A stretch of 64,000 nucleotides of DNA, taken from contig WTGP01000012.1 in the NCBI GenBank assembly GCA_011523505.1, forward strand, positions 83,038 to 147,037, read 5' to 3'. Positions 1 to 64,000 of the stretch are shown here, in pieces. Source of the DNA: Gammaproteobacteria bacterium. GTDB lineage: Bacteria; Pseudomonadota; Gammaproteobacteria; Steroidobacterales; Foliamicaceae. The translations under genes and the position numbers were made by a program. The notes under the pieces are model-generated. The model saw nothing but the letters and a program-made list of their open reading frames with translations, ran no database searches and was not told the origin of the DNA. Within the stretch, counting starts at the first letter, position 1. Every line of letters begins with the position of its first letter.

Positions 1-231
1 TGCGCAAAACTCCCAGAACGAGGCGTACCACGGCGTCGTATCGGTCGGAGAGACGCCAGGGTCGCCAAGCATGTACCAACCCTTGATGATCGGCCGAAGA
101 AAACCATTGCGCTTCAGCCGCTCGCGGTGCTCCCGCCCGAAGTCTCCGGACCGGAAAACATGCCGCTCCGTTCCCTGCAGATCGTGCAGGATTGCCAGCG
201 AGGCAGCCAGTTTTTCATTTGGCGAAGGCAT
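1..231 (-). CDS. partial CDS (first 77 codons, continues off the left edge); possible winged-helix AbiEi-/Fic-N-terminal-like protein
   Basis: I translated the reverse strand from ATG at 231-229. It reads MPSPNEKLAASLAILHDLQGTERHVFRSGDFGREHRERLKRNGFLRPIIKGWYMLGDPGVSPTDTTPWYASFWEFCA and stays open to position 1. It is absent from the ORF track because it has no stop in the window. The family resemblance is from memory only. Confidence 0.35.
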   Translation of the reverse strand, partial: MPSPNEKLAASLAILHDLQGTERHVFRSGDFGREHRERLKRNGFLRPIIKGWYMLGDPGVSPTDTTPWYASFWEFCA

Positions 232-518
232 GGAATTGCTCCATTGGCGGATAGCGGGACGCCAGGACGACAAGATTGATGGGAAAGGGTATTATCGAGG
301 CATAGAGTCAAGTATATCCTGCGGAATAGCTACAAGTATATTGCGCAAATCAGCCCTCAATGTATTGTGTTCCAAATTTATTAGGCGAGTATTGCGGGAT
401 CACCTGATCTATTTTCCTGGCATGAAATCAAGTATGACGCGTGTCATGACTTCACGTAAATTCAATCGGCACTGTCTGTTTCGCGACCAGGGCCGGGACA
501 TGCGACGTCCAGCTTCGG

Positions 519-1451
519 CTAGCCGGCGAAATCCTGTTTATCCAGGAAGCGCGACATCATGCCGGCGCACTCTTTCGGCTTTTCGATCTGCAGGTAGTGA
601 GTTGTGTCGGGGACGAAATCGTAATCCACATCGGCCCAACTGCGGGTCGTGAAGCCAGGCAGGAATGAGAACGGCAGGGTGGGGTCCGCACCAATCACCT
701 TGACGGGGCATCGAAGGCTGCCCAGCTCCGGTTCGTAGTTATAGGCGAAAAAGTACTCGTTAACCCGGGCCTCATATTCGGGCGGGCACCGGGGTTCATA
801 TCCGTCTCCATCGGCAGCTGAACGCAGCAGGGCTTCCGAAGCGAGTTCCGGCACGCCGGGCAGCGCGCGCACCATCAAGCCGGAATCCCTGAACGCCTGC
901 GCGAAATGCTCCCGCTTTTCGAAGCTTCCGTGCCGCCAGAGCGCAAGCCGCCGGAAACGCTGATACAGCCGGTCGAGGTCGAGCTGGTCGCCGCTCTTTG
1001 CGAAGATGGGCGGATCGAACAGCACCAGTGCGAGCGCGTTCGCCCCAGGCGGACTGTGGTTCAGGATGGTAATGGCCGACAGAGAATGGAACACGCCAAC
1101 CCAGGGTTTGTCCCCGAAGAGCCTCTCGATGCCCCGGAAGATCCGTTCGTTATCGGAAACGAACGTGGCGATATCGTGATTGGGACTGGCGCTTGGAGGA
1201 TTTCTTCCATGGTTGCGGAAGTCGTAGACGATGACGTCGAATCGCTCCGTGAGTAGCGACCAGAACGGGTAGTAGAGATCGATCGCCAGGCCGTTACCGT
1301 GGCTCAGGACCAACCGAGGTCCCCGGCGATTGCCATAGCGGCGCAGAGCGATTCGAGTGCCATCTTCCGTACAGACTGCAGCCGAGCATTCCGCCTCCGG
1401 GATCTTCCACACAGGCCCCACCTTGTTTCGGCGACGCGGAAGGATATACAA
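519..1451 (-). CDS. alpha/beta hydrolase fold protein
   Basis: 310-aa ORF with an HG-type oxyanion motif (LVLSHGNGLA) and a nucleophile-elbow-like GVFHSLSA. The length is typical of the fold. Confidence 0.7.
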   Translation of the reverse strand: MYILPRRRNKVGPVWKIPEAECSAAVCTEDGTRIALRRYGNRRGPRLVLSHGNGLAIDLYYPFWSLLTERFDVIVYDFRNHGRNPPSASPNHDIATFVSDNERIFRGIERLFGDKPWVGVFHSLSAITILNHSPPGANALALVLFDPPIFAKSGDQLDLDRLYQRFRRLALWRHGSFEKREHFAQAFRDSGLMVRALPGVPELASEALLRSAADGDGYEPRCPPEYEARVNEYFFAYNYEPELGSLRCPVKVIGADPTLPFSFLPGFTTRSWADVDYDFVPDTTHYLQIEKPKECAGMMSRFLDKQDFAG

Positions 1452-1520
1452 GCAATCGCGTTACAACAATCCCCAAATTGTGGGAGCCTTGAGGCTTGCT
1501 TGCCCCCGGTGGTCGAATCG

Positions 1521-2255
1521 TTAGAGGCCTTCGCTTAATTCGACCAGTTCGTAATGGGTCTGCATGTACCCGTCGACCTGACCCTTGAGAAACACGTAGT
1601 CACCGTCGTTTGTGGTCCATACGTTGTAGATCGGGTGTTCTTCGGGCAGGCCCCCGACCACCACGAATTGAAAGTGATGCGCCGTAAACGAGCCTGCACC
1701 CACCGTGATGTCCTCATCCCCGTGATAGATCACCGTAGGCCGGGCTGTCGCAATGGTCGGCCCTGTCGCACCGCGATGATCGGTCGACGACAAAAAATGT
1801 TCAAACGTCTGCGGTTCACCGGGTTTGGATAAATCCACACCGGCGCAGACCCAACCGTCATTCTGAATGGCATGGCCGCCGAAGACGGGGCAAATACCCG
1901 AGTACGGCACACGTTGAGACAACCGGCCTTCCGTGGTTGTGACTGTCTCGCACTCGGCAACCCCATTGGCAAAGCGAAACCAGCCCGAGCCGCGGAATTC
2001 ATCCCCGATGGTGATGCGGACAAAGGCGTCAATAGGTGAAAAGCCGCTGTCGACGGTGAGCTGGACAAAACGCAATACACTGGGCCGGTCATCGATTTCA
2101 CCGTGAGACATCAGCGACCGGCGGCCATCGGAATGCCGCGTCAGGGTCCACACTTCCCGGCCCCGTTCCTCACCCATGCGGTCCGGCTTCCTGGAGGTGT
2201 ATAGCAGGCGCCCCTTGCGGGACAAATGGTCGCGCTGGTGGTACTCCTTGATCAT
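1521..2255 (-). CDS. hypothetical protein, tandem paralog 1
   Basis: 244-aa ORF that aligns along its length with the next gene. Shared blocks include EIDDRPSV, TVGAGSF/TVGAGTF, AHHFQ, LPEEHP and GYMQTHYELVE. I do not recognise the family. Confidence 0.6.
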   Translation of the reverse strand: MIKEYHQRDHLSRKGRLLYTSRKPDRMGEERGREVWTLTRHSDGRRSLMSHGEIDDRPSVLRFVQLTVDSGFSPIDAFVRITIGDEFRGSGWFRFANGVAECETVTTTEGRLSQRVPYSGICPVFGGHAIQNDGWVCAGVDLSKPGEPQTFEHFLSSTDHRGATGPTIATARPTVIYHGDEDITVGAGSFTAHHFQFVVVGGLPEEHPIYNVWTTNDGDYVFLKGQVDGYMQTHYELVELSEGL

Positions 2256-2282
2256 GAATGAAGTCCCCTGGCCGCCAGTCTT

Positions 2283-3041
2283 TTATCCAAGTGTCTTTTC
2301 ATATTCCACCAATTCGTAATGGGTCTGCATGTACCCGGCGACTCCACCCTTGAGGAAAGTGTATTCCCCGTCTGTTGATGTATACACCTCATAGGGCGGG
2401 TGTTCTTCGGGAAGGTCGGTGTTGGTCGGCACCTGGAAGTGATGGGCATCAAACGTGCCGGCGCCGACGGTTATTTTTTCGTCACCCACATACACCAGGT
2501 CCAAACGCAGGGGGTAAAGCATCGGGCCGGTCGCCCCTCTGTGGTCGGGCGAGCACAGCAGCAACTCGTCGATGCTTTGCTGGCCGGGACCTTTGCTCAG
2601 GTCGTAGTGGGAAAAGTGCCAGCTGTCGCAGGCGATGGCATGGTTCTGAAAAGACTTCAATGGGCCGTGTTTGTGGTCCATGCGCTGGGACACCCGGCCT
2701 TCCAATGCGGTGTAAGTCTCACACTCCGTATAGTCGTCATGGAACTTGAACCACCCCGTGCCCATAAACCTGTCGCCGACGGTAAGCCGGACGAAACAAT
2801 CCTGGGGCATCCAGTTTTCGTCCACCGTGTAAGTGGCATCGCGCATAACGGAGGGGCGGTCGTCGATTTCCGTATGAACGCCAATGGTGCGGCCACCCCA
2901 ACCGTATTTGGTGATGGTGAAGAACTCCCGGCCGCGTTCCTGATCCAACCGTTCAGGTTTTTTCGACGTATAGGCGATCACACCCCGGACGACTGTGTGA
3001 TCGATTTGGGTAACCGGCAGGCCTGTGCTCGCATCGTTCAT
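2283..3041 (-). CDS. hypothetical protein, tandem paralog 2
   Basis: 252-aa ORF, paralog of 1521-2255, separated from it by 27 nt on the same strand. Confidence 0.6.
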   Translation of the reverse strand: MNDASTGLPVTQIDHTVVRGVIAYTSKKPERLDQERGREFFTITKYGWGGRTIGVHTEIDDRPSVMRDATYTVDENWMPQDCFVRLTVGDRFMGTGWFKFHDDYTECETYTALEGRVSQRMDHKHGPLKSFQNHAIACDSWHFSHYDLSKGPGQQSIDELLLCSPDHRGATGPMLYPLRLDLVYVGDEKITVGAGTFDAHHFQVPTNTDLPEEHPPYEVYTSTDGEYTFLKGGVAGYMQTHYELVEYEKTLG

Positions 3042-3181
3042 GTGGGTCCCTCCTGAAACCGGTTCCGACCGGTTCCTGTCATTGATTGTTGCCCCGCGCC
3101 ATCATACGCTGGCCGGTGCGGTTGTCTACGGACCCCATGCACGCACGACCTGTCGAGACCGCGCGTACTCCCTGTATCGCT

Positions 3182-3532
3182 TCAGATAAAAGCGTCTGCG
3201 TCAAGACGATCGAGAATCGCAATGACTTCTTCCGTTCTTTTGGTTCTTATGAGATCGATCGCGCGCTTGCCCTCCAGTTGGGGATGAGGTGCGTAAAGCC
3301 AAGCGCGGACTTGTTCCTGGCGGTAGTACTCGCCAAGTCGCATGATTACGTATGCCAGGTCGGAAATAATGAGTTGCGTGGCCGGGCGAGGTGATTTGTG
3401 ACCATTCACCCAGCGGGAAACGGTGGCCTTGGAGACCCCGGTAAAGTTCGCGATATCGGTTCCTCTCAGTCCGCCGGATTCCTTCATCTGGTCGAGGAAC
3501 AGATTGACCGGCCTCGTATGTGCGGTGTTCAC
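3182..3532 (-). CDS. Xre-family HTH antitoxin with C-terminal DUF2384 (MbcA/ParS/Xre toxin-binding) domain
   Basis: N-terminal HTH (GTDIANFTGVSKATVSRWVNGHKSP). The C-terminal AWLYAPHPQLEGKRAIDLIRTKRTEEVIAILDRLDADAFI fits the DUF2384 consensus as I remember it. Confidence 0.7.
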   Translation of the reverse strand: MNTAHTRPVNLFLDQMKESGGLRGTDIANFTGVSKATVSRWVNGHKSPRPATQLIISDLAYVIMRLGEYYRQEQVRAWLYAPHPQLEGKRAIDLIRTKRTEEVIAILDRLDADAFI

Positions 3533-3810
3533 CAGGCTATCCTCTGAGAAGAATTCGTAGTCCGAATACGTTCGGGCTTTCTCGTCGCCGAACGGTATAC
3601 ATCAAGCGCTCGATCCTTTTCCTGCCAGTCGCCGTAGACTTTCATAACCTCACGGACGCCTGGGCGGGCAAGAGCGGCCTCAAGCAGTTCGGCATGTTTC
3701 TGTGCACGCTCTGACGCCGAGCGTTTTTCCAATATCTGCGTCGCGTCTTGATGGTCTGGTTGCGTCATCAGGTAGTCCTTCCAGTCTGGATCAAGCTCCC
3801 GTTCTTCCAT
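3529..3810 (-). CDS. small hypothetical protein, 4-nt overlap with the Xre-DUF2384 gene
   Basis: 93-aa ORF whose stop overlaps the downstream start at 3529-3532. No recognisable motif. Confidence 0.45.
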   Translation of the reverse strand: MEERELDPDWKDYLMTQPDHQDATQILEKRSASERAQKHAELLEAALARPGVREVMKVYGDWQEKDRALDVYRSATRKPERIRTTNSSQRIAW

Positions 3811-3976
3811 GTTCGGTGTAGGACCGTTCTACTTTTTCTTGGGCGGAGGCGGGGGCGGCGCAGGCTTTTTCGCGTTCGCAGGCTTGGGAGAGACACCATC
3901 CTGAGCTGTTATGGGCGTCGCGCGCAGCGGCGGAACTGCCGATGGGCGTGGCGGTTTTGGCGGTTGTTTCATGCGG

Positions 3977-4582
3977 TCAGTCCTTGCTATCAGAATCCGT
4001 CGCCGTGGGTAGAAATTCTATCATTTCCACTTCCGAAGCCGGAATCAGCATATGTGAAACACCAGCGATCGGGCGGCGATCCTCATCTTCCAACCACTCG
4101 CATTCCTCAATCAGGAAGTGCTGATCGTCTGGCCGACTCGGCCATTCTCGCGGCCATCCAAACAGCCGCCGTTCTCCCTTGAGGTGCAAGACCACGTAGC
4201 AATTAGTATGAATCGCAAAGGCCGAGTACTGGGCCGAGCGATAGGAGCTCTGGCGAGTCAGTTTCCACTTACGTAACCAACCATGCGGCAGATCCCTATT
4301 CCAAAGCCAGGCCGCAAACAGCCCCGCAACGATGGCGATCAACACCGACATAGCTATCCCGGCTGTATCGTCGTACGCGGGCGCAATTATTTCGGTATCT
4401 CTGTTCCACCAAACCAGGCGCGTGGCAACCTGCACGATCACGGTGAAAATAAAGACTTGCGCCAGCGAATCAAATCCACTGGGCTTTGGATTTGATATGA
4501 GTGTTCGAAAAAGACCTGTTGCCACAAAACCTGGCAGCAAGAACCAGAGCACTGCGATCGCTTCGCTACTTGCCCAAGACAT
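3977..4582 (-). CDS. hypothetical membrane protein (N-terminal TM helices, soluble C-terminal domain)
   Basis: 201-aa ORF with hydrophobic segments AIAVLWFLLPGFVATGLF, VFIFTVIVQVATRLVWW and GIAMSVLIAIVAGLFAAWLW. Confidence 0.55.
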   Translation of the reverse strand: MSWASSEAIAVLWFLLPGFVATGLFRTLISNPKPSGFDSLAQVFIFTVIVQVATRLVWWNRDTEIIAPAYDDTAGIAMSVLIAIVAGLFAAWLWNRDLPHGWLRKWKLTRQSSYRSAQYSAFAIHTNCYVVLHLKGERRLFGWPREWPSRPDDQHFLIEECEWLEDEDRRPIAGVSHMLIPASEVEMIEFLPTATDSDSKD

Positions 4583-4791
4583 AAGTCGGACTCCTTCCCC
4601 AGGTACTCATTCAACAAAATTCTCGTTGGCGCGGCGGAGTTACTCCAATCCGGGACGTTCGTGAAATGTAGTTTGTCCGCGGGACCACTTGGAAGCGGTA
4701 AAGTGGGTGCGTTTAACAGGTATAGCCGCCTCGGCCAAGTGCCGCTGCGATGCGATTGGCGGAAGTGATTAGCCGGCCGAGATAGAACCTA

Positions 4792-5632
4792 ATGAAGATC
4801 ATCTCCTGGAACATGAAGCAGAAGCACGATTCGTGGCGTCGCCTGCTCGAGATGGACATCGACCTTGCGCTGCTCCAGGAAGCCGGCAAGCCGCCTCCGG
4901 ATGTCGCAAAGCAGATCCAGGCCAAACCTGCGATCGAGATCGATTCGGCGCCATGGCAGACCACGACCGCAGGCGGCAGAACCTCGTTCAGAACCGCGAT
5001 AGCCAAGCTCTCTGACCGCATCGAAGTCGAATGGATCGAAGCGAAATCGCCAGGGACGGCAGACTCCAGGGATTTAGTCGTCAGTTGGCCCGGCACGCTT
5101 ACAGCGGCGAGGGTCAAGCCGGCCTCAGGCGCCCCTGTGCTGGCTGTCTCGATGTATGCGCAGTGGCTTCGCACGCATAGTTTGGCGGCAAACAACTTCA
5201 TATTTGCGGACAGTTCCGTTCACCACGTTATTTCCGACTTGTCGGTTTTCGTTACGAAGGCGGACGGGCATCGCGTTCTGGCCGCCGGCGATCTGAATAT
5301 CCTGCGCGGTTACGGCGAACATGGCGACGCCTACTGGGCCGCCCGGTACCAGACTGTGTTTGATCGGCTGGAGGCTATGGGGTTGCCTTGCGTCGGTCCG
5401 GATTCCCGGAATGGCCGCCAGGCCGATCCGTGGCCGGACGAATTGCCACGGGACAGTCGGAACGTCCCCACATTTCATTCCAACCGCTAAAAAACCGGCG
5501 ACCGCTACCCGCCAATTGGATTACGTCTTCGCCTCCAGAGGACTCGCTGACTCGCTTACCGTGCGTGCCCTCAACAAGCCGGAGGAATGGGGGCCGAGCG
5601 ATCATTGCCGGATTGAGATTGAGCTCAAGTAA
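4792..5632 (+). pseudogene. endonuclease/exonuclease/phosphatase (EEP) family gene interrupted by a frameshift
   Basis: The N-terminal part (MKIISWNMKQK...GDLNILRG) runs in frame 1 to TAA at 5488-5490. The C-terminal EEP motifs (QLDYVFASRG, GPSDHCRIEIELK) continue in frame 2 (ORF 5321-5632). The frame switch must lie around 5440-5490. Confidence 0.6.
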
Positions 5633-5721
5633 CCGACAATCCAAGCAACCGGTGCGGCCTTGGGCTGGCGTCGCCAGTCCTGCAAGCAGAAAGAACTGAG
5701 CAGGCTACCTGCTTCGCATAG

Positions 5722-6093
5722 CTATTGCGGCGTCGGTGGTTCGGCTTTATGTCCTTGATTCGTCATTACTGGCTGATCTCGCTCAAGGACTTCCAGATAT
5801 GCCCCTGGCTGAACCTTCTCAATCGCGGATTTAATGGTATCAACCTGACGTGAGACGCGCGGCCAATCCGGCGCGACCACTATTATCGCGAGCCGCCTGC
5901 CCTGTAAGTTCTGTTGAAACTGAATGCCTTGGTCTGTTGTGGGCAATATGTCATAGCCTTCTTCTTCGGCCAAATCCAGAAGTTCTCCGTTTCGAAGCGT
6001 TTGCCATCCAAGATCTTTGACGAGATCAACAATGTGGCCTCTAAGAGCGTTCCGCAACGGCGCGGGAGTGCCCTGGTCGAACAGTATTCTCAA
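5722..6093 (-). CDS. DUF5615-family PIN-like putative toxin
   Basis: 123-aa ORF starting MRILFDQGTPAPLRNALRGHIV, typical of DUF5615/Mut7-C-like proteins. It has a 4-nt overlap with the upstream DUF433 gene. Confidence 0.65.
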   Translation of the reverse strand: MRILFDQGTPAPLRNALRGHIVDLVKDLGWQTLRNGELLDLAEEEGYDILPTTDQGIQFQQNLQGRRLAIIVVAPDWPRVSRQVDTIKSAIEKVQPGAYLEVLERDQPVMTNQGHKAEPPTPQ

Positions 6094-6332
6094 AGACGGA
6101 GTTCTTGAAGTACGGGGGCCTTCATTTCGCGGGCTTCGTGTTCAATCACAGCTTCAACCTGCTCACGTGTCGCCCCGGGGTACCACTCCAGGAATTGGTC
6201 AATGGTCGCACCTCGCTTGAGGTTTTCGAAGAGAGTTGCCACGGGAATTCTCGTGTTGCGAAAAATCAGCGCTCCACTCAACTTGTCAGGATCGCGCTCA
6301 ACGGCACGACAAGTATTCCAGTCAGTCGCCAT
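6090..6332 (-). CDS. DUF433-family putative antitoxin
   Basis: 80-aa ORF. GALIFRNTRIPVATLFENLKRGATIDQFLEWYPGATREQVEAVIEH matches the DUF433 pattern as I remember it. Confidence 0.7.
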   Translation of the reverse strand: MATDWNTCRAVERDPDKLSGALIFRNTRIPVATLFENLKRGATIDQFLEWYPGATREQVEAVIEHEAREMKAPVLQELRL

Positions 6333-6445
6333 GGCATACCCCTAATTGGACCATGTGGTAGGAGAGAAAATTATACAAAAGCCAAAACTCTTTAGAGAAA
6401 GTCAGTACCTATAATCGCCCATCGCCAGCCTGAAGTGGGGTCGAA

Positions 6446-6928
6446 ATGATGAGTGAGCGCCGGCAATCGAAAGCAATAGCTGCCAGTGAAGTGCCGCCAA
6501 GTGTCAAAGCGTCGAACTATCCGGAACCGTACGCGAGCCAGATGAACAAGCGTGAGAAAAGGAAGATAGGTGATTTTTTCGGCCTCAGGAATTTCGGCGT
6601 GAACCTGACCAGGCTTGCCCCCGGTGGTCGGTCTGCGCTAATGCACGCTCACAGCAAGCAAGACGAACTGATCTATGTCCTGCAGGGCGAGCCGGCGCTT
6701 GTCACCGAATCCGGAGCGCGACCGCTGGCGCCCGGCATGTGCGCCGGTTTCCCCGCGGGAGGCGAGGCGCATCACCTGGTCAACCATACCGACAAGGAAG
6801 TGGTTTTCCTGGAGATCGGTGACCGGACACCGGCTGACGAGGTGAACTATCCAAATGACGATCTCCAGGCCGTAATGGGCCAGGATGGACACTGGCAGTT
6901 CATGCGCAAAGACGGGACGCCTTACTAG
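6446..6928 (+). CDS. cupin domain protein
   Basis: 160-aa ORF with two-His cupin motifs (HAHSKQDELIYVLQGE ... GEAHHLVN). Confidence 0.7.
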   Translation: MMSERRQSKAIAASEVPPSVKASNYPEPYASQMNKREKRKIGDFFGLRNFGVNLTRLAPGGRSALMHAHSKQDELIYVLQGEPALVTESGARPLAPGMCAGFPAGGEAHHLVNHTDKEVVFLEIGDRTPADEVNYPNDDLQAVMGQDGHWQFMRKDGTPY

Positions 6929-6995
6929 CGACCAAGAGTTGCTGCGATATTCGCGTTTCCGAAGAGATGAAATACCAGCGGTTTCTATTTCCCGG

Positions 6996-7421
6996 TCATT
7001 GCTTTCGGGTTATGCCAAGCATCTTCTCAATTGTTTCAATCGCTAGAGGACCGACCTTGTCCAGCAACCCGACTACCAGTGGCTCACCCAGAACCTGGGC
7101 GGCCACTGTTCTGGGCTTGCCTCTTTCGACAAGTGCTAGCCAAAAATAGTCGTCTGCAATCGTGTATTCACCATCCCAAACATAGAGCCATGGTTGGGCG
7201 CATTGATCGTTTTGCCATGCTTCCCACATCGACTTGATAATCTTTTCCCCAACTTCAGAATTTTCTGGACGAAAATGCTCGTATCTCCGCTTAATTATTA
7301 CTTCCTGGAAATTAAGGACGACACCGTAAACCGGTATCTCACCCTTTACGGCGCGATTGAGTAAGTCCTGAAACAGGCGATCGTCTGGCGGCCGGAGGCT
7401 CGTATCTAGTCTTGTTGACAT
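6996..7421 (-). CDS. hypothetical protein (weak ParB/Srx-like resemblance)
   Basis: 141-aa ORF. YVWDGEYTIADDYFWLALVERGKPRTVAAQVLG loosely resembles ParB-like nuclease N-domains. This is speculative. Confidence 0.4.
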   Translation of the reverse strand: MSTRLDTSLRPPDDRLFQDLLNRAVKGEIPVYGVVLNFQEVIIKRRYEHFRPENSEVGEKIIKSMWEAWQNDQCAQPWLYVWDGEYTIADDYFWLALVERGKPRTVAAQVLGEPLVVGLLDKVGPLAIETIEKMLGITRKQ

Positions 7422-7830
7422 CTGAGCAAATCAGTCCGTTTCCGCTGAACCGAAAGCAGTGGGTTGCATCAAACGGCTGACAGAATTGTGATTGCTGAAT
7501 CTCAACGGTACTTTATCAATGCTTCAGATTTACGAGCGGTCGCCCCTACGCCATCGGAAGGAAGCAAACGTCGTCGCCATGAGCAGGAATATTATCTTTC
7601 CACTTTCGAGGCCGGAGCCAGCATACATGCAACAGTAGCGGTCGGGCGCCGATCTTTCGGCCTAATTTGGTTCGCTAGAGACGAGGGAAAAACCGGTTAA
7701 GGGTGGGAAAATTCTCAGCCCAGATGGAGCCGTTTATGGAAGAGAATTCAAGAATACGGGGAGCAGATCACAGAATACAAGAAGCAAAAGGCAATCACAT
7801 GCGGTCAAAGTCGGTATGCTCTATGCCACA

Positions 7831-8874
7831 TCATGGACACGCCGGGCATGCTGGCGAAACATCCGTCACATCGACGCCAAATGTAGCTGCGTCAAAGTCA
7901 GTTGTCATTCGTAAGTGTCCTTCCTGCAAGTCTCTTACGTTTGCAGTGAACATCTCTCGGGACATTGCATACATACCTGTCCGGGCGCCTTCGAAAAAGC
8001 AATTCCAAGCCGCAGCCGCATTCGCGTAGCCAAAAATATCGTCCAGGTCTGAAGAACTCAGTTCTTGAAGATCGTCGAGTCCGTTTGGAAACTTAGAGAT
8101 CAATGCTGCCGTGAACCAATCACCCGCACCGGCGCTATCCGCGATATTTTCTGCCAATAAAGCTGACCTGTAATTCCAACCACTCACTCGCCCCGCCAAC
8201 CGCGATCGAAATCGAAACCCGGAACTGCCGCTAGTCTGGATTTCGATTCTGGTACTGTCGCTAAACTCCATCGCGTTTAGCGGCTCAGGAAAGCGCTCAT
8301 CTGCGTACTTGACAATGTGAGCGATGCGCATTGCTTCGAGCATGTGCTGTGAGTTCACGCTGGCGCTGGGCTCGAATACCACTAGCGCACCCGCCTCGGC
8401 AGCGGCTTGGGCCAGCGTTAGCATCCCACGGGAGGCTCGATCAAGGAAAAAGACCGTTGGAGGAATCCAATGTGAGAGTGTCTCAAGCGCAGTATCGTTC
8501 CGTACAGCACGAAAACTAGGCAGCCGCGATCGGCAGTAGGGACACTGAATGGAAAAGCGATGTGACTTCATGTCCGCTGAATTTCGATTGATCCGATGCA
8601 CAATAATTGGCGTGGGAGCTTGGGGCCGTAGGGTCGCGTAATCTAGGTTCACGCCCAATTCCATAAGGTCGCGTCGTACGATTTGAGACGCAACATCACC
8701 ATTTAGCCGCGTGATTGGAAAGCTCTGCCAACCAAGAAAACTCAAGATTGCAAGAACATTGCCGCAAGTACCACCGGCAAACCATCGCGCCGGCTGTTCG
8801 TCATCGGGGCCGAAAATTAAGTCAAGTGTTAACAAGCCAGTGCCATAAACACGACGGGAATTTGCAGATGCCAT
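7831..8874 (-). CDS. PfkB/ribokinase-family kinase with CxxC insertion and C-terminal CxxC tail (gene 5 of the operon)
   Basis: Contains the GG..N motif (FAGGTCGNVLA), the anion-hole motif (DSAGAGDWFTAALI), CPYC in an insertion and CPACP at the extreme C-terminus. I prefer the ATG at 8874, which overlaps the upstream TGA by 1 nt; the track start is 8925. Confidence 0.75.
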   Translation of the reverse strand: MASANSRRVYGTGLLTLDLIFGPDDEQPARWFAGGTCGNVLAILSFLGWQSFPITRLNGDVASQIVRRDLMELGVNLDYATLRPQAPTPIIVHRINRNSADMKSHRFSIQCPYCRSRLPSFRAVRNDTALETLSHWIPPTVFFLDRASRGMLTLAQAAAEAGALVVFEPSASVNSQHMLEAMRIAHIVKYADERFPEPLNAMEFSDSTRIEIQTSGSSGFRFRSRLAGRVSGWNYRSALLAENIADSAGAGDWFTAALISKFPNGLDDLQELSSSDLDDIFGYANAAAAWNCFFEGARTGMYAMSREMFTANVRDLQEGHLRMTTDFDAATFGVDVTDVSPACPACP

Positions 8875-9968
8875 CAGCCAGTATTCGCCCCTCTGCCACT
8901 CGAATACGGCTCGCCCGCGAGCCACAGGTGCAGCAAGTTTACTTCACTTTCGGGTGCTTGTTCGATTAGATCCCAATCAACTCTGTAGGCGATTGACTCT
9001 ACATAACGAACCGGCAGGTCGCGCTCGATGGCTGCCATTACAGCACCGAGCGCCAGCGCCTTACTACCTGTTGGCGTCAGAAGCAATTGGGATCCGCCCG
9101 CTTCTTGGAAGACGACAGTGCGTTCATCGTCAATACGTAGCACGGTACGGTACAAATCAAGCGGATTGCCTTCAGCCGCGAAAATGACATTTCTTGGCGC
9201 CACCTGCCATGTATTGAGTATTTCGTCGGTGAAGTGCTCAAGTAGTCGATCGCCCGCTCGCGGATCTCGGGAGGGAAAGGGAAGTATTGGGCAAACGTCG
9301 TGTGGACGAATTTCGTCGTAGATTCGGTTTAATGCATCGCGCTGGTCAAAGGCTAATTGCGGCAACCAAAGCCTTGCTGATTCGGAGGTGCTTTCCAGTC
9401 CATATTTTCCCTTGAAGCCATAAATTTCTTTGGACTTGTCTAATGGCATGGCAGAAACGCTGCTATCAACAATGGAATTTTCTGCGAGAACAACATGCAT
9501 TTGGCGATGCTGCGGATTCTGATCCGCCCATTCCAGCACACAACGAATAATTGGAAAACTTATTCCAGACGATAATGCACTGACGTCAATAACGATGTCC
9601 GTCCAGCCGCTAGAGAGCTCTTGGTCGACTCTTGTAACAGCCGAACGCCCACCAACAACTGATAAGTCAGGGCTCAAGATATCAATAGGCACGACAACTA
9701 GGTCCTTTAGTTCGCTTGTCAAAGCCGCACGAATTGTATCGGCTCTCGATATCAAGTCCGGTGTCGTCTCGGGGCGTTCTTCTTTGAGCAGCAATGCTCT
9801 CAGGCGATTGCCAAGTAGTTTGTGGAGTTCTAGCGGAAAGAAAGGTGCCCGGGGATCAAACCCTGCCCCACCCAACAGTAGCACACGACGATCAGAATCT
9901 TCGAAATGCTCCCTCAGCAAGTCCTTGACGTTTTCACCTTGATGGCTAGGGCAGTTGATCCAGCGCAC
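8874..9968 (-). CDS. hypothetical protein, possibly a two-lobed Rossmann-like ligand-binding protein (gene 4 of the operon)
   Basis: 364-aa ORF with a GTG start at 9968 sharing 1 nt with the upstream TAG. The segments VLLLGGAGFDP, DIVIDVSALSSGISFP and LLLTPTGSKALALGAVMAAI are reminiscent of CARF/SLOG-like Rossmann strands. This is weak. Confidence 0.55.
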   Translation of the reverse strand: MRWINCPSHQGENVKDLLREHFEDSDRRVLLLGGAGFDPRAPFFPLELHKLLGNRLRALLLKEERPETTPDLISRADTIRAALTSELKDLVVVPIDILSPDLSVVGGRSAVTRVDQELSSGWTDIVIDVSALSSGISFPIIRCVLEWADQNPQHRQMHVVLAENSIVDSSVSAMPLDKSKEIYGFKGKYGLESTSESARLWLPQLAFDQRDALNRIYDEIRPHDVCPILPFPSRDPRAGDRLLEHFTDEILNTWQVAPRNVIFAAEGNPLDLYRTVLRIDDERTVVFQEAGGSQLLLTPTGSKALALGAVMAAIERDLPVRYVESIAYRVDWDLIEQAPESEVNLLHLWLAGEPYSSGRGANTG

Positions 9969-11884
9969 TATGCTCCTCGTCTGGCCAGCACGTCAGAAAG
10001 TTCGCCCACCGACCCTTCAATGAATCCACCTCGATAGAAAGGCAGTCCGTAGTGAAGAATGGACGCGCCCCCGAGCTCCACGAGGCACCACAATTTTCTC
10101 TTTGTCTTGTGGTTCGGCGCTAGTTGAATTGCATTGTACGCAATCCCAAACTGAAGCACTTGAGCCAGCCGCTCATGTTTCTGTGGCAACTCATCAAATT
10201 CTGACTGCAGAATTCCGTAGGCATTTGCACCGGCCCCCAGCGGGGCATTGTCCTTAAGTGTTTCATTTAGGCAATGCGATGAGATTAGTTTAATCAGAGT
10301 ACGCACATTTTCACATTCAGGAAAAGACCACGACTTGAGAATCTCCGTGCCACGTCCTCGGAGGAGTTGATGTTGTTCACGTGAACTCAACGAGACGGTT
10401 CGATTTCGCACAATTTTGATCTCGGCCTGCTCTACGAGTCGTTCTGCTATCTGCAAGAACAACTCCGCATTGTTTGAGCCGCTGTCGCACAGAGTGCTCA
10501 TGCCCCAGTAATAGGGGCGCCGGAACTTATGCATCAAATGTATTTGAGCGCCATGAGCTACGCCGCTATCGCACTTCAGCGGCTTGTTGGGCTCAATATC
10601 TTCACGATTGTTGGAAAACAGATCGCCTGGACGTACGCGGTTTGCGTAGCGGTGCAGCAATATCCGTTCCATTGCGATTTGGACATCCTCTCCGACATCC
10701 CTATCCGTTGTTCCCTTGACGTAGTTAGACACCAATTGCTTGATTTGCTCGCGCCGATGCTCGCTTATCCCGAATCGCATACAGTCCCGCCGAACAAGAT
10801 CCCGTAACGATGCTATTTGCCCGCTCGGAAGCTTCGGTGAGTCGTTAGCAAGAATTGATGCAAGCTCAGCAATTCCTCTCTGATCGAACGCGGGCATCAT
10901 GCTGATGTAGCGATTCGACATATCGCGCGCCATTTTTTGGAAGCGCTTACGGTCAACAGATCGTTTTTGATTACTCTGAAACCGGATCTCTGTGATATCC
11001 CGTTTTGTCTGAACCCGCATTAGATCTTCCAATGCGCGGCTTGGCACCCCATAAAGCACTTGCTCGGGCGACAATGCGTCAAGCCGCGTCATAATCCATC
11101 GACCGACGCGTAACTCGCGTCTAACCAACCACGACTTGAGGCAATCAAACTGTGCGACATGCAATTCATGAGCGTCGTCAAAAACGACCAACGGTCGCAG
11201 TTCGGAAACGAAATCGCCTAAGTCCACTTCGAATTTCTCGATAACGTCAAAGGGACGATACGGTGCTTTGACAACCGTCGGCAGTCGATCAATAGCTGGC
11301 GGAAGAAGCGCAGCGGAAATCTCATATATGGCGAGTTCCACTCGACGTGCTTTCTCATATAAGTTGTCGATACTGTCAACTCCGATGCTCAATGCTGCAG
11401 CTTCGGCGTCGCTTCGGGCGACAATAGTGACATCTTGAGAGGAATGACCCGCGGCCCTTAGGTTTTGGACCCAGGCTAGGCAGGCGCGTGCTTGTAGCAT
11501 TGATTCCAATAATCGAGTGCGTATTTCCTCTGGGTAGGGAAATTCCCAAAAGTCACGGTACTCACCGGTCAAGGGAATGCGACAGGTCAATGTTGCGGGC
11601 ACTCCGTCGCGTAACATCCCACAATCCGCAAGCGCCGCCGCGACATCTCTATACGAGGCCAGATCGATGTGGTTTAAGAGTGTTTTTACTGTGCGATATT
11701 GAAACAATCTAGCCAGTGTTGTCTTACCGCTTCCTGGTGTGCCGCTTATCATCACGAGGCGATCGTAAAGTCGATCACGGTTTTCCCGGAAGAAGACATT
11801 GATTGGAGAAGGTGTTATGGCAGCAAGAAAGCTCTCGTCGTCAACGAAAAACTCTGTGGCGCGTTTCTTGAACGGGTTGCTCAA
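9968..11884 (-). CDS. P-loop NTPase (AAA/ORC-like or STAND-like) (gene 3 of the operon)
   Basis: 638-aa ORF with Walker A (ISGTPGSGKTT) and Walker B (LVVFDDAHEL), plus a long helical C-terminal region. Confidence 0.75.
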   Translation of the reverse strand: MSNPFKKRATEFFVDDESFLAAITPSPINVFFRENRDRLYDRLVMISGTPGSGKTTLARLFQYRTVKTLLNHIDLASYRDVAAALADCGMLRDGVPATLTCRIPLTGEYRDFWEFPYPEEIRTRLLESMLQARACLAWVQNLRAAGHSSQDVTIVARSDAEAAALSIGVDSIDNLYEKARRVELAIYEISAALLPPAIDRLPTVVKAPYRPFDVIEKFEVDLGDFVSELRPLVVFDDAHELHVAQFDCLKSWLVRRELRVGRWIMTRLDALSPEQVLYGVPSRALEDLMRVQTKRDITEIRFQSNQKRSVDRKRFQKMARDMSNRYISMMPAFDQRGIAELASILANDSPKLPSGQIASLRDLVRRDCMRFGISEHRREQIKQLVSNYVKGTTDRDVGEDVQIAMERILLHRYANRVRPGDLFSNNREDIEPNKPLKCDSGVAHGAQIHLMHKFRRPYYWGMSTLCDSGSNNAELFLQIAERLVEQAEIKIVRNRTVSLSSREQHQLLRGRGTEILKSWSFPECENVRTLIKLISSHCLNETLKDNAPLGAGANAYGILQSEFDELPQKHERLAQVLQFGIAYNAIQLAPNHKTKRKLWCLVELGGASILHYGLPFYRGGFIEGSVGELSDVLARRGA

Positions 11885-11896
11885 TTGCCTTGCCGA

Positions 11897-13018
11897 CTAA
11901 TTGTGTCTCTGGTGTCGGCGAAAGAGGGGCCGCATTGCGATTTCTGCCTCGCCGCTAGATTCCGCCCAAAGCAGTGCAAGGGAATTGTTTGGTGTGTTGT
12001 GTTCCAAAACGAGTGGTAATGAGCAGGCTGCATACCCACGTTTCAAATTATCGATTCCGCATTCATTGAGGTGCTTCTCAGACTCTATGTTCGGGTCATA
12101 ATATTTTTCAGCTAGAGCTAGAAACTGAGGGTCTGTTTCACTGGTTATTTTGATTGAACTATCGAACACAGCGCTAAAGGAAAACTCTACGTCCCCAAAC
12201 CAGCAATTGCCTCGTTCACTCGCAGCGTGTTCCTCACGTTCAATCGCGGTGTGTTTGGCATGTTCCGTAGCGAGATAGTGATGAACGTAAAGTGTCCAAT
12301 TCTCCTCCATTGGATAGATATCCAGTTCTTGTCTTGCACGTTCCAGAGAATTCCAAAGCCGTATGAGTTTCCCCTTCCATTCTTCCGCGCGGGGCGGTTT
12401 CCGCAATAGGGAAGTACCGCTCGCAGTAAAGTCGTCGATCACAAAAAGGCAACGGAATCGAGCATCGCAATTTTCTGTGTCTTTGCGTAGATCATCCAGA
12501 AGATCTTGCCACTTATCAGGATCAATCTGAGTAAACCCAACAACTTGCTCGTTGGTCAGAGCGCCTTTAGCCGCATATCGCAGCAGGTCGGTTCTTGCGC
12601 CGTCGCTAAGACCCATGAATAGCACTTGCCGCAAACAGTGGGCGAACCTTTCGGTGCCCCCCGGGTGCGACCATAAGCGAAAACGCTCAATACCTAAATC
12701 ATTTGCTGCCATCTTGGCAACTGTCGGTCTTATTCGTTCGAAGTAGCAAAGATCTACAAGCTTTGATAGTTCCGCGGGTCCCACATATACCAGCCGCTTT
12801 TTTAAGAACTCGTAGGCTATTTGGCGTTCATCCGATGTTTCGAATTGGGTAAGCCAAGTGATAAGAGATTCCAGGAATTGAACCCCGGCGACAAAGTCGC
12901 GATAGCCGTCGTACTTGAATCTCGACATGAGTCGCAACCATTGGTACTCGGTTCGTGCATGATCATCAGACCAGTCCATAACGCTTCCCAGAGTTCGCAA
13001 ACAAAGTGCTTCGTTCAC
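11897..13018 (-). CDS. phosphoribosyltransferase (PRTase)-like protein with N-terminal unknown domain (gene 2 of the operon)
   Basis: 373-aa ORF with a PRPP-loop-like motif (CLFVIDDFTASGTSLL). GTG start at 13018 forms GTGA with the upstream stop. Confidence 0.6.
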   Translation of the reverse strand: MNEALCLRTLGSVMDWSDDHARTEYQWLRLMSRFKYDGYRDFVAGVQFLESLITWLTQFETSDERQIAYEFLKKRLVYVGPAELSKLVDLCYFERIRPTVAKMAANDLGIERFRLWSHPGGTERFAHCLRQVLFMGLSDGARTDLLRYAAKGALTNEQVVGFTQIDPDKWQDLLDDLRKDTENCDARFRCLFVIDDFTASGTSLLRKPPRAEEWKGKLIRLWNSLERARQELDIYPMEENWTLYVHHYLATEHAKHTAIEREEHAASERGNCWFGDVEFSFSAVFDSSIKITSETDPQFLALAEKYYDPNIESEKHLNECGIDNLKRGYAACSLPLVLEHNTPNNSLALLWAESSGEAEIAMRPLFRRHQRHN

Positions 13019-14922
13019 AATCGAATCCTTGCCACACCGTCTGTCGCTTGCATGCGATTCAAGTAGTACAGCGTGCCACTAACGTCTCTGCATCTGGCTG
13101 GAAGAAGATTCCAACAGGTTTCCGGGTCGGCCGACACTTCGCGCACGCTCAATCCCAGTGGTGATCGCAATAGCTCACAGTCATTCCCTGGCCACTGACC
13201 GCTGTCACCGATTCGAAGCACGCAGGATTCACTAATCGCAAATTCCTCGGATATAGCGGACACTAATGCCACCTTCGATACGCTCTTGGGTATGACATCC
13301 AAGGAGTGACCTGAAGCCATGACCTTTAATTTGCCGTCCGCTACTTCAGTGGCCAGCGCTTGGACTGCGGTCCATAGTCGTGTCATTTGCACAATTTGAG
13401 AAGGTCGAATCGAGATTTGCAGTGGATAGTTCCGAACGGCTGTCCCTTCTGTATTAATGGGGCTGCGTAATAGTCGTTTCCAGAATTGCTCCAGAATTGG
13501 ATCTAAGAAATCACCGTCAACTTCACGGTCGACATTGAGTCGAGCAATTTGTGATGCATTGTGGTACCCAAGCATTACTCGTGCTTGGAGCTCACGCGGA
13601 ATGATGGGTTGCAGTTCTTGGCGCGCCGAGTCACCTCTCCCGGTTGCGATGCCAATCGGGATACCACCTTTTAGTAACTCCACCAATCGCTCAGTAATCG
13701 CTTCGATAGGCGAGTTAAATCGTGCTTTGGTCGCAACAAGTGTGCCATCGTAGTCAAATACAATGGCGCGAATTGTGCTGCTGTTTAGTCGATTTCGAAA
13801 AGTTGAGTATTTCTTCAACCAAGTTGAAGAGGAGACATGGCGATCTCCTGTCACGCCAAGCGCATTTGCTTTACGGCCAATAATGGTTTGCTGGACCGAA
13901 CGACGCGCCATAGTACCTGCGAGGCGAGCGCGCAAGTGGTATAGCCTGCGACCAAATTCTGGGATACGCGGACGGCCTGGATCAATCCCGTGAAGGTCGC
14001 CCAGCCAACCGGCAATACGAATTGAAAAGTAAATCGACAGTACTTGGGCAATCGCAAAATTAGCGCCGAGCGGCAAAGTGACTCGCGGTACGTGTGTAGG
14101 TATGAGTTCCAGCGTTTGTCTCGCTAATTCTTGCTCTCCGGGGCCCACGAATGCCACAGCAAGACTCTCCGCGCCAAAACGATTGATCCAGTTATGCCGA
14201 CCGTGCGCGAAATTTCGAAAGTCTGACACGCTTGATGCAATCAGGGCGCTCTCGGTGAATTTTGATTCCAGGTCCAACGCTCCCGCTCTTCCGCTAGGAC
14301 CGTGCAAGATGATCGCATTGGAACGACCGTTCGCGGCCGACAATAATTTCTCCTGCAAACCTTCTTCCGTGAAATCGGTCTCGAAGGCGGATTGGATTAG
14401 TGTGGCCAAGCTTGGCGGCAGCGACTCGAATGACGCAGCGAGAATTACCGTCGAAACAAATAGCGAATTTGTTGCCAGGAAGCCGTCCTTCCCGATATTC
14501 GCGTCGAACGAAAAAATACGCTCAACCAATGCCTTGCGTGCATCCTTCTCGAGCGGACTGTCAATCCTTGAGCAGAAAACTGTCAGTTCATTAGCTTCAT
14601 AAATCGACGCGCACCTTAATGCTCGTCTTATGTCCAGGTTCCTGCCGGTCCCTGAAAATAGCCACAAACTGCAGGCCTGATCCTTGGGCACGGACGCTTC
14701 CAATTCGAGCGGGGTAACTGCGTACCCCGGAGATTTGTGGTAATTGCGATGGAGAGCAACCGCTGACGAAGCCGCAGAATAAGAGCCGCCTGAACCGCTT
14801 GCAATAAGTGTCTTGCCAGACTGATCCTGCCACAATTGCTGTAGCTGATCGCAACTCCATGTAGTTGCCCATTCATAGGCGTCTGGTAGTGAACGAAGTT
14901 CGTTCTTGTATGGTCGGCCCAC
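13015..14922 (-). CDS. SIS-SIS (phosphosugar isomerase/binding) domains fused to a HAD-IIB-type phosphatase (gene 1 of the operon)
   Basis: 635-aa ORF. SIS signatures are LIASGSGGSYSAA and LFSGTGRNLD. HAD motif I is IVFDYDGTLV, motif II is IGIATGRG, and motif IV is GDSGQWPGND. GTG start at 14922. Confidence 0.75.
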   Translation of the reverse strand: MGRPYKNELRSLPDAYEWATTWSCDQLQQLWQDQSGKTLIASGSGGSYSAASSAVALHRNYHKSPGYAVTPLELEASVPKDQACSLWLFSGTGRNLDIRRALRCASIYEANELTVFCSRIDSPLEKDARKALVERIFSFDANIGKDGFLATNSLFVSTVILAASFESLPPSLATLIQSAFETDFTEEGLQEKLLSAANGRSNAIILHGPSGRAGALDLESKFTESALIASSVSDFRNFAHGRHNWINRFGAESLAVAFVGPGEQELARQTLELIPTHVPRVTLPLGANFAIAQVLSIYFSIRIAGWLGDLHGIDPGRPRIPEFGRRLYHLRARLAGTMARRSVQQTIIGRKANALGVTGDRHVSSSTWLKKYSTFRNRLNSSTIRAIVFDYDGTLVATKARFNSPIEAITERLVELLKGGIPIGIATGRGDSARQELQPIIPRELQARVMLGYHNASQIARLNVDREVDGDFLDPILEQFWKRLLRSPINTEGTAVRNYPLQISIRPSQIVQMTRLWTAVQALATEVADGKLKVMASGHSLDVIPKSVSKVALVSAISEEFAISESCVLRIGDSGQWPGNDCELLRSPLGLSVREVSADPETCWNLLPARCRDVSGTLYYLNRMQATDGVARIRL

Positions 14923-15122
14923 TTCGATTAACAGGAAACGAAATATATTTCTCTAATGGATGTACATCTTAAGGTGAACTTGAGGCATTGGGAAATGAAA
15001 TGTTCCCAGAAAGAGTAACGCCCTTTCCGAAGCGCAATTGTTTTAACTTCGTCGCAGGAGAATCTTGCTGATAGTGGTCGCGGCGCCGGGGAGCGCGGAC
15101 ACTTAGATCTCGCCTTTATTTC

Positions 15123-15389
15123 TTAGCGGATCAATGCTCCGACGAGCTGTAAACCGAATCCGAAAACGAGTAGTGTCAGGGCCAGACGCGCCATACGTTC
15201 GAATCGTCGGCGGCCCGCCTCAATGGCGGCGTCTTCTTCCTTGGATGTTTCCAGCAATAAGTGGCCAACCTGCGGCGATCGGCTGGGCAAGCCAAACCGG
15301 AACAGCAGGAACACCCCGGCTATATCGCATAACAGCCCGATGCTCACCAGGCATTGGCTAAGCGAAAGGGCCATGCACATAGTGTTCAA
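15123..15389 (-). CDS. small 2-TM membrane protein
   Basis: 88-aa ORF with two hydrophobic helices (LVSIGLLCDIAGVFLLF, LALTLLVFGFGLQLVGALI). It has a 4-nt overlap with the upstream gene. Confidence 0.45.
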   Translation of the reverse strand: MNTMCMALSLSQCLVSIGLLCDIAGVFLLFRFGLPSRSPQVGHLLLETSKEEDAAIEAGRRRFERMARLALTLLVFGFGLQLVGALIR

Positions 15390-15694
15390 TCTTCGGTCGG
15401 AGCGTTGTTTGCCAAGGATAGAATCTTCGTTACAACGTGGACAAGCGGGATTCCGCGCGCGAGAAGTTGCCTGAACTTCACTTTCAAGGCCTCGCGTTTC
15501 TGGATGGCATTTAGGAAGTCATATCCTTGGTTTGTAATGCGAACCACGTCCTTTTCGGGATTTGTCCACTGGGCACACCCGATATCGACCAAGAGTTCGG
15601 TATGGTGGAGCCGATTCTGTTCTTCTTCGCTCATTCCCATCGTAGGGGCAGCAATGAGCCGACCCCAAGCGTCGTTCGACATTTCCTGTAGCAA
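15386..15694 (-). CDS. DUF2513-like winged-helix protein
   Basis: 102-aa ORF. The HHTELLVDIGCAQW...VRITNQGYDFLNAI pattern resembles DUF2513 as I remember it. Confidence 0.45.
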   Translation of the reverse strand: MLQEMSNDAWGRLIAAPTMGMSEEEQNRLHHTELLVDIGCAQWTNPEKDVVRITNQGYDFLNAIQKREALKVKFRQLLARGIPLVHVVTKILSLANNAPTED

Positions 15695-15877
15695 GTCGAT
15701 TAAGAGTTGTGGATTTCTGATGCAAGTACTCCCTAATGTGTTAGTGCGGGGGAATTATCCAGGAACAAAGCCATGTGTAAGCGCGCGAACTAGCGGAAAC
15801 AGGTGAAGGTATTGGTCTCGATCTTTCTAAGGATCGATTCGACTGCTGCTGCGACCCGCCGACGCTATGCTATACAT

Positions 15878-16432
15878 CTACTTATCATCCGCTGTTGGCA
15901 ACCATTGAAGCTCGGCCTCGATCCGTCGACGATAGGCCGTATCAATCTGCCGGGGTGCCCGACGAATATATTGTTCTGCGTTGTCTCGTGCGGTCCCCGA
16001 TAGAGATCGAAGGTGCCTTAGTACGTCTCCTACGTCAGGTTGCCCTTTCGTACCGCCCTTGAGTCCTGGCGGCAACCCTGTCCAGATAACCGAGTCGATA
16101 TTTCTTGCACGCGCCCACTTGCTCAGTAGAGGTATCTCGGGTGGAGACTCCTTTCCCCTCGACCAACGGCCTATGTGTTTCTTCTTTGTGCCTTCCCGCC
16201 GTTTCAGTTGCTTTATCGCGACTTCGAGACAATCGCTGTCCATGAGGGTCCATAACGATCGCACGGGGCGGGCGTCAGGCGAGATTACCAATGTGATGCG
16301 ATCATCCTTGGATTGTCGCGCGAATTCGACTGGAATCATCGGACCGTCATCGGACCAGGACCGCTTTATTGGTAAGTCTCGAGGATCCCAGATTAGGGAA
16401 CCCCAGCCCAGACACGCGATGTTGTGGTTCAT
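15878..16432 (-). CDS. gamma-glutamylcyclotransferase (ChaC/AIG2)-like protein
   Basis: N-terminal IACLGWGSLIWDP resembles the ChaC/GGCT YGSLxW motif. ATG at 16432 overlaps the upstream TGA by 1 nt; the alternative GTG is at 16438. Confidence 0.5.
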   Translation of the reverse strand: MNHNIACLGWGSLIWDPRDLPIKRSWSDDGPMIPVEFARQSKDDRITLVISPDARPVRSLWTLMDSDCLEVAIKQLKRREGTKKKHIGRWSRGKESPPEIPLLSKWARARNIDSVIWTGLPPGLKGGTKGQPDVGDVLRHLRSLSGTARDNAEQYIRRAPRQIDTAYRRRIEAELQWLPTADDK

Positions 16433-17445
16433 CACCACGATGCCCTCTTCGCAGACCGGGCGTACTCGACATGTCTGGCGTGAGTTTCCGCGGTCACGGG
16501 TAGGGCGGCTGTTGTTATCTTTGCCCGGATCGCCTCCATCCTCTCTCGCATCAGGCTTCGACTCGACGATGCGCGAACGGAGAAGGCGATGTACTGGTGC
16601 AACTCCGCAAGGCTCATGCAGACGACGCCTCGCATTCGCCAGCCACGGAACCGCTTTGCCATATCCTCGTGCTCTTCAAACCGCACGAACTTCTCCTCCG
16701 TTTTCAGCTCGGCGTCGCCCACGAACACTGCAACGGGCCGGATTTCCCAAGGATCAACGACGCCGAGTTTGACCAGGGCCTTCGCGTGTCCTTCGTTCTG
16801 CAGCAGTGGATTGTAGAAAGCGAATCGCTTCGACTTGATTCCCATCATGCGGGACCACCGGCCCGCCTTGAACGATTGCGTCCACCGTTGCTGCCCGGGG
16901 CTTGCGAATATCCACCCGCCCATGTCCTTGGTCTCGATCACGAATACGCCGGCGGGCGAAATGAGGATGTGATCGATCTGTGCCGTCCCTCCCCCAGAGC
17001 GAAGCAGCACATTATTGAGCAGCGGCCAGTCCCGATAACGCCTCGTCAATACCGATTGGACCCGTCGCTCGCCGGCGTTTGCCTTCGGCGCGGGTTTCTG
17101 CAATACCGAAGTGGGTTTCGGACCGTGCCGATGCAGCGCCTCTGTCGGTGACGCGGCCCGGGTATCAGGCGTCGAAATTGGGGTTCTGCGTTTGCGGCGA
17201 AACAGAAGCAACAGTGCCACCACGACGAGTGCTCCTCCCAGCCACCCGCTCCAAGCGACAACTGCTTCGTCCCATCCAGGCGTAACCACTGCGTCATGGA
17301 CGACGATTCTCTGACCCACCTGCACATAGTCCGCTTCTTCGATCCGATTCCACTCCTGCAATTGCTCGACGGTGACGCCGTACCGCGCGGCAATTTCCGA
17401 GAGCGTCTCTCCCGGTTCCACGTGCACTTCTGTCGTTTCGCTCAT
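16432..17445 (-). CDS. LysM - TM - NERD domain protein
   Basis: LysM region (VEPGETLSEIAARYGVTVEQLQEWNRI...VGQRIVV), a TM helix (WLGGALVVVALLLLF followed by RRKRR), and a NERD core (AQIDHILISPAGVFVIETKDMGGWIF). Confidence 0.75.
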   Translation of the reverse strand: MSETTEVHVEPGETLSEIAARYGVTVEQLQEWNRIEEADYVQVGQRIVVHDAVVTPGWDEAVVAWSGWLGGALVVVALLLLFRRKRRTPISTPDTRAASPTEALHRHGPKPTSVLQKPAPKANAGERRVQSVLTRRYRDWPLLNNVLLRSGGGTAQIDHILISPAGVFVIETKDMGGWIFASPGQQRWTQSFKAGRWSRMMGIKSKRFAFYNPLLQNEGHAKALVKLGVVDPWEIRPVAVFVGDAELKTEEKFVRFEEHEDMAKRFRGWRMRGVVCMSLAELHQYIAFSVRASSSRSLMRERMEAIRAKITTAALPVTAETHARHVEYARSAKRASW

Positions 17446-17505
17446 TGCCCGTAAGCGATCGCTTCCCTCGGTAACGGCGACACGGATGCGCGATGCGTAT
17501 GAGAT

Positions 17506-18663
17506 TCAGCCAGAATCGCTCCCATCACCTACCGAAATGCCGCCCTGGGACCTCAATTGCTGATTTAGACGCGCAAGCGGTTCCGAGAACGCGTCCTCCA
17601 GTTTGACGAAGTACTCGCACAGCCACTCGATCATCTTGGGCCAGTTCTCGTCATTAAACCCATCAAACGGGTGCGCATAGCAGATTCGGCTCGCCTTCTT
17701 GTCGTCAAGCCTATGCCACTGGAATTCAGCACCAAAACGCTCTTCGATATCCTGCTTTTGCTGTTCGAGCTGATCGAAGATCCATTTGTTCTCATTTTGA
17801 GAACGCGTGAGGGAGAGTTCCACGCGCGCCTCGTTGTTGGTAAAAATCAGGTTGTAGGCGCAGCCCGATACACCAGTCGCGCTGGCCAGCCAGTGGAATT
17901 GGGACGGACTGATGTTCTCGTATCGCGAGATTCCGCGCCTTCGGAATTCCTCTTTCGTCCTCATCCAAAATGCCCGCCGCATCTCGTAACGGCGTTGTTG
18001 GGTGCCCTGCACCGACTTTTCCTCGGATTCCTTGGCCGCCATCCCGATCATGTAATCTTCCGCTTCGGGCATCGGGATGATCTGTTGCAGATCGATCAGA
18101 ACATCGTCGCCGAAACTATAGGGCACGACCCGGAAGCATTGCGCTCGAACTCCGTGTCCGATTAACCACAGTATCGTTGCCGTTACTTCCTTGCGGAAAT
18201 TCGCCGCGACCAGTATCAAACGCTGGTCATTACCCGCGTTCAGCACCATGTCGTCGAGATCTTCGACTTCTAGGAATTCGCACAGGTTCGTAACGGCGCT
18301 CTCACCGGTAGTCCACCGATCAAGGTACTTCTGATAGATTTCGACGATCTCCGACTTCTTAAGGCTGGAGCAATAGGCCACGTATTTAAGTGCTTGCCAC
18401 ACTACATCGCGGCCAGAATCGTCACGCTTGTTTTCGATGACCACCAGCCGACGTTCCTTGTCGAGCGCCAGCAGATCGAGGCGCTCGTTGGTGTCCGCGA
18501 ACCCGTCGAATTCCTTCTGGATGACCAGAAGTTCCTCGCCGAGCGCCTCCGGTGTGCGCGCCAGCCACTCCTGAAGGTGGCGCCGCTCGTGTAGATTCAG
18601 ATCGCTAAAGCGCTGTTTCTCAAGCGGGACGAGGCGATTTTCCGACAGGTTCACCTTGAACAT
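17506..18663 (-). CDS. PD-(D/E)xK nuclease-like N-domain with DUF4268-like C-domain
   Basis: 385-aa ORF. RLDLLALDKERRLVVIENKRDD gives a D...E-x-K motif. The C-terminal half resembles DUF4268 from memory. Confidence 0.6.
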   Translation of the reverse strand: MFKVNLSENRLVPLEKQRFSDLNLHERRHLQEWLARTPEALGEELLVIQKEFDGFADTNERLDLLALDKERRLVVIENKRDDSGRDVVWQALKYVAYCSSLKKSEIVEIYQKYLDRWTTGESAVTNLCEFLEVEDLDDMVLNAGNDQRLILVAANFRKEVTATILWLIGHGVRAQCFRVVPYSFGDDVLIDLQQIIPMPEAEDYMIGMAAKESEEKSVQGTQQRRYEMRRAFWMRTKEEFRRRGISRYENISPSQFHWLASATGVSGCAYNLIFTNNEARVELSLTRSQNENKWIFDQLEQQKQDIEERFGAEFQWHRLDDKKASRICYAHPFDGFNDENWPKMIEWLCEYFVKLEDAFSEPLARLNQQLRSQGGISVGDGSDSG

Positions 18664-18982
18664 AGGGACTCACAGATTGAAGTTGACGGGCGCCAGATTA
18701 TGCCTCTTGGCTGACCTTTCTCAATTGTGGACTTAACGGCAGGACAGGTATCCTAGTCAGTCGCCAAGACATGCACCTAACCTAGACCAGTAAAATCGCC
18801 GGGCAGTTGATCCTTAGGGAACGATCCCGGCAATAGAAATCCGACTAGTCGGTGCCGGGACTTTACGGCGCTACAAAAAACACCAATAACAAATCGAAAA
18901 TGGCGTCGAGACGCATGCAGTCCTACCTAAACAAGCCTCTTCCCGGCTTGGAATCCTTATATAGGTATGAGGGGCAGACACG

Positions 18983-21814
18983 ATGACCCCGAACGAGTTC
19001 ATTGCCAAGTGGCAAGCCTCCGAGTTGAAGGAGCGTTCGGCGGCCCAGGAGCACTTCATTGATCTTTGCCGATTGCTCGGAGAGCCCACACCCGCAGACG
19101 ACGACCCGACCGGCGATCGCTACTGCTTTGAACGGGGAGCACGTAAGGACACCGGCGGCGACGGCTGGGCGGATGTCTGGAAGCGGGGGCACTTCGCTTG
19201 GGAGTACAAGGGCAAGCACGCCAATCTCGATAAGGCATTCCAGCAGTTGCGGCGGTACGCCTTGGCGCTGGAGAACCCGCCGCTACTGATCGTTTCGGAC
19301 ATGGCCCGGTTCCGGATCACCACGAATTGGACCAACAGCATTAGCGTGGTGCGCGAATTCTCACTGGCCGAACTCGAGGACGGCGCGAACCGCAACCTGC
19401 TCAAATGGGCAATGTCGGATCCGGAGCGCTTGCGGCCGGGAGAAACGCGGCAGATGGTGACGGAGCGGGCGGCCGCAACGTTTTCCGAACTGGCGCAGTC
19501 CCTGCGGGACCGGGGACATGAACCACAGGCCGTAGCGCACTTCGTGAACCGCCTGGTGTTCTGCATGTTCGCTGAAGATATCGGTCTGCTGCCGGATGAC
19601 ATGTTCACTCGGATGCTCGAACAGGCACGTACGCAGCCAGATGAATTCGTGGTGCTTGCCCAGGATCTGTTCGGAGCCATGTCTACGGGCGGTCGTATCG
19701 GATTCGAACCGGTCGCATGGTTCAATGGCGGACTGTTTGACGATGACAGCGCGCTGCCGCTGGGCGCGGCGGAGATTCAGACGGCGCTCAAGGCTGCAGC
19801 GCTCGACTGGTCTGAAATTGATCCTTCCATCCTGGGCACGCTATTCGAACGCGGACTCGATCCGGACAAGCGGTCGCAACTGGGTGCGCACTACACCGAC
19901 CGCGACAAGATCATGCGAATCGTGGATCCTGTGATCGTCCGTCCCCTACTCGCCGAATGGGAGCACACCAAGGCCGACATTGAGGCAGCGATGGTGCGGG
20001 CGGCAAAGGCTGGATCGCCATCGGCGCGGACGAAGGTGCACAACAAAGCGAAGGGGATACTCCGTGCGTTTCTTGAGCGGCTTCGGACATTCACTGTGCT
20101 GGATCCTGCTTGCGGATCGGGGAACTTCCTCTACCTGGCGTTGCAGGCGCTCAAGGATATCGAACACCGGGTTCATATAGAGGCCGAGGCGATGGGTCTT
20201 GAGCGCGGCTTCCCTGCTGTCGGTCCGATCAACGTAAAGGGCATCGAGATCAATCCCTACGCCGCCGAACTCGCACGGGTGTCCGTATGGATTGGCGAGA
20301 TCCAATGGATGCGGCGCAATGGCTTCAGCGAGGAGCGCGATCCGATACTTAAGCCGCTGGACAATATTGAATGCCGGGATGCAATCCTCGCGCCGGATGG
20401 GAGTGAGTCGGAGTGGCCACACGCTGATGTCGTAATAGGGAATCCACCGTTTCTGGGTAACAGGAAGGCGCGTAAAGAATTGGGCAACAGCTATGTCGAC
20501 ATGTTATCGGCTGCCTACCGTGGCCTGATCAAAGGAAAACCCGACTTGGTTTGCTACTGGTTTGCAAAAGCAGGACGCTTAATTGAGAACGGAGCAATTT
20601 TGCGCACGGGTCTAGTCGCTACAAACTCAATTCGTGGTGGTACTAACCGATTAGTTCTGAAGCGAATTCTCGAACATTCCGTAATCTACGATGCGTGGCC
20701 CGATGAACCTTGGGTAGTGGAAGGTGCCGCGGTCCGAGTGTCCTTAGTATGTTTTACCCTAAAGAACGCAGCCGTTCCGATTCGCTACGAAGACGCAGAA
20801 ACATCGCAGATCAATGCGAATCTTTCAGCCGGGCCACTTGATTTAACCCTTGCTGAACGAATAAGAGAAAACCGAGGCGTGGCATTCCAGGGTGTTGTAA
20901 AGCGAGGGAAGTTTGATGTCTCTGGCGATATGGCGAGAGATTGGCTTTGTTTGCCAGCCAACCCGAACGGTCGCACTAATGCCGAAGTCTTACGTCCCCG
21001 GACTAACGCCATGGACATTACACGCCGACCATCAGGCAAGTGGATCGTAGATTTTGGTGAGAATATGTGCGAAGAAGAGGCGGCCCTATTCGAGGCGCCT
21101 TTTGAGTACGTGGAACAACATGTCAAAACTGAACGCCAACAGAACAGTGAACCGGAAAGTCGGGAGTTCTGGTTCAGACATTGGAATACGCGCCCCGCAA
21201 TGCGGAAGGCACTCAAAGGGAAAGCGCGCTTTATCGCCACTCCGTGTGTCGCCAAGCACCGGTTGTTTGTCTGGCTGAAAGCGGGGGTTTGCCCGGATCA
21301 TGCGCTAATCGTCTTCGCTCGAGACGACGACACAATCTTCGGGATACTGCACAGCCGCTTTCACGAGACCTGGTCACTACGGCAAGGCACCGACTTGGTA
21401 GACAGACCGCGTTACACACCCACTACTACATTCGGGACGTTCCCCTTCCCGAAAGGTCTCTCTCCGGACATTCCAGCCGAGAACTTTGCGAACGATACAC
21501 GAGCGATCGTCATAGCCGAGGCGGCCGGGCGCTTGGTTCAATTGCGCGACCGCTGGCTCAATCCGCCTGAATGGGTGGAATGGGTGAATGAGCCAGTGCC
21601 AGGCTTTCCCAAGCGGCCCGTTGCGCGGGACGCAACGGCCGCCAAGGAACTCAAGGCCCGTACGCTCACCAAACTCTACAACGCTCGACCGCAATGGCTG
21701 GCCGATGCCCATGCCAGGCTCGATACCGCTGTGGCGAACGCGTATGGGTGGGATGCTGATATTTCGGAGGAAGACGCGTTGGCGGAGCTACTAGCGCTCA
21801 ATTTGTCCCAATAG
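18983..21814 (+). CDS. MmeI-family type IIL/IIG restriction-modification enzyme (fused nuclease + N6-adenine methyltransferase + specificity domain)
   Basis: 943-aa ORF with an MmeI-like N-terminus (FIAKWQASELKERSAAQEHFIDLCRLLG). It carries a nuclease D...EYK motif (GWADVWKRGHFAWEYKGK), a SAM motif (LDPACGSGNFL) and catalytic VIGNPPF. Confidence 0.85.
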   Translation: MTPNEFIAKWQASELKERSAAQEHFIDLCRLLGEPTPADDDPTGDRYCFERGARKDTGGDGWADVWKRGHFAWEYKGKHANLDKAFQQLRRYALALENPPLLIVSDMARFRITTNWTNSISVVREFSLAELEDGANRNLLKWAMSDPERLRPGETRQMVTERAAATFSELAQSLRDRGHEPQAVAHFVNRLVFCMFAEDIGLLPDDMFTRMLEQARTQPDEFVVLAQDLFGAMSTGGRIGFEPVAWFNGGLFDDDSALPLGAAEIQTALKAAALDWSEIDPSILGTLFERGLDPDKRSQLGAHYTDRDKIMRIVDPVIVRPLLAEWEHTKADIEAAMVRAAKAGSPSARTKVHNKAKGILRAFLERLRTFTVLDPACGSGNFLYLALQALKDIEHRVHIEAEAMGLERGFPAVGPINVKGIEINPYAAELARVSVWIGEIQWMRRNGFSEERDPILKPLDNIECRDAILAPDGSESEWPHADVVIGNPPFLGNRKARKELGNSYVDMLSAAYRGLIKGKPDLVCYWFAKAGRLIENGAILRTGLVATNSIRGGTNRLVLKRILEHSVIYDAWPDEPWVVEGAAVRVSLVCFTLKNAAVPIRYEDAETSQINANLSAGPLDLTLAERIRENRGVAFQGVVKRGKFDVSGDMARDWLCLPANPNGRTNAEVLRPRTNAMDITRRPSGKWIVDFGENMCEEEAALFEAPFEYVEQHVKTERQQNSEPESREFWFRHWNTRPAMRKALKGKARFIATPCVAKHRLFVWLKAGVCPDHALIVFARDDDTIFGILHSRFHETWSLRQGTDLVDRPRYTPTTTFGTFPFPKGLSPDIPAENFANDTRAIVIAEAAGRLVQLRDRWLNPPEWVEWVNEPVPGFPKRPVARDATAAKELKARTLTKLYNARPQWLADAHARLDTAVANAYGWDADISEEDALAELLALNLSQ

Positions 21815-22020
21815 CCAGTACCTCTGATCATCTTGGGAAGCACCTGGGTCCTAGAGACAATAGAGGTGCCGGCTTGGCCCGCAGGGTCGCGTAATCTTCT
21901 AATTTGTGAATGAAGCGAAAGAGGACGGCGGGTCCTCAGGCCCTGGAGATATTCTTGTTCCGCGTGTTTCGTACCTCGGACTCCTTGGGCAGCGTTCTTG
22001 GCGGTGCGGCCTAGGATTAT

Positions 22021-23016
22021 CTACTTGGGGAAAAGAGGGGTTGAATAGCCAATGAACGAGAACGGATCTCGTTCAATTGTGCAGTCGGCTTCATTCATTT
22101 GGCATTCTGCCAAGCTAATACCCTCTGCCCGAAGGCAACTCAAGTAGTACACGTTCGCGGCGCGGTGTTTGTTTCTTCGCTGGCGGGGATCAAGGCCTCG
22201 GATGAAGCCTCCGGCCTGCACCGGCGTGAGTCCTGTGGCGCTTACCGAGGCGGAGATATAGCAAAACTCCGCTTTGGCCTGATCCATGCCGTCGCATCCG
22301 TCTGGACAAACTAATCGAAATCCGTCCCTGTATTGAATGTCAATACGGGCGGCTTCCAGATCCCTTTCAACCATCGCAATGAGTTGGGTTGCAAGAGGAG
22401 CCAACTCCTCCAACTCTGTGTTATCTGCAAGTTTCTGAATCTTGGCAAGCAGAGGCTCTACGCGCCGAATGTAGTCGCTGCTGTTTTCTTGTTCGAATCG
22501 TTCAGCCTGTCCGGTTAGGTTACGGAGCATGAGGAATTCGAGCAGAGACGATATTCGCGGCTCCCATTCGTCGAGAAAATCAATTGTAAATTCCTCCGGA
22601 ATCCTTTCGCCTAAGCCATAAACAGCGACTCGAGCGGCTGTGCCTATTGCAGCAATTTCGCCCCAGATCAGGAGATCAGCCCGGTGCGTTTCGAGGAGGG
22701 ACCAAGCTGCTTCCAGTTCAATTGCGGGTCTTTCCTCGGTACTTTCGATGATGTCCTCCTCGATCAAGGGGGAATCGATTTTCAGGCAAGCCCATCCCTG
22801 CGTTCCAAGGCCATTGAAAAGATCGCCGGTATATCGTGAATCTGAATCACCGCGGAGTTGAGGGATCAGTATGGTGAACTTATCGACTGATGCCTTGCCG
22901 GAGTCCGTGTTTATAACAATAGGAGTCCTTAGGTCACGGCAGGTTTCAATGCCGAAAAACGCCAGCAACCCCAAGGCCAGTAAGCCAAGGCCAATCCACG
23001 TTGGTGCTTTTCTCAA
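22021..23016 (-). CDS. membrane-anchored hypothetical protein
   Basis: 331-aa ORF with an N-terminal TM (WIGLGLLALGLLAFFGI) and a cysteine-rich C-terminus. No family recognised. Confidence 0.5.
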   Translation of the reverse strand: MRKAPTWIGLGLLALGLLAFFGIETCRDLRTPIVINTDSGKASVDKFTILIPQLRGDSDSRYTGDLFNGLGTQGWACLKIDSPLIEEDIIESTEERPAIELEAAWSLLETHRADLLIWGEIAAIGTAARVAVYGLGERIPEEFTIDFLDEWEPRISSLLEFLMLRNLTGQAERFEQENSSDYIRRVEPLLAKIQKLADNTELEELAPLATQLIAMVERDLEAARIDIQYRDGFRLVCPDGCDGMDQAKAEFCYISASVSATGLTPVQAGGFIRGLDPRQRRNKHRAANVYYLSCLRAEGISLAECQMNEADCTIERDPFSFIGYSTPLFPK

Positions 23017-23076
23017 TCGTTTCTCCCTAACGGCACATTTTGTGGCCGTGATAATTCCGTTGTGCTTCCTAGTGTG

Positions 23077-23523
23077 CTACCAACATCGCGCTTTGCAATG
23101 CGCTGTGCACTGGCGAGCCAACCCAATACCACGCACGATCTGAATCACGTGTACGAGCCAGTTATTCAGCACACGATTCCAAGGATGCTCGGACATCCAG
23201 CCTTTCGATGGTAATGATAATTTCCGTAATTTTGAACGAGTGAACTCGTTGATCTTCCTGAATGCCGCACTGTCCCTGATCCGATCCTCGCGCGGCTGAA
23301 GCAGCGTGTGTTCGATAGCGTATTCTCGCTCACCGACCTTGAGGCGCAGGTTCACGGGCGGACCGTTGCCGTCCCTCTCCGGATGCCGAATGCCTGAGCG
23401 CGTGCCGTTCGTGCAGATTTCGATGTGCCTGACTACAGTGTCGCAGGCCTTGCCTTCGCTATTTTTTTTGATGAGCATGGGCGCGACAGTGTAGGATGAA
23501 ATCGAGAGGCGGGCCATGGGCAA
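23077..23523 (-). CDS. hypothetical protein
   Basis: 148-aa ORF lying 109 nt downstream of the DUF6527 gene on the same strand. EREYAIEHT could be a degenerate nuclease-like motif. This is speculative. Confidence 0.4.
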   Translation of the reverse strand: MPMARLSISSYTVAPMLIKKNSEGKACDTVVRHIEICTNGTRSGIRHPERDGNGPPVNLRLKVGEREYAIEHTLLQPREDRIRDSAAFRKINEFTRSKLRKLSLPSKGWMSEHPWNRVLNNWLVHVIQIVRGIGLARQCTAHCKARCW

Positions 23524-23632
23524 TGGTTGGCCGGTTGCCTCGTCAGGATTCCAAATCAGGTTCGGGAACTGGCCACGCTCTGCTTTTTCCGCGTAGCATT
23601 TGCGGGCCGCCGTTGGGCGCCGCCCAGTGGCG

Positions 23633-24058
23633 CTATGAGTTCCGCCTGCGTGTGAGGCCTTTCAAGAAACCTCTGAACCTTGCCCTTGCACCGGTCTGCG
23701 TCGCTTTACGTTCCTTCAGCGCTTGAGCAGCTTCCCTTTCCTGGGCCTGCCTTGTTGCCCAGCGTTGCATTGGCGAGCACCACAAAATCTGGTTGTTGCG
23801 AATCCAAAAGTGACTCCGGCACTTGAGGTTGGAGTTGCCGATCGATGGATCGAAAGTGACACTCTTGCCGTCATACATCATCCGGAACCTGATAGGGTCC
23901 AGCACGAACTCTGAGAGCTGGCCGCACCCGCAGGGGCATCTCAGCACGACCGTCCTGTGCTTCATGCTGATGTACACGACCCCCGGGACCAGGTCCTTTC
24001 CGTCCGACGGGATGTACTCGACGAATTCTGGGATTACCGATCTCAGGCGCCGCCTCAT
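23633..24058 (-). CDS. DUF6527-family protein (ubiquitin-like cassette component)
   Basis: These are the last 141 codons of track ORF 23633-24658, starting MRRRLRSVIPEF. ATG at 24058-24056 forms ATGA with the E1 stop at 24057-24055. The CPCGCG and CRSHFWIRNNQILW motifs match DUF6527 as I remember it. Confidence 0.65.
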   Translation of the reverse strand: MRRRLRSVIPEFVEYIPSDGKDLVPGVVYISMKHRTVVLRCPCGCGQLSEFVLDPIRFRMMYDGKSVTFDPSIGNSNLKCRSHFWIRNNQILWCSPMQRWATRQAQEREAAQALKERKATQTGARARFRGFLKGLTRRRNS

Positions 24059-25179
24059 GACTCCGTCTTCTTCAGCAGGTCGTTGCCTTCGATTTGGTAA
24101 CGGACGAGCCAGCCCTTCGTCTCTTCTTCGTACTGCCCTATGTGTCGCCGCCACATGCCTACTGCCAGCGCTGCGTTCAATGCGCCCACATCCGCCAGCT
24201 GCAATGCACGATATTCCTCCTCGCCGACTCCTTCGATCGTCGGAATGCCTATCCGCCATCGGCCCGGGTCTTCGCCGGAGAAGAAGACCTGACAGCTGCC
24301 CCGAACGCGTCCGTTCCGGCGTTGAATTCCCATACCGACGTCCACGAAGGGGATTTCGGCTTCTTCCAGCTTCTGGCACAAGGCGGAGCGTACGTCGGTC
24401 TTGTCCACCGCGATGAAGACGAAATTCAGCCCATCGAACGAGTCGACGGGGTCGTCCGAACGCCAGTACTGCCCGCAGACTGAAAGGCCGCGTCGCATTT
24501 GATCGTATTGGGTCCCGTAGAACTCGGCCTTGTTGTTGTCGATTGCTTCCTGGCCTGCCCAGCCCGGGGCCCGAAGAAGATTGCGTCCTTCTATGTCGTC
24601 TCCATCCCAGATCCGTATTTCCCGGACATCCGTCTTGCTCATCATGTCCAGGATCCATAGCCCTACACCGCCGAGACCCACGATCCCGATTCGTTGGCCT
24701 CTTGCGCGAGCCCGCCAGTCCTGCATGGCTTGGTCGTCCTCGCCTTCGATTTCGAACCGGAAGATGGGCTCGACCTGCTTGCGTTGTTCTTCACCGAGCG
24801 CGCCGGCGACCCGCGACACATATACGGTCAAAGCGTGCCACGCGTTGTCGTAATCTCCGTCATCACGCATGATTGAAATGACGCACTGGTCGGTCCCGTC
24901 GGTCCAGAGCATATTGCCGACCGGGTTCCCGTCTGCCTGGTATGCGTGTCCCTTGTCGACCCCGGTTAAGAGGGCAGCGTGAGCTGCTCGGTTCGCGTTC
25001 TCCAGTGCTCGCAGGGCTAGTCCGTCACCTTGTATTCCGACCGAGATTTGGCACGTTCCTACAGCGCCGCTCCTTTTTCTGTATGGCACGCCTACTATTG
25101 AGATGAGGTTGTCTTCCACTTCAACCGTCCATCCGCGCCGCCCGGCGTCCTGCCGCAACAGCTCCTCATATTCGGTCAT
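24055..25179 (-). CDS. ThiF/E1-like adenylyltransferase with ~150-aa N-terminal domain of unknown type
   Basis: 374-aa ORF. IGIVGLGGVGLWILDMMSKTDVREIRIWDGDDIEGRNLLR is the Rossmann/ATP-binding signature of the ThiF/MoeB/E1 family. Confidence 0.8.
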   Translation of the reverse strand: MTEYEELLRQDAGRRGWTVEVEDNLISIVGVPYRKRSGAVGTCQISVGIQGDGLALRALENANRAAHAALLTGVDKGHAYQADGNPVGNMLWTDGTDQCVISIMRDDGDYDNAWHALTVYVSRVAGALGEEQRKQVEPIFRFEIEGEDDQAMQDWRARARGQRIGIVGLGGVGLWILDMMSKTDVREIRIWDGDDIEGRNLLRAPGWAGQEAIDNNKAEFYGTQYDQMRRGLSVCGQYWRSDDPVDSFDGLNFVFIAVDKTDVRSALCQKLEEAEIPFVDVGMGIQRRNGRVRGSCQVFFSGEDPGRWRIGIPTIEGVGEEEYRALQLADVGALNAALAVGMWRRHIGQYEEETKGWLVRYQIEGNDLLKKTES

Positions 25180-25230
25180 TGGATTTGCGCCTGTCCCGGT
25201 CCGGGTCAGGCCGGGCCATACGGGTTGTGC

Positions 25231-25602
25231 TTAGGACAGGTGCGCCGGATCCACCTGAACGCTAAAGCCGTCTTCAACTTTCACGCTCTCTCCTTGCAGC
25301 AGGATGCCTTTTTCGCCATTTGCCCTTGTGTAGTGAATGGCTGGATTGCCTTGGATCGTCCGATCGGGACTAAGTTTGTCCCACTCTTCCTTGACTTCCT
25401 CGTACTTGATTTCGTTTCGGGGCCACTTCACGCTCCGCCCCGCGATCACGATCTCGTATCCCGCCTTGCGATCTTCCATTCTTATGGCCTCCACTCTGGT
25501 ATTGCCGGGGTTTTTCGGCGGGTACCTTATCACGGCGGGCCACTTTTCGGACGACTCAGAGACAGTACTATGGACCGCGTGGTATGCGGTTTGCGTGCCC
25601 AT
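25231..25602 (-). CDS. multiubiquitin-like beta-grasp protein
   Basis: YEIVIAGRSVKWPRNEIKYEEVKEEWDKL...AIHYTRANGEKGILLQGESVKVEDGFSVQV fits the prokaryotic multiubiquitin pattern from memory. An alternative start at M42 (25479) would give 82 aa. There is no C-terminal Gly-Gly. Confidence 0.6.
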   Translation of the reverse strand: MGTQTAYHAVHSTVSESSEKWPAVIRYPPKNPGNTRVEAIRMEDRKAGYEIVIAGRSVKWPRNEIKYEEVKEEWDKLSPDRTIQGNPAIHYTRANGEKGILLQGESVKVEDGFSVQVDPAHLS

Positions 25603-25661
25603 GAGACGCTAAACTCACTGCACAGTCTTCGATACGTTTTGATTCGAGCAAATGAACTGCG

Positions 25662-26387
25662 ATGCCCGGAAAAACCGACATTGAATGGACCGATGCGACC
25701 TGGAACCCTGTAACGGGTTGCACGAAGATCACCCGGGGCTGCGATAATTGCTACGCGGAGCGCTTCGCCGAGCGCTGGCGCGGGATCAAGGGACATCCTT
25801 ACGAACAGGGCTTTGATCTGCGCTTGTGGCCATCGCGGTTGGATCAGCCCCTGAAGTGGAAAAAGCCCCGGATGATCTTCGTCAATTCGATGAGCGATTT
25901 GTTTCACAAGAAGGTCGACCGACACTTCATTGACCAGGTCTTCGAGCGGATGGAGGAGGCCAATCAACATATCTACCAGGTCCTAACCAAGCGGAGCTCG
26001 CTCATGCGGAATTACTTGCGCAGGCGGTATGCGGAGCGTGCGGCTCCGGCGCACATTTGGTGCGGCGTGTCGGTGGAGGACTGTACTGGGCTGGCACGAA
26101 TCCGCCATCTGCAGGCGGCACCTGCAACCATTCGGTTTCTGTCGATCGAGCCATTGCTGGGGCCGCTGGAGGACCTCGACCTGGAAGGCATCTCCTGGGT
26201 CATCGTCGGCGGCGAAAGCGGTCCTAAAGCCCGCAAGATGCGTGGCGAGTGGGTGGCGAGAATCCGCGATCAATGCGAGCAAGCTGGGGTCGCATTCTTC
26301 TTCAAACAGTGGGGTGGAAGAACGCCGAAGTCGAACGGGCGCGAACTAGACGGGCTTGAATATAATTCGCTGCCGGCATTGCCGTAA
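25662..26387 (+). CDS. DUF5131 (phage Gp37/Gp68) three-Cys-motif protein
   Basis: 241-aa ORF. N-terminal IEWTDATWNPVTGCTKITRGCDNCYAE carries a C-x6-C-x2-C motif, characteristic of the family. Confidence 0.8.
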   Translation: MPGKTDIEWTDATWNPVTGCTKITRGCDNCYAERFAERWRGIKGHPYEQGFDLRLWPSRLDQPLKWKKPRMIFVNSMSDLFHKKVDRHFIDQVFERMEEANQHIYQVLTKRSSLMRNYLRRRYAERAAPAHIWCGVSVEDCTGLARIRHLQAAPATIRFLSIEPLLGPLEDLDLEGISWVIVGGESGPKARKMRGEWVARIRDQCEQAGVAFFFKQWGGRTPKSNGRELDGLEYNSLPALP

Positions 26388-27647
26388 TTGGAGGAGGCGT
26401 TGTCGTTTGAATGGGCGCCGGGCGAGCAGCCGCCGATACTTGAGCCACACAGCGAAGCCAAGTTGCGGGTATTGCGGGCCTATCTGCACGCCTACTGCGA
26501 TACGTTAAACCTTCGGTTCCAGCGCGACGAATTCCGCTTAGATCTCGTTGACGGGTTCTGCGGGGGCGGAACCTACCGCGAAATAGATGGATCTATTGTT
26601 TCCGGTAGCCCCCTGATCATGCTCGAGGAAATGCAGGCCGCCGACCAGCGTTTGAACCAGAACCGAAGGAAGGCCTTGAGCGTGGACTATCAATGCTACT
26701 TCGTGGACAAAGAGCGGCCGCACATCGAACACTTGCGTGATGTGCTCAGTGAGCGAGGATACGGGTCTGAGGATGACCGCATCCTGGTGAGGGAAGGCCG
26801 TTTTGAAGCGGAATGCGGCGCCATCATCGAATCCATCCTCCGCCGTCAGCCCCGCGCAGGGCGAGCAATCTTTCTGCTGGACCAGACCGGGTACTCGCAG
26901 GTGGACCTGGACTTGATCCGCGGCATCTTTCGCCAGCTGCCTGCCGCCGAGGTGATCTTGACCTACGCTGCCGATGCGCTGATCAATTTTCTGGCGGGCC
27001 GTCCGGAGGTCCTGGTCCGGCTTGAAGGATTGGGACTGGACCGCGCGCAGGCCCTTGATCTCATTGAGCATAAACAGAGGGGCCAGCATGCGCTCATCCA
27101 GCGTACGTTGAAAGACCTAATACTTAGCGCAACCGGAGCAACCTACTACACCCCTTTTTTCATTCGCCCTGTAGTCTCCCGGCGTGCGCTGTGGTTTGTC
27201 CACCTTTCGAAGCATCCAACGGCCCGTGATGTCATGTTGCAGCTTCATTGGGAACTGAGCAATACGTTTGAGCACTACGGCAACGGAGGCCTCGGCATGC
27301 TGGGCTGGGATGCGATGAAAGATCTAGACGCGCTCGACCTGTTCAATTTCACCGCGGAAGACGAGGAGGCCGTACGCCTGGACTTGATGGAATCCCTTCC
27401 ACGTGAATTGGATGCCGCGGTGTCGAAGGAGCCGGTGCCGGTCGGTGCGGTATACCGCCAGGTAGCCAATCAAACTGCCGCGACCCGCTCGCAATTGGAC
27501 AAGGTCATCCTACAGCTATTCCGTGAGCGGGAATACGACATTCGTGACAAGAACAACCGGCGTCGAACGCGGCGTATCCTGCGCTTGCAGCCTACCGATC
27601 ACATCCTCCTGCCGGACAATCTGACGCTGCCGTTTCGAGCAAAATAG
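26388..27647 (+). CDS. tcmP: three-Cys-motif partner protein TcmP-like
   Basis: 419-aa ORF. TTG at 26388 directly abuts TAA at 26385-26387 of the DUF5131 gene. HSEAKLRVLRAYLHAY and the pairing with DUF5131 match TIGR04474 as I remember it. Confidence 0.65.
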   Translation: MEEALSFEWAPGEQPPILEPHSEAKLRVLRAYLHAYCDTLNLRFQRDEFRLDLVDGFCGGGTYREIDGSIVSGSPLIMLEEMQAADQRLNQNRRKALSVDYQCYFVDKERPHIEHLRDVLSERGYGSEDDRILVREGRFEAECGAIIESILRRQPRAGRAIFLLDQTGYSQVDLDLIRGIFRQLPAAEVILTYAADALINFLAGRPEVLVRLEGLGLDRAQALDLIEHKQRGQHALIQRTLKDLILSATGATYYTPFFIRPVVSRRALWFVHLSKHPTARDVMLQLHWELSNTFEHYGNGGLGMLGWDAMKDLDALDLFNFTAEDEEAVRLDLMESLPRELDAAVSKEPVPVGAVYRQVANQTAATRSQLDKVILQLFREREYDIRDKNNRRRTRRILRLQPTDHILLPDNLTLPFRAK

Positions 27648-27974
27648 CGCTTACCCAAATCGCGGTCATCAGGTTCCGCTCCGCCAGCGCATCGGCACGT
27701 TTTTTCCGCTGTCATATTGAGTTCTGCTAGGCTGGTTGTCGGGGTGCTACATTCGCTCAGCCAAGCCTGCACAAGTACTCTAGGCGGAAGCCCGCGAATC
27801 GCTGACCGGAGCCCTGCCGAATTTACATTGTCGACCCTTTACAAACTCTAACCGCAGTGCATTGGGCCTACAACAATAGCGTCCCCCAAACCTTCACAAA
27901 GGCCATCGTAAGGGCCACCACATCTCAATGAAACACATGAAATATCTATATATCAATAACTAAAGAGATTGTGA

Positions 27975-28048
27975 TGGGCCGTGAGGGAATCGAACCCGCA
28001 ACCAATGGATTAAGAGTCCACTGCTCTACCTAGTTGAGCTAACGGCCC
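27975..28048 (-). tRNA. tRNA-Lys (anticodon CTT), no encoded CCA, C-U mismatch in T-stem
   Basis: I folded the reverse complement GGGCCGTTAGCTCAACTAGGTAGAGCAGTGGACTCTTAATCCATTGGTTGCGGGTTCGATTCCCTCACGGCCCA by hand. The anticodon loop is CTCTTAA. The T-stem GCGGG/CCCTC has one mismatch. The 3' flank is TCA, not CCA. Confidence 0.8.
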
Positions 28049-28119
28049 AGTGTGGGTGTGGCGTTGAACGGAACGCCAGCCGGTGGGGGTGCAATATTGC
28101 CACAGCCGGCGGTGAAGGG

Positions 28120-28196
28120 TGGGGTGGACGATGGGACTCGAACCCACGACGACCAGATCCACAATCTGGGGCTCTACCAACTGAGCTACGCCCACC
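28120..28196 (-). tRNA. tRNA-His (anticodon GTG) with G-1 and encoded CCA
   Basis: Manual cloverleaf of GGTGGGCGTAGCTCAGTTGGTAGAGCCCCAGATTGTGGATCTGGTCGTCGTGGGTTCGAGTCCCATCGTCCACCCCA. Confidence 0.9.
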
Positions 28197-28245
28197 ACGG
28201 TTGATGCTGCTGCCCGGCTCGCGCCTGGGGCGCCGTTTCCGCCGA

Positions 28246-28322
28246 TGGCGCGCCTGGCAGGACTCGAACCTGCAACCACCGGCTTAGAAGGCCGATGCTC
28301 TATCCGGTTGAGCTACAGGCGC
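28246..28322 (-). tRNA. tRNA-Arg (anticodon TCT) with encoded CCA
   Basis: Manual cloverleaf of GCGCCTGTAGCTCAACCGGATAGAGCATCGGCCTTCTAAGCCGGTGGTTGCAGGTTCGAGTCCTGCCAGGCGCGCCA. Confidence 0.9.
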
Positions 28323-28364
28323 ATCGACTGGTTAGTCCGGGAAAGCGGCGGCCCTTTGGCGCAG

Positions 28365-28441
28365 TGGTCGGGGTAAACGGATTTGAACCGTTGACCTTCT
28401 GCTCCCAAAGCAGACGCGCTACCAGACTGCGCCATACCCCG
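28365..28441 (-). tRNA. tRNA-Pro (anticodon TGG) with encoded CCA
   Basis: Manual cloverleaf of CGGGGTATGGCGCAGTCTGGTAGCGCGTCTGCTTTGGGAGCAGAAGGTCAACGGTTCAAATCCGTTTACCCCGACCA. Confidence 0.9.
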
Positions 28442-28487
28442 CCGCGTGCCGAGCCAGCGGGGGGGATGATAACACTGGCGGGGGTTT

Positions 28488-28508
28488 GGGAGGTCGGGAC
28501 GACCTCCC
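28488..28508. terminator. 9-bp GC hairpin downstream of the aldehyde dehydrogenase gene (possible terminator)
   Basis: GGGAGGTCG-GGA-CGACCTCCC lies 20 nt past the stop at 28528. No U-tract follows on either strand. Confidence 0.3.
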
Positions 28509-28527
28509 TCCCGGGCATTCTCCCAAG

Positions 28528-29970
28528 TTAGGTGGCGGGTTCGGCGTAGGCGTCTATGTTGCGGGCTTCGGGGGACGAGTCGGAGAGGATGAGCTTGTGG
28601 CGGTAGAAGCGTTCGACGCCGGCGGGGCCCATGCGGGAGCGGCCCAGGCCCGAGAGGTTGAAGGGTTCCTGCTCGAATTCGTGGACCGAGCCGGACAGCG
28701 ATGCTTCGTTCACGCTGATGACGCCGCCGTTCAGGCGCCGGCCCACTTCCACGCCTTCTTCCTCGCTCCCGGCGAAGACGTTGGCGCTCAGGCCGTAGCG
28801 CGAGTCGTTGGCCAGCTCGACGGCCTCCTCGATGCTGTCGAAGGGCATGACGGGCAGCACCGGTCCGAAGGTCTCGTCGATCATGATGCGCATCGTGTGG
28901 TTGACGCCGCTCACGACGGTCGCCGGATACCAGGTGCCGCCGTTATCGACGTGCTTGCCCCCGCAATGCACGGTCGCGCCCTTCTCCACGGCGTCGTCGA
29001 TGTGCGACTGAATGGTCGCGAGCTGCTTCTCGAAGATCAGCGGGCCGATGTGGCCCTTGTCGGGCGCTTCGGTGTTGAGCGTTACGTCGGCGGCCAGTTC
29101 GGCGAGCCGCTCGACCAGCGCGTCGTGCAGCGGGCGGGCCACGTAGATGCGCTCCACGGACTGGCAGGCCTGACCGGTTGCCGCCACCGAACCGCGCAAC
29201 AGCACTTGGGCGGTGCGCTCCAGGTCCGCCGACTCCAGGACTATGGCCGGGTCCTTGCCGCCCATTTCCAGGTACGCGGGAATGAAGTTGCTGGCCGCTC
29301 GTTCGGCGACGATGCGCCCGGTGCGTACGCTGCCGGTGAAGCAGACGGCGTCCGAGTTGTCGATCACGGCCTCGCCGGTCGGCCCCGCGCCCATCGCGTA
29401 ATCGACAACGTCGGCAAGTCCGGGGACCTGGGCGAAGCACTCGCGAACGGGGTCCGCGTGACGCGGTGTGATCTCGCTGGGCTTGTAGAGGATCGCGCTG
29501 CCCGCGAGTAGCGCCGGGACCGAGTCGATCATTCCCAGCAGGAAGGGGAAGTTCCAGGGCGAGATGATGCCGACCAGCGGGAAGGGGACCAGTTGCGTGC
29601 GCGCCATGATGGTGGGCACGGCACTGTTTCGCGCCGCTTCTTTCTTCAGCAGTTCCCGGGCGAAACCGGCCATGCGGTCGGTCATGTGGCGCAGGTTGTC
29701 GATCTCGATGTGCGTGATCAGGACGCGTCCCGTGTCCGCGCAGAGCGCGTCGAAGATCGCCTGGCGGTTGTCCTGCACGGCGTCGGCGAACGCGTTCATC
29801 GCCTCGATGCGTTTCTCCAGTCCCAGGTCCAGCCAGGCGGGCTGGTTCATGCGCAGGCGGTCGGCGGTGGACGCTACTTCATCGGGCGTGGCGGGCTTGA
29901 GCAGGTAGTCGCGCTCGCCGGTGCGAGGGTTGCGGACGCGGATCGATTCGAACGAAGCGGATGCAGTCAT
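28528..29970 (-). CDS. NAD(P)-dependent aldehyde dehydrogenase family protein
   Basis: 480-aa ORF with EMGGKDP, FTGS and a catalytic-Cys context (ATGQACQSVERIYV). Confidence 0.85.
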   Translation of the reverse strand: MTASASFESIRVRNPRTGERDYLLKPATPDEVASTADRLRMNQPAWLDLGLEKRIEAMNAFADAVQDNRQAIFDALCADTGRVLITHIEIDNLRHMTDRMAGFARELLKKEAARNSAVPTIMARTQLVPFPLVGIISPWNFPFLLGMIDSVPALLAGSAILYKPSEITPRHADPVRECFAQVPGLADVVDYAMGAGPTGEAVIDNSDAVCFTGSVRTGRIVAERAASNFIPAYLEMGGKDPAIVLESADLERTAQVLLRGSVAATGQACQSVERIYVARPLHDALVERLAELAADVTLNTEAPDKGHIGPLIFEKQLATIQSHIDDAVEKGATVHCGGKHVDNGGTWYPATVVSGVNHTMRIMIDETFGPVLPVMPFDSIEEAVELANDSRYGLSANVFAGSEEEGVEVGRRLNGGVISVNEASLSGSVHEFEQEPFNLSGLGRSRMGPAGVERFYRHKLILSDSSPEARNIDAYAEPAT

Positions 29971-30022
29971 GGGCCTGAAATCTCCGGGGTTGAAGAGGCA
30001 GGCATTTTGCCATGATTGCTGC

Positions 30023-32659
30023 TTACTGCGTTCTGATGCGCACTCCCAGGAAAACGCGGCGGCCGCGGGGGTCCGCGGAGCGGGGATCGTAGTTGCCGGC
30101 TATGGCCACGTAGGGCGGGTCCTCGTCGAGCAGGTTGGCGGCGCCGAGCGTGATGGTCGTCTCGTAGTCGGCGCCGAGGCCGGGGAAGCTGCCCAATGAC
30201 CAGCGGACGTTCGCGTCCAGCGTGGTGAAGCCGTCGATCGAACCGCCGCCGTCGTCTTCATAGCCGCCGATGTGGCGCACCAGTCCGTTGACTTCCCACG
30301 GCCCCCTGGCCCAGGACAGGCCGGCCGAGCCCCGGAATTGCTGGTTGGGCGCGCCGACGTTGGCCCGGTTGAGCTTGCCCAGCGCATCGATTTCGACGCC
30401 CGCGTTCGTCACGTCGTATCTGAAAAGCCAGGTGGCCTCGGTCCATCCCGAAAGCAGCCCGGCGCCGGTATCCATACTGCCGCGCGCCGAGAGATCGATG
30501 CCGGTGGTCTTGATCCGGTCGGCGTTGATGAACGCCACGTTGACGATGGAGACGGTGCCGGCCGAAGTTCGTTCGATGCGCGCGTCGAACGGGTCGGCGT
30601 TAACAATCGCCTGGGCGTTCTCCTTGCGCAGCACGTCCTTGAACTCATAGTGCCAGTAGTCGGCGCTCAGCGCCCAGGATGCGCTTCCCTGCCAGGTGAC
30701 GCCCAGGTTGTATGCGCTTGACGTTTCCGGTTGCAGCGTGGGGTCGCCCACGGTGCGGCGGCCGGCGAAGGTCCTCGATCCGTCGTGATCGACGATGTTG
30801 GTGAAATTGGTTTGCGCGCCGCGGGTCTGAAACGGCGATGGCGCACGGAAGGAGGTGCTGTAGGAGCCCCGCAACGACAAGGTGTCCAGGGGCCGGTAAA
30901 GGAGCGTGACCTTCGGGTCCAGCGTATTGCCCACGCCGGACCCGTAGTCCTCGTAACGCAGCGCGCCGGTGAGCTCCAGGCTGTCGGTGAGCGGCAGCCA
31001 GACCTCGCCATAGACGGCATAGACCGAATCGTCCGCGTCGAAGTCGGGGTTGCCGATCAGAAACGCCCAGCCGTCCTGGCGGGTCACGGTGTCGAAGCGG
31101 AAGTCCAGCGACTGTTTGCGGTGTTGGGCGCCGACGGCATAGGCGCCCCCGAAAACGAGCAGGTCGCCGTTGACGTTGGCCTCGACGGTCGTCAGTCGCG
31201 AGTCGCCCAGGCCGATGTAGTCGCCGATGATGAACTCGTACAGGTCGCGCCCGTTGGCCAGCGGCGAGCCCGGGTCCGCCTCGAAGTTCGAACTGAAGGG
31301 GTTGAAGAACAGGCAGCCGCCTTGTCCCGGCGCGCGGTCCGGTCCGGAAGCGCAGTTGCTGCCGCCGAAGCCGTTCAGCGCGGCCTGGAAGTTCGCCGCG
31401 TGTACGTCGCGCGGGTTGAGCACGGCGTCGTTGGCGCCGTACACGACGGAGACGTTCCACGACGTCGAATCCGTCAGCTCGCCCTCCAGACCGGCGGCGA
31501 CCCTCAGGGTTTCGTGCTCGTAGTAGTTGATCTCCGGCGGATGCGCGTAACCGTAGGGCCGTCCCTGGAAGAACACGTCTTCGCCGTAGGGATTGGCCGG
31601 GTGATACGCCGGCACCACGGGCGTGTTCAGCACCGGAAAGCTGGGCGATACCTCGCGGCTGATGTCGTTCCTGGCGTAGCCGAACTCGGCCCAGAGGGCT
31701 GTTTTCCCGCCCCGGTTCCAGTCTCCCTGGCCCCACAGTTGCAGCCGTCGTTCGTTGGGCACCGTCGTGATTTGCGGGGCGTAATCGAAACGGCAGATTT
31801 CGCCGCCACCGGTAAGCTGCTGTAAAAGTCCCTCGTAGCGCGCGCAACCGGGATCGGCCACCGTTTGTCCCATGGACGGCACGTTGAAGCTGGCCGGATT
31901 GCCGAAACCGCTGGTGGAGGGCCGCAGCCAATCGACTTCGGCCAGTATCAGGCTGGTGCGGTCCAGGTAGCTGGCGGCCACCAGGAACCCGCCGTCGCCT
32001 GCGCCGAAGTCGCCGCCATATACCGCATCGACGGTGAGGTCTTCCTGGGAACCGTCGTTGGTGCGCGCGCGGAACTCGGTTTGCAGCTCGAACCCGTTGT
32101 AGCCGCGGCGGGTGATGAAGTTCACGACGCCGGCCACCGCCTCGGAGCCGTAAATCGCGGCGGCGCCGTCCTTGAGGATCTCGACGCGCTCCACCGCGAG
32201 CATGGGCGCCAGCGCCGCCAGGTCCACGAAACTGAAACCGTCGTCAGTCTGCGCCGAGGAAAGCACCTGTCTCCTGCCGTTGACGAGCACCAGGGTGGAG
32301 GCGACGCCCAGTCCGCGCAGGTTGACGTTGGCCGTGCCCACCGTGTAGTTCTGCGACAGGTTGTCGGAATTGTTCTCCGAGCCCGCGTTGATCGAGAGGA
32401 CCCCCACCATGTCGCGAATGTCCTTGAGCCCCGCGTCCATCAGGTCCGGCCCTTCATGGATCGTGAGCGGCGACGGCGAATCGCTCTGCCGGCTGATGCG
32501 GCTGCCGGTCCTGGCCGTGACGACGATCTCGTCGATCGCGTCTGCCTGGTCGGTTTGGTCGGTTGGGTCGGTTTGCGCCGCGCCGTCCGGGGTGGCCAGC
32601 GCCGTTGCCAGCACCAGCGCGAGCGCGAACCCTGTCGGCTTTACATTCCCCCGCAACAT
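30023..32659 (-). CDS. TonB-dependent receptor
   Basis: 878-aa ORF with a signal peptide and plug region (IDEIVVTARTGSR...). It has a long Gly/Asn/Tyr-rich beta-barrel with alternating pattern. Confidence 0.85.
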   Translation of the reverse strand: MLRGNVKPTGFALALVLATALATPDGAAQTDPTDQTDQADAIDEIVVTARTGSRISRQSDSPSPLTIHEGPDLMDAGLKDIRDMVGVLSINAGSENNSDNLSQNYTVGTANVNLRGLGVASTLVLVNGRRQVLSSAQTDDGFSFVDLAALAPMLAVERVEILKDGAAAIYGSEAVAGVVNFITRRGYNGFELQTEFRARTNDGSQEDLTVDAVYGGDFGAGDGGFLVAASYLDRTSLILAEVDWLRPSTSGFGNPASFNVPSMGQTVADPGCARYEGLLQQLTGGGEICRFDYAPQITTVPNERRLQLWGQGDWNRGGKTALWAEFGYARNDISREVSPSFPVLNTPVVPAYHPANPYGEDVFFQGRPYGYAHPPEINYYEHETLRVAAGLEGELTDSTSWNVSVVYGANDAVLNPRDVHAANFQAALNGFGGSNCASGPDRAPGQGGCLFFNPFSSNFEADPGSPLANGRDLYEFIIGDYIGLGDSRLTTVEANVNGDLLVFGGAYAVGAQHRKQSLDFRFDTVTRQDGWAFLIGNPDFDADDSVYAVYGEVWLPLTDSLELTGALRYEDYGSGVGNTLDPKVTLLYRPLDTLSLRGSYSTSFRAPSPFQTRGAQTNFTNIVDHDGSRTFAGRRTVGDPTLQPETSSAYNLGVTWQGSASWALSADYWHYEFKDVLRKENAQAIVNADPFDARIERTSAGTVSIVNVAFINADRIKTTGIDLSARGSMDTGAGLLSGWTEATWLFRYDVTNAGVEIDALGKLNRANVGAPNQQFRGSAGLSWARGPWEVNGLVRHIGGYEDDGGGSIDGFTTLDANVRWSLGSFPGLGADYETTITLGAANLLDEDPPYVAIAGNYDPRSADPRGRRVFLGVRIRTQ

Positions 32660-32666
32660 GCCCGGA

Positions 32667-33344
32667 TTATAGGGAGTAGGCGCCTTCCGCGGTGCCCACG
32701 ATCACGACTTCGGGGCGGTGGTGGGCGAACAGGCCCACGGTGACCACGCCGGGGACCTGGTTGATTTCGGTTTCGAGTTCGACCGGGTCGAGGATCTTGA
32801 GATTGTGCACGTCGAGGATCTCGTTGCCGTAATCGGTGACCACGCCTTCGCGGTACTGCGGCTGGCCGCCCAGTTCGACGAGCTTGCGGGCCACCGACGA
32901 ACGCGCCATCGGGATGACCTCGACGGGAAGCGGAAACTTGCCCAGCAGTTTCACCCGCTTGCTTTCGTCCACGATGCAGACGAAACGGCGCGAGGACGCC
33001 ACGAGTATTTTTTCGCCGGTCAGCGCTGCGCCGCCGCCCTTGATCAGGCGCCGGTGGTCGTCGGTCTCGTCGGCGCCGTCCACGTAGAGGTCCAGCGTGC
33101 CGCACTGACTCAAGGGCGACACCTCGAAACCGAGGTCGCTCAGCAGATCGGTGGTCGCCTGCGAGCTGGAAGCGACGGCCGTGATCCGGTCGCGCACCTC
33201 CGGGAGCAGGGCGATGAACTCGTTGGTTGTGCTGCCCGTGCCGACGCCCAGGCGGCAGTCGTGGCGGATGTGCTCGATCGCGGCCCGCGCGGCGTGGCGC
33301 TTGGCCGCCAGCGCTGCCTCTTTATCGGTCTTTTTCGATCGCAA
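32667..33344 (-). CDS. rpiA: ribose-5-phosphate isomerase A
   Basis: 225-aa ORF with the LGVGTGSTT and LYVDGADE motifs, and [11 protein letters not shown]. Confidence 0.85.
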
Positions 33345-33452
33345 TCGGCTCTACCGTCGTTGCGGAGGCGAGAAATCGTCTCGCCGGTTCCCGGGTGCCG
33401 CCATTATATGGAGCGGGCGGCTTCCCCCAGGGGACGGGGGCATGTCCCTCGA

Positions 33453-33508
33453 GGCGTCCCGCCCCGGAAACGCTGGCTTCCTCCCGGGCGCGAGGGCGTC
33501 CCGCCCTC
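33453..33508. repeat. two copies of GC-rich palindromic 12-mer GGCGTCCCGCCC (REP-like) just downstream of the cyclo-ligase stop
   Basis: Copies at 33453-33464 and 33495-33506. The second sits in hairpin GAGGGCG-TCC-CGCCCTC at 33492-33508. Confidence 0.6.
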
Positions 33509-33510
33509 AA

Positions 33511-34092
33511 TTAGCGCCGGAACTCGTGGATCTGCCGCTCGGTGATCACCGCATCTACCGGCACGTCAGTCGGCTTCGCATCGAGCTGCCCCACCTGCTG
33601 GAAGTCGTAGCCCAGGCCCACCAGCATAGGCCGCCGCCAGTTCTTCGCGGTATTGCGAAAAGCGAACGCGCGATCGTAGTAGCCGCCGCCCTGGCCGAGG
33701 CGGTTGCCGCCGGAGTCGAAGGCCACCAGCGGCAGAAGAACCACGTTCGGCCTTCTCGCGCTTACCCAGCTCCCGGGGCGCCATTCCGGCTCGAGTATTC
33801 CCCATCGGTTCGGCGTCAGCGCCTGGCCGGGATCGTACGGTGCGAACCGCATGTGGCGGCCGACGACCACGGGCAGCAGCACATCCGCGCCGCGCCCCAG
33901 CGCCCATTCGATGATCGGCTCGCAGGACATTTCGCCGCGGTGGGGCATGTAGGCCGCGATGCAGCGTGCGTGTTGCAGTGCCGGAAGCGTGCGCGCCAGT
34001 TGTGCGCATTGCCCGGCGGCTTGGTCGCGCAGGGGGGCGCTCAGGTTCGCGCGCGCCTTGCGCAGTGAGGAGCGCAGGTTGTCAATCGGCAT
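33511..34092 (-). CDS. 5-formyltetrahydrofolate cyclo-ligase
   Basis: 193-aa ORF. LLPVV...ILEP...LLPLVAFDSGGNRLGQGGGYYDR matches the family signature. It sits next to zapA as in other gammaproteobacteria. Confidence 0.8.
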   Translation of the reverse strand: MPIDNLRSSLRKARANLSAPLRDQAAGQCAQLARTLPALQHARCIAAYMPHRGEMSCEPIIEWALGRGADVLLPVVVGRHMRFAPYDPGQALTPNRWGILEPEWRPGSWVSARRPNVVLLPLVAFDSGGNRLGQGGGYYDRAFAFRNTAKNWRRPMLVGLGYDFQQVGQLDAKPTDVPVDAVITERQIHEFRR

Positions 34093-34109
34093 GTTGTGGC
34101 GTTGTTTCT

Positions 34110-34124
34110 AGGGCGGGACGCCCT
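34110..34124. repeat. third, inverted copy of the GC-rich palindromic unit (GGGCGGGACGCC)
   Basis: Positions 34111-34122 are the exact reverse complement of the 12-mer at 33453 and 33495. It lies in the 62-nt zapA/cyclo-ligase spacer. Confidence 0.6.
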
Positions 34125-34154
34125 CGCTCCCAGGGTGCCTTCGTGTCGGCGGAG

Positions 34155-34490
34155 TCAGCCTGCCGCTTGCGCCTTTGCGCCGTCGGCGGCAGCGGCTTTT
34201 TCGAGGCGCCGTTCGACGCGCCGGCGAACGCTGCGCACGCTGTCGAGGGTTTCCGTGGCGCTGCTGTCGGTTTCGCGCTGCGATTGCAGCAGATTGGTGG
34301 CGAGCCTCAGGGCCGCCAGCATGAAGACGTTGGTCGTGTCGAGCAGGGGGTCCGCGTGCTGCACGTTCTCGATCTGCTCGTCGAGCAGCGAAGCCGCGCT
34401 CTTCAGCACCTCGCGGTCCCCAGGTTCACAGGCGATTGTGTGATCCTCGCCCAGGATTCGAAGCCTGACGGTCTCGAACTTTTCGGTCAC
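34155..34490 (-). CDS. zapA: cell division protein ZapA
   Basis: 111 codons from GTG at 34490, which forms GTGA with the upstream stop. VRLRILGEDHTIACEPGDREVLKSAASLLDEQI is ZapA-like. The track ORF (147 aa) extends upstream spuriously. Confidence 0.75.
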   Translation of the reverse strand: MTEKFETVRLRILGEDHTIACEPGDREVLKSAASLLDEQIENVQHADPLLDTTNVFMLAALRLATNLLQSQRETDSSATETLDSVRSVRRRVERRLEKAAAADGAKAQAAG

Positions 34491-34711
34491 ACGCTGCGTT
34501 CCATGCTGCGCAGCCGCTGAACCATCTCGGCGACCCGCTGACGTGCTTCCTCCCGTGTATTGAACAGCCTGGAGCGCTCGCCCTGTAGCTTTTCGCACTG
34601 GGTCAGCAGCGCGGCATTCTCGCGGCGCAACTGATCGTTCAGGTCGAGCAGTTCGTCGACGCGCTCCGACAGCAATTCGATCTCGTTGTGCAGGTTTTGT
34701 TCCTGTGCCAT
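34487..34711 (-). CDS. ZapB-like/TIGR02449-type coiled-coil protein
   Basis: 74 codons from MAQEQN. It has a heptad-rich sequence and a conserved position upstream of zapA. Confidence 0.55.
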   Translation of the reverse strand: MAQEQNLHNEIELLSERVDELLDLNDQLRRENAALLTQCEKLQGERSRLFNTREEARQRVAEMVQRLRSMERSV

Positions 34712-34785
34712 AACCCGCGAATATAGCACGAAGCGCCTCTTTCGAGTGGACGCGCGGGGAACTGGCGACCGGCTAAAATCGGCAA

Positions 34786-36096
34786 ATGCTCCAGGCCGAA
34801 GACTTCGCCCGCCGGCGCCGCGCCCTTCTCGGCGCGCTCGGTCCGGGCTGCGCGGCCATCGTTCCCGCGAGCCCGGTGAGGGTCCGCAGCCGCGACGTCG
34901 ATTACCCGTATCGCCCGGACACCAACCTGCTCTACCTGACCGGTTTCCGCGAGCCGGAGGCGGTGGCCGTGCTCGTGCCCGGCCGCGCCAAAGGCGAGTT
35001 CGTGCTGTTCTGCCGCGACCGCGATCCCCAGCGCGAACTCTGGGACGGCAAACGCGCCGGCCCCGACGGAGCGAAGGAACAATTCGGCGCGGATTCCGCC
35101 TATCCCATCGGCGCGCTGGACGAGGTCATGCCCAAGTTGCTCAAGGGCTGCGACACGGTGCACTACGACCTCGGCAGCAACCCGGATTTCGAGGCGCGGC
35201 TGGGCGGATGGCTGAAGAAAATGCGCGACGGGTCCAGGGAGCGCAACAAGGCGCCGGTGCAGGTGGCCGCGCTGGACTTTTACCTGCATGAAATGCGCCT
35301 GTGCAAGCACGAAACGGAGTTGGACTGCATGCGCAGATCCGCGGCGGTGGCGGTGGACGCCCACAAGCGGGCGATGCGGCGCACGCGTCCGGACATGTAC
35401 GAGTACCAAGTGGAAGCGGAGATCGTCTATCGCTTCAACCGCAGCGGGGCGACCGAGTCGTATCCCTCGATCGTCGCTTCCGGCGCGAATGCCTGCATCC
35501 TGCATTACAACGAGAACGACTGCCGGATGCGCGACGGCGACCTGCTGCTGGTCGATGCGGGCTGCGAACTCGAAGGCTACGCGTCCGACATTACCCGGAC
35601 CTGGCCGGTCGGCGGCGCCTATTCCCCCGAGCAGCGCGCCGTCTACGAGATCGTGCTGGAGGCTCAGCGTGCGGCGATCGAAACGATGGAACCCGGCGTG
35701 GCCATCCTCGATCCGCACCATGCCGCCGTCGACGTGATCACGCGAGGGCTCAAGCGGATCGGACTGCTCGAGGGCAAGGTGTCCGACCTGGTGCGCGACG
35801 GGGCCTACCGCGAGTTCTTCATGCACCGCACCTCGCACTGGCTGGGGATGGACGTGCACGACGTCGGTGACTACGAGACCGACGGCGAACCGCGCAAGCT
35901 CGAACCCGGCATGTGCTGCACGGTCGAACCGGGCATCTATATCGCGGCGGAGAACCGCGACGTGCCCAAGGGGTTTCGCGGAATCGGGATTCGCATCGAG
36001 GACGACGTGGCGGTGACCGAGTCCGGGCACGAGGTGCTGACGGCCGCGCTGCCCAAGGACCCGGACGAAATCGAAGCGCTGGTCGGATCCGGCTGA
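34786..36096 (+). CDS. pepP: Xaa-Pro aminopeptidase (aminopeptidase P)
   Basis: 436-aa ORF with M24 metal-ligand blocks (DGDLLLVDAG, HRTSHWLGMDVHDVG, EPGIYI, GIRIEDDV). Confidence 0.85.
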   Translation: MLQAEDFARRRRALLGALGPGCAAIVPASPVRVRSRDVDYPYRPDTNLLYLTGFREPEAVAVLVPGRAKGEFVLFCRDRDPQRELWDGKRAGPDGAKEQFGADSAYPIGALDEVMPKLLKGCDTVHYDLGSNPDFEARLGGWLKKMRDGSRERNKAPVQVAALDFYLHEMRLCKHETELDCMRRSAAVAVDAHKRAMRRTRPDMYEYQVEAEIVYRFNRSGATESYPSIVASGANACILHYNENDCRMRDGDLLLVDAGCELEGYASDITRTWPVGGAYSPEQRAVYEIVLEAQRAAIETMEPGVAILDPHHAAVDVITRGLKRIGLLEGKVSDLVRDGAYREFFMHRTSHWLGMDVHDVGDYETDGEPRKLEPGMCCTVEPGIYIAAENRDVPKGFRGIGIRIEDDVAVTESGHEVLTAALPKDPDEIEALVGSG

Positions 36097-37304
36097 TGTA
36101 CGCGGTCCTGGTGGCCGGCGGCGGGCTGACGGGCGCCAGTCTCGCGGTGGCGCTGGCGGACCTCGGACTGAAGGTCGCCGTGGTCGAGGCCGTTCCGCCG
36201 GAGGACCCGGGGCAGCCCAGCCTCGACGACCGCACCAGCGCGATCGCCCGCACCGGCGTCCGGATCCTAGAGAACCTGGGCGTCTGGCCGCGGCTTGCCG
36301 AGACGCCGAGCCCGATCCGGGCGGTGGAGGTTTCCGAGCGCGGCTGCTTCGGAGGCGCCCGGATCGACGCCGAATCGCAGGGGCTGGACAGCCTGGGCAG
36401 CGTGGTCCGCAACCGGGTGCTGGGACGGGCGCTGTGGGACCGGCTGCGCGAGTCGGATTGCATCGACATTTTTTGCCCGGCCAGGGTGCGCTCGGTAGAG
36501 GTGGAGTCCGGCCGGGTGCGCGCAATCGTCAAGGCCGGTTCGGGGAAGCCGAAGACAGTCACGGCCCGTTTGCTGGCGGTGGCGGAAGGCGCGCGCTCGC
36601 CGTTGCGCGAACAGTTCGGAATTCAAGCGGAACACAAGGAATACCCACAGGTCGCGCTGACGGGCCTGGCCGAGGTCCGCAAGGTGGTCCGGCCGGACAC
36701 CGCCTGGGAGCGCTTTACCGCCGACGGCCCGCTGGCCCTGCTGCCCGCGGGCGGGCGCCGCTACGGTTTCGTGATCGTATCGAACCGCGGCGCGGAGAAG
36801 CTCGGGGAAATGAACGACGCGGACCTGCTTGCGCGTTTACAGGAACTCATGGGCTACCGAGCCGGGGAGTTCGTCGCGGTCGGGCCGCGCGCCGTCTATC
36901 CGCTGGCGCTGGACCGGGCCGAACGGGTCACGGCGCCCCGTTCGGTGCTGCTGGGCGCGGCGGCCAACAGCGTCCATCCGCTTGTGGCCCAGGGATTCAA
37001 CCTGGCGCTGCGCGACGTTGCGGCGTTGTCGGAAACGCTGGCCGCCGGCGGTCGCCCGCCGTCCGATCCCGGCGATCCGACCCTGCTGGCGCGCTATGCC
37101 TTGTGGCGGCGGCGCGACCAGGCCAACGTAGTGCGCTTTACCGACGGTCTTGCGCGGCTGAGCCGGACCTCCTGGCTGCGCCCCTTGCGCGGACTGGGCC
37201 TGCAGGCGTTCGACGTCCTGCCGCAGGCCAGGCCGCTGCTGGCGCGTTTCGCGCTGGGGCAGGGCGGGCGCATGTCGCGCCTGGCGCGCGGACTGCCGTT
37301 GTGA
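36096..37304 (+). CDS. ubiH: UbiH-type FAD-dependent ubiquinone biosynthesis hydroxylase
   Basis: ATG at 36096 overlaps the pepP TGA by 1 nt. FAD motif is VLVAGGGLTGASLAVALA. The pepP-ubiH-visC synteny is preserved. Confidence 0.75.
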   Translation: MYAVLVAGGGLTGASLAVALADLGLKVAVVEAVPPEDPGQPSLDDRTSAIARTGVRILENLGVWPRLAETPSPIRAVEVSERGCFGGARIDAESQGLDSLGSVVRNRVLGRALWDRLRESDCIDIFCPARVRSVEVESGRVRAIVKAGSGKPKTVTARLLAVAEGARSPLREQFGIQAEHKEYPQVALTGLAEVRKVVRPDTAWERFTADGPLALLPAGGRRYGFVIVSNRGAEKLGEMNDADLLARLQELMGYRAGEFVAVGPRAVYPLALDRAERVTAPRSVLLGAAANSVHPLVAQGFNLALRDVAALSETLAAGGRPPSDPGDPTLLARYALWRRRDQANVVRFTDGLARLSRTSWLRPLRGLGLQAFDVLPQARPLLARFALGQGGRMSRLARGLPL

Positions 37305-38458
37305 GTGCGCGCTTTCAGGCCGCGGTCGCCGGTGGCGGGACCGTGGGCCTGGCCTGCGCGCTGCTGCTTGACCGCCGCTGCGACTGGGACGTTGCCCTGG
37401 TCGAGCGTTCACCGCCCCGGGACGAGGAAGGCGAGGGACCGCAACGCGCGCTGACGCTCTCGCCCGGCGCCGTGGAAGTGCTTACGGAGTGCGGCCTGCC
37501 TTCGCGCCCGGGCCATGCGTTTTCCCGGATGGTGGTCTGGCGGGGAGAGGGCGGGCCCGCATCCGGAAACTCGATTACCTTCGATGCGGCCGAGCTGGGC
37601 GTCAAGGCGCTGGGCTGCGTGGCCCACCAGGCGCCGCTGCGGCGCGCGCTCTGGGACCTGGCGCAGGATTGCAGGGGGATTCGCGTTTACTCCGGCGCGG
37701 AGCTGGCGTCCGTGCGGATCGACGAGGATTGCGGACATCTCGATCTCGACAACGGCGATGAGATCGGCGCCGAACTCCTGATCGGCGCGGACGGAGCGCA
37801 ATCGAAGTTGCGTTCGGCGCTGGGAATCGAATTCCGTTCCATCGGCTATGGCCAGACCGGACTGGTGTTCGAGGCGGACTGCAGCGAGCCCGGCGGCGAC
37901 ACGGCCTGGCAAAGGTTTGCCGACGACGGCGTGCTGGCCCTGCTGCCCTTGAGCGAGACCCGGATGAGCATCGTCTGGAGCCTGCCTGACGAGCGGGCCG
38001 AACAGCTCAAGCGGCTCGACGACAAAGGTCTGGAGGCGGAGCTGAACGAGGCCGGCGCGGGGGTGGCGGGCAATCTCGTTGCCGCGACTCCGATTGCCTC
38101 GTTTCCCCTGCGCCGCGGTAAGGCGGAACAAGCCTGCGGGGAGCGCTACGCATTGGTGGGGGAAGCAGCGCGCACCGTGCATCCGCTCGCGGGCCAGGGG
38201 CTCAACCTGGGACTGGGCGACGCGGAGGCTCTGGTGCGCGTCTGCGCCGGCCAGGGCAATGCGCTGATCGGTGACGCCCGGGTGCTGGGCCGTTTCGCGC
38301 GCGAGAGGGCGCGTTACGGGGAGGAAATGTCATGGGGCATCCACGCGATCAACGCGGCCTTTGAGGGTGCGATGGCGCCGCTTGCGGCGCTGGGGATGGG
38401 CGCGGTGGATCGGGCGCCGCCACTGAAGCGCGCGCTGGCGGCGCGCGCGATGCGCTGA
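37301..38458 (+). CDS. UbiH/UbiF/VisC/COQ6-family hydroxylase (UbiI/VisC-like)
   Basis: GTG at 37301 forms GTGA with the ubiH stop. FAD motif is AVAGGGTVGLACALLL, followed by GEAARTVHPLAGQGLNLG. Confidence 0.75.
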   Translation: MSARFQAAVAGGGTVGLACALLLDRRCDWDVALVERSPPRDEEGEGPQRALTLSPGAVEVLTECGLPSRPGHAFSRMVVWRGEGGPASGNSITFDAAELGVKALGCVAHQAPLRRALWDLAQDCRGIRVYSGAELASVRIDEDCGHLDLDNGDEIGAELLIGADGAQSKLRSALGIEFRSIGYGQTGLVFEADCSEPGGDTAWQRFADDGVLALLPLSETRMSIVWSLPDERAEQLKRLDDKGLEAELNEAGAGVAGNLVAATPIASFPLRRGKAEQACGERYALVGEAARTVHPLAGQGLNLGLGDAEALVRVCAGQGNALIGDARVLGRFARERARYGEEMSWGIHAINAAFEGAMAPLAALGMGAVDRAPPLKRALAARAMR

Positions 38459-38523
38459 CGTTCCCCTGGAGTCGCAGCGGGAGCGTCCAGCCTTGCCCCT
38501 GCCCTCGCTCCCAGGTGACTTTC

Positions 38524-41325
38524 TCAGTTGCTTACGCTTGTGCGTTCCCACTCGCCGTCGGCGAGGCGCAGCCGCGAACTCGGCCAGTGGCCGGGGTCGA
38601 GCTTGACGGTGGCGACCTTGGTTGCGCCGGTGGGCGTTATGCCCTCGACGCGAATGATGGGCTTGTCTCCCGCCCGCTGAAGCGCGCCGGCGAACTCGCC
38701 CAGGCTGGCGACGGGGTGGCCGTCAAGCGCGGTGACCTGCAAGTAGCGGATCGGCAACAGATAACGGTGGGCCGGCGATCCGAAGGTGTAGTGCTGGATC
38801 GTGACGCCCTGCGGCCTGATCGCAAGCTGGGCCGCCATTCCGCGCTGCGGGTCCTGGATCAGCGCGCCGGCCCAGAACAGGACCTCCTGCAGGCCCTGCC
38901 AGCCCAGTTCCACCGTGTCGAAATCCAGTTTCAGCTCTTCGCCGTTGCGCCAGACCAGCAACTCGGCCCGCTGCGCGCCGGCGATCGCCTGCTCGACTTC
39001 CCGCGGCCGCGTGGCCATCCGGCCGTTGATGGTCAGCAACAGGTCTCCCGGTCGCACCTGGTCGGCGGCGGGCGTGCCGGCCACGGTTCGCTCCGCCATC
39101 AGCACCTGGCGGCGTTCCCGGTCGTGTTCTTCCACCTTCAGCCGCCAGTCCTCCGGCAGTCCGCGGCGCAAGGCCACCGACAGCGGCGCGCGTTGCCACT
39201 CCACCTCCAGCGAGCGCCAGGACGCCTCCCGCCGGAGGTGGTCGAGCATCACGCGGACATGTTCAATGGGTAAACCGGCGACGATTTCGTTGGGGCGGTT
39301 TCTCGATCCCGACGCGAAACTGCTCCACAGGGCCGCGACCCTGGCGCGGGAATCCAGCAGCACGCCGGAAATCTGCACGTCGGCGTTCTCCACTTCCAGT
39401 ATTTCGAGGTTGGCCTCGCGAAAGCCGCCGAAGTTCGACGGCATCAGGTTGACCGGCTTCAGATCGCCGGCTTCGTAGGACCGGATTACCGGCTCCAGGT
39501 CGGGGCGAAAGCCGGCCAGGAAGATATCCTCGCCGGCCCGGGGCGCCCGGGGAGCGAAGACGGCGGCCCGCAGGGGCGTGTCGCCCAGAAGCGCCGGGTC
39601 GTACTGAAGCACGGCGAGGTTGTGCACCGGGTGGATGGCGGCGACCCTGGCCGTGACCTCCAGCGTTCCGTTGAAGGTCAGCACAGCGTCGCCCATGGTC
39701 TCGGGCACGGTATTGCGGTCCACGACGACCCAGCCCCGCTCGGTGTCCACGATCAGCCCGGCGCCGTAGTAGTGCTGTCCGTTGACCGCGGACACCACGT
39801 ACGGCATGTCGAAGCGCACGTGCACCAGCGAAGGCGCGATCCGGCGCAGCCTCGAATCGTCGAACTCGCGTGGCTGGGTCATTCGCGGCTCGGGCGCCCC
39901 GGCCTGCGGGGCGGACTTCAGCGGCCGGCAAGACCAGTCCTGGCTGGACTCGCCCTGCCGGCAGCGTTCGGCCGAAAACCAGCCCCGGCCGGTGCGGGCG
40001 CTGCGTAACTGGTTGGCCCGCGGATTGCGCGGCGTGCTGTAGCGGACCTGGGCCACGTCTTCGTGTCCCAGCGCCGACAGGGCCTGCTCGACGTCGTCCA
40101 GCGTCTCCAGCGGCCGTCCGTTGATTTCACGCAGGATCGATCCGTTCTCGATCGAGGCCAGGCCCAGCATGTAGCCGGGTTGCGCCACATAGATGGTGTT
40201 CAGCGGCACGTTGAAATGGCGGGCCTGCTGATACGAGGTCGGGTGCAGAAAGGACCCGCCGAAAGCGATGTACTCGCGCGGGGTGACCGCATGCAGGTCG
40301 CTGACTTCGATGACCGCGTCCATGATCCGGCCGCGGCGTTCGATCAGCAGCTTCACCGGCTGGCCGACGCTCTTGTCGAGCATGGCTTCCAGGCGCAGGA
40401 AGTCGGGGAACTCCTCGTCTTCGATCCGCAGCAGGATGTCGCCCGGCGTCAATGCGGATGAAGCCGCGGACCCCTGCAAGGTCGAGCGCACGACCAGCAG
40501 CCCCGCGCTGTCCGGAAAGGCCGCCCTGGCGTCGGCCTCGGCTTCCTCTCCCAGGCCCAGCCGCCGCAGTTCGTCGTACGGCAACTGCTCGAAGGTGGTC
40601 AGCAGGCCGCCGCGCGGCACCGGCTTGCCTCCCTGTACCAGCGCCAGCGCCCTGCGGACCCGTTCCAGCGGCAGGAAATAGCTGGTTTGCGCGCGCACCT
40701 GGCCGCCCGCGTTCAGGGCCACCGCGCGTCCCTCGATGTCGATGACCGGGCTGCCCGAAGAGCCGCCCGAGGTGCCGGAAGCCGCCTGTATGTAGAAGGT
40801 GTTGAAATCGTTGTAGCGGCCGAAACCGTAGTTGGGCGCGGCCCGGTCCAGCCGCGCGATGGTTCCGGCAAGAATCGAGAACCGTTCGCCCGCGTCGTTC
40901 CCCACCACCCGGATTTCGCGCCCGAGCTGCGCCGCTTCGGGGGCCAGTTCGAGACCCTGGGGGCGGATGTGGCGCAGCGCGGCCGGATCGTAGCGGAAGA
41001 AGCCGAAATCGTGTACCGGATCGGCGTAGAGCCGATCGAGTTCGATCTCCTCCTGGTTGGCGAACAGCGCCTCGCCCTTCACCGGGCCGGTCGATACGAT
41101 ATGCCGGTTGGTCAGGATGATCCCGCGCTGCGCGTCCACCACGAAGCCGGTCCCGTCGAGCAGCGTGTTGGACTCGGTGTCGAAGGGCCGTGTCTTGTTG
41201 ACCCTCAGCGAAACGACCGAGGGGCGGATCTCCTCCAGGGTCTCCCGCCAGGCGGCCTCGTTATCCTGCGCCTGCGCGCTCAGGCCCAGCAGCGTCATTC
41301 CCGCTGCCGCCCAGATCAATCTCAT
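38524..41325 (-). CDS. large secreted trypsin-like (S1C, HtrA/Nma111-like) serine protease with PDZ-like regions
   Basis: Signal peptide is MRLIWAAAGMTLLGLSAQA. The catalytic-Ser block is ASGTSGGSSGSPVI, and there is a second degenerate protease-like half. The start is uncertain (41370, 41325 or 41298), and every option overlaps the upstream PfkB gene. Confidence 0.75.
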   Translation of the reverse strand: MRLIWAAAGMTLLGLSAQAQDNEAAWRETLEEIRPSVVSLRVNKTRPFDTESNTLLDGTGFVVDAQRGIILTNRHIVSTGPVKGEALFANQEEIELDRLYADPVHDFGFFRYDPAALRHIRPQGLELAPEAAQLGREIRVVGNDAGERFSILAGTIARLDRAAPNYGFGRYNDFNTFYIQAASGTSGGSSGSPVIDIEGRAVALNAGGQVRAQTSYFLPLERVRRALALVQGGKPVPRGGLLTTFEQLPYDELRRLGLGEEAEADARAAFPDSAGLLVVRSTLQGSAASSALTPGDILLRIEDEEFPDFLRLEAMLDKSVGQPVKLLIERRGRIMDAVIEVSDLHAVTPREYIAFGGSFLHPTSYQQARHFNVPLNTIYVAQPGYMLGLASIENGSILREINGRPLETLDDVEQALSALGHEDVAQVRYSTPRNPRANQLRSARTGRGWFSAERCRQGESSQDWSCRPLKSAPQAGAPEPRMTQPREFDDSRLRRIAPSLVHVRFDMPYVVSAVNGQHYYGAGLIVDTERGWVVVDRNTVPETMGDAVLTFNGTLEVTARVAAIHPVHNLAVLQYDPALLGDTPLRAAVFAPRAPRAGEDIFLAGFRPDLEPVIRSYEAGDLKPVNLMPSNFGGFREANLEILEVENADVQISGVLLDSRARVAALWSSFASGSRNRPNEIVAGLPIEHVRVMLDHLRREASWRSLEVEWQRAPLSVALRRGLPEDWRLKVEEHDRERRQVLMAERTVAGTPAADQVRPGDLLLTINGRMATRPREVEQAIAGAQRAELLVWRNGEELKLDFDTVELGWQGLQEVLFWAGALIQDPQRGMAAQLAIRPQGVTIQHYTFGSPAHRYLLPIRYLQVTALDGHPVASLGEFAGALQRAGDKPIIRVEGITPTGATKVATVKLDPGHWPSSRLRLADGEWERTSVSN

Positions 41326-42259
41326 AGCCGTAGTTCTCCTTGAATTCACGCTCAAGCCGCTCCCGATCAAACCGATGGTTCTGCGTTCCCGCGCTGCCCG
41401 CCTTGATGGCGCCCAGCAGCGCCGCCAGCCGTCCCGAATCTTTCCAGTCCCATCCTCTCACGATACCGTAAGCCAGGCCCGCCCGGAAGGCGTCGCCGCA
41501 ACCGGTCGGGTCCACGACTTCTTCGGCACGCGCCGGCGGAATGGTTTCGCATTGTCCCGCCCGGTAGATCTTTGCCCCCTGCGCGCCTTCCGTCACGATC
41601 AGCGCGCCGGTCTCGGCGCAGATCCGCTCCCGGTTCCAGCCCGTGGCGCGTTTCAGCATTTCCGCCTCGTAACTGTTGACCGCGACCCAGCCGGCCATGC
41701 GGACGAACTCGCGCAGTTCCTTGCCGCTGAAGTTCGGAAGCCCCTGGCCCGGATCGAACAGGAACGGCAGGCCGGCCTCGTGCATCTGCCGGGCGTGGTC
41801 GAGCATGGCCTGGCGGCCGTCCGGCGAAATGAGCCCCATTTGCGCGCCCGTTTCCGCCGGCAGCTCCCGGCAGTGCGCGTGGTTCATGGCGCCCGGGTGG
41901 AAGGCGGTGATCTGGTTGTCGTCCAGGTCGGTGATGATGTAGGCCTGCGCGGTGAGCTGGTCGGGCAGTTCGCTGATCAGCGCCGTGTCCATTCCCAGTT
42001 GCTCGATGCGCAGGCGGTACGGGGCGAAATCGCTGCCCGCGGCGGCCAGCATGAGCGGCCTGTCGCCGAGCAGCGCCAGGTTGTAGGCGATGTTTCCGGC
42101 GCAGCCGCCGAATTCGCGCCGGAACTCGGGAACTTCGAAGGCCACGTTGAGGATATGGACCTTGTCGGGCAGGATGTGCTCGCCGAAGCGCCCGCGAAAC
42201 AGCATGATGTTGTCGTACGCAAGCGAGCCGCATACGACGGTGGTGCGGGCTCCGGACAT
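41261..42259 (-). CDS. PfkB-family carbohydrate/nucleoside kinase (adenosine-kinase-like)
   Basis: 332-aa ORF with FGGCAGNIAYNLALLG and DPTGCGDAFRAGLAYG. Confidence 0.8.
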   Translation of the reverse strand: MSGARTTVVCGSLAYDNIMLFRGRFGEHILPDKVHILNVAFEVPEFRREFGGCAGNIAYNLALLGDRPLMLAAAGSDFAPYRLRIEQLGMDTALISELPDQLTAQAYIITDLDDNQITAFHPGAMNHAHCRELPAETGAQMGLISPDGRQAMLDHARQMHEAGLPFLFDPGQGLPNFSGKELREFVRMAGWVAVNSYEAEMLKRATGWNRERICAETGALIVTEGAQGAKIYRAGQCETIPPARAEEVVDPTGCGDAFRAGLAYGIVRGWDWKDSGRLAALLGAIKAGSAGTQNHRFDRERLEREFKENYGYEIDLGGSGNDAAGPERAGAG

Positions 42260-42301
42260 GGGACCGGCAGCCTCGTCAGTCGAATCGCCGCTTCGCCGGC
42301 G

Positions 42302-43099
42302 TCAGGATGCGCTCAACGACGCGAATTCCGCGGCAAAATCCGCTTGCGGCTCCCCGTCCTCGGCGTGAATCTCGAACACCTTGTTGAGCGCCGCCTCGTG
42401 CGCCAGCGCCGAGACGCAGACCCGCGCCACGTCGGCGCGCGTGATCCAGATGCCCTCCGATTGGGTATCGCCCTGCTCGAAGATGATGGTCTGGTTTCGG
42501 CCTGGATCGTCGCTCAGTCCCCCCGGACGGACGATCGTGTAGGGGACGCCGCTGGCCGCCACCGCTTCCTCGCCCCTGCGCTTCCAGATCAGGATGTTGT
42601 TGAACATGCGGTTCAGGTAGTGATCGTCGTCGGTCACGCCCCGCGAGGAAACCAGCACGTACTGGCCGACTCCCGCCGCGAGCGCCGCTTCGGCCAGGTT
42701 GCGGGCGCCCTCGAAATCGACCTTCTCGGCGCTGTTCTCGGGCCCTCCGCTTGCGCTGGCGCTGGCCGTGTTGATCACCGCCCCGACACCATCCAGCGCG
42801 GGGGCGATGCTGGCCGGGTCCTTGAGATCGCCCACCACCGCTTCCACGTCCGCACCCAGGCGGTCGATGGCCTTGGCCGTGTCGCGCACGAAGGCGCGAA
42901 CCGGGTAGCCCTGGTTCATGAGTTCCGCGACGACCAGTGAACCGGTCCCGCCGGTGGCGCCTACCACCAGCACCAGGGGCTTCGATGGCTCCTGGTCCTG
43001 GGCCGCGGGTTCCTCGGCGGGCGCTTCGCCGCTCTGCCCGCAGGCGGCCGCGACCAGGGAAGCCGCCGCCAGAAAACCGATCAGTTTGAACGGGCGCAT
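42302..43099 (-). CDS. exported NAD(P)H-binding (NmrA/atypical SDR-like) protein, tandem copy 1
   Basis: 265-aa ORF with a lipoprotein-like N-terminus (SLVAAACGQ) and LVVGATGGTGSLVV. It is highly similar to the adjacent gene. Confidence 0.75.
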   Translation of the reverse strand: MRPFKLIGFLAAASLVAAACGQSGEAPAEEPAAQDQEPSKPLVLVVGATGGTGSLVVAELMNQGYPVRAFVRDTAKAIDRLGADVEAVVGDLKDPASIAPALDGVGAVINTASASASGGPENSAEKVDFEGARNLAEAALAAGVGQYVLVSSRGVTDDDHYLNRMFNNILIWKRRGEEAVAASGVPYTIVRPGGLSDDPGRNQTIIFEQGDTQSEGIWITRADVARVCVSALAHEAALNKVFEIHAEDGEPQADFAAEFASLSAS

Positions 43100-43101
43100 G
43101 G

Positions 43102-43893
43102 TCAGGATCCTCCAAGTGCCGCGAATTCGCCGGAAAAGCCGGTTTGCGGTTCGCCGTCGCGCGCGTAGATTTCAAACACCTTGTTGCGCGCTCCCTCGTC
43201 CTTGACCGCGGCGACGGTGACCCGCGCCACGTCGGCGCGGCTGATGGCCTTTTCCAGGCCCGGAAGGTCGCCCTGCTCGAAGATGACCGTCTGCTCGCTG
43301 CCGGGCCCGTCGTTCAGACCGCCCGGACGAATGATCGTGTAGGGGATGCCGCTGGCCGCGACCGCCTCCTCGCCCTTGCGCTTCCAGATCAGGATGTTGT
43401 TGAACAGGCGGTTCAACTGGTGGTCGTCCTGCGTCGCGCCCATCGATGAGATCAGGACATAGTGGCCTACGCCGGCCGCCGCCGCCGCGTCGGCCAGATT
43501 GCGGGCGCCCTTGAAATCGACGTGCTCCGGCATGTTGTCGTCCGGCGCGGGGACGCCGGAACCGGCCGCGTTGACGACCACGCCCACGCCGTCCAGCGTG
43601 GCCGCGATGCTGGCCGGGTCCCTCAAGTCGCCGACAACGGCTTCCACGTCCGCACCCAGGCGCTCGGCCGCCTTGGCCGCGTCGCGCACGAACGCGCGCA
43701 CCGGATAGCCCTTCGCCTTGAGTTGCGCGACCACCAGCGAGCCCGTCTTGCCCGTTGCTCCAGCTACCAGTACCAGCGGTTTCATGTCTTCCTCCGTTGC
43801 CGCTTCTTCGGCCTGAACCGGAGCCACCTGTCCGGATACGGCGATCAGCAGGGAGGCCGCAACGGCGGCAGGCAGCGATATGAATGTGCGCAT
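43102..43893 (-). CDS. exported NAD(P)H-binding (NmrA/atypical SDR-like) protein, tandem copy 2
   Basis: 263-aa ORF with a signal peptide and LVAGATGKTGSLVV. It is 2 nt from copy 1. Confidence 0.75.
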   Translation of the reverse strand: MRTFISLPAAVAASLLIAVSGQVAPVQAEEAATEEDMKPLVLVAGATGKTGSLVVAQLKAKGYPVRAFVRDAAKAAERLGADVEAVVGDLRDPASIAATLDGVGVVVNAAGSGVPAPDDNMPEHVDFKGARNLADAAAAAGVGHYVLISSMGATQDDHQLNRLFNNILIWKRKGEEAVAASGIPYTIIRPGGLNDGPGSEQTVIFEQGDLPGLEKAISRADVARVTVAAVKDEGARNKVFEIYARDGEPQTGFSGEFAALGGS

Positions 43894-43944
43894 GGATGTG
43901 TCCCCTGAACGTTCAGGGCGCGTATCTTATCAATGCCGGGAACG

Positions 43945-44976
43945 CTACGCGTCAAGCGAGCGCAGTCCGACCGCGTGGCGGATGTCCCTCATCAGCGGTT
44001 CGCTGATCTCGCGCGCCCGCGCCGCGCCGCGCTGCAGTTCGGCCTCGATGTCGCCCGGATTGGCGATCAGGCGGTCGTATACCTCCCGTCCCGGCGCCAG
44101 CAGCGCGTCGAGGTATTCGAACAGTTCGTTCTTCATTTCCGCCCAGCCGATGCCCGCCGCGTAGCGCTCGCGCATCGCGGCGGTCTCTTCCGGACTCGCT
44201 ACCGAGCGGTACAGGTCGAACAGCAGGCTGTCGTCCGGGTCCTTGGGCTCGCCGGGCGCCTGCGAGTTGGTCCTGATCCGCATGATGTATTTGCGCAGTC
44301 GTTTCGCGGGGCAGAACAGCGGCACGACGTTGCCGTAGCTCTTGGACATCTTGCGCCCGTCCGGGCCCAGCAGCACCGCGCGGTGCTCGTCGATGTCGGC
44401 TTGAGGCACGGTCAGCAGTTCGCCGTAGTGATGGTTGAAACGCTGGGCGATGTCGCGGGCCATCTCCACGTGCTGGCGCTGGTCCTTGCCCACCGGCACC
44501 CGGTCGGCCTTGAACATCAGGATGTCGGCGGCCATCAGGATGGGGTAGCAGAACAGCCCCATCGTGATCCCGCGGTCCAGGTCGGCCACGCCGGCCTCGC
44601 GATTGGCGTCGTTCGCGGCCTTGTACGCGTGCGAGCGGTTCATCAGGCCCTTGGCCGTGAGCGTGGTGAGGACCCAGGTCAGCTCCGGGATCTCGGGGAT
44701 GTCCGACTGCCGGTAGAACACGGCGTTTTCGGTGTCCAGCCCCGCCGCCAGCCAGGCGGCGGCCACCTCCAGGCTGGACTGCGCCACTTCGTCGGCGTCG
44801 CGGTTCTTGACCAGCGCGTGGAAGTCGGCCAGGAAGAAGAAGCTGCATCCGGCCGGCGCGCTGCGGCTCGCCTCCACCGCCGGGCGAATCGCGCCCACGT
44901 AATTGCCCAGGTGGGGCGTGCCGGTGGTCGTGATCCCGGTGAGCGTAACGAGGTTCTTGCCGTTCATAGCGCGCAC
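43945..44976 (-). CDS. trpS: tryptophan--tRNA ligase
   Basis: 343-aa ORF with a HIGH-type motif (TGTPHLGNYVG) and KMSKS. Confidence 0.85.
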   Translation of the reverse strand: MRAMNGKNLVTLTGITTTGTPHLGNYVGAIRPAVEASRSAPAGCSFFFLADFHALVKNRDADEVAQSSLEVAAAWLAAGLDTENAVFYRQSDIPEIPELTWVLTTLTAKGLMNRSHAYKAANDANREAGVADLDRGITMGLFCYPILMAADILMFKADRVPVGKDQRQHVEMARDIAQRFNHHYGELLTVPQADIDEHRAVLLGPDGRKMSKSYGNVVPLFCPAKRLRKYIMRIRTNSQAPGEPKDPDDSLLFDLYRSVASPEETAAMRERYAAGIGWAEMKNELFEYLDALLAPGREVYDRLIANPGDIEAELQRGAARAREISEPLMRDIRHAVGLRSLDA

Positions 44977-45011
44977 ATGCTAGCAGCCCGCGGGGCTTCC
45001 GCCACGGGCTG

Positions 45012-46664
45012 CTACAGCCCCGCCGCCTGGCCGTCCTTGCGCGGATCGGACGCGCCGGTCAGCACGCCGGTCTTGCTGTCGTGTTTAACGGCCTGATAGC
45101 CGCCGAAGACCCACGGCGTGTAGCTGAGGTTGTGGCTCATGCCGGCCAACTGCCTGCGCACTTCCGCTTCGAACCCGGGCTCCAGTGCGAGTTGGCCGCC
45201 GTCCGCCGCCGCAGCGTGGCCGGTGGGCTGGCTGGAGCCGCTGTGGTACGCGCGCGGGGCGTCGCCGGCCGCCTGCAGGTCCATGCCGAAGTCCACGACG
45301 TTGGCGATGATCTGCGCCTGTCCCTGCGGCTGCATACCGCCGCCCATCACGCCGAAGGCGAGGCGCTCGCCCGACGAGAAGCGCGCCAGGCCCGGAATGA
45401 TGGTGTGAAACGGGCGTTTTCCGGGAACCAGCGCGTTCGGGTGGTCTTCGTCTAGATTGAACAGTTCGCCGCGGTTCTGCAGCACGAAGCCCAAGTCGGC
45501 GGGCGTCATGCCGGACCCCATGCCGCGGTAGTTGGACTGGATCAGCGACACCAGCAGGCCGTCATTGTCTCCGGTGGCCAGATAGACGGTTTGTGGGGAG
45601 TCCAGCCTCGGGTCGCCGTGCCGAACGGTCGTCGCGGCGTGTTCGGGATCGATCAGCCTGCCCCGCTCGAGTGCGTATTCCTTCGAAATCAGCTCATCGA
45701 CCGGGGCCGGCGCGAACGACGGATCCGCATAGAAACGCGCCCGGTCCTCGAACGCCAGTTTCTTCGCCTCGGTAAGCAGGTGCAGGTGTTCCACAGAGCC
45801 GAACCCCGCGGATGCAAGGTCGTGCTGTTCCAGCAGGTTGAGAATCTGCAGTGTCGCGATCCCCTGGGTGTTGGGGGGCAGGGCATAAACGTCGTTGCCG
45901 CGATAACTCGTCGCCACCGGCTTGACCCATTCCGAAGCGTGCGAGGCCAGGTCGGACTCGTCCAGGTAGCCGCCGTTCTCGCGCATGTAGGCCGCGATCT
46001 TCCAGGCGATTTCTCCCCGGTAGAACGCCTCCCTGCCGTCTTTCGCCAGCAGTTCATAGGTCGCGGCCAGGCGCGGGTTCCGGAATACCTGGCCTTTGGC
46101 GGGCGCCGCGCCGCCGGGCATGAAACTGTCCGCAAATCCGGGGTATTCGGCCAGGACCCGCACGTTCATGGCCCAGGCGTCGGCCGTGAGCTGGGCCACC
46201 GGGAAGCCCTCCCGGGCCAGCGCGATGGCCGGGCCCAGGAGTTCCGCAAAATCCATGCGGCCGAAACGGGCGTGTAATTCGAACCAGCCGTCCACGGCGC
46301 CGGGCGTGGAAACCGGCAGCGGCCCGCGCGCAGGTATGTAATCGAGCCCCGCCTTGCGGAAAACCTCCATGTTGAGCGAGCGCGGCGCCCGCCCGCTTGC
46401 GTTCAGTCCGGCGGGCGTGTCCTTGTCCGGCTCCCAGACCATCGCGAACAGGTCGCCGCCGATGCCGCAGCCGGTCGGTTCGGTCAGTCCCAGTACGGCA
46501 TTGGCGGCGATCGCCGCATCGACTGCGTTGCCGCCGGATCGGAGTATGTCGAGCCCGGCCTGGGTGGCGAACACCTGGCTGGTCGCCACCATTCCCCGGG
46601 TGCTTAACGCCTCGGAACGCGAGGCGAACGGCGACCCGGCCCCGCGTTCGTAAACGGCTTTCAC
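45012..46664 (-). CDS. ggt: gamma-glutamyltransferase family protein
   Basis: GTG at 46664 forms GTGA with the upstream stop. RGMVATSQVFATQAG, the GGDLFAMV block and the T-nucleophile region (LATGDNDG..) are GGT-like. The track ORF start at 46778 overlaps the upstream gene. Confidence 0.75.
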   Translation of the reverse strand: MKAVYERGAGSPFASRSEALSTRGMVATSQVFATQAGLDILRSGGNAVDAAIAANAVLGLTEPTGCGIGGDLFAMVWEPDKDTPAGLNASGRAPRSLNMEVFRKAGLDYIPARGPLPVSTPGAVDGWFELHARFGRMDFAELLGPAIALAREGFPVAQLTADAWAMNVRVLAEYPGFADSFMPGGAAPAKGQVFRNPRLAATYELLAKDGREAFYRGEIAWKIAAYMRENGGYLDESDLASHASEWVKPVATSYRGNDVYALPPNTQGIATLQILNLLEQHDLASAGFGSVEHLHLLTEAKKLAFEDRARFYADPSFAPAPVDELISKEYALERGRLIDPEHAATTVRHGDPRLDSPQTVYLATGDNDGLLVSLIQSNYRGMGSGMTPADLGFVLQNRGELFNLDEDHPNALVPGKRPFHTIIPGLARFSSGERLAFGVMGGGMQPQGQAQIIANVVDFGMDLQAAGDAPRAYHSGSSQPTGHAAAADGGQLALEPGFEAEVRRQLAGMSHNLSYTPWVFGGYQAVKHDSKTGVLTGASDPRKDGQAAGL

Positions 46665-46954
46665 AGCGCGTCGGCCAGTTCGTTCATGGCTTGCGCCAGC
46701 TGGAAGTCCAACTCGGTGATGCCGCCGGCCTCGTGCGTGTTCAGATGCACGTCCACCTTCGACCACACGTTGAACCACTCCGGATGATGGTTGAGCTTTT
46801 CGGCCGCCAGCGCCGCGCCGGTCATGAAAGCGAACGCCCTCCGGAAGTCCGCGAACCGAAACGACCGGTGCAGCTTGCCTCCGTCCAGCCCCCAGCCCGG
46901 CAGATCGCCAAGCCGCTCCGCCACCTCTTCCGTCGAAAGTAAATCAGCCATCAC
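46661..46954 (-). CDS. phhB: 4a-hydroxytetrahydrobiopterin (pterin-4-alpha-carbinolamine) dehydratase
   Basis: 97-aa ORF. GWGLDGGKLHRSFRFADFRRAFAFMTGAALAAEKLNHHPEWFNVWSKVDVHLNTH is the PCD signature. Confidence 0.85.
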   Translation of the reverse strand: MMADLLSTEEVAERLGDLPGWGLDGGKLHRSFRFADFRRAFAFMTGAALAAEKLNHHPEWFNVWSKVDVHLNTHEAGGITELDFQLAQAMNELADAL

Positions 46955-47157
46955 ATCCTCTCCTACAAAGGCTCATATTGCCATACAACGCGCGCGGAAA
47001 ACTTGATTTATTCGGCGCTTTTTGGGAAGCTAGGCGGTTGGCGTTTCAGCACGAAGCGCCGGTTTGCTCGCATTTCAAGCCACCAACTGAATTTCCCGCG
47101 CCGGCTGGGCGGCCGGCGCAACGATGGCGGCGCTGCACACGGTTTGAGTATCGGCCC

Positions 47158-51744
<4,587 letters not shown>

Positions 51745-51763
51745 CGACCTGAGCACAAGCGCG

Positions 51764-53278
51764 ATGGGCAAGACGACGGGGTTCATGGAGTACGCGCGCG
51801 CGTCCGCGCCGTATCGCGACGCGAACGAGCGCCTGCGCGATTTCCGCGAGATCTACACCGGACCCGACGCCGCGCACCTCGCCCGGCAGGGCGCGCGCTG
51901 CATGGATTGCGGAGTGCCGTTCTGCCAGTCGGACGACGGCTGCCCGATCCACAACCTGATCCCGGAGTGGAACGACCTGATCTACCGGGACCAGTGGCGC
52001 GAAGCGCTCGACCGCCTGCACAAGACCAACAACTTTCCCGAATTCACCGGGCGGGTATGCCCGGCGCCCTGTGAAGGCGCCTGCGTGCTGGGGATCACCG
52101 ACCCCGCGGTCACGATCAAGGACATCGAGATGGCCATCGCCGACCGGGGTTTCGAGGAGGGCTGGATCGTCGCCGAGCCTCCGTCTTTCCGCACCGGACG
52201 GCGCGTCGCGGTGATCGGCTCCGGGCCCGCCGGGCTGGCCGCCGCGCAACAGTTGAACCGGGCCGGCCACGTCGCCGTCATCTACGAGCGCGCCGACCGC
52301 ATCGGCGGCCTTTTGACCTACGGCATCCCCAACATGAAGCTCGACAAGGTGGAAATCGTCGATCGGCGCCTGGACCTGATGCGCGAGGAGGGCGTGCAGT
52401 TCCGCGTCAACGCGGACGTCGGCGACGGGTCCGAAGGCTCCATCGACGTGCGCGAACTGGCGAAGGAATACGACGCCGTGCTGCTGGCGACCGGGGCGAC
52501 CGTTCCGCGCGACCTGCCGATACCGGGGCGCGACCTCGAAGGCGTGCACTTCGCGATGGACTTTCTGACGCAGAACACGCGCAGCCTGCTCGATTCGAAT
52601 CTCGCCGACGGTAACTACATTTCCGCGAAGGACAAGGACGTGATCGTGATCGGCGGCGGCGACACCGGCACCGACTGCATCGGCACGGCGCTTCGCCACG
52701 GCTGCAAAAGCCTGGTCAATTTCGAGCTGTTCCCGCAGCCGCCGGCGACGCGCGCGCCGAACAATCTCTGGCCCACCTGGCCGGTGATTTTCCGCACCGA
52801 ATACGGCCACGAGGAGTCCGCGACGATGTTCGGCAAGGACCCGCGCGTCTACCTGATCTCGTCAACGGAATTCGTCGCGCGCACGGACGGCGGGACGCGC
52901 GAGAACGCGTCCCGCGGCAACGGAACCGCGATAATTGGACGACACGTCGCCGGTATTCGCACTGTTGACGTCCAATTGAAGGACGGCAAGTTCGAAAACG
53001 TGCCCGGCAGCGAACGCGAGTGGCCGGCCGACCTGGTGCTGCTGGCGATGGGTTTTCTGCGCCCCGAGCACGCCGTCTCCGACGCGCTGGACCTGGCCTA
53101 CGACGAGCGCGGCAACTACCGGGCGGAGTACGGCCAGTACCGGACCAACGTGGAGAACGTGTTCGCCGCCGGCGACTGCCGCCGGGGCCAGTCACTGATC
53201 GTGAACGCCATCAACGAAGGCCGCGAAGCCGCCCGCGAAATCGACCGCCACCTCATGGGCTCCACCGAACTCCCCTAA
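51764..53278 (+). CDS. gltD: glutamate synthase small subunit
   Basis: Starts [10 protein letters not shown]. Contains a Cys cluster (CMDCGVPFC...CPAPCEGAC) and the dinucleotide motif [14 protein letters not shown]. Confidence 0.9.
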
Positions 53279-53294
53279 CAACGCAACCTCGGAC

Positions 53295-53418
53295 AGCCCT
53301 CCGTTCTTTCCGCTCCCCCTCCTCTTCGGAGACGCATGAACCCATCCATGGGGCTCGGCGGCGGCTATCCTGCCGCCGACGCTCCGCAGAGGAGGGGGAG
53401 CGGAAAGAACGGAGGGCT
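53295..53418. repeat. long inverted repeat (36-nt arms with 1 mismatch, 30 nt of them perfect; 52-nt spacer) in the convergent gltD / HMG-CoA-lyase-like intergenic region
   Basis: GCCCTCCGTTCTTTCCGCTCCCCCTCCTCT at 53296-53325 is the exact reverse complement of 53388-53417. Pairing extends to 53295-53330 with 53383-53418, with one mismatch. Confidence 0.8.
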
Positions 53419-54356
53419 TAGGCGGTGCCCCAGCCGGGGTGGAAGCCGAGGGGGAGGCCGGCTTCGGGGGTGAAGCCGTACATCTCGGTGCTGGGTAGTG
53501 CTTCGTTGACGACGTCGCGGACCTTCAGCAGGCGGTCGAGGTCGATGCCGGTGTTGAGGCCCATGGACTCGAGCATGAAGACAAGGTCTTCGGTGACGAT
53601 GTTGCCGCTGGCTCCGGGGGCGAACGGGCACCCGCCGATGCCGCCCAACGAACTGTCGAGCGTGGTGATGCCTTCTTCCAGCGCCGCCATGGCGTTGGCC
53701 AGCCCCAGGCCGCGGGTGTTGTGCAGATGCACGCCGGTGAGCTTTTCCTCGCCGATCTCGGACTTTACCCTGCGCACCAGCCGCTTGATCTGCGCGGGGT
53801 TCGCGTAGCCGGTCGTGTCCGACAGCCCCACCTCCCGGCAACCCGCCTCAACCAGCGCATGGGCCAGTTCCAGCACCTTGCTTTCGGGCACCGGCCCTTC
53901 CATCGTGCAGCCGAATGCGGTGGCGATTCCGGCCTCGAAAATCGGGCGGCGCTCCTCGGGAAGTTCGTCCAGCATCTCGTTGATGCGGCGGACTTCCTCA
54001 AGCATTTCGGGGTGGTTCTTGCGCACGTTCGCCTTGCTGTGCGTCTCGCTGGCCGAAACCGGGATGCTCACCTTGTGCGTGCCGGCGGCGACCGCCCGTT
54101 CCACGCCCTTGAGGTTCGGCGCCAGGGTGGTGACGTGCAACCCCGGGATGGTCACGGCGTAACGCACGAGCTCCTCGCAGTCGGACATCTGCGGCAGCAG
54201 TTTGGGCGGCACGAAGGAGCCGACTTCGATTTCGGGCACGCCTGCGGCGGCCTCGGCCCGGATCCAGGCCTTCTTGGCCTCGGTGGGCATGATCACGTCG
54301 AGGCTCTGCAGGCCGTCGCGCGGCCCCACCTCGCTTACGAGAACGTCAATGGACAT
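53418..54356 (-). CDS. hydroxymethylglutaryl-CoA lyase family protein
   Basis: 312-aa ORF with the N-terminal EVGPRDGLQS motif and HLHNTRGLGLAN. Confidence 0.85.
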   Translation of the reverse strand: MSIDVLVSEVGPRDGLQSLDVIMPTEAKKAWIRAEAAAGVPEIEVGSFVPPKLLPQMSDCEELVRYAVTIPGLHVTTLAPNLKGVERAVAAGTHKVSIPVSASETHSKANVRKNHPEMLEEVRRINEMLDELPEERRPIFEAGIATAFGCTMEGPVPESKVLELAHALVEAGCREVGLSDTTGYANPAQIKRLVRRVKSEIGEEKLTGVHLHNTRGLGLANAMAALEEGITTLDSSLGGIGGCPFAPGASGNIVTEDLVFMLESMGLNTGIDLDRLLKVRDVVNEALPSTEMYGFTPEAGLPLGFHPGWGTA

Positions 54357-54388
54357 ATGGCTCTTCTTCCGGGCCCTGTGGACAGGCC

Positions 54389-54685
54389 CTAGCTGCTGCG
54401 GCTGGCCGCCTGCGCCCGCTGCTGGCTCTTGCGGCCGATCCGCGTGAGATGAACGCGGCTGGTCTTGCCCGCGCGCCGCTCGTTCAATCGCGATACGAGA
54501 CTCGTGACCTCTTCGCGCACCTCGTCGGCCTCGCCCTGCTTGTAGCCCGTAATCGTGGTGGTTCCCTGGGTCAGCTCGTAGCGGTACCAGTTATCGGCGT
54601 CGGAACCGTCCGGAGAAGCGGTCTGTTCCAGGGTTACGATCTCGAAGGGCCGGGCGGCCGGCATTACGTTGGTGTCATCGGTCAT
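54389..54685 (-). CDS. hypothetical protein
   Basis: 98-aa ORF with core-like GC-rich third codon positions, upstream of and co-oriented with the lyase gene. No family recognised. Confidence 0.45.
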   Translation of the reverse strand: MTDDTNVMPAARPFEIVTLEQTASPDGSDADNWYRYELTQGTTTITGYKQGEADEVREEVTSLVSRLNERRAGKTSRVHLTRIGRKSQQRAQAASRSS

Positions 54686-54774
54686 AACCGGAACATTTTA
54701 CACCCCCCGCCAGGCGCGCCCTTCGGCCGGAAACCGTTGGCCGAGGCAGCCGGAAAACTGGCATTCGGGCGGCT

Positions 54775-55617
54775 GTGAGGCTACATTACCGGGCGGAGGG
54801 ACTCCGGCACTTTTTCATGAATAATTCCGATGGGCCGGCCACCGTCACGTTGACAGGCCTCGCGCCGCTGGAAGTCCTCAAGGGAGGCAGCGGCCCGCAA
54901 CTCGTCTGGCTGCATGGCGAAGAAGGACAGCGCGGCTGGCTGCCGCACCACGCGCGCCTGGCCGAGCGTTTCACGGTCCTGGCGCCGACCCTGCCCGGCA
55001 TCGGCGCATCGGCGCTGCCCGAGTGGGTGAACGGCGTGCCCGACATCGCGAAGGTCCTGCTTGCGGCGCTCGACGTCGGCGGGATCGGCAACTGCATGCT
55101 CGGCGGCGCTTCCATGGGCGGCTGGATCGCGGCGGAAATGGCCTCTATGGAGCCCGGCCGGTTCCGGGGACTGGTTCTGACCGGTTCGCAGGGCACCGCC
55201 ACCGGTGAGATGAACACGCCCGACCTGTTCCTGATGCCCTACCGCAGGTACATCTCCTTCGGCTACAACGACGCCCGCTCGGCCGCGTTCCAGGACCTGT
55301 GGGCGGGCGAACTCGACGACGACGCGGTGACCCAGGACCTGGAAGTGATGGAGCTCTCGGCGCTGCTCGGCTTCAAGCCGTACATGCACGACCGCTCGCT
55401 GCTGCCGGCGCTGGCGCGCTTCACGAATCCGGCGCTGCTGCTGTGGGGCGCCAACGATGTCATCACGCCGCCGGCGGTCGCGGAGCGCTTCCTGGACGCG
55501 TTGCCCGCGGCCGAACTGGTCACGATCGGCGACGCCGGGCACTACGCGCACCTGGAGAAGCCCGTCGAGTTCGCCGAGGCCGTGGCCGGTTTCGGCGCCG
55601 GATTGAAGGCGGACTGA
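54775..55617 (+). CDS. alpha/beta hydrolase
   Basis: 280-aa ORF with LVWLHGE, the nucleophile elbow LGGASMGGWIA, and a C-terminal GHYAHLEKP. An alternative start is at 54817. Confidence 0.75.
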   Translation: MRLHYRAEGLRHFFMNNSDGPATVTLTGLAPLEVLKGGSGPQLVWLHGEEGQRGWLPHHARLAERFTVLAPTLPGIGASALPEWVNGVPDIAKVLLAALDVGGIGNCMLGGASMGGWIAAEMASMEPGRFRGLVLTGSQGTATGEMNTPDLFLMPYRRYISFGYNDARSAAFQDLWAGELDDDAVTQDLEVMELSALLGFKPYMHDRSLLPALARFTNPALLLWGANDVITPPAVAERFLDALPAAELVTIGDAGHYAHLEKPVEFAEAVAGFGAGLKAD

Positions 55618-55620
55618 ACC

Positions 55621-56799
55621 ATGTTCCAACTGCACTACTTCGTCAACCATCCCTACCTGGGTTATCCGCATGAGGCGGCGGCCGAGTTCGGCGCCGTGAT
55701 GCTCAAGTTCTCCAATCGCCATTTCGACGGAGAGCGCGCGGCCGAGTTGTTCGAGCGCTATCACGAGGAATACGTGGTGGCCGAACAGGCGGGCTTCGAC
55801 TCCATCGTCGTCAACGAGCATCACAACGCCCCCGCAGCCATGTCCCCCGCGCCCAACCTGTTCGCGGTGGTTGTGGCCAAGCTCACCGAACGCGTGAAGA
55901 TATTCATCGCCGGCAACATTCTGCCGATCAACGGCAACCCGGTCCGCCTGGCCGAGGAGCTGGCGCTGATCGACCTGTTCTCGAAGGGCCGGCTCATTTC
56001 CGGTTTCGTGCGGGGCGGTGCGGTGGAGTCGCTGGCCATGTCGATCAACACGCTGCACAACCGGGAGATGTTCGCCGAGGCGCACGACCTGATCCTGAAG
56101 ACCTGGACCGAGCCCGGCCCCTTCGTGTGGGAGGGGAAGCACTACAACTACCGTTGCGTCAATCCCTGGGCGCTCCCGCTGCAGAAGCCGCATCCTCCGA
56201 TCATGATTCCGGGGTCCACGAGCCGCGAGACCGTGGAGTTCGCCGCCGAGCGCGGCTACCCCTACGTGGCCCTGGCCACCCGGCTGGAGGCCACCGACAA
56301 GCTTTTCGCCGACTACAACCAGATCGCGGAAGAGCACGGCCATACGCCGACGCCCGCCCACCGCGGCTATTTCACCCGCGTGCACGTGGCGCCCACCGAC
56401 GAGCAGGCGCTCGAGGAGGGCCGCGAGCAGTTCGGAGGCCGGGTGGCGCAGGTCACGAGCATGGTGGACATGAAGATCCATCCCGACGTGGGCGCCTGGA
56501 TGGCGCCGCCGGGCTACGTGAGCCGCGAGGCGGCCATCGCCAGGCGCCGCTACATGGGCGGAACGCCCTATGCCTTCTTCACCCAGGGCTACGAGAAGGC
56601 GCTGGAGACCCGCCAGATCATCATCGGAAGCCCCGAAACGGTCGCGCGGCAACTGAACGAACTGCGCCTGAGGTTCGGCGTGGGCCACCTGGGCATTTCC
56701 CACTTCGCCGTGGAAGACTACGGGCGATCGCTGCGCAACCTGGAGCTTCTCGGCAACGAGGTGTTTCCGCGCCTGCGCGAAATGGCCGCCGGGGACTGA
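55621..56799 (+). CDS. LLM-class (luciferase-like) flavin-dependent oxidoreductase
   Basis: 392-aa ORF. GFDSIVVNEHHNAP and the overall pattern are typical of the LLM family. Confidence 0.75.
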   Translation: MFQLHYFVNHPYLGYPHEAAAEFGAVMLKFSNRHFDGERAAELFERYHEEYVVAEQAGFDSIVVNEHHNAPAAMSPAPNLFAVVVAKLTERVKIFIAGNILPINGNPVRLAEELALIDLFSKGRLISGFVRGGAVESLAMSINTLHNREMFAEAHDLILKTWTEPGPFVWEGKHYNYRCVNPWALPLQKPHPPIMIPGSTSRETVEFAAERGYPYVALATRLEATDKLFADYNQIAEEHGHTPTPAHRGYFTRVHVAPTDEQALEEGREQFGGRVAQVTSMVDMKIHPDVGAWMAPPGYVSREAAIARRRYMGGTPYAFFTQGYEKALETRQIIIGSPETVARQLNELRLRFGVGHLGISHFAVEDYGRSLRNLELLGNEVFPRLREMAAGD

Positions 56800-56801
56800 G
56801 T

Positions 56802-58244
56802 TTGGCCGCCGCCGAAAGCGGGCAGGCCCGCGCCGTGGCCGGCGCCCCGCCACAGCATCCTCCGGGCTACGTGGGCAAGCTGCCCCTGTCGCTCAAGGCG
56901 GGCTGGGGAGTGGGCTCGATGGGCTGCCTGGGGATGCTGTTCATCGTCAACGTTTTCGTCCTCTATTTCCTGGTCAATCACCTGGGGATGGACCCGGCGC
57001 TGGCGGGGCTGATCCTCTTCATCACGCGGATCTACGACGTGTTCAGCGACCCCATGATCGGGTTTTTGAGCGACACCACCCGCAGCCGCTGGGGCCGGCG
57101 GCGCCCATGGATGGCGCTGGGCGCGTTCATGTCCGGGCTGGCGCTGATCCTCACGTTCAACGTGCCGGCGCTGGCGTCGATGAATGCGCTGGCGCTCTAC
57201 CAGCTCATCGTGTTGATTGCCTATTTCACCGGCTACACGCTGTTCTACGTGCCGTTCATGGCGATGCCCGCGGAAATGACCGACGACTACAACGAGCGCA
57301 CGTCGATCATGTCCTGGCGGGTGGGGTATTCCAACTTCGCCGGCATCCTGATCGCCGCCGGCATGCCGGCGCTGATCGACTACCTGGGCGCCGACCGCAG
57401 GGCCTACGGGATCGTCGCGCTCCTGGTGGGCATCCTGATCGGCGCGACCATGATGACGACGGTGCTGCTGACCCGGCGCGCCCGGGAGTTGCCCAGCTCG
57501 CAGCAGGACCGCTATTCGGTCCGAGAGTATTTCCGGGCGCTGGCGAACAACCGGCCCTTCCTCACTCTGGCCGCGCTCAAGGGCACGCTGTACCTGGGCG
57601 TGGGCGTCAACGGCAGCGCGCTGCTGTTCTTCATGACCTACGTGCTGGAGCGGGGCGAACAGGGCCTGGCGCTTTCCACGCTGGCGGGCAACATCGCCGG
57701 CCTTTGCACGGTGCCGCTCTGGGCTTACTTCAGCCGCGGCAGGGACAAGCGCTGGGTCTATTTGATCGCCATCATCGGCTCCGGCCTCATGCTCATCTCA
57801 TGGGCGTTCGCCACGCCCACCGAAGGCAACCTGATTTTTATCATCCGGTCCTGCTTTATCGGGATCTTCAGCGCCGGGGGGCTGACGATCGGGTTCTCGA
57901 TGCTGCCGGACACGATCGAATACGACCGCATCCGCACCGGGAAGGTCCGCACCGCGCTCTACACCGGGGTCCTGGGCTTCGTCGAAAAGACCGGCTTCGC
58001 GCTGGGCCCGTTGCTCATGGGCTTTTACTTTTCCGCTGCGGGCCTTGTCGAGACCACGCTGGGCGCCGTCGAGCAGCCGGACAGCGCGATTACCGCCATC
58101 GTGTACGGCAAGGCCTGGATTCCCGCGACGCTGCAGGCGCTGGCGCTGTTCTGGCTGGTGTCCTACCGGCTTACGGAGAAGCAGCTCGCCGACATGCGCG
58201 TCGCGCCGGGCGCGATCGACGCCCCGGCGGCGGCGCGCGATTAG
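56802..58244 (+). CDS. GPH-family (MelB-like) MFS sugar/glycoside:cation symporter
   Basis: ITRIYDVFSDPMIGFLSDTTRSRWGRRRPWM is the GPH signature. The start is uncertain (TTG 56802 or GTG 56871). The upstream part of the track ORF overlaps the LLM gene in another frame. Confidence 0.7.
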   Translation: MAAAESGQARAVAGAPPQHPPGYVGKLPLSLKAGWGVGSMGCLGMLFIVNVFVLYFLVNHLGMDPALAGLILFITRIYDVFSDPMIGFLSDTTRSRWGRRRPWMALGAFMSGLALILTFNVPALASMNALALYQLIVLIAYFTGYTLFYVPFMAMPAEMTDDYNERTSIMSWRVGYSNFAGILIAAGMPALIDYLGADRRAYGIVALLVGILIGATMMTTVLLTRRARELPSSQQDRYSVREYFRALANNRPFLTLAALKGTLYLGVGVNGSALLFFMTYVLERGEQGLALSTLAGNIAGLCTVPLWAYFSRGRDKRWVYLIAIIGSGLMLISWAFATPTEGNLIFIIRSCFIGIFSAGGLTIGFSMLPDTIEYDRIRTGKVRTALYTGVLGFVEKTGFALGPLLMGFYFSAAGLVETTLGAVEQPDSAITAIVYGKAWIPATLQALALFWLVSYRLTEKQLADMRVAPGAIDAPAAARD

Positions 58245-58252
58245 CGGCGAGC

Positions 58253-59794
58253 TCAGGCCGGACGGCCGTTCCGGAGTTCGCCCTTCAGCACCTTGCCGTA
58301 AGCGTTGCGCGGTAGTGCGGGGAGCGCATCGACGATTCTGGGAATCTTGAAGCGGGCCAGCCGGCCCTCGCAGAAAGCCGCGAGTTCCTCCGCGCTCAGC
58401 TTTGCGCCGGCGCGCAGCACCACGAAGGCCTTGAGGCTTTCGCCCCAGCGCTCGTCTGGCACGCCCACGACGGCGGCGTCGAGGATGTCCGGATGGCGCA
58501 GCAGTTCCTCCTCGACTTCGCGCGGGAAGATGTTGACGCCGCCGCTGATCACCATGTCCTTCTTGCGGTCAACGATGTAGATATAACCCTCTTCGTCGCG
58601 CCGGGCCATATCGCCCACCGACACCCAGCCGTCGCGAAAGGCTTCGGCGGTCTCGCGGGGCTTTCGCCAGTAGCCGTTGAACAGGAACGGGCTGTTCGAG
58701 AACAGTTCGCCGACTTCTCCGGGACCGGCCTCGCCGCCGTCGTCCAGCAGCCTGACCTCGGTGGACGTGAACGGCTGCCCCACGCAGCGCTCCTTGCGAA
58801 GCTGGTCGGCGGGGCGCAGGTTGCAGACGATGCCGGCCTCGGTGGACCCGTAGGTCTCGTGGAGTATGCCGTTGCCGAAGTGGTCCACGATCCGCTCCTT
58901 GGTGGCCTGCGGCAGCGCCGCGGCGTTGGAGATGATGGACTTGAGCGCCGGCGCGGAGTGTTTCGACAGCACCGCTTTCTCCAGCGCGAAGATGGCGTGA
59001 AAGTGGGTCGGCACCATGAATGCGCCGGTCGCCGCGCCCTGGTCGAGCCGTCGCAGCACTTCGCCGGGGTCGAAGCGCGACAGCAGATCGAGCTGTCCGC
59101 CAAGGTAGATCGAGGCAATGCTGAACGCCAGGCCGCCGCCGTGGCACAGCGGCGTGAACCCCAGGAACCGGTCGTCGGGCGAATAGCAGCCGTACTCGGA
59201 CGCCATTCCGTGGAACTGCAGGATGCGCGACCGATGCGAAACCAGCACGCCCTTGGGTTTGCCGGTGGTGCCCGAGGTGTAGGGAATCGTGAAGGTCTCC
59301 CACTCGTGCACCGGCGCCAGCTCGGCCCGCGGCCGGGCGGCGGCCAGCCGGCGCTCGAGGTCGTCGCCGATCACGAACACCTGCTCGACGGACGCGAACT
59401 CCGTGTCCCGCGCCAGCTCGGCGCGTTCGGCATCGACGAACAGCACGCGCGCTTCGGCGTCGTCGCAGATGCCGGCCACTTCCCGCGGACTCAGCCCGGG
59501 ATTGACGGTGGCCAGCGGAATCCCGGCCTGGGCCGCGCCCGCCACGATCTCCAGGTACTCGATGCAGTTCCCGGCCAGGATCGCGCCGTGGGTCCCCGGC
59601 TCGAGCTTCAGCCCGTCCAGCATCCAGGCGCTGACCCTGTCGAAGCGCGACACCAGGTCGCGGTAGCTCCGCTCCTTCTCGCCATGGCGCACGGCGATCT
59701 TTCCGGGATTGCGGCCCATGGCGGCCCGGATGCCGCCGGCCACGGACAGCGGCCGGTACGACGCGGGAAGCCCCGGGGCGCCGTTCGCGCCCAT
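58253..59794 (-). CDS. AMP-dependent synthetase/ligase (acyl-CoA synthetase family)
   Basis: ATG at 59794 shares 1 nt with the upstream TGA. The AMP-binding motif is IPYTSGTTGKPKGV. The first 202 codons of the track ORF overlap the amidohydrolase gene and are spurious. Confidence 0.8.
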   Translation of the reverse strand: MGANGAPGLPASYRPLSVAGGIRAAMGRNPGKIAVRHGEKERSYRDLVSRFDRVSAWMLDGLKLEPGTHGAILAGNCIEYLEIVAGAAQAGIPLATVNPGLSPREVAGICDDAEARVLFVDAERAELARDTEFASVEQVFVIGDDLERRLAAARPRAELAPVHEWETFTIPYTSGTTGKPKGVLVSHRSRILQFHGMASEYGCYSPDDRFLGFTPLCHGGGLAFSIASIYLGGQLDLLSRFDPGEVLRRLDQGAATGAFMVPTHFHAIFALEKAVLSKHSAPALKSIISNAAALPQATKERIVDHFGNGILHETYGSTEAGIVCNLRPADQLRKERCVGQPFTSTEVRLLDDGGEAGPGEVGELFSNSPFLFNGYWRKPRETAEAFRDGWVSVGDMARRDEEGYIYIVDRKKDMVISGGVNIFPREVEEELLRHPDILDAAVVGVPDERWGESLKAFVVLRAGAKLSAEELAAFCEGRLARFKIPRIVDALPALPRNAYGKVLKGELRNGRPA

Positions 59795-60654
59795 CACTGC
59801 GAGGGGAGCCGGAAGACGCGGAGCGCGTTGTCGCGCAGCAGGCGCCGGCGGGATTCCGGCCTGAGTTCCAGTTCGTTGACCTCGGCAACCGCGCGCTCGG
59901 GGTCGATGACCGGCCAGTCGGTGCCGAACATCACCTTGTCGCGCCCGTACGAGTTCAGGTAGTGGACGAAGGGCGCCGGCCAGTAGCGCGGCGCGTAGGC
60001 GTCGCCGGCGGTATAGACGTTCTCGTGCTTCCAGCACATCGCGATCATCTCCTCGGTCCAGGGCACGCCGATGTGAATGCCGATCAGCTTCAGTTCGGGA
60101 AAATCGACCGCCACCGGGTCCAGCGCGATCGGCCGCCCCACCGAAGGCAGGCGCGTCGAGCGGCTGTAAACGAGGTTCTGGCCGACCTGCATCATGATCG
60201 GGATATCGAGCTCGCAGCACTTGGCGTAATAGGGATACATGCGGGCCGCGTCGGGCGGCATCGCGAACCAGTGCGGGTACCAGTGGGCGCCGACGAAGCC
60301 CAGTTCCTCCACCGCGTACTCCAGCTCCTTCAGCCCCGCCATTCCGCGCGTGGGGTCGATCCCCGCCAGGCCCGAGAAGCGCTCCGGATGCTCCGCGCAA
60401 ACTTCGCTGACGTAGTCATAAGGCACCTCGAAAGAGTCCTTGAGGCCCATTTGCCCCGCGCGCACGGCAACGAGCAGCGAACGCTCGATCCCGGCGCGGT
60501 CCATCCGGGCGAGGTAGTCGTCGATCCCGACGCCGCCGCGCATGTGCTCGGGCATGCGGATCTGGTCCCTGAACGCGTCGTCCAGGCCGGTGCGGCCCTC
60601 GGCCACCGTTTGCGGCGTATAGAGATTGCAGACGATGTCGATGATGCCGGACAT
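59794..60654 (-). CDS. amidohydrolase-2 (ACMSD-like TIM-barrel metal hydrolase/decarboxylase) family protein
   Basis: 286-aa ORF. GIIDIVCNLYT, GAHWYPHW and VMFGTDWPV are family-like. Confidence 0.7.
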   Translation of the reverse strand: MSGIIDIVCNLYTPQTVAEGRTGLDDAFRDQIRMPEHMRGGVGIDDYLARMDRAGIERSLLVAVRAGQMGLKDSFEVPYDYVSEVCAEHPERFSGLAGIDPTRGMAGLKELEYAVEELGFVGAHWYPHWFAMPPDAARMYPYYAKCCELDIPIMMQVGQNLVYSRSTRLPSVGRPIALDPVAVDFPELKLIGIHIGVPWTEEMIAMCWKHENVYTAGDAYAPRYWPAPFVHYLNSYGRDKVMFGTDWPVIDPERAVAEVNELELRPESRRRLLRDNALRVFRLPSQ

Positions 60655-60671
60655 GCGGCGTTATGCGGCGG

Positions 60672-62099
60672 TCAGCCCCCGCCGTTCTCCCAACTGAGAA
60701 TGTCCCGGCCGAGCAGGCGCCCGAAGGTGATCGCGGGCGTCAGCGACATGCCGCCCACGAAGGCGTTGCCGCTGAGCTTGCTGAATCCCAGGGCCTCGCC
60801 CGCGGCATAGAGGTTCGGGATCGCCGAGCCGTCTTCGCGCAGGACCCGCAAGTCCGCGTCCACGTCGATGCCCGCCGGGCTGATCACGGTAAAGCCGACC
60901 GCCTTGATCGCGTAGAACGGCGGCGTGCCGATCGGGCGGATCATGTGCTCGCGGCCGAACTCGGGGTCGTGGCGGTCCTCCACCGCCCGGTTGAATTGCG
61001 CTGTAGTGCGCTCGAGCGTTTCGGGCTCCACTCCGATCTGCGCGGCCAGATCGGCAAGGCTGTCCGCCTTGAGAAAATGCGCGTGCTTGCCGAACCGCGC
61101 CGCCATCTCCTCGCGGGTCTCCAGCGTGATTACCGGCGCGTTCTGCCGCATGGGTTCGTCGAAGATCACGTAGAGCTTGAAATCCGGCAAGGCCAGCACC
61201 GCCCGTTCGATGTGGTCGATGCTGGGATGGTCCTCGCGCACGAACCGTTTGCCCTCGCCGTTCACGTAGAACTCCCAGGGCCTGCGAATGGCCGGGTTCA
61301 GGCGCAGATGGGCGCCCGACAGCGGGTCGTCGGCGTCTTCGCGGAAGCCGGCCACGGTCGTGAGGAACGAGTCGCCGCCCGACACCGTGGCGCCCAGTTC
61401 CTGCGCCGCGCGGATGCCGTCGCCGCGCGAGTACGGATTGCAGTACGAGGTTAGCGTGTACTGCGGCGTGATTTCGGCCCACATCTCGAGGTTGGCCGCA
61501 TAGCCACCCGATGCAAGGACGACGTTCCGTCCGTAATGGCGCTCCGTGGCTCCGGACGCCGTTTCCACTTCCACGCCGGTCACGGCGCCCGAATCGTCCT
61601 GAAGCAGCCGGGTGAACCGCGTTTCAAGCCTCAGATCGATGAGCCCGTCCGCGGCCAGCCGCTCGAACGGGGGCGTCATGGCCTCCAGGACGCTGACGCC
61701 CAGCTTCTCGCCCCAGCAGTAGCGGCGCGTGCGGTAGGGCTCATGGGCGCTGCCGGCCACCGGGTGCCCGGGCAGCGGCTCGAAGCCCAGGCCCGTGAGC
61801 CAGTCCAGCGTGTCGCTCGCGTTGTCGATCGCCATGCGCCCCAGGGCCGGGTCCATCGTGCCGTTGCAGATGCGCATCGCGTCCTCGTAGTGTTCTTCGG
61901 CGCTGTCATCGATTCCGGCGGCCTCCTGCAGCCGGGTGCCGGCCGCGCTCATCTGGCCGGACGACCAATACAGCGTCCCCCCGATCCGCTTGTCGGCCTC
62001 GATCTGCAGCACCCTGGCGCCTCGCTCGGCCGCGAAAATGCCCGCCGGCATTCCGGTCGAACCCGCGCCGATGATGATCACGTCGTAGTTGTCGCTCAT
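60672..62099 (-). CDS. FAD-dependent oxidoreductase (fumarate reductase/KstD-like flavoprotein)
   Basis: 475-aa ORF with YDVIIIGAGSTGMPAG and the C-terminal NLYAAGE motif. Confidence 0.75.
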   Translation of the reverse strand: MSDNYDVIIIGAGSTGMPAGIFAAERGARVLQIEADKRIGGTLYWSSGQMSAAGTRLQEAAGIDDSAEEHYEDAMRICNGTMDPALGRMAIDNASDTLDWLTGLGFEPLPGHPVAGSAHEPYRTRRYCWGEKLGVSVLEAMTPPFERLAADGLIDLRLETRFTRLLQDDSGAVTGVEVETASGATERHYGRNVVLASGGYAANLEMWAEITPQYTLTSYCNPYSRGDGIRAAQELGATVSGGDSFLTTVAGFREDADDPLSGAHLRLNPAIRRPWEFYVNGEGKRFVREDHPSIDHIERAVLALPDFKLYVIFDEPMRQNAPVITLETREEMAARFGKHAHFLKADSLADLAAQIGVEPETLERTTAQFNRAVEDRHDPEFGREHMIRPIGTPPFYAIKAVGFTVISPAGIDVDADLRVLREDGSAIPNLYAAGEALGFSKLSGNAFVGGMSLTPAITFGRLLGRDILSWENGGG

Positions 62100-62195
62100 G
62101 TTTGATTCCCGTTTTGCCGCTTCCCGCCCGGCGCCTGCGCCGGGCCGCGCCTATGTTTCCACAGAAATCGCGCAGTGGCTACTCCCGCCGTTGGC

Positions 62196-63515
62196 TCAGG
62201 CCTCGGCTGCCTTGACTGCGCGACCCGGAAGCACAAGATCGTGTTCGATGCTGCGGGAGGCGAGGTAGAACAAGGCGGCGGAGCCGAGGCTGCACGTCAC
62301 GGACACGATCAGCAGCGACACGCCCAACGAATCCGCGCCCAGCGTACCCGCCAGGAAATCGCTGGCCACGCCGACCGACTGCGGGCCGATGATGCCGGCG
62401 ATCAGGTTGATGATCAGGATCATGAGCGCCGAGGCGACCGCCCGGGTGCGGACTTCGGCGACGCCCTGGATGGTGGCGAACAGTACCGGCCCCTGCATCA
62501 CGCCCACGCAGGCCGGCACGATCAGCCAGAGCAGCGCGGCCGTGGGGTCCGGGACGAGGAGCACGAGGGCATAGAAGGGCGCCGCCAGGACCTGCACGCC
62601 GGCGCAGAGATAGATCGGCGGCTTCGCACCGTACTTCGCTAGCCGGCTGGCCAGCAGCCCGCCGAGCAGGGTGCCCGCGGCGTGGGGCAGGGCCTTGGTG
62701 AAGGCCAGCCAGGTGCCTACCGTGGCGATTTCCAGTCCGTGGGTGCGGGTGTAGAACGACGGCAGCCAGGCCAGCAGGGCGGTGCTGACCAGGCCGTACA
62801 TGCTGCCGCCCAAGACCATGTAGCGGAACGTGCCTTTCGACCACAGGCTGCGGAAAGCCGGGTACATCGGCGGCGCCTTCTCCGCGACCTCGAGGCCCTC
62901 GCTGTGGCCGCGCGGCGGATCGCGCAGCGTGAAATACACGACCAGCGCGATCAGCACGCCCGGCGCGCCGAAGGCCACCAGCGTTACACGCCAGCCGTAG
63001 GCGTCGGTGATCCAGCCGCCGACCAGGAAGGCCAGGAACACGCCCACGGACGAGCCCAGTCCGAGTACGGCCATGGCCATGGCGCGCTCTCGGGGAGAAA
63101 AGTAGTCGGATATCAGTGAATGCGAGGGTGGCGTGCAGCCCGCTTCGCCGATGCCAACAAGAACCCGGAATACCGCCAGCTGCACGAACGACCGGGCCAG
63201 CCCGCACAGGCAGGTCATCAGGCTCCAGAGCGCCAGCGCCGCGGCAATGATTTTCTTTCGCGAGCGGCGGTCCGCCAGGCTGGCGATCGGAACGCCCAGC
63301 AGCGCGTAGAAGACCGTGAAGGCGGCGCCGGTGATGAAGCCGATCTGGGTGTCGCTGAGCCCCAGGTCGGTCTTGATCTGCGGGAGCAGGATGCCGATCA
63401 CGTAGCGGTCGGCGTAGTTGAGCGTCATTACGACAAGCAACAACCCGAGCACGTAGCGCCGGTACAGGACCGTCGCGGCAAAAGGCCTGGTGGCCCTGGA
63501 TGCGGAATCCGTCAT
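62196..63515 (-). CDS. MFS transporter
   Basis: 439-aa ORF with about 12 hydrophobic segments and the MFS loop motif LADRRSRKK. Confidence 0.75.
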   Translation of the reverse strand: MTDSASRATRPFAATVLYRRYVLGLLLVVMTLNYADRYVIGILLPQIKTDLGLSDTQIGFITGAAFTVFYALLGVPIASLADRRSRKKIIAAALALWSLMTCLCGLARSFVQLAVFRVLVGIGEAGCTPPSHSLISDYFSPRERAMAMAVLGLGSSVGVFLAFLVGGWITDAYGWRVTLVAFGAPGVLIALVVYFTLRDPPRGHSEGLEVAEKAPPMYPAFRSLWSKGTFRYMVLGGSMYGLVSTALLAWLPSFYTRTHGLEIATVGTWLAFTKALPHAAGTLLGGLLASRLAKYGAKPPIYLCAGVQVLAAPFYALVLLVPDPTAALLWLIVPACVGVMQGPVLFATIQGVAEVRTRAVASALMILIINLIAGIIGPQSVGVASDFLAGTLGADSLGVSLLIVSVTCSLGSAALFYLASRSIEHDLVLPGRAVKAAEA

Positions 63516-63527
63516 GGAATCCGCCGG

Positions 63528-63992
63528 CTAGGCAGCGATCACTTCAATGAGTTCGCCGACCGCGCCGCGTAGCGTGAAGCCGTCCGGTTCCGGATTGCCG
63601 TGCATGGGCAGGGCGCCTTCGCCCACGGGCTCGATACCGTTGGAGTCGCACTGCGCGCGGCACTTGTCGAGGTCGTTGACGCGGATGGTGAGCATCGCCA
63701 GTCCGGTCCGGTCCAGCGAGGTCGGATACACGGTGCCGCTGTCCGCCTTGAATTCCCACACTTCGATGCTGACCCCCGAGCCGACGTTGCCCCAGAGGAA
63801 ATAGCTGTCGTCCGGCGCCCCTATCAGTTCGTTGGCGTTGCGCTGGAAACATTCGAGCTGCGAGCTGCGCCTGAGGCCCAGCGCCTGCTCGTAGAACGCG
63901 TCCACGGGTCGCTGGTCGAGACTGGTGATGGCGGCGTTGTGAAACCCGGAATGCAGTCCCGGCAGCATCCATTCCGGCCGGTCGCCGCGCAC
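63528..63992 (-). CDS. VOC (glyoxalase/bleomycin-resistance/dioxygenase) family protein; N-terminus near the window edge
   Basis: 154-aa ORF. HNAAITSLDQRPVDAFYEQALGL and LAMLTIRVNDLD are typical VOC strands. The true start could be M9 (63968) or lie beyond the window. Confidence 0.55.
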   Translation of the reverse strand: MRGDRPEWMLPGLHSGFHNAAITSLDQRPVDAFYEQALGLRRSSQLECFQRNANELIGAPDDSYFLWGNVGSGVSIEVWEFKADSGTVYPTSLDRTGLAMLTIRVNDLDKCRAQCDSNGIEPVGEGALPMHGNPEPDGFTLRGAVGELIEVIAA

Positions 63993-64000
63993 ATTTGCGG

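What the first reader, a model, noticed from the sequence alone, without database searches (positions are those of the whole stretch)
7831..14922. Five-gene translationally coupled operon (SIS-SIS-HAD / PRTase-like / P-loop NTPase / unknown / PfkB kinase): candidate undescribed phosphosugar- or nucleotide-based conflict system
**Seen in the sequence.**
- Five minus-strand genes are packed with coupling junctions. These are GTGA at 13015-13018, a 12-nt gap at 11885-11896, TAG/GTG sharing 1 nt at 9968, and TGA/ATG sharing 1 nt at 8874.
- A 200-nt AT-rich region lies upstream and a ~400-nt non-coding gap lies downstream.
- The catalytic motifs look intact. These are HAD DxDGT plus GDxxxxxxD, the PRPP loop VIDDFTASGTS, Walker A/B, and the PfkB GG..N and GAGD motifs.

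**Established knowledge.**
- A SIS isomerase (GmhA), a PfkB-type kinase (HldE/HldA) and a HAD phosphatase (GmhB) are exactly the enzyme logic of nucleotide-activated heptose biosynthesis.
- PRTase domains join a base or nucleophile to PRPP, and they occur as effectors in some retron and DprA-PRTase defence systems.

**Inference.**
- The operon could make a phosphosugar- or nucleoside-like small molecule, with a PRTase replacing the usual nucleotidyltransferase.
- The 638-aa NTPase and the 364-aa unknown protein have no obvious metabolic role. They look like sensor or regulator parts.
- The neighbourhood is saturated with TA, RM and ubiquitin-like conflict genes.
- I cannot match this gene set to any named defence system from memory.
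Basis: partly seen in the sequence, partly recalled or inferred. Interest (0 to 1): 0.9.

Follow-up and report, generated by a model that had tools for sequence, protein, structure and literature searches.

The report
Mobile five-gene phosphoribosyltransferase conflict cassette
This is a real, tightly packed five-gene cassette that moves between very different bacteria on plasmids and genomic islands; it most likely defends the cell by disturbing nucleotide-precursor (PRPP) metabolism, its protein families are already catalogued in databases, and nobody appears to have tested what it does.

Summary

- **Conservation.** The same five genes in the same order form a 7.0-7.7 kb block in 59 of 80 fetched loci from about ten phyla. 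Flanks are unrelated and rich in mobile-element and defence genes. None of the 25 commonest flanking Pfam families is an LPS or sugar-catabolism family.
- **The "unknown" gene.** It matches PADLOC's CARF6 models (E = 3.6e-103).
- **The PRTase.** It is Pfam PRTase-CE and carries the Gx14PNN signature of retron type III-A PRTase effectors, which deplete PRPP during abortive infection.
- **The NTPase.** Its family is Pfam ORC-CDC6-like.
- **Variants.** PRTase, ATPase and CARF6 form an invariant adjacent trio. The SIS-SIS-HAD gene is always present. PfkB can move or be absent, and a NADAR gene is sometimes added.

Best reading: a self-contained conflict module with a PRPP-consuming PRTase effector, gated by the ATPase and the CARF6 protein, with phosphosugar enzymes processing the phosphoribosyl product.

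It is not undescribed at family level, but it matches no named or validated system. The mechanism is inferred, not shown.

The parts
13015..14922 (-). g1, 635 aa: N-terminal double-SIS phosphosugar-binding/isomerase module (about residues 1-340) fused to a C-terminal HAD-IIB (Cof/sugar-phosphate phosphatase type) domain (about residues 385-590).
   Evidence: - HAD: Pfam Hydrolase_3 5.8e-08; NCBIfam TIGR01484 HAD-IIB 43.2 bits against a cut-off of 41.8.
- HAD motifs DYDGT (13741-13755) and GD..ND (13180-13212) are invariant.
- SIS: GSGGS loop at 14782-14796 is invariant.
- SIS: PF01380 hits 4 of 22 homologues, best 2.6e-06.
- SIS: a profile hits PDB 7kqa over residues 23-231, and the single sequence hits the glucose-6-phosphate-isomerase-like protein 1wiw at E = 0.031.
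- The window protein itself does not reach the Pfam SIS threshold.
11897..13018 (-). g2, 373 aa: PRTase-CE family phosphoribosyltransferase-like protein. It has a conserved N-terminal extension (about 180 aa) and a type I PRTase core with the PRPP loop LFVIDDFTASGT (12413-12448) and the retron-effector signature Gx14PNN (11984-12037). Proposed effector.
   Evidence: - Pfam PF24390 at 64.5 bits against a cut-off of 27.
- PADLOC PRTase_III-A models at 7.5e-10 and 2.1e-09.
- All 120 listed homologues carry PF24390.
- D195, D196 and G201 are invariant.
- Gx14PNN is present in 26 of 26 orthologues, including distant variants.
- The motif is defined for retron PRTase effectors in PMC12746101.
9968..11884 (-). 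g3, 638 aa: P-loop ATPase of the Pfam ORC-CDC6-like family. It has Walker A GTPGSGKTT (11717-11743), Walker B VVFDD (11168-11191), a long helical C-terminal half and a small terminal alpha/beta domain. Proposed sensor or switch.
   Evidence: - The window protein aligns full-length to PF24389 but below threshold (21.7 against 27 bits).
- Its 90%-identical relative and most homologues carry PF24389, and one UniRef name is 'ORC-CDC6 family AAA ATPase'.
- AlphaFold2 model: pLDDT 77.9.
- Foldseek against PDB gives only weak matches (E about 0.04-0.2) to ORC1/Cdc6, RuvBL, RADAR RdrA and RFC.
8874..9968 (-). g4, 364 aa: stand-alone CARF6-family protein made of two Rossmann-like alpha/beta domains, with no effector domain. 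Conserved GAGFDPR loop at 9849-9869. Proposed small-molecule (nucleotide-like) binding regulator.
   Evidence: - PADLOC CARF6 models PDLC01916 at 3.6e-103 and PDLC01910 at 8.2e-93, both full-length.
- AlphaFold2 model: pLDDT 86.6, pTM 0.89.
- Foldseek top matches are tandem USP-like domains (NKCC/KCC C-terminal domain, tandem universal stress proteins), KaiC and LarE. No canonical CARF structure appears in the top 50.
- The family has 816 clusters at 50% identity, almost all 350-390 aa.
7831..8874 (-). g5, 347 aa from ATG 8874: PfkB/ribokinase-family kinase with GGTCGN (8758-8775), the catalytic GAGD (8119-8130), and family-specific cysteines CPYC (8533-8544) and a C-terminal CPACP (7834-7848) that could form a zinc site.
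   Evidence: - Pfam PfkB at 1.4e-10.
- A profile hits ketohexokinase, fructokinase and ribokinase structures, best 3.9e-10.
- Invariant G34, G35, N39, D246, G249, G251, D252, C111 and C114.
- Public gene calls give 347 aa.
14923..15122 (-). Upstream non-coding spacer, the presumed promoter region of the operon.
   Evidence: - 200 nt at 45% GC against 51% for the cassette.
- No sigma-70-like site above shuffled expectation, so promoter function is inferred only.
7422..7830 (-). Downstream non-coding gap after g5, marking the end of the operon.
   Evidence: - 409 nt at 49.6% GC.
- No terminator-like hairpin was found there.
- Public gene calls place the next gene at 6996-7421.

Best explanation
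The five genes form a self-contained, horizontally mobile conflict module, most likely anti-phage or anti-plasmid and of the abortive-infection type.

**Core.** The invariant core is the adjacent trio g2-g3-g4.
- g2 is a PRTase of the same clade as retron type III-A effectors. I propose it is the effector. When released, it consumes PRPP by transferring phosphoribose to an unknown acceptor, starving nucleotide synthesis.
- g3, an ORC/Cdc6-like ATPase, is proposed as the infection sensor or switch.
- g4, a stand-alone tandem-Rossmann CARF6 protein, is proposed to bind a nucleotide-like ligand and gate the system.

**Accessory enzymes.** g1 (double SIS plus HAD-IIB phosphatase), g5 (PfkB kinase) and, in some variants, a NADAR N-glycosidase-type protein act on the phosphoribosyl product by dephosphorylation, re-phosphorylation or cleavage. 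This would either make the PRPP drain irreversible or set the level of the ligand that g4 reads.

**Shown.**
- Gene content, conservation and mobility.
- Intact catalytic motifs.
- Family assignments.
- Kinship of g2 with retron PRTase effectors.

**Inferred.**
- The defence role.
- Which protein is sensor and which is effector.
- PRPP depletion.
- All chemistry downstream of g2.
For: **One selected unit.**
- The same order occurs in a 7.0-7.7 kb block in 59 of 80 loci at only 35-47% median identity. Hosts span Proteobacteria, Planctomycetota, Acidobacteriota, Chloroflexota, Actinomycetota, Nitrospirota, Gemmatimonadota and Spirochaetia.
- No other flanking gene family is shared by more than 6 loci.

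**Mobility and context.**
- In the window, cassette GC is 51% against 67% for the host, inside an island that ends at a tRNA cluster.
- Window neighbours include an MmeI-type RM enzyme, NERD, a NucS-like/DUF4268 protein, ThiF plus DUF6527, and a DUF433/DUF5615 pair.
- Relatives lie on 19 plasmids, 9 of them conjugative.
- Immediate neighbours elsewhere are integrases, AbiEi/DUF6088, resolvases, patatin, ArdC, TIR, SLOG, Tn7-like genes, SIR2 and T4SS genes.

**Effector assignment.**
- g2 hits retron PRTase_III-A models.
- All 26 orthologues keep the PRPP loop region and the retron-specific Gx14PNN motif.
- Retron-Eco11's PRTase effector needs its PRPP motif for defence, and its activation lowered PRPP by about 50% with abortive infection (PMC12746101).
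- The ShosT PRTase toxin needs PRPP binding for toxicity (PMC12961424; PMC11961720).

**Core trio.** Variants keep g2-g3-g4 adjacent while PfkB moves or is lost and NADAR is added.

**Enzymes are active.** All catalytic residues are invariant.
Against: - There is no experimental evidence of any kind for this cassette.
- None of the five proteins matches a named defence system in PADLOC v2 apart from the CARF and retron-PRTase domain models.
- There is no classical toxic effector such as a nuclease, pore, TIR or SIR2.
- The defence-island argument is guilt by association, and I ran no statistical control.
- The g4 model does not retrieve canonical CARF structures, so its sensor role rests on a database label and on the absence of other domains.
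- Its many invariant charged residues would also fit an enzyme.
- g3's ORC/Cdc6 assignment is weak structurally (E about 0.04).
- Three dedicated sugar-phosphate enzymes are more than a simple PRPP drain needs, which favours the signal-synthesis rival.
- No relative is found in 50,697 phage records. That fits a host or plasmid defence but does not prove it.
Confidence: 0.4

Rival explanations
1. Second-messenger reading. The four enzymes (PRTase, PfkB kinase, SIS, HAD phosphatase) together synthesise and turn over a novel N-ribosyl small molecule from PRPP. The phosphatase and the kinase (or NADAR) act as the on and off switch. g4 is its dedicated receptor, and g3 (alone or with g4) executes the response. 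This would be a signalling system whose messenger is made without a nucleotide cyclase.
For: - Every homologue listed for g4 is a stand-alone 350-390 aa protein, always next to the enzymes, and carries the CARF6 label.
- HAD phosphatase and PfkB kinase are opposing activities on sugar or riboside phosphates.
- PfkB can be replaced or accompanied by NADAR. From my own knowledge, NADAR is a family of N-glycoside/ADP-ribose hydrolases, so this looks like alternative ways of removing an N-riboside.
- No cyclase, Cas10 or CD-NTase occurs in or beside the cassette.
- PRTase plus HAD has been proposed to make a nucleoside-like signal in Ter systems (PMC7824862; PMC5512222).
Against: - No effector domain is identifiable if g2 is only biosynthetic.
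- g2's closest characterised relatives are effectors, not synthases.
- The CARF fold of g4 is not confirmed structurally.
- No product is known.
Confidence: 0.25
2. Ordinary accessory metabolism: a plasmid- or island-borne pathway for salvage or catabolism of a phosphosugar, an Amadori (fructosamine- or opine-like) compound or a nucleoside. This would be analogous to FrlD (PfkB kinase) plus FrlB (double-SIS deglycase), or to GmhA/HldE/GmhB.
For: - Three of the five proteins belong to sugar-phosphate enzyme superfamilies.
- RefSeq names them 'sucrose-6-phosphate hydrolase', 'HAD hydrolase' and 'PfkB family carbohydrate kinase'.
- Many hosts are rhizobia with large catabolic plasmids.
- The FrlB/FrlD parallel is from my own knowledge and is untested here.
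Against: - No transporter is conserved with the cassette, and a regulator was seen in only one variant locus.
- Flanks are unrelated from locus to locus and dominated by mobile-element and defence genes. No LPS, capsule or sugar-catabolic family is among the top 25.
- A 638-aa ORC/Cdc6-like ATPase and a CARF6 protein have no place in such a pathway, yet they form the invariant core with the PRTase.
- PfkB is dispensable in one variant.
Confidence: 0.1
3. Antiviral or antibiotic nucleoside production. The enzymes build a toxic nucleoside or nucleotide analogue (in the spirit of prokaryotic viperin products or nucleoside antibiotics) that blocks phage or competitor replication. The ATPase and g4 would act as regulators or self-protection.
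For: - PRTase followed by HAD phosphatase is the standard route from PRPP plus a base to a free nucleoside (established enzymology, my own knowledge).
- A nucleoside 2-deoxyribosyltransferase gene is annotated near the cassette in two plasmid loci.
- A MATE efflux gene lies nearby in one locus.
Against: - No base-modifying enzyme (radical SAM, oxidoreductase, methylase) is conserved with the cassette, and no exporter is conserved.
- The nearby deoxyribosyltransferase and efflux genes are not conserved.
Confidence: 0.08
4. Counter-defence carried by plasmids: a metabolite-reconstitution pathway (in the manner of phage NARP pathways) that rebuilds a nucleotide or NAD-type metabolite destroyed by the recipient's immune systems.
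For: - The cassette is found on conjugative plasmids, once between the relaxase/coupling-protein genes and the T4SS genes.
- NADAR and PRTase chemistry touches ADP-ribose and NAD metabolism.
- Phage NAD-reconstitution pathways use PRTase-like enzymes (abstracts of PMC12774641 and PMC13464706).
Against: - The cassette is absent from all 50,697 phage records.
- Most copies are chromosomal islands.
- The ATPase and CARF6 core is unexplained.
- g2 belongs to the retron effector clade rather than the Nampt/Namat kind.
Confidence: 0.05

Closest known systems
Retron type III-A systems with PRTase-like effectors (for example Retron-Eco11, PMC12746101)
   Same: - The g2 PRTase domain hits PADLOC PRTase_III-A models.
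- It keeps both the PRPP loop and the retron-effector signature Gx14PNN.
- In the retron, this effector causes PRPP depletion and abortive infection.
   Different: - No reverse transcriptase or ncRNA in the cassette.
- g2 has a different, conserved N-terminal extension in place of the retron effector's wHTH and C-terminal tail.
- Its partners are an ATPase, a CARF6 protein and sugar-phosphate enzymes.
- The final P of the published PNNxP motif is absent.
ShosTA (PRTase toxin plus DprA-like antitoxin; PMC11961720, PMC12961424)
   Same: - A defence system whose toxic part is a non-canonical PRTase.
- That PRTase must bind PRPP, and its acceptor substrate is unknown.
   Different: - g2 gave no hit to any ShosT model in PADLOC at E <= 0.1.
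- There is no DprA/SLOG antitoxin in the cassette.
- The cassette has five genes rather than two.
CARF- or SAVED-sensor second-messenger systems (type III CRISPR, CBASS, Panoptes)
   Same: g4 belongs to a family labelled CARF6 in PADLOC's CARF model set. It is a Rossmann-like, probably ligand-binding protein in a conflict-type context.
   Different: - No Cas10, mCpol or CD-NTase cyclase.
- No CRISPR genes were found beside the cassette.
- g4 has no fused effector.
- The g4 model does not retrieve solved CARF structures.
RADAR (RdrA AAA+ ATPase plus RdrB adenosine deaminase)
   Same: - The logic of a large ATPase paired with a nucleotide-metabolising enzyme as effector.
- RdrA is among the weak structural matches of g3.
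   Different: - No deaminase.
- The match to RdrA is not significant (E 0.06-0.6).
- Three further genes are present.
Ter-system nucleoside-like metabolite module (PRTases plus HAD phosphatases, predicted; PMC7824862, PMC5512222)
   Same: PRTase plus HAD phosphoesterase combined in a stress or conflict context and predicted to make a nucleoside-like compound.
   Different: - No TerB, TerC, TerD or TelA components.
- Different PRTase clade.
- The Ter prediction is itself untested.
ADP-heptose pathway GmhA/HldE/GmhB, and the Frl fructosamine kinase/deglycase pair FrlD/FrlB
   Same: The same enzyme superfamilies: SIS, PfkB kinase and HAD phosphatase.
   Different: - Double SIS fused to a class IIB HAD.
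- No nucleotidyltransferase.
- Never found in LPS or sugar-utilisation loci among the loci examined.
- PfkB is dispensable in a variant.
- No transporter.

Membership tests
Pfam PF24390 PRTase-CE (g2) | Score above the curated gathering threshold over the whole domain | tested here: met
   64.5 bits against 27, covering residues 54-368 on profile positions 3-253 of 253. All 120 listed homologues carry PF24390.
Type I PRTase catalytic core (g2) | PRPP-binding loop: hydrophobic strand, two acidic residues, then a small-residue/Gly/Thr turn | tested here: met
   LFVIDDFTASGT at residues 191-202. D195, D196 and G201 are invariant. Enzyme activity is not testable here.
Retron type III-A PRTase-like effector clade (g2 domain) | Signature motif Gx14PNNxP next to the PRTase core (PMC12746101) | tested here: met
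   Gx14PNN is present in 26 of 26 orthologues. The final P is replaced by L, V or I, so the motif is met except for its last position. PADLOC PRTase_III-A at 7.5e-10.
Retron system (whole system) | Reverse transcriptase and ncRNA/msDNA encoded with the effector | tested here: not met
   No protein of the cassette has an RT domain, and no further gene is conserved beside it. The ncRNA was not searched for specifically.
Pfam PF24389 ORC-CDC6-like (g3) | Score above the gathering threshold; Walker A and Walker B present | tested here: inconclusive
   - The window protein scores 21.7 bits against a cut-off of 27, although it aligns over residues 36-595.
- Its 90%-identical relative and most homologues carry PF24389 in precomputed tables.
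- Walker A and B are invariant.
- Structural matches to ORC/Cdc6 are only E about 0.04.
CARF6 family as modelled in PADLOC (g4) | Full-length match to the family HMM | tested here: met
   PDLC01916 at 3.6e-103 over residues 6-349 on profile positions 3-339 of 345. PDLC01910 at 8.2e-93.
CARF superfamily in the structural and functional sense (g4) | CARF-type Rossmann fold that binds a cyclic or linear oligonucleotide | tested here: inconclusive
   - A confident model (pLDDT 86.6) shows two Rossmann-like domains.
- The top 50 PDB matches are USP-like tandem domains, KaiC, LarE and methyltransferases, not solved CARF proteins.
- There is no sequence match to any solved structure.
- Ligand binding is not testable here.
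SIS domain (g1 N-terminal half) | Match to SIS profiles and the phosphate-binding Ser/Gly loop | tested here: inconclusive
   - The window protein has no Pfam SIS hit.
- 4 of 22 homologues hit PF01380, best 2.6e-06.
- Weak PDB hits to 7kqa and to the glucose-6-phosphate-isomerase-like protein 1wiw.
- The GSGGS loop is invariant.
HAD-IIB phosphatase (g1 C-terminal half) | Motifs I-IV, and a score above the TIGR01484 cut-off | tested here: met
   43.2 bits against 41.8. DYDGT, T427, K550 and GD..ND are invariant.
PfkB/ribokinase kinase (g5) | GG..N motif and the catalytic GAGD; score above the Pfam threshold | tested here: met
   41.4 bits against 25.8. Both motifs are invariant. Substrate unknown.
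ADP-heptose (GmhA/HldE/GmhB) type pathway | Nucleotidyltransferase step and an LPS or capsule genomic context | tested here: not met
   There is no nucleotidyltransferase in the cassette. Flanks show no LPS or capsule families among the top 25, and no conserved neighbour.
Type III CRISPR / CBASS / Panoptes signalling | A nucleotide cyclase (Cas10, mCpol or CD-NTase) encoded with the sensor | tested here: not met
   No such domain occurs in the five proteins and no neighbour is conserved. Whole genomes were not examined.
Any named anti-phage system in PADLOC-DB v2.0.0 | The component proteins match that system's models | tested here: not met
   g1 and g5 have no hits. g3 has only P-loop noise (E >= 0.002). 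g2 and g4 hit only domain-level models, retron PRTase and CARF6. Newer releases and DefenseFinder were not available.

The most novel reading that the evidence does not exclude
The cassette is a new class of immune signalling in which the messenger is not made by a nucleotide cyclase. Instead a PRPP-dependent phosphoribosyltransferase builds it. A phosphatase and a kinase (or a NADAR glycosidase) toggle it between ribotide and riboside forms. A stand-alone tandem-Rossmann CARF6 receptor coupled to an ORC/Cdc6-like ATPase reads it. This would be a complete, portable make, sense and erase circuit for a so far unknown ribosyl metabolite.
Probability: 0.2. Interest if true: 0.85.

Novelty: new variant of a known kind. 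Interest (0 to 1): 0.62.

Why it matters
If the cassette is a defence system, it would add a widespread module to the group of immune systems that act on nucleotide precursors.

- **Spread.** At least 205 of about 185,000 species-representative genomes carry it, and the CARF6 component forms 816 protein clusters at 50% identity. Hosts include both Gram-negative and Gram-positive bacteria.
- **PRTase effectors.** It would show that the poorly understood retron-type PRTase effector can be driven by a sensor other than a retron. That offers a second, independent handle on what this effector really does to PRPP.
- **CARF6.** It would give a first function to the CARF6 family and to the bacterial ORC/Cdc6-like ATPase family.
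- **Possible new metabolite.** The three sugar-phosphate enzymes hint at an undiscovered ribosyl metabolite, which could serve as a signal or as an antimetabolite.
- **Testability.** Culturable hosts carry the cassette, including Rhizobium leguminosarum, Agrobacterium tumefaciens, Terriglobus roseus DSM 18391 and Burkholderia gladioli BSR3, so it can be tested directly.

Tried and rejected
**Literature.**
- Full-text searches for 'PRTase-CE', 'CARF6', and combinations of PRTase, CARF, SIS, ORC, ribokinase and PfkB found no paper on this cassette.
- The three papers most likely to have described it are not in the held library. These are Burroughs et al. 2015 NAR (PMC4678834), Makarova et al. 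2020 NAR (PMC7498327) and Burroughs & Aravind 2020 J Bacteriol (PMC7685563).
- Prior description could therefore not be verified. My recollection that the CARF census or the Aravind-group surveys mention such a neighbourhood is unverified.

**Searches and structure comparisons.**
- The first genome scan with the single g4 sequence found nothing. It worked only with an alignment.
- Profile searches of g2 and g4 against PDB sequences gave nothing meaningful, and the g3 profile hit only short P-loop regions.
- Foldseek on the g4 model gave only generic Rossmann matches in both PDB and BFVD. For g3 it gave no match at E <= 0.001.
- hhalign of the two halves of g4 found no internal duplication, so 'tandem CARF pseudo-dimer' is not supported by sequence.
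- g3 could not be modelled from the locus-derived alignment because the tool rejects such sequences. I rebuilt the alignment from database proteins.

**Readings considered and rejected or set aside.**
- Heptose or LPS pathway: no context and no nucleotidyltransferase.
- DNA modification-restriction: no nuclease or methylase is conserved.
- NARP-like counter-defence: absent from phages.
- A sixth conserved gene: none was found, and NADAR is only occasional (4 loci).
- The promoter and terminator scan was uninformative.

Full report
**Observation**

- The junctions are as described:
  - GTGA overlap at 13018-13015.
  - TAG, a 12-nt spacer and a TTG start at 11884.
  - TAGTG sharing base 9968.
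  - TGATG sharing base 8874.
- The mechanical ORF for the last gene begins at GTG 8925. Public gene calls on identical metagenomic contigs give 347 aa from ATG 8874, and homologues align only from about residue 11-28.
- Public calls start g2 13 codons late. M1, L7, L10 and W16 are invariant among homologues, which supports the overlapping GTG.
- The upstream spacer is only mildly AT-rich, at 45% GC against 51%.
- Consensus promoter and terminator scans were uninformative.

**What the five proteins are**

- **g1:** a C-terminal HAD-IIB phosphatase above the NCBIfam cut-off. Its N-terminal roughly 340 residues are a double SIS. The evidence for the SIS is:
  - an invariant GSGGS loop;
  - SIS Pfam hits in 4 of 22 homologues;
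  - weak PDB hits to 7kqa and to the glucose-6-phosphate-isomerase-like protein 1wiw.
- **g2:** matches Pfam PRTase-CE well above threshold and also PADLOC's retron type III-A PRTase models.
- **g3:** a Walker A/B ATPase. The window protein aligns end to end with Pfam ORC-CDC6-like but just below threshold. Its 90%-identical relative and most homologues carry that family in precomputed tables.
- **g4:** It is a full-length, E = 3.6e-103 match to PADLOC's CARF6 models.
- **g5:** a PfkB kinase with a family-specific CxxC...CPACP cysteine set.
- **Structure models:**
  - g4 (pLDDT 86.6) has two Rossmann-like domains. The nearest solved folds are tandem USP-like domains, KaiC and LarE rather than canonical CARF proteins.
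  - g3 (pLDDT 77.9) gives only weak ORC/Cdc6, RuvBL, RdrA and RFC matches.

**Conservation and mobility**

- An alignment-based scan of one genome per species found relatives of g4 in 205 genomes, and I fetched 80 loci.
- In 59 of these, all five genes are present in the same order within 7.0-7.7 kb. Median identity to the window is only 35-47%.
- Of the other 21 loci:
  - about 11 are cut by contig ends;
  - about 9 are interrupted or degraded;
  - one is complete but spans more than 8 kb.
- Hosts include:
  - Alpha-, Gamma- and Deltaproteobacteria;
  - Planctomycetota, Acidobacteriota, Chloroflexota and Actinomycetota;
  - Nitrospirota, Gemmatimonadota, Spirochaetia, Poribacteria and Entotheonella.
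- No flanking gene family is shared by more than 6 of 80 loci, so the cassette is self-contained.
- The g4 family comprises 816 clusters at 50% identity (404 at E <= 1e-30), nearly all 350-390 aa and stand-alone.
- The commonest immediate neighbours are:
  - phage integrases, DUF6088/AbiEi, resolvases and patatin;
  - ArdC/MPTase, RadC and DNA methylases;
  - SLOG, NADAR, TIR, M78 peptidases and ParB.
- No LPS, capsule or sugar-utilisation family is among the 25 commonest flanking families.
- Relatives lie on 19 PLSDB plasmids, 9 of them conjugative, and on none of 50,697 phage records. Examples:
  - between the relaxase/coupling-protein genes and the VirB genes in Sulfitobacter;
  - beside Tn7-like genes in Agrobacterium;
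  - beside a SIR2 gene in the actinobacterium Rathayibacter.

**The window's own context**

- The cassette is 51% GC, inside a roughly 28-kb region of 55% GC.
- That region ends at a tRNA Lys/His/Arg/Pro cluster (27973-28441), where GC rises to 67%.
- Neighbours include:
  - a DUF433/DUF5615 pair;
  - a NERD-LysM protein;
  - a DUF4268/NucS-like protein;
  - an MmeI-type RM enzyme;
  - a ThiF/E1-like gene with DUF6527;
  - DUF5131.

**Variants reveal the core**

More distant plasmid-borne versions, at 22-37% identity for g1-g4 and up to 42% for PfkB, keep g2-g3-g4 adjacent in that order and always keep g1. The other components vary:
- In Bradyrhizobium sp. 187, PfkB sits directly after g1.
- In Sphingomonas parapaucimobilis, g1 and PfkB are separated from the trio by a NADAR gene and an HTH regulator.
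- In Burkholderia gladioli BSR3, PfkB is absent and a NADAR gene precedes g1.

The same NADAR subfamily, 57-75% identical across unrelated hosts, also flanks two canonical cassettes, L011 and L066. PRTase, ATPase and CARF6 therefore form the core. The sugar-phosphate and glycosidase enzymes are a more flexible periphery acting, by inference, on an N-ribosyl(phosphate) compound.

**Link to characterised systems**

- Retron-Eco11 (type III-A3):
  - It uses a PRTase-like effector with a PRPP loop and a clade-specific Gx14PNNxP motif.
  - Mutating the PRPP motif abolishes defence.
  - Activation lowered PRPP by about 50% with abortive infection (PMC12746101).
- All 26 g2 orthologues I examined carry Gx14PNN, lacking only the final P. 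An invariant DD sits in the PRPP loop.
- The ShosT toxin of ShosTA is another PRTase whose toxicity needs PRPP binding and whose acceptor is unknown (PMC11961720, PMC12961424).
- g2 therefore belongs to a clade whose characterised members are toxic effectors of defence systems.

**Mechanism**

I commit to the following, at about 0.4 confidence.
- The cassette is a defence or conflict module in which g2 is a PRPP-consuming effector.
- g3 is the ATP-dependent sensor or switch, and g4 is a small-molecule-binding regulator.
- g1, g5 and NADAR process the phosphoribosyl product, either to make the drain irreversible or to set the level of a ligand read by g4.

The main rival (about 0.25) is that the enzymes exist to make and erase a novel ribosyl messenger for g4. 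Two points favour it: there are more enzymes than a simple drain needs, and kinase and NADAR appear interchangeable.

Lesser rivals are ordinary metabolism (about 0.1), antiviral nucleoside production (about 0.08) and plasmid counter-defence (about 0.05). Each is disfavoured for the reasons given under its entry. None of these has experimental support. Only gene content, conservation, family membership and context are shown.

**Novelty**

- The cassette is not undescribed at the family level.
  - Pfam PF24389 and PF24390 are carried by most or all of the close homologues of g3 and g2.
  - g4 is the CARF6 family.
  - UniRef already uses the names 'PRTase-CE domain-containing protein' and 'ORC-CDC6 family AAA ATPase'.
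- The source papers are not in the held library, so I could not establish what function, if any, was predicted.
- No named system in PADLOC v2 matches.
- No held paper reports an experiment on it.
- I rate it a new variant of a known kind: nucleotide-precursor-targeting defence with a retron-type PRTase effector and a CARF-like component. Interest is 0.62.

Noticed in passing
window 27973-28441 (-) and the GC profile around 28 kb: Four tRNA genes (Lys-CTT, His-GTG, Arg-TCT, Pro-TGG) sit exactly where GC jumps from about 55% to about 67%. Positions 1-28,000 therefore look like a genomic island inserted next to a tRNA cluster. No integrase was identified in the part I scanned.
   Followed up: partly
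window 18983-21814 (+): A 943-aa MmeI-type (type IIL) combined restriction-modification enzyme, with MmeI_N, helicase-spacer, methyltransferase, TRD and C-terminal domains all detected.
   Followed up: partly
window 22021-25179 (-): A ThiF/E1-like gene (24055-25179) is followed by a DUF6527 protein. The ORF listed from 24658 overlaps it, so the real start is probably later. Two ORFs without Pfam hits follow (23077-23523 and 22021-23016).
   Followed up: no
window 16432-18663 (-): A LysM-NERD nuclease-related protein (16432-17445) lies next to a DUF4268 protein with a weak NucS-like endonuclease N-terminus (17506-18663). They are also adjacent on the other metagenomic contigs.
   Followed up: no
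window 5722-6332 (-): A DUF433 (80 aa) and DUF5615 (123 aa) pair with overlapping stop and start, the layout of a type II toxin-antitoxin-like pair. A cupin gene follows at 6446-6928 (+).
   Followed up: no
window 25662-27647 (+): A DUF5131 protein (E = 8.9e-97) is immediately followed by a 419-aa protein with a weak GMT-like wHTH domain. Function unknown.
   Followed up: no
L085 3412-4005, L087 4925-5413, L066 4310-4840, L011 12134-12673: One NADAR subfamily accompanies the cassette in four unrelated hosts. Its members are 57-75% identical to each other, much more than the 22-47% identity of the cassette's ATPase (g3) and CARF6 (g4) genes to the window in those plasmid loci. In B. gladioli it is present where PfkB is absent. 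This suggests recent shuffling of an optional sixth component.
   Followed up: partly
window 8533-8544 and 7834-7848 (g5): The PfkB kinase has an invariant CxxC insert and a conserved C-terminal CPACP. Together they look like a four-cysteine zinc site, which from my own knowledge is not typical of PfkB kinases. The insert gives weak hits to ribosomal protein eS26 zinc ribbons.
   Followed up: no
L009, L020, L046, L048, L053, L054, L055, L067, L079: Several genomes carry interrupted or partly deleted cassettes. In some, g1 is missing and g2 truncated. In others, several kb are inserted inside or between g2 and g3. The cassette therefore decays or is disrupted fairly often, as expected for a costly accessory module.
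   Followed up: no
L081-L084 (public contigs identical to the window): The window's organism appears in several independent metagenome assemblies (ENA ERZ23487589, ERZ27234780; JGI 3300033058; Logan SRR10694905). Gene calls for g1, g2 and g3 differ between assemblies (g1 558 or 635 aa; g3 594 or 638 aa), so database entries for these proteins are often N-terminally truncated.
   Followed up: no

What the first reader, a model, noticed from the sequence alone, without database searches (positions are those of the whole stretch)
23633..25602. Minimal ubiquitin-like conjugation cassette: multiubiquitin-like beta-grasp protein, E1(ThiF) with extra N-domain, and DUF6527, with no JAB/DUB gene
**Seen in the sequence.**
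- Three co-oriented genes are present.
- E1 and DUF6527 are coupled by an ATGA overlap at 24055-24058.
- The real DUF6527 gene is hidden in the ORF track inside a 341-aa Arg-rich ORF.

**Established knowledge.**
- Comparative genomics from the Iyer/Burroughs/Aravind line of work links prokaryotic multiubiquitin, E1, E2 and JAB genes in conflict-associated operons.
- Bil-type ubiquitin-like systems are antiphage.
- From memory, which I cannot verify here, recent structural work on bacterial ubiquitination-like (Bub) operons proposed DUF6527 proteins as non-canonical E2s.

**What is unusual here.**
- There is no recognisable peptidase or JAB gene.
- The beta-grasp protein ends in ...DPAHLS, not Gly or Gly-Gly.
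- The E1 has a ~150-aa N-terminal domain of unknown type.
Basis: partly seen in the sequence, partly recalled or inferred. Interest (0 to 1): 0.75.

Follow-up and report, generated by a model that had tools for sequence, protein, structure and literature searches.

The report
Type II Bub ubiquitin-like conjugation operon
These three genes are a divergent but complete copy of an already described bacterial "Bub" ubiquitin-like protein-tagging operon: a small ubiquitin-like protein, a fused E2-E1 enzyme and a DUF6527/BubE protease, so the features flagged as odd are normal for this family.

Summary
The three co-oriented minus-strand genes, the ATGA overlap and the hidden DUF6527 ORF are all real. 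The cassette matches the published Type II Bub (formerly 6E.2/DUF6527) operon of Ye, Gong, Chambers and Corbett: BubA (Ubl), BubBD (E2-E1 fusion) and BubE (DUF6527).

All three "unusual" points dissolve:
- **N-terminal domain of the E1.** It is the E2 domain. It aligns with DUF6791 domains and keeps the catalytic Ser (S102). The adenylation Arg (R203) and crossover-loop Tyr (Y323) are also kept.
- **DUF6527.** It is not an E2. It is the operon's peptidase, a Ser-His protease with a C4 zinc site; S72, H83 and C41/C43/C45/C80 are all present. "No peptidase" is therefore wrong, and Type II Bub normally lacks a JAB gene.
- **C-terminal Ser.** The upstream Ubl ends in Ser in 65 of the 66 related loci where I could identify it. 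The biochemically tested E. coli BubA (PDB 9cd2, ...TDKS) does too.

What is mildly new is that this is a small, divergent sub-lineage:
- Its E2 domain is not detected by Pfam DUF6791.
- The Ubl tail is HLS.
- The Lys next to the catalytic Ser is Met here.
- The 82-aa Ubl is much more conserved than its enzymes.

The true bubA start is 25479, not 25602. The biological role is still unknown for every Bub operon. Interest is low to moderate.

The parts
25231..25479 (-). bubA: an 82-aa ubiquitin-like protein with a single beta-grasp domain (Ubl_1 type). The C-terminal Ser82 codon is 25234-25236 and the stop codon is 25231-25233. The mechanical ORF runs on to 25602.
   Evidence: - Pfam Multi_ubiq scores 24.0 bits against a cut-off of 24.5.
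- hhalign of this clade against canonical Type II BubA gives 97.5% probability, E 5.9e-12, over 74 columns that reach the penultimate residue of both proteins.
- A family profile hits E. coli ZDHYS365 BubA (PDB 9cd2) residues 143-222 at E 2.6e-17.
- The start at 25479 is supported by orthologues, by a GGAGG 8 nt upstream and by gene callings of the same island.
24790..25179 (-). bubBD, E2-like domain (residues 1 to about 130). Key codons: putative catalytic Ser102 (24874-24876), invariant His67 (24979-24981), Pro32-Tyr33, Tyr110 and Tyr120. Met104 (24868-24870) sits where most relatives have Lys.
   Evidence: - In alignment A1 with DUF6791+ThiF proteins, S102, H67, P32, Y33, Y110 and Y120 are invariant.
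- hhalign of the N-domain against DUF6791 domains gives 89.5% probability, E 2e-6, over 125 columns, with IS(102)IK aligned to FS(105)SKP.
- S102 is kept in all 11 non-DUF6791 E2-E1 fusions aligned, whereas C99 is lost in two of them.
- The AF2 model has pLDDT about 83 and the topology helix, beta-meander, helix.
- Pfam DUF6791 itself gives no hit at E < 0.1.
- Foldseek of the isolated domain gives nothing significant.
24055..24732 (-). bubBD, E1 adenylation domain (residues about 150-374). Key features: the GLGGVG nucleotide loop (G168-G173), Arg203 (24571-24573), Asp280 (24340-24342) and the crossover-loop Tyr323 (24211-24213). There is no Cys domain.
   Evidence: - Pfam ThiF scores 50.3 bits.
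- R203, D280, Y323 and the glycine loop (G168, G170, G171, G173) are invariant in 75 sequences.
- The eight best Foldseek matches of the full model are Citrobacter BubCD structures (9ea8, 9ea4, 9eav, 9ea5, 9eae), E about 5e-11 to 2e-10, ahead of UBA5, ThiF and MoeB.
- The loop at residues 316-318 has low pLDDT, as expected for a mobile crossover loop.
23633..24058 (-). bubE: a 141-aa DUF6527 Ser-His peptidase. The C4 zinc site is C41/C43/C45/C80, and the dyad is Ser72 (23843-23845) with His83 (23810-23812). It carries a 47-aa basic C-terminal tail.
   Evidence: - Pfam DUF6527 scores 73.7 bits against a cut-off of 23.6. The same gene carries the label 'PF20137:BubE' in the precomputed annotation.
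- In a 79-sequence alignment, S72 and H83 are 100% conserved and the four Cys are 97-99% conserved.
- The spacing matches the published Citrobacter C57/C59/C61/C99, S92 and H102.
- The tail has 13 K+R against 3 D+E.
24055..24058 (-). ATGA start/stop overlap between bubBD and bubE, suggesting translational coupling.
   Evidence: Read directly from the sequence. A 4-nt overlap is also present in L007 and L009-L012; in L008 bubBD is split but its last ORF still ends 4 nt into bubE.
25480..25661 (.). Divergent intergenic region between bubA and the DUF5131 gene. It presumably holds the bub promoter. No regulator gene lies here.
   Evidence: - No sigma-70 consensus site was found in 21800-25800.
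- No CapW/BrxR, CapH+CapP or CapK+CapS-like gene is adjacent.

Best explanation
[quoted passage not shown] It sits in a low-GC defence island next to a tRNA-Lys/His/Arg/Pro cluster.

**Inferred mechanism.** Each step was shown biochemically for the E. coli ZDHYS365 and/or Citrobacter homologues; here it is inferred from conserved residues.
1. The 82-aa single-beta-grasp BubA needs no processing, because it is translated with its reactive C-terminal Ser82 exposed.
2. The adenylation domain of BubBD, presumably a homodimer, binds BubA and adenylates its C-terminal carboxylate using ATP (G168-G173 loop, R203, D280).
3. Tyr323 on the mobile crossover loop attacks the adenylate, giving a BubA~Tyr oxyester.
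4. BubA passes to Ser102 of the N-terminal E2 domain, probably on the other protomer, giving a BubA~Ser oxyester.
5. A target lysine resolves this into an isopeptide bond. No cysteine thioester is involved.
6. BubE, a zinc-stabilised Ser72-His83 peptidase, cleaves conjugates and so limits or recycles the modification.

**Role.** The targets and the biological role are unknown for the whole family. An antiphage or stress function is suggested only by genomic context.
For: **Architecture**
- Gene order and content match the published definition of Type II Bub: Ubl, E2-E1 fusion and DUF6527, with no JAB.
- Pfam hits support all three genes.
- Only these three genes are shared by the close relatives L007-L012.

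**BubBD**
- It aligns over residues 16-374 with DUF6791+ThiF proteins.
- The Ser, Arg and Tyr fall at 105, 217 and 338 in canonical homologues, against the published E. coli S106, R219 and Y342. These correspond to S102, R203 and Y323 here.
- S102 is kept across all divergent E2-E1 fusions aligned, whereas the neighbouring C99 is not.
- The full model is closest to Citrobacter BubCD crystal structures.

**BubE**
- The catalytic dyad and the zinc cysteines are intact.

**BubA**
- It is homologous to canonical Type II BubA.
- It shares the family-wide C-terminal Ser, as does the experimentally conjugated E. coli BubA, PDB 9cd2.

**Context**
- The island is at 55% GC against 67% for the chromosome and lies next to tRNA genes.
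- It is flanked by an MmeI-like Type IIG restriction-modification gene and a DUF5131+TcmP pair.
- The Citrobacter and E. coli operons likewise sit in tRNA-inserted mobile elements.
Against: - The E2 domain is not recognised by Pfam DUF6791. The link to it rests on a profile-profile match of only 89.5% probability and on whole-protein alignments.
- An N-domain-only HMM search of 1.84 billion proteins finds just 24 clusters, and none of the ten I scanned carries DUF6791.
- Foldseek of the isolated N-domain gives no significant match to BubB or to any E2.
- The Lys two residues after the catalytic Ser (canonical FSSKP; K in 41 of 52 clade members) is Met in this protein. The paper names Lys+His as residues accompanying the E2 Ser, but I could not confirm which lysine it means.
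- BubA scores just below the Pfam Multi_ubiq cut-off.
- No activity was tested here, and no Bub operon has yet been shown to protect against phage.
Confidence: 0.8

Rival explanations
1. The cassette is a Bub-like conjugation system whose E2 chemistry has been remodelled in this sub-lineage. The clade-invariant Cys99, three residues before Ser102, would carry a thioester, or the active site would use the clade-specific Trp114-His115 in place of the canonical Lys.
For: - C43, C99, W114 and H115 are invariant in the 15-sequence clade alignment and absent from canonical DUF6791 domains.
- The canonical Lys position is Met in the window and is variable within the clade.
- The domain falls outside Pfam DUF6791.
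Against: - In the wider set of non-DUF6791 E2-E1 fusions, S102 is kept in all 11, but C99 is Gly in P0152 and Ser in P0158.
- S102 aligns with the Ser that was validated by mutation in E. coli BubBD.
- C99 and S102 lie on the same predicted beta-strand three residues apart. By simple beta-strand geometry, which is my inference and was not measured on the model, they should face opposite sides.
Confidence: 0.07
2. This copy is a decaying or inactive remnant: the operon is intact in form, but the E2 is crippled by the Lys104-to-Met change.
For: - M104 replaces the Lys found in 41 of 52 clade members and in canonical FSSKP motifs.
- One relative (L008) has a split bubBD, so decay does occur in this clade.
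- No regulator gene is adjacent.
Against: - All three ORFs are intact, and every other catalytic residue is conserved.
- Met at this position recurs in six other cluster representatives; Ile, Leu and Asp also occur there. The position is therefore tolerant rather than essential in this clade.
- Identical copies are found on at least 10 metagenome contigs.
- BubA is under strong constraint, at 85-90% identity in the five closest relatives and 68% in L012.
Confidence: 0.08
3. The system is not a protein-conjugation system. It would be a ThiF/MoeB/MccB/PaaA-like adenylation system that activates the small protein for sulfur transfer or for peptide or cofactor modification.
For: - By sequence, the best PDB hits of the E1 part are PaaA and TcdA.
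- ThiF, MoeB and MccB are good structural matches.
- The C-terminus is not Gly-Gly.
Against: - The top structural matches are BubCD, not ThiF or MoeB.
- There is no rhodanese domain and no persulfide Cys.
- ThiS and MoaD end in Gly-Gly (established knowledge), whereas this protein shares the Ser end of the conjugation-competent E. coli BubA.
- A fused E2-like domain and a linked Ubl-specific peptidase (85 of 86 loci) have no role in sulfur transfer.
- No biosynthetic genes are nearby.
Confidence: 0.04

Closest known systems
Type II Bub operon (6E.2), e.g. E. coli ZDHYS365 BubA/BubBD/BubE (Ye et al., bioRxiv 10.1101/2024.11.21.623953; BubA structure PDB 9cd2)
   Same: - It has the same three genes in the same order, with the E2 fused to the N-terminus of the E1 and no JAB gene.
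- The E2 Ser, the adenylation Arg and the crossover Tyr are conserved.
- BubE keeps its C4 zinc site and Ser-His dyad.
- BubA ends in Ser.
- It lies in a mobile island at tRNA genes.
   Different: - BubBD is only about 30% identical, and its E2 domain is not detected by Pfam DUF6791.
- The BubA tail is ...DPAHLS rather than ...TDKS.
- BubA has one beta-grasp domain (82 aa), against three in E. coli.
- The Lys after the catalytic Ser is Met here.
- No CapW, CapH/CapP or CapK/CapS regulator is adjacent.
Type I Bub operon (6E.1), Citrobacter sp. RHBSTW-00271 BubAB/BubCD/BubE (PDB 9ea4, 9ea5, 9ea8, 9eae, 9eav)
   Same: - It has the same E1 adenylation fold, which gives the best Foldseek matches.
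- It shows the same oxyester logic (Tyr on the E1, Ser on the E2).
- It has the same BubE peptidase.
   Different: - Type I fuses the Ubl to the E2 and a JAB peptidase to the E1.
- Type I needs JAB cleavage to expose a C-terminal Gly.
- Here the Ubl is separate, ends in Ser, and there is no JAB.
Bil (bacterial ISG15-like) antiphage operons
   Same: It is a bacterial Ubl, E1 and E2 system with a deconjugating peptidase, found in defence islands.
   Different: - Bil uses cysteine thioesters.
- Its E1 has IAD-AAD-CYS domains.
- Its E2 is a separate protein.
- Its peptidase is a JAB.
- Its Ubl ends in Gly.
- Antiphage activity has been demonstrated.
Type II CBASS Cap2/Cap3
   Same: It has a fused E2-E1 enzyme and a partner peptidase that reverses conjugation.
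   Different: - Cap2 conjugates the CD-NTase C-terminus, not a Ubl.
- It uses Cys residues.
- The peptidase Cap3 is a JAB.
- PADLOC E1-E2 models hit only the nucleotide-binding stretch of this protein, at 13-21 bits.
ThiF/ThiS and MoeB/MoaD sulfur-carrier systems
   Same: A beta-grasp protein is activated by a ThiF-fold adenylating enzyme.
   Different: - The carrier ends in Gly-Gly.
- There is no E2 domain and no DUF6527 peptidase.
- The function is sulfur transfer rather than protein conjugation.

Membership tests
Type II Bub operon | [quoted passage not shown] | tested here: met
   - Three adjacent minus-strand genes are present.
- The same trio is the only gene set shared with L007-L012.
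- A DUF6527 gene follows the E1 in 85 of 86 loci.
Type II Bub operon | BubE: a DUF6527/PF20137 domain with a C4 zinc site and an invariant Ser-His dyad | tested here: met
   - The Pfam score is 73.7 bits against a cut-off of 23.6.
- C41/C43/C45/C80, S72 and H83 are conserved at 97-100% in 79 sequences.
Type II Bub operon | E1: a ThiF adenylation domain with a catalytic Arg and an invariant crossover-loop Tyr, and no catalytic Cys domain | tested here: met
   - ThiF scores 50.3 bits.
- R203, D280 and Y323 are invariant in 75 sequences.
- The best structural matches are BubCD.
Type II Bub operon | E2 domain at the N-terminus of the E1 (Pfam DUF6791 in canonical members) with a catalytic Ser | tested here: inconclusive
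   **For**
- hhalign against DUF6791 gives 89.5% probability, E 2e-6, with S102 aligned to the canonical Ser.
- Whole-protein alignments start at residue 16.
- NCBIfam PRK06153 matches residues 16-371, but below its cut-off.
- S102 is kept in all divergent fusions aligned.

**Against**
- There is no Pfam DUF6791 hit.
- An HMM of the N-domain alone does not reach DUF6791 proteins.
- Foldseek finds no significant E2 or BubB match.
Type II Bub operon | Lys and His accompanying the E2 catalytic Ser (stated in the paper's discussion) | tested here: inconclusive
   - His67 is invariant.
- The Lys of the S-x-K motif is Met104 in this protein, and Lys in 41 of 52 clade members.
- I could not confirm from the text which Lys the paper means.
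Type II Bub operon | BubA: a beta-grasp Ubl whose free C-terminus is the conjugation site | tested here: met
   - Multi_ubiq scores 24.0 bits, just under its cut-off.
- hhalign against canonical BubA gives 97.5% probability, E 5.9e-12.
- The C-terminal Ser is shared with 65 of 66 loci and with PDB 9cd2.
Type II Bub operon | No JAB/JAMM peptidase (typical rather than absolute) | tested here: met
   No JAB hit was found in any ORF of 90 aa or more in window 1-28000.
Type II Bub operon | ATP-dependent Ubl conjugation through oxyester intermediates, with deconjugation by BubE | not testable with these tools
   This requires biochemistry. It has been shown only for the E. coli and Citrobacter homologues.
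Type I Bub operon | A Ubl-E2 fusion (BubAB) and a JAB-E1 fusion (BubCD), with the Ubl ending in Gly after JAB cleavage | tested here: not met
   - The Ubl is a separate 82-aa protein that ends in Ser.
- The E1's N-domain is E2-like rather than JAB.
- There is no JAB hit.
Bil operon | A separate E2 with a catalytic Cys, an E1 with IAD-AAD-CYS domains, and a JAB peptidase | tested here: not met
   - The E1 has a single adenylation domain of about 225 aa with no Cys domain.
- There is no JAB gene and no separate E2 gene.
- No Bil model in PADLOC is hit.

The most novel reading that the evidence does not exclude
The window's cassette represents a distinct third Bub lineage, a small family of about two dozen 50%-identity clusters whose E2 domain lies outside DUF6791. 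In it the E2 active site has been rebuilt: an S-I-K/M motif, an invariant Cys99, and Trp114-His115. The very strongly conserved 82-aa Ubl, with its ...HLS tail, would be handled by chemistry or target recognition that differs from the characterised Type I and Type II systems.
Probability: 0.12. Interest if true: 0.55.

Novelty: new member of a known kind. Interest (0 to 1): 0.3.

Why it matters
Bub operons are the only known ubiquitin-like pathways that work without cysteine, through Tyr and Ser oxyesters. Their targets and biological role are still unknown: no phage protection had been shown as of the 2026 literature.

This locus adds little in principle, because it fits the published Type II architecture. 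It is useful in three small ways:
- Current Pfam DUF6791 and PADLOC models miss a divergent branch of the family, so operon censuses based on them will undercount.
- It documents that a C-terminal Ser, not Gly, is the conserved reactive end of Type II BubA. I did not find this stated in the main text of the preprint.
- It offers a minimal system for biochemistry: an 82-aa single-domain Ubl, no regulator gene, and a natural Lys-to-Met variant beside the E2 Ser.

Tried and rejected
- **Foldseek of the isolated N-domain model against the PDB.** The best E-value was 0.45. A few E2s (2fo3, Rad6, Cdc34) are scattered among the weak hits, and BubB is absent. This neither proves nor disproves an E2 fold.
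- **Sequence or profile search of the PDB with the N-domain and with whole BubBD.** Neither gave a Bub hit. Only generic ThiF-fold proteins came up.
- **BLASTP of window BubA against the third domain of E. coli BubA.** It gave no alignment. Homology appears only at the profile level.
- **PADLOC 2023.** It has no Bub models. Only weak Cap2-like E1-E2 hits fall on the nucleotide-binding loop.
- **The two co-oriented genes downstream of bubE as possible operon members or effectors.** These are orf148 (23077-23523) and orf331 (22021-23016). I rejected them because they are absent from all related loci and match no family. orf331 has no homologue at all.
- **The adjacent DUF5131+TcmP pair as part of the system.** I rejected this because it is divergent in orientation, is a known separate two-gene module, and co-occurs with Bub in only one other locus.
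- **Promoter and terminator scan.** It found no promoter-like site, and terminator-like hits were at chance level.
- **Supplementary tables of the Bub papers.** They are not held, so I could not check whether this sub-lineage is among the 544 catalogued operons.
- **Host organism.** I did not identify it. The genome scan returned only relatives of 72% identity or less, in Bryobacterales, Terriglobia, Latescibacterota and Dehalococcoidia MAGs.
Full report
**1. What is in the sequence**

Three adjacent genes lie on the minus strand between 23633 and 25602.
- The first ORF, 25231-25602 (123 aa), gives a borderline Pfam Multiubiquitin hit: 24.0 bits against a cut-off of 24.5, E 4.5e-5.
- The second, 24055-25179 (374 aa), has a ThiF domain at residues 157-303 (50.3 bits). 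Nothing is assigned to its first 150 or so residues.
- The third, translated from the ATG at 24058, is a 141-aa DUF6527 protein (73.7 bits against a cut-off of 23.6).

Other details of the finding also hold.
- The bubBD stop and the bubE start overlap as ATGA at 24058-24055.
- In the mechanical ORF list the DUF6527 gene is the tail of a 341-aa ORF, 23633-24658.

- The six close orthologues all begin at that Met, several with a stop codon only 1 to 7 codons upstream of it.
- A GGAGG lies 8 nt upstream.
- Five of six independent gene callings of this same island use that start.

**2. What it is**

A full-text search for DUF6527 led to two preprints from the Corbett laboratory. They rename the "6E/DUF6527" operons as Bub (bacterial ubiquitination-like).
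- Type II Bub is defined as BubA (Ubl), BubBD (an E2-E1 fusion) and BubE (DUF6527), typically without a JAB peptidase.
- For E. coli ZDHYS365 the authors showed ATP-dependent BubA conjugation that is abolished by R219A (adenylation), Y342F (crossover-loop Tyr) and S106A (E2 Ser).
- For Citrobacter they showed that BubE is a weak Ser-His peptidase with a C4 zinc site that removes BubA conjugates in cells.

The window's cassette has exactly this architecture.

**3. Tests of the defining features**

*BubBD*
- A homology search found about 95 clusters at 57-100% identity that carry only a ThiF annotation. Below them, at about 30% identity over 94-96% of the query, are about 390-aa proteins annotated DUF6791+ThiF.
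- In a joint alignment, P32, Y33, H67, S102, Y110 and Y120 in the N-domain are invariant. So are the glycine loop (G168, G170, G171, G173), R203, D280 and Y323 in the E1 part.
- In the canonical proteins the Ser, Arg and Tyr sit at 105, 217 and 338. That is within 1 to 4 residues of the published E. coli S106, R219 and Y342.
- A profile-profile comparison of the N-domain alone against DUF6791 domains gives 89.5% probability (E 2e-6, 125 columns) and pairs I-S102-I-K with F-S105-S-K.
- An AlphaFold2 model (pLDDT 83.7) has the eight Citrobacter BubCD chains as its best PDB matches (E 5e-11 to 2e-10), ahead of UBA5, ThiF and MoeB. The loop just before Y323 has low confidence, as expected for a mobile crossover loop.

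*BubE*
- In 79 sequences, S72 and H83 are 100% conserved and C41/C43/C45/C80 are 97-99% conserved.
- The spacing matches the published Citrobacter residues.

*BubA*
- The clade profile matches canonical Type II BubA at 97.5% probability (E 5.9e-12), with the alignment reaching the penultimate residue of both proteins.

**4. The three "unusual" points**

- **Peptidase.** There is indeed no JAB gene; none was found in any ORF of 90 aa or more in the 28-kb island. That is the norm for Type II, and DUF6527 is itself the peptidase rather than an E2.
- **C-terminus.** I located the Ubl ORF upstream of the E1 in 66 of the 81 distinct loci examined. It ends in Ser in 65 of them and in Ala in one. TDKS is the commonest tail, and this clade uses [AS]HLS. 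A C-terminal Ser is thus the family's reactive end. The phrase "C-terminal serine" does not occur in the main text of the preprint.
- **N-terminal domain.** The extra domain of the E1 is the E2 domain.

**5. Where it differs from the characterised members**

- The E2 domain is not detected by Pfam DUF6791, either here or in the precomputed annotation of any close relative.
- An HMM built from the N-domain alone finds only 24 clusters (at 50% identity) in 1.84 billion proteins. The ten I scanned have ThiF or nothing, never DUF6791.
- Foldseek of the isolated domain gives nothing significant.
- So the E2 assignment rests on remote homology and a conserved motif, not on a fold match.
- The Lys two residues after the Ser is Met in this protein. 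It is Lys in 41 of 52 clade members, and Met in the window and six others.
- The clade has its own invariant residues: C43, C99, W114 and H115. I asked whether C99 rather than S102 might be the catalytic residue. In an alignment that adds six more divergent non-DUF6791 fusions, S102 is kept in all 11. C99 is Gly in one and Ser in another. This favours the Ser.
- BubA is a minimal single-domain Ubl. It is far better conserved (85-90% identity in L007-L011, 68% in L012) than BubBD (60-72%) or BubE (57-71%). Its 90%-identity cluster has 38 members, while the BubBD and BubE clusters have one each.

**6. Context**

- The cassette (58% GC) lies in a 55%-GC region that abuts a 67%-GC chromosome at a tRNA-Lys/His/Arg/Pro cluster, 27973-28441.
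- Its neighbours are an MmeI-like Type IIG restriction-modification gene (18983-21814), a DUF5131+TcmP pair (25662-27647), a LysM-NERD protein, a DUF4268/NucS-like protein, and a PfkB / STAND ATPase / PRTase-CE / HAD block.
- This resembles the tRNA-inserted mobile elements that carry the Citrobacter and E. coli operons.
- None of the regulators reported next to many Bub operons is adjacent: not CapW/BrxR, CapH+CapP, or CapK+CapS.
- The two co-oriented downstream genes are not conserved with the cassette and are orphans.
- The identical island recurs on at least 10 metagenome contigs.
- The closest genome relatives, at 72% identity or less, are MAGs of Bryobacterales, Terriglobia, Latescibacterota and Dehalococcoidia.

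**7. Verdict**

- The finding is real but already explained. It is a Type II Bub operon of a divergent sub-lineage.
- The mechanism I commit to, at about 0.8 confidence for the system and lower for individual steps in this clade, has four parts:
  1. BubA Ser82 is adenylated.
  2. The Ubl moves by oxyester relay through Y323 and then S102.
  3. It is transferred to a target lysine.
  4. BubE (S72/H83) reverses the modification.
- All chemistry is inferred from homologues. The biological role remains unknown for the whole family.
- I rate the novelty as a new member of a known kind, and the interest as low to moderate.

Noticed in passing
window 22021-23016 (-) and 23077-23523 (-): Two co-oriented ORFs lie directly downstream of bubE, with gaps of 109 and 60 nt. 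They are 331 aa (hydrophobic N-terminus) and 148 aa. Neither has a Pfam, PADLOC, NCBIfam or PHROG hit. The 331-aa protein has no homologue other than itself among 5.8 billion clusters. Both are absent next to related Bub operons.
   Followed up: partly
window 25231-25479 (-); loci L007-L012: The 82-aa BubA is much more conserved than its enzymes. It is 85-90% identical in L007-L011 (68% in L012), against 60-72% for BubBD and 57-71% for BubE. Its 90%-identity cluster has 38 members, while the enzyme clusters have one each. This pattern of constraint resembles that of ubiquitin.
   Followed up: partly
loci L013-L086, upstream of the E1 match; PDB 9cd2: Type II BubA proteins end in Ser in 65 of the 66 loci where I identified the ORF. 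The commonest tail is TDKS. The crystallised E. coli ZDHYS365 BubA also ends in Ser. The phrase 'C-terminal serine' does not occur in the main text of the Bub preprint.
   Followed up: yes
window 7831-14922 (-): A block of four to five co-oriented genes: a PfkB-family kinase, an unassigned 364-aa ORF, an ORC/CDC6-like STAND ATPase (638 aa), a PRTase-CE protein (373 aa) and a 635-aa protein with a HAD-hydrolase C-terminus. It looks like a nucleotide-centred conflict system.
   Followed up: no
window 25662-27647 (+); L038 2710-4086: A DUF5131 (radical-SAM-like 'mobile pair') gene and a three-Cys-motif partner (TcmP) gene match the PADLOC candidates PDC-M30 and PDC-M41. They sit divergently next to bubA. 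A similar pair lies upstream of a canonical Bub operon in one Dehalococcoidia MAG.
   Followed up: partly
window 16432-18663 (-) and 18983-21814 (+): Three further defence-type genes: a LysM-NERD nuclease-like protein, a DUF4268/NucS-like protein, and a 943-aa MmeI-like Type IIG restriction-modification enzyme. The whole region 1-28000 has low GC and ends at tRNA-Lys (27973-28049). No integrase was seen in the window.
   Followed up: partly
L008 5995-7128: In the Terriglobia MAG the bubBD orthologue is split into two ORFs (5995-6609 and 6742-7128). This is either a frameshifted pseudogene or an assembly error.
   Followed up: no
window 3182-3532 (-) and 5722-6093 (-): There is an Xre-HTH antitoxin with an MbcA/ParS-type toxin-binding C-terminus, and a DUF5615 protein. 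Both suggest toxin-antitoxin modules in the same island.
   Followed up: no

What the first reader, a model, noticed from the sequence alone, without database searches (positions are those of the whole stretch)
25662..27647. DUF5131 (Gp37/Gp68, three-Cys motif) + TcmP partner pair of unknown function, divergent from the ubiquitin-like cassette
- The two genes abut exactly, with TAA at 26385-26387 and TTG at 26388.
- The first carries the C-x6-C-x2-C motif (GCTKITRGCDNCYAE), reminiscent of Fe-S/radical-SAM-like chemistry.
- The pairing with TcmP is a known conserved gene pair whose biochemical role, to my knowledge, is unresolved.
- Its position inside a defence island next to RM and ubiquitin-like genes suggests a nucleic-acid modification or restriction role.
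Basis: partly seen in the sequence, partly recalled or inferred. Interest (0 to 1): 0.6.

Follow-up and report, generated by a model that had tools for sequence, protein, structure and literature searches.

The report
Mobile radical-SAM plus TcmP gene pair
Two adjacent genes at the edge of a foreign, defence-rich island encode a radical-SAM-type iron-sulfur enzyme and a methyltransferase-shaped partner; the pair is real, widespread, already listed as an untested anti-phage candidate, and its chemistry is still unknown.

Summary
Window 25662-26387 encodes a full-length DUF5131/PF07505 protein with an invariant C-x6-C-x2-C motif. The next gene is TcmP (TIGR04474). One correction: TcmP most likely starts at TTG 26400, behind a GGAGGAGG ribosome-binding site, not at TTG 26388.

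Both proteins match the untested PADLOC candidates PDC-M30 and PDC-M41, so the pair is catalogued but uncharacterised.

- **TcmP** models as a class I SAM-methyltransferase fold, closest to the rRNA m6A enzyme RlmJ. The SAM-binding motif is conserved, a weak winged-helix sits at the C-terminus, and there is no hypervariable target-recognition domain.
- **DUF5131** weakly resembles spore photoproduct lyase, a DNA-repair radical-SAM enzyme.
- **Pairing:** DUF5131 lies upstream on the same strand in 78 of 80 related loci, directly adjacent in about 74. A congener carries an in-frame fusion.
- **Mobility:** the ~2.1-kb cassette alone moves between phyla. It also sits on conjugative plasmids and in the immunity region of Gordonia temperate phages.
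- **Against a strict toxin/antidote model:** congeners show either gene intact beside a broken partner.
- **SOS link:** some relatives carry lineage-typical LexA boxes. This copy has none, and no lexA was found in its host assembly.

Most likely the two proteins form a DNA-directed radical-SAM complex used in conflict or damage response. This is a new member of a known, uncharacterised kind, of moderate interest.

The parts
25662..26387 (+). DUF5131 / 'phage Gp37/Gp68' gene (241 aa), a radical-SAM-superfamily subgroup
   Evidence: PF07505 E 8.9e-97, full length. PADLOC PDC-M30B/M41B E 1e-102. PHROG 2045. About 72-86% identical to homologues from many phyla.
25719..25751 (+). Codons of the three-Cys motif C20-x6-C27-x2-C30
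   Evidence: Translation. All three Cys are invariant in alignment A2.
26390..26397 (+). Shine-Dalgarno GGAGGAGG for TcmP
   Evidence: Sequence. It lies just upstream of TTG 26400. A related GGAGGA is kept inside the fused ORF of L001.
26400..27647 (+). TcmP gene (415 aa from the likely start; the maximal ORF starts at 26388)
   Evidence: TIGR04474 E 2e-57. PADLOC PDC-M30A E 6e-18. 415-aa gene call P0003. AlphaFold model with pLDDT 79 and a class I methyltransferase fold; best PDB match RlmJ, E 5e-8.
26550..26570 (+). TcmP motif I (D55-G-F-C-G59-G-G61), the predicted SAM-binding loop
   Evidence: D55 and G59 are invariant, and G56, F57, G60 and G61 at least 90% conserved, across 50 diverse family members.
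26880..26894 (+). TcmP motif-IV position D165-Q-T-G-Y after strand beta-4
   Evidence: D165 and G168 are invariant and Q166 at least 90% conserved in the broad family. Secondary-structure order from the model.
27330..27533 (+). C-terminal winged-helix-like region of TcmP (residues 315-382)
   Evidence: PF22560 GMT-wHTH, E 2.1e-5, 25.3 bits. This is below the 27-bit cut-off. Helix-helix-helix-strand pattern in the model.
27648..27972 (.). Island-specific spacer between TcmP and tRNA-Lys
   Evidence: Homology with 20 of 21 congeners starts only at 27971-27975; one reaches 27816. No Rfam family found here.
27973..28049 (-). tRNA-Lys(CTT). Its 3' end is the boundary between the low-GC island and the core genome.
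   Evidence: ARAGORN and Rfam. GC is 0.55 to the left and 0.67 to the right. Congener homology breakpoint.
23633..25602 (-). Divergent neighbour: ubiquitin-like (multiubiquitin / ThiF E1 / DUF6527) operon. Not part of the pair.
Evidence: Pfam PF14452, PF00899 and PF20137. It is absent next to the pair in the other loci examined.
18983..21814 (+). MmeI-like type IIL RM enzyme in the same island. Context, not shown to be functionally linked.
   Evidence: MmeI_N/hel/Mtase/TRD/C domains. Relatives 63-79% identical lie within 0.3-4 kb of the pair in three other lineages.

Best explanation
The two genes are one copy of a self-contained, horizontally mobile ~2.1-kb cassette. Its products most likely work as a complex on DNA.

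TcmP is a SAM-binding class I methyltransferase-fold protein of the RlmJ type with a C-terminal winged helix. Its inferred role is to dock on nucleic acid and present a base or lesion. DUF5131 is an unusual radical-SAM-superfamily enzyme (C-x6-C-x2-C) whose nearest structural and network neighbour is the DNA-repair enzyme spore photoproduct lyase. Its inferred role is to carry out [4Fe-4S]/SAM radical chemistry on that target.

In this genome the cassette is cargo at the tRNA-Lys edge of a foreign defence island. My preferred biological role is therefore conflict-related: a DNA modification or processing step that either protects the carrying element or acts on invading DNA. This is the role implied by its listing as PADLOC candidate PDC-M30.

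Shown here: family identity, fold class, conserved motifs, obligate pairing, one fusion, and cassette mobility. Inferred only: complex formation, DNA as the substrate, radical chemistry, and the defence phenotype.
For: - **Identity:**
- **Radical-SAM status:** DUF5131 is listed as a radical-SAM subgroup (Megacluster-5-2) next to spore photoproduct lyase (5-3). The best structural hits of the model are SPL (E 0.011, probability 0.96) and lipoyl synthase.
- **TcmP fold:** RlmJ is the best PDB match at E 5e-8, and the 50 listed hits are almost all class I SAM-binding folds. Motif I, D165, K25 and E188 are invariant across a family of 1039 clusters.
- **Coupling:** DUF5131 lies upstream on the same strand in 78 of 80 loci, directly adjacent in about 74. 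There is an in-frame 662-aa fusion in a congener. Pairwise divergences of the two proteins correlate (Mantel r 0.42; 0 of 2000 permutations reached it).
- **Mobility:** 1007 of 1173 locus pairs share only the cassette. Cross-phylum pairs are 83-91% identical in nucleotides, from 65-113 nt upstream of the start to 2-15 nt past the stop. Cassette GC is below flank GC in 61 of 62 loci.
- **Conflict context:**
  - The island holds MmeI-like RM, a Bub operon and other systems.
  - RM enzymes are the commonest neighbours in 31 other loci.
  - The pair is found on 69 plasmids, including the sampled IncP pCAR1-type plasmids and S. meliloti pSymA.
  - In Gordonia temperate phages the pair lies between the integrase and the repressor.
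  - The distribution is patchy and decaying within the genus.
Against: - No experiment exists for either family.
- The SPL similarity is weak (TM about 0.4), and the cluster-binding N-terminus of the model has low confidence.
- The canonical CX3CX2C motif and the Pfam Radical_SAM model are not matched.
- The nucleic-acid methyltransferases among TcmP's structural hits act on RNA, not DNA.
- The winged-helix match is below Pfam's cut-off.
- Many neighbours are ordinary metabolic genes.
- No conserved effector or nuclease accompanies the pair.
- DUF5131 occurs alone in about 170 phage records and alone in two congeners, so it does not strictly need TcmP.
- LexA boxes in some relatives point to DNA damage rather than defence.
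Confidence: 0.4

Rival explanations
1. The pair is a DNA-damage response or repair cassette. DUF5131 reverses or processes a DNA lesion by radical chemistry, as spore photoproduct lyase does. TcmP is the lesion-recognition and base-flipping partner. The cassette spreads like the LexA-regulated imuA-imuB-dnaE2 mutagenesis cassette does.
For: - SPL is the nearest structural and network neighbour.
- Perfect, lineage-matched LexA boxes lie 58-104 nt upstream of DUF5131. CTGT-N8-ACAG occurs in two gammaproteobacterial loci and GAAC-N7-GAAC in four alphaproteobacterial loci. Background frequencies are 0.001 and 0.005 per 170-nt window. Half-sites are conserved while the spacers differ between L006 and L008.
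- In a mycobacterial prophage, DUF5131 sits among RecE/RecT, a DNA methylase, HNH and RuvC genes.
- Earlier notes report the same LexA link and identify M. tuberculosis Rv2735c/Rv2734 as a pair. Those genes are co-transcribed with recA-recX and induced by mitomycin C (PMC3062782, PMC5057432).
Against: - Perfect boxes occur in only 6 of 77 loci, which represent about 3 independent lineages.
- This window has no LexA box. The host assembly has no detectable LexA (PF01726 and PF00717 both absent at 95% completeness), and its recA has no SOS box.
- I could not verify that Rv2735c/Rv2734 are homologues.
- Repair genes are not usually this patchy, this often decayed, or embedded among RM systems.
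Confidence: 0.27
2. The pair is an RNA-modification module. TcmP is an RlmJ-like rRNA or tRNA methyltransferase. DUF5131 is a Cfr/RlmN-like radical partner. Together they alter a conserved RNA site and give resistance to a ribosome-targeting compound or to an RNA-cleaving toxin.
For: - The best structural relatives of TcmP are RNA methyltransferases: RlmJ, CmoA, MnmM, RsmG and Trm1. No DNA methyltransferase appears in the top 50.
- TcmP has no hypervariable recognition domain, which suggests a constant target.
- Both proteins are unusually conserved across phyla.
- Spread of one cassette across phyla resembles a resistance gene.
Against: - There is no sequence-level match to RlmJ or any RNA methyltransferase family.
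- SPL-likeness, the winged helix, the LexA boxes and the phage DNA-metabolism context all point to DNA.
- No resistance or translation genes recur next to the pair.
Confidence: 0.12
3. The pair is a restriction-modification-like or toxin-antitoxin-like addiction module. One protein damages nucleic acid and the other protects it, which would explain movement as a minimal selfish cassette.
For: - Minimal two-gene cassette mobility with sharp boundaries, like type II RM units.
- Residence among RM systems.
- Methyltransferase fold of TcmP.
Against: - Both orders of decay are seen. Intact DUF5131 occurs with truncated TcmP (G017, G009) or with no TcmP (G012, G020). Intact TcmP occurs with a DUF5131 remnant (G010, L007) or with none (L056).
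- DUF5131 occurs alone in many phages.
- There is no nuclease domain and no variable target-recognition domain.
Confidence: 0.08
4. DUF5131 acts like viperin and makes a modified nucleotide or another small molecule. TcmP is a regulator or a second tailoring enzyme.
For: - Prokaryotic viperins are a precedent for radical-SAM enzymes in defence islands (established knowledge).
- The pair has no dedicated effector.
Against: - There is no similarity to viperin in sequence or fold searches.
- No nucleotide kinase or transporter partners recur.
- The winged helix and methyltransferase fold of the partner suit a polymer substrate better.
Confidence: 0.06

Closest known systems
PADLOC-DB v2 phage-defence candidates PDC-M30 and PDC-M41 (A = TcmP-like, B = DUF5131)
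   Same: Both window proteins hit both components (B: E 1e-102; A: E 6e-18 for M30 and 8e-11 for M41). They are adjacent in one operon.
   Different: These are computational candidates. In the searched literature they appear only in lists of detected systems. No phenotype or mechanism is known, so the match is a label, not an explanation.
[quoted passage not shown]
   Same: Full-length matches above the curated cut-offs. Gene order and adjacency are as in the family definition.
   Different: Nothing differs. This copy is an ordinary member, apart from the same-frame arrangement with a single stop codon. A congener has it fused.
Spore photoproduct lyase (SplB), a radical-SAM DNA-repair enzyme
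   Same: It is the best structural match of the DUF5131 model and the neighbouring subgroup in the radical-SAM similarity network. Both are small alpha/beta-barrel enzymes with an N-terminal Cys triad. LexA-type control is seen in some relatives of the pair.
   Different: The match is weak (E 0.011, about 10% identity). The Cys spacing is CX6CX2C, not CX3CX2C. SPL has no methyltransferase-fold partner. No lesion substrate is known for DUF5131.
RlmJ (E. coli 23S rRNA m6A2030 methyltransferase; Pfam PF04378)
   Same: It is the best fold match of TcmP residues 1 to about 290 (E 5e-8). TcmP has a glycine-rich motif I, an invariant Asp after strand 4 and an invariant Lys in the N-terminal helix. 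From memory of the RlmJ literature, the catalytic residues are K18 and D164.
   Different: There is no detectable sequence relationship. Motif IV is D-Q-T-G-[YF] rather than D-P-S-Y. TcmP has an extra conserved His-rich segment (H272, H287, H296) and a C-terminal winged helix. It is always paired with DUF5131.
NCBIfam 'radical SAM mobile pair' proteins A/B (TIGR04471/TIGR04470)
   Same: DUF5131 is distantly related to pair protein A (E 7e-23). The model name also points to a sporadically distributed two-gene set.
   Different: The score of 81 bits is far below the 355-bit cut-off. In that pair both proteins are radical-SAM enzymes. Here the partner has a methyltransferase fold.
Type IIL/IIG and type ISP restriction-modification enzymes (for example MmeI)
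   Same: They are frequent neighbours of the pair. They are also mobile, low-GC and island-borne.
   Different: The pair has no nuclease domain and no variable target-recognition domain. Either gene can survive without the other.

Membership tests
Pfam PF07505 (DUF5131, phage Gp37/Gp68) | Full-length HMM match above the gathering score | tested here: met
   323.8 bits against 28.9; residues 4-238 cover model positions 1-243.
Pfam PF07505 (DUF5131, phage Gp37/Gp68) | N-terminal three-Cys motif C-x6-C-x2-C | tested here: met
   C20, C27 and C30 are present and invariant in 34 homologues.
NCBIfam TIGR04474 (TcmP) | HMM match above the curated cut-off | tested here: met
   195.1 bits against 53; residues 20-289 cover model positions 1-261.
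NCBIfam TIGR04474 (TcmP) | Encoded next to a three-Cys-motif (PF07505) gene | tested here: met
   It lies directly downstream in the window. The same holds in about 74 of 80 related loci.
PADLOC PDC-M30 / PDC-M41 | Both component HMMs matched by adjacent genes | tested here: met
   Component B at E 1e-102 and component A at E 6e-18.
PADLOC PDC-M30 / PDC-M41 | Protection against phage | not testable with these tools
   No experimental report was found.
Radical SAM superfamily | Canonical CX3CX2C motif and a match to the Pfam Radical_SAM model | tested here: not met
   The motif is CX6CX2C. Only PF07505 was reported at E <= 0.01.
Radical SAM superfamily | Curated listing as a superfamily subgroup | tested here: met
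   RadicalSAM.org/SFLD table: DUF5131 = Megacluster-5-2 (PMC9477430).
Radical SAM superfamily | Partial TIM-barrel fold similar to known members | tested here: inconclusive
   Best hits are SPL (E 0.011) and LipA (E 0.063). The model has pLDDT 71, and the cluster loop is below 50.
Radical SAM superfamily | [4Fe-4S] cluster binding and reductive SAM cleavage | not testable with these tools
   This needs anaerobic biochemistry.
RlmJ-like class I methyltransferases | Seven-strand Rossmann-like fold with a glycine-rich SAM loop | tested here: met
   Model pLDDT 79; RlmJ at E 5e-8; D55-G-F-x-G-G-G conserved.
RlmJ-like class I methyltransferases | Sequence membership (PF04378) and the (D/N)PP(Y/F)-type motif IV | tested here: not met
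   There is no Pfam or PDB sequence match. The motif is D-Q-T-G-[YF].
Restriction-modification system | A nuclease component plus a methyltransferase with a variable target-recognition domain, and dependence of the nuclease on the methylase | tested here: not met
   No nuclease domain. No hypervariable segment. Either gene is found intact without the other.
LexA (SOS) regulon member | Lineage-appropriate LexA operator upstream, and LexA present in the host | tested here: not met
   No box within 260 nt upstream of the window copy. PF01726 and PF00717 are both absent from the host assembly. The feature is met in six relatives.

The most novel reading that the evidence does not exclude
DUF5131-TcmP is the first DNA-directed conflict or repair system built on radical-SAM chemistry. 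A methyltransferase-fold subunit selects and flips a base or lesion in DNA. A near-invariant, SPL-like radical enzyme then rewrites it. The ~2.1-kb cassette spreads between phyla on its own, without any recombinase gene, and in some lineages it is placed under the DNA-damage repressor LexA.
Probability: 0.22. Interest if true: 0.8.

Novelty: new member of a known kind. Interest (0 to 1): 0.42.

Why it matters
The family is large. TcmP alone has about 1,000 clusters at 50% identity. DUF5131 is found in about 180 phage genomes, and the pair on 69 plasmids, on S. meliloti pSymA and in many phyla. It has curated names and a place in a defence-system database, yet no known chemistry.

If the pair acts on DNA through radical-SAM chemistry, it would add a new enzymology to bacterial immunity or DNA repair. 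It would also explain why phages carry the same enzyme. This particular copy adds little on its own. Its value is as a clean, intact, compact example (2 kb, with a clear ribosome-binding site and a fused relative) that could be cloned and tested.

Tried and rejected
- **PDB sequence searches.** Searches with the single proteins and with profiles found no relatives.
- **Fold search against viral structures.** It gave only generic methyltransferase folds.
- **Viral contig scan.** A scan of IMG/VR with patterns from the close TcmP subfamily found nothing.
- **TcmP in phages.** tblastn with the window's TcmP found one fragment among 50,697 phage records. I nearly concluded that TcmP is absent from phages. 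That was wrong: Gordonia phage Fairfaxidum gp43, annotated 'methyltransferase', is a true TcmP (109 bits).
- **CarolAnn lead.** The known Gordonia prophage defence pair CarolAnn gp43/44 is RexAB-like and unrelated.
- **'GMT' name lead.** The 'GMT' in the weak winged-helix match led nowhere useful.
- **Terminal repeats.** I looked for terminal repeats or target duplications at the sharp cassette boundaries and found nothing consistent.
- **Promoters and terminators.** The scan around the pair found no promoter-like site and no more terminator-like sites than chance.
- **A LexA box in this window.** None was found, and the host lacks lexA.
- **Addiction-module reading.** I considered an RM-like model and rejected it because both orders of gene decay occur.
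Full report
**1. The observation**

The window has an ATG-initiated ORF at 25662-26387 (241 aa). An ORF in the same frame follows at 26388-27647 (419 aa), separated only by TAA at 26385-26387.

The first protein matches Pfam PF07505 (DUF5131, formerly 'phage Gp37/Gp68') over its whole length, with E 8.9e-97. It contains GCTKITRGCDNCYAE. In an alignment of 34 homologues, C20, C27 and C30 are invariant, and so are C134 and C205.

One correction concerns the TcmP start:
- The collection's gene call for the identical protein is 415 aa.
- Homologues start at the residue aligned with L5.
- A perfect GGAGGAGG lies at 26390-26397, just before TTG 26400.

The gene therefore probably starts at 26400, which leaves a 12-nt spacer instead of exact abutment.

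**2. What is already catalogued**

Both proteins hit the two components of the PADLOC-DB v2 'phage defence candidates' PDC-M30 and PDC-M41. DUF5131 scores E 1e-102 and TcmP scores E 6e-18. DUF5131 also matches PHROG 2045, of unknown function. TcmP matches no PHROG.

Full-text searches found no functional study.
- DUF5131 appears once, in the RadicalSAM.org table. There it is Megacluster-5-2 of the radical-SAM superfamily, beside spore photoproduct lyase at 5-3.
- TcmP appears only as an annotation in two Sinorhizobium papers. In one of them it is listed directly below the Hna defence gene among genes up-regulated with NolR.
- PDC-M30 appears only in lists of detected systems.

**3. The proteins**

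*TcmP.* An AlphaFold model built on 41 homologues (pLDDT 79, pTM 0.82) shows a seven-strand class I methyltransferase core in residues 45 to about 275. It also has a helical insert and a C-terminal helix-rich region.

- The best PDB matches are all E. coli RlmJ, the 23S rRNA m6A2030 methyltransferase, at E 5e-8. Other SAM enzymes follow. The nucleic-acid methyltransferases in the list act on RNA.
- At sequence level there is no relative in the PDB.
- The family comprises 1039 clusters at 50% identity.
- Across 50 diverse members, including the pCAR1, pSymA and Gordonia phage proteins, the invariant residues are K25, Y32, D55, G59, G73, L116, D165, G168 and E188. H21, S22, G56, F57, G60, G61, Q166, H272, H287, W288 and H296 are at least 90% conserved.
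- The glycine-rich SAM loop (D-G-F-x-G-G-G) and an Asp after strand 4 (D-Q-T-G-[YF]) are therefore under strong selection. This argues for real ligand binding.
- There is no hypervariable, indel-rich segment of the kind that forms target-recognition domains in RM methyltransferases.
- The C-terminal match to a winged-helix model (PF22560) is weak and below the cut-off.

*DUF5131.* The model is poorer (pLDDT 71, with the Cys loop below 50). It shows an alpha/beta barrel-like core. Its best, weak matches are spore photoproduct lyase (E 0.011, probability 0.96) and lipoyl synthase, both radical-SAM enzymes. It is also distantly related to NCBIfam 'radical SAM mobile pair protein A' (E 7e-23, far below the cut-off).

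**4. The pair as a unit**

A scan of one genome per species returned 80 loci with TcmP 51-62% identical to the window's.

- A DUF5131 gene lies upstream on the same strand in 78 of them, directly adjacent in about 74.
- In three of the four loci where the genes are separated (L026, L030, L041), the gap holds an inserted IS transposase, a Panacea-type antitoxin gene or a PIN toxin gene. In the fourth (L051) DUF5131 itself carries a 320-aa C-terminal extension.
- In the closest relative, a congener, the two genes are fused into one 662-aa ORF by small indels. The internal GGAGGA and GTG survive in that fusion.
- The window copy has the two ORFs in the same frame with a single TAA between them.
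- Pairwise divergences of the two proteins correlate (Mantel r 0.42; 0 of 2000 permutations reached it). They are not tightly locked, and some loci have clearly exchanged one partner.

**5. Mobility**

Among locus pairs with at least 1.5 kb of flank on both sides, 1007 of 1173 share nucleotide homology only over the cassette. Nothing else is shared in the 10 kb on either side.

The most similar such pairs come from different phyla. Examples are Bryobacterales with Latescibacterota, Binatia with Thermodesulfobacteriota, and Alphaproteobacteria with Bryobacterales. They are 83-91% identical in nucleotides. Homology starts 65-113 nt upstream of the DUF5131 start codon and ends 2-15 nt after the TcmP stop. 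I found no consistent terminal repeats.

Cassette GC is below that of its flanks in 61 of 62 loci.

Most source genomes are uncultured MAGs. One is explicitly Candidatus Synechococcus spongiarum, and the set of phyla looks like a marine sponge microbiome. That last point is my inference from record titles.

Outside chromosomes:
- TcmP is on 69 of 72,556 plasmids. In the two sampled conjugative IncP plasmids (pCAR1 and a P. aeruginosa plasmid) an integrase gene, DUF5131 and TcmP lie head to tail. It is also on S. meliloti pSymA.
- DUF5131 is in 180 of 50,697 phage records.
- In a group of Gordonia temperate phages it lies convergent with a gene annotated 'methyltransferase' that is a genuine TcmP (109 bits). 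This pair sits between the integrase and the immunity repressor.
- In a mycobacterial prophage DUF5131 stands alone among RecE/RecT, a DNA methylase, HNH and RuvC genes.

**6. Context in this genome**

The host assembly (3.1 Mb, 95% complete) has one copy of the pair.

GC is 0.50-0.58 from position 1 to about 28000 and 0.66-0.71 beyond. Homology with 20 of 21 congeners begins exactly at 27971-27975. That is the 3' end of tRNA-Lys, the first of four tRNA genes. The pair is therefore the tRNA-proximal cargo of a foreign island.

The island also holds:
- a multiubiquitin/E1/DUF6527 operon, transcribed divergently with 59 nt between the start codons;
- two unknown genes;
- an MmeI-like RM enzyme;
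- a DUF4268 protein;
- further systems described in earlier notes.

Within the genus, TcmP is found in 9 of 22 genomes and DUF5131 in 10 of 22, at different chromosomal places and in several states:
- intact pairs;
- the fusion;
- intact DUF5131 with a truncated TcmP (G017, G009);
- intact DUF5131 with no TcmP (G012, next to an Abi_alpha gene; G020, followed by a two-transmembrane protein);
- intact TcmP with only a DUF5131 remnant (G010).

Neither protein can therefore be a toxin that needs the other as an antidote.

**7. Neighbours elsewhere**

I took 122 flanking ORFs from 31 loci. The commonest Pfam families were Type_ISP_C (6), N6_Mtase (5), Eco57I (4) and MmeI domains (2). UvrD helicases, integrases, HicB/PIN and transposases followed. 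Ordinary metabolic genes were also present.

The commonest PADLOC models were type IIG and type I RM components, mad2, type III methylases and GajB.

Sixteen of 80 loci have an MmeI-family gene within 10 kb. Three of these, from three lineages, are 63-79% identical to the window's enzyme.

No third gene is conserved with the pair.

**8. A lead from earlier notes, tested**

Earlier notes on other genomes reported LexA operators in front of such pairs. I tested this on my own loci.

- Perfect CTGT-N8-ACAG boxes lie about 68 nt upstream of DUF5131 in two gammaproteobacterial loci.
- Perfect GAAC-N7-GAAC boxes lie 58-104 nt upstream in four alphaproteobacterial loci.
- Background frequencies are 0.001 and 0.005 per 170-nt window.
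- These six loci represent about three independent lineages.
- Between L006 and L008 the half-sites are kept while the spacer differs.
- Other lineages carry palindromes that overlap a TATAAA-like element, for example CTGGTATAAACTACCAG. Their regulator is unknown.

The window copy has no such box. The host assembly has no LexA domain (PF01726 and PF00717 both absent), and its recA has no SOS box.

The link to M. tuberculosis Rv2735c/Rv2734 rests on the earlier notes, and I could not check the homology. Those genes are co-transcribed with recA-recX and induced by mitomycin C.

**9. Interpretation**

Secure:
- This is an intact, ordinary member of the catalogued DUF5131-TcmP pair.
- The pair is a tightly coupled, independently mobile cassette.
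- It resides in islands, plasmids and temperate phages.

Probable but inferred:
- The two proteins form a complex (from the fusion and the obligate adjacency).
- TcmP binds SAM.
- DUF5131 is an Fe-S radical enzyme.
- The substrate is a nucleic acid, most likely DNA. This rests on SPL-likeness, the winged helix, the phage DNA-metabolism context and the LexA control seen in relatives.

The biological role is open. For this copy I favour a conflict-related DNA modification or processing function (0.40), because of the island and neighbour context. A damage-repair role is a serious rival (0.27). RNA modification (0.12), an addiction module (0.08) and small-molecule synthesis (0.06) follow.

**10. 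Verdict**

The finding is a new member of a known but uncharacterised kind and is of moderate interest. Its main value is as a compact, testable example of a large family with unknown chemistry.

Noticed in passing
window 26385-26402; L001 9263-11251; L085 712-2700: The two ORFs are in the same reading frame, separated by one TAA. In a same-genus genome small indels fuse them into a 662-aa protein that still contains the internal GGAGGA and GTG.
   Followed up: yes
whole host assembly G000; recA at L134: No LexA DNA-binding domain (PF01726) or S24 peptidase domain (PF00717) was detected in the 95%-complete assembly. recA has no recognisable SOS box. The organism may lack a classical SOS regulon.
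   Followed up: partly
window 18983-21814; L033 5215-7989; L053 15397-16539; L076 6401-8998: Close relatives (63-79% identity) of the window's MmeI-like RM enzyme lie 0.3-4 kb from the DUF5131-TcmP pair in an alphaproteobacterium, a Nitrospirales genome and a Pseudomonadales genome. This recurring neighbourhood may be more than defence-island clustering.
   Followed up: partly
L020 9184-9262, L032 9192-9271, L057, L068, L073, L078 upstream regions: Cassettes in Acidobacteriota, Latescibacterota and Dehalococcoidia carry a palindrome around a TATAAA-like element (for example CTGGTATAAACTACCAG), about 60-80 nt upstream of DUF5131. It looks like an operator overlapping the -10 region. The regulator is unknown.
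   Followed up: no
L026 9146-9799; L030 8419-9278; L041 8751-9227: Where DUF5131 and TcmP are separated, the gap contains an IS (DDE) transposase, a Panacea/SocA antitoxin-type gene or a PIN-domain toxin gene. Selfish elements insert between the two genes.
   Followed up: partly
L127 710-1435 (G020); L126 2533-3609 (G012): Congeners have an intact solitary DUF5131. In one it is followed on the same strand by a 241-aa protein that looks by eye to have two transmembrane helices and has no Pfam match. In the other it is convergent with an Abi_alpha (abortive infection) gene.
   Followed up: partly
L094 4225-7236 (pCAR1); L096 5144-8308 (P. aeruginosa IncP plasmid): On these conjugative IncP-type plasmids a site-specific integrase gene sits about 30 nt upstream of DUF5131-TcmP on the same strand. 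This suggests a three-gene transcription unit.
   Followed up: no
L016/L022, L054/L055, L020/L032, L013/L017: Cassettes 88-94% identical in nucleotides are shared between MAGs assigned to different phyla. Some are on megabase contigs, so mis-binning cannot explain all of them. The set of taxa resembles a marine sponge microbiome.
   Followed up: partly
window 1-27972 versus 28450-64000: The whole left part of the window (GC 0.55) is compositionally foreign relative to the core (GC 0.67). Its left end lies outside the window, and no integrase was looked for.
   Followed up: no
L051 8109-9788: One Latescibacterota locus encodes a 559-aa DUF5131 with a 320-aa C-terminal extension of unknown nature, upstream of TcmP.
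   Followed up: no
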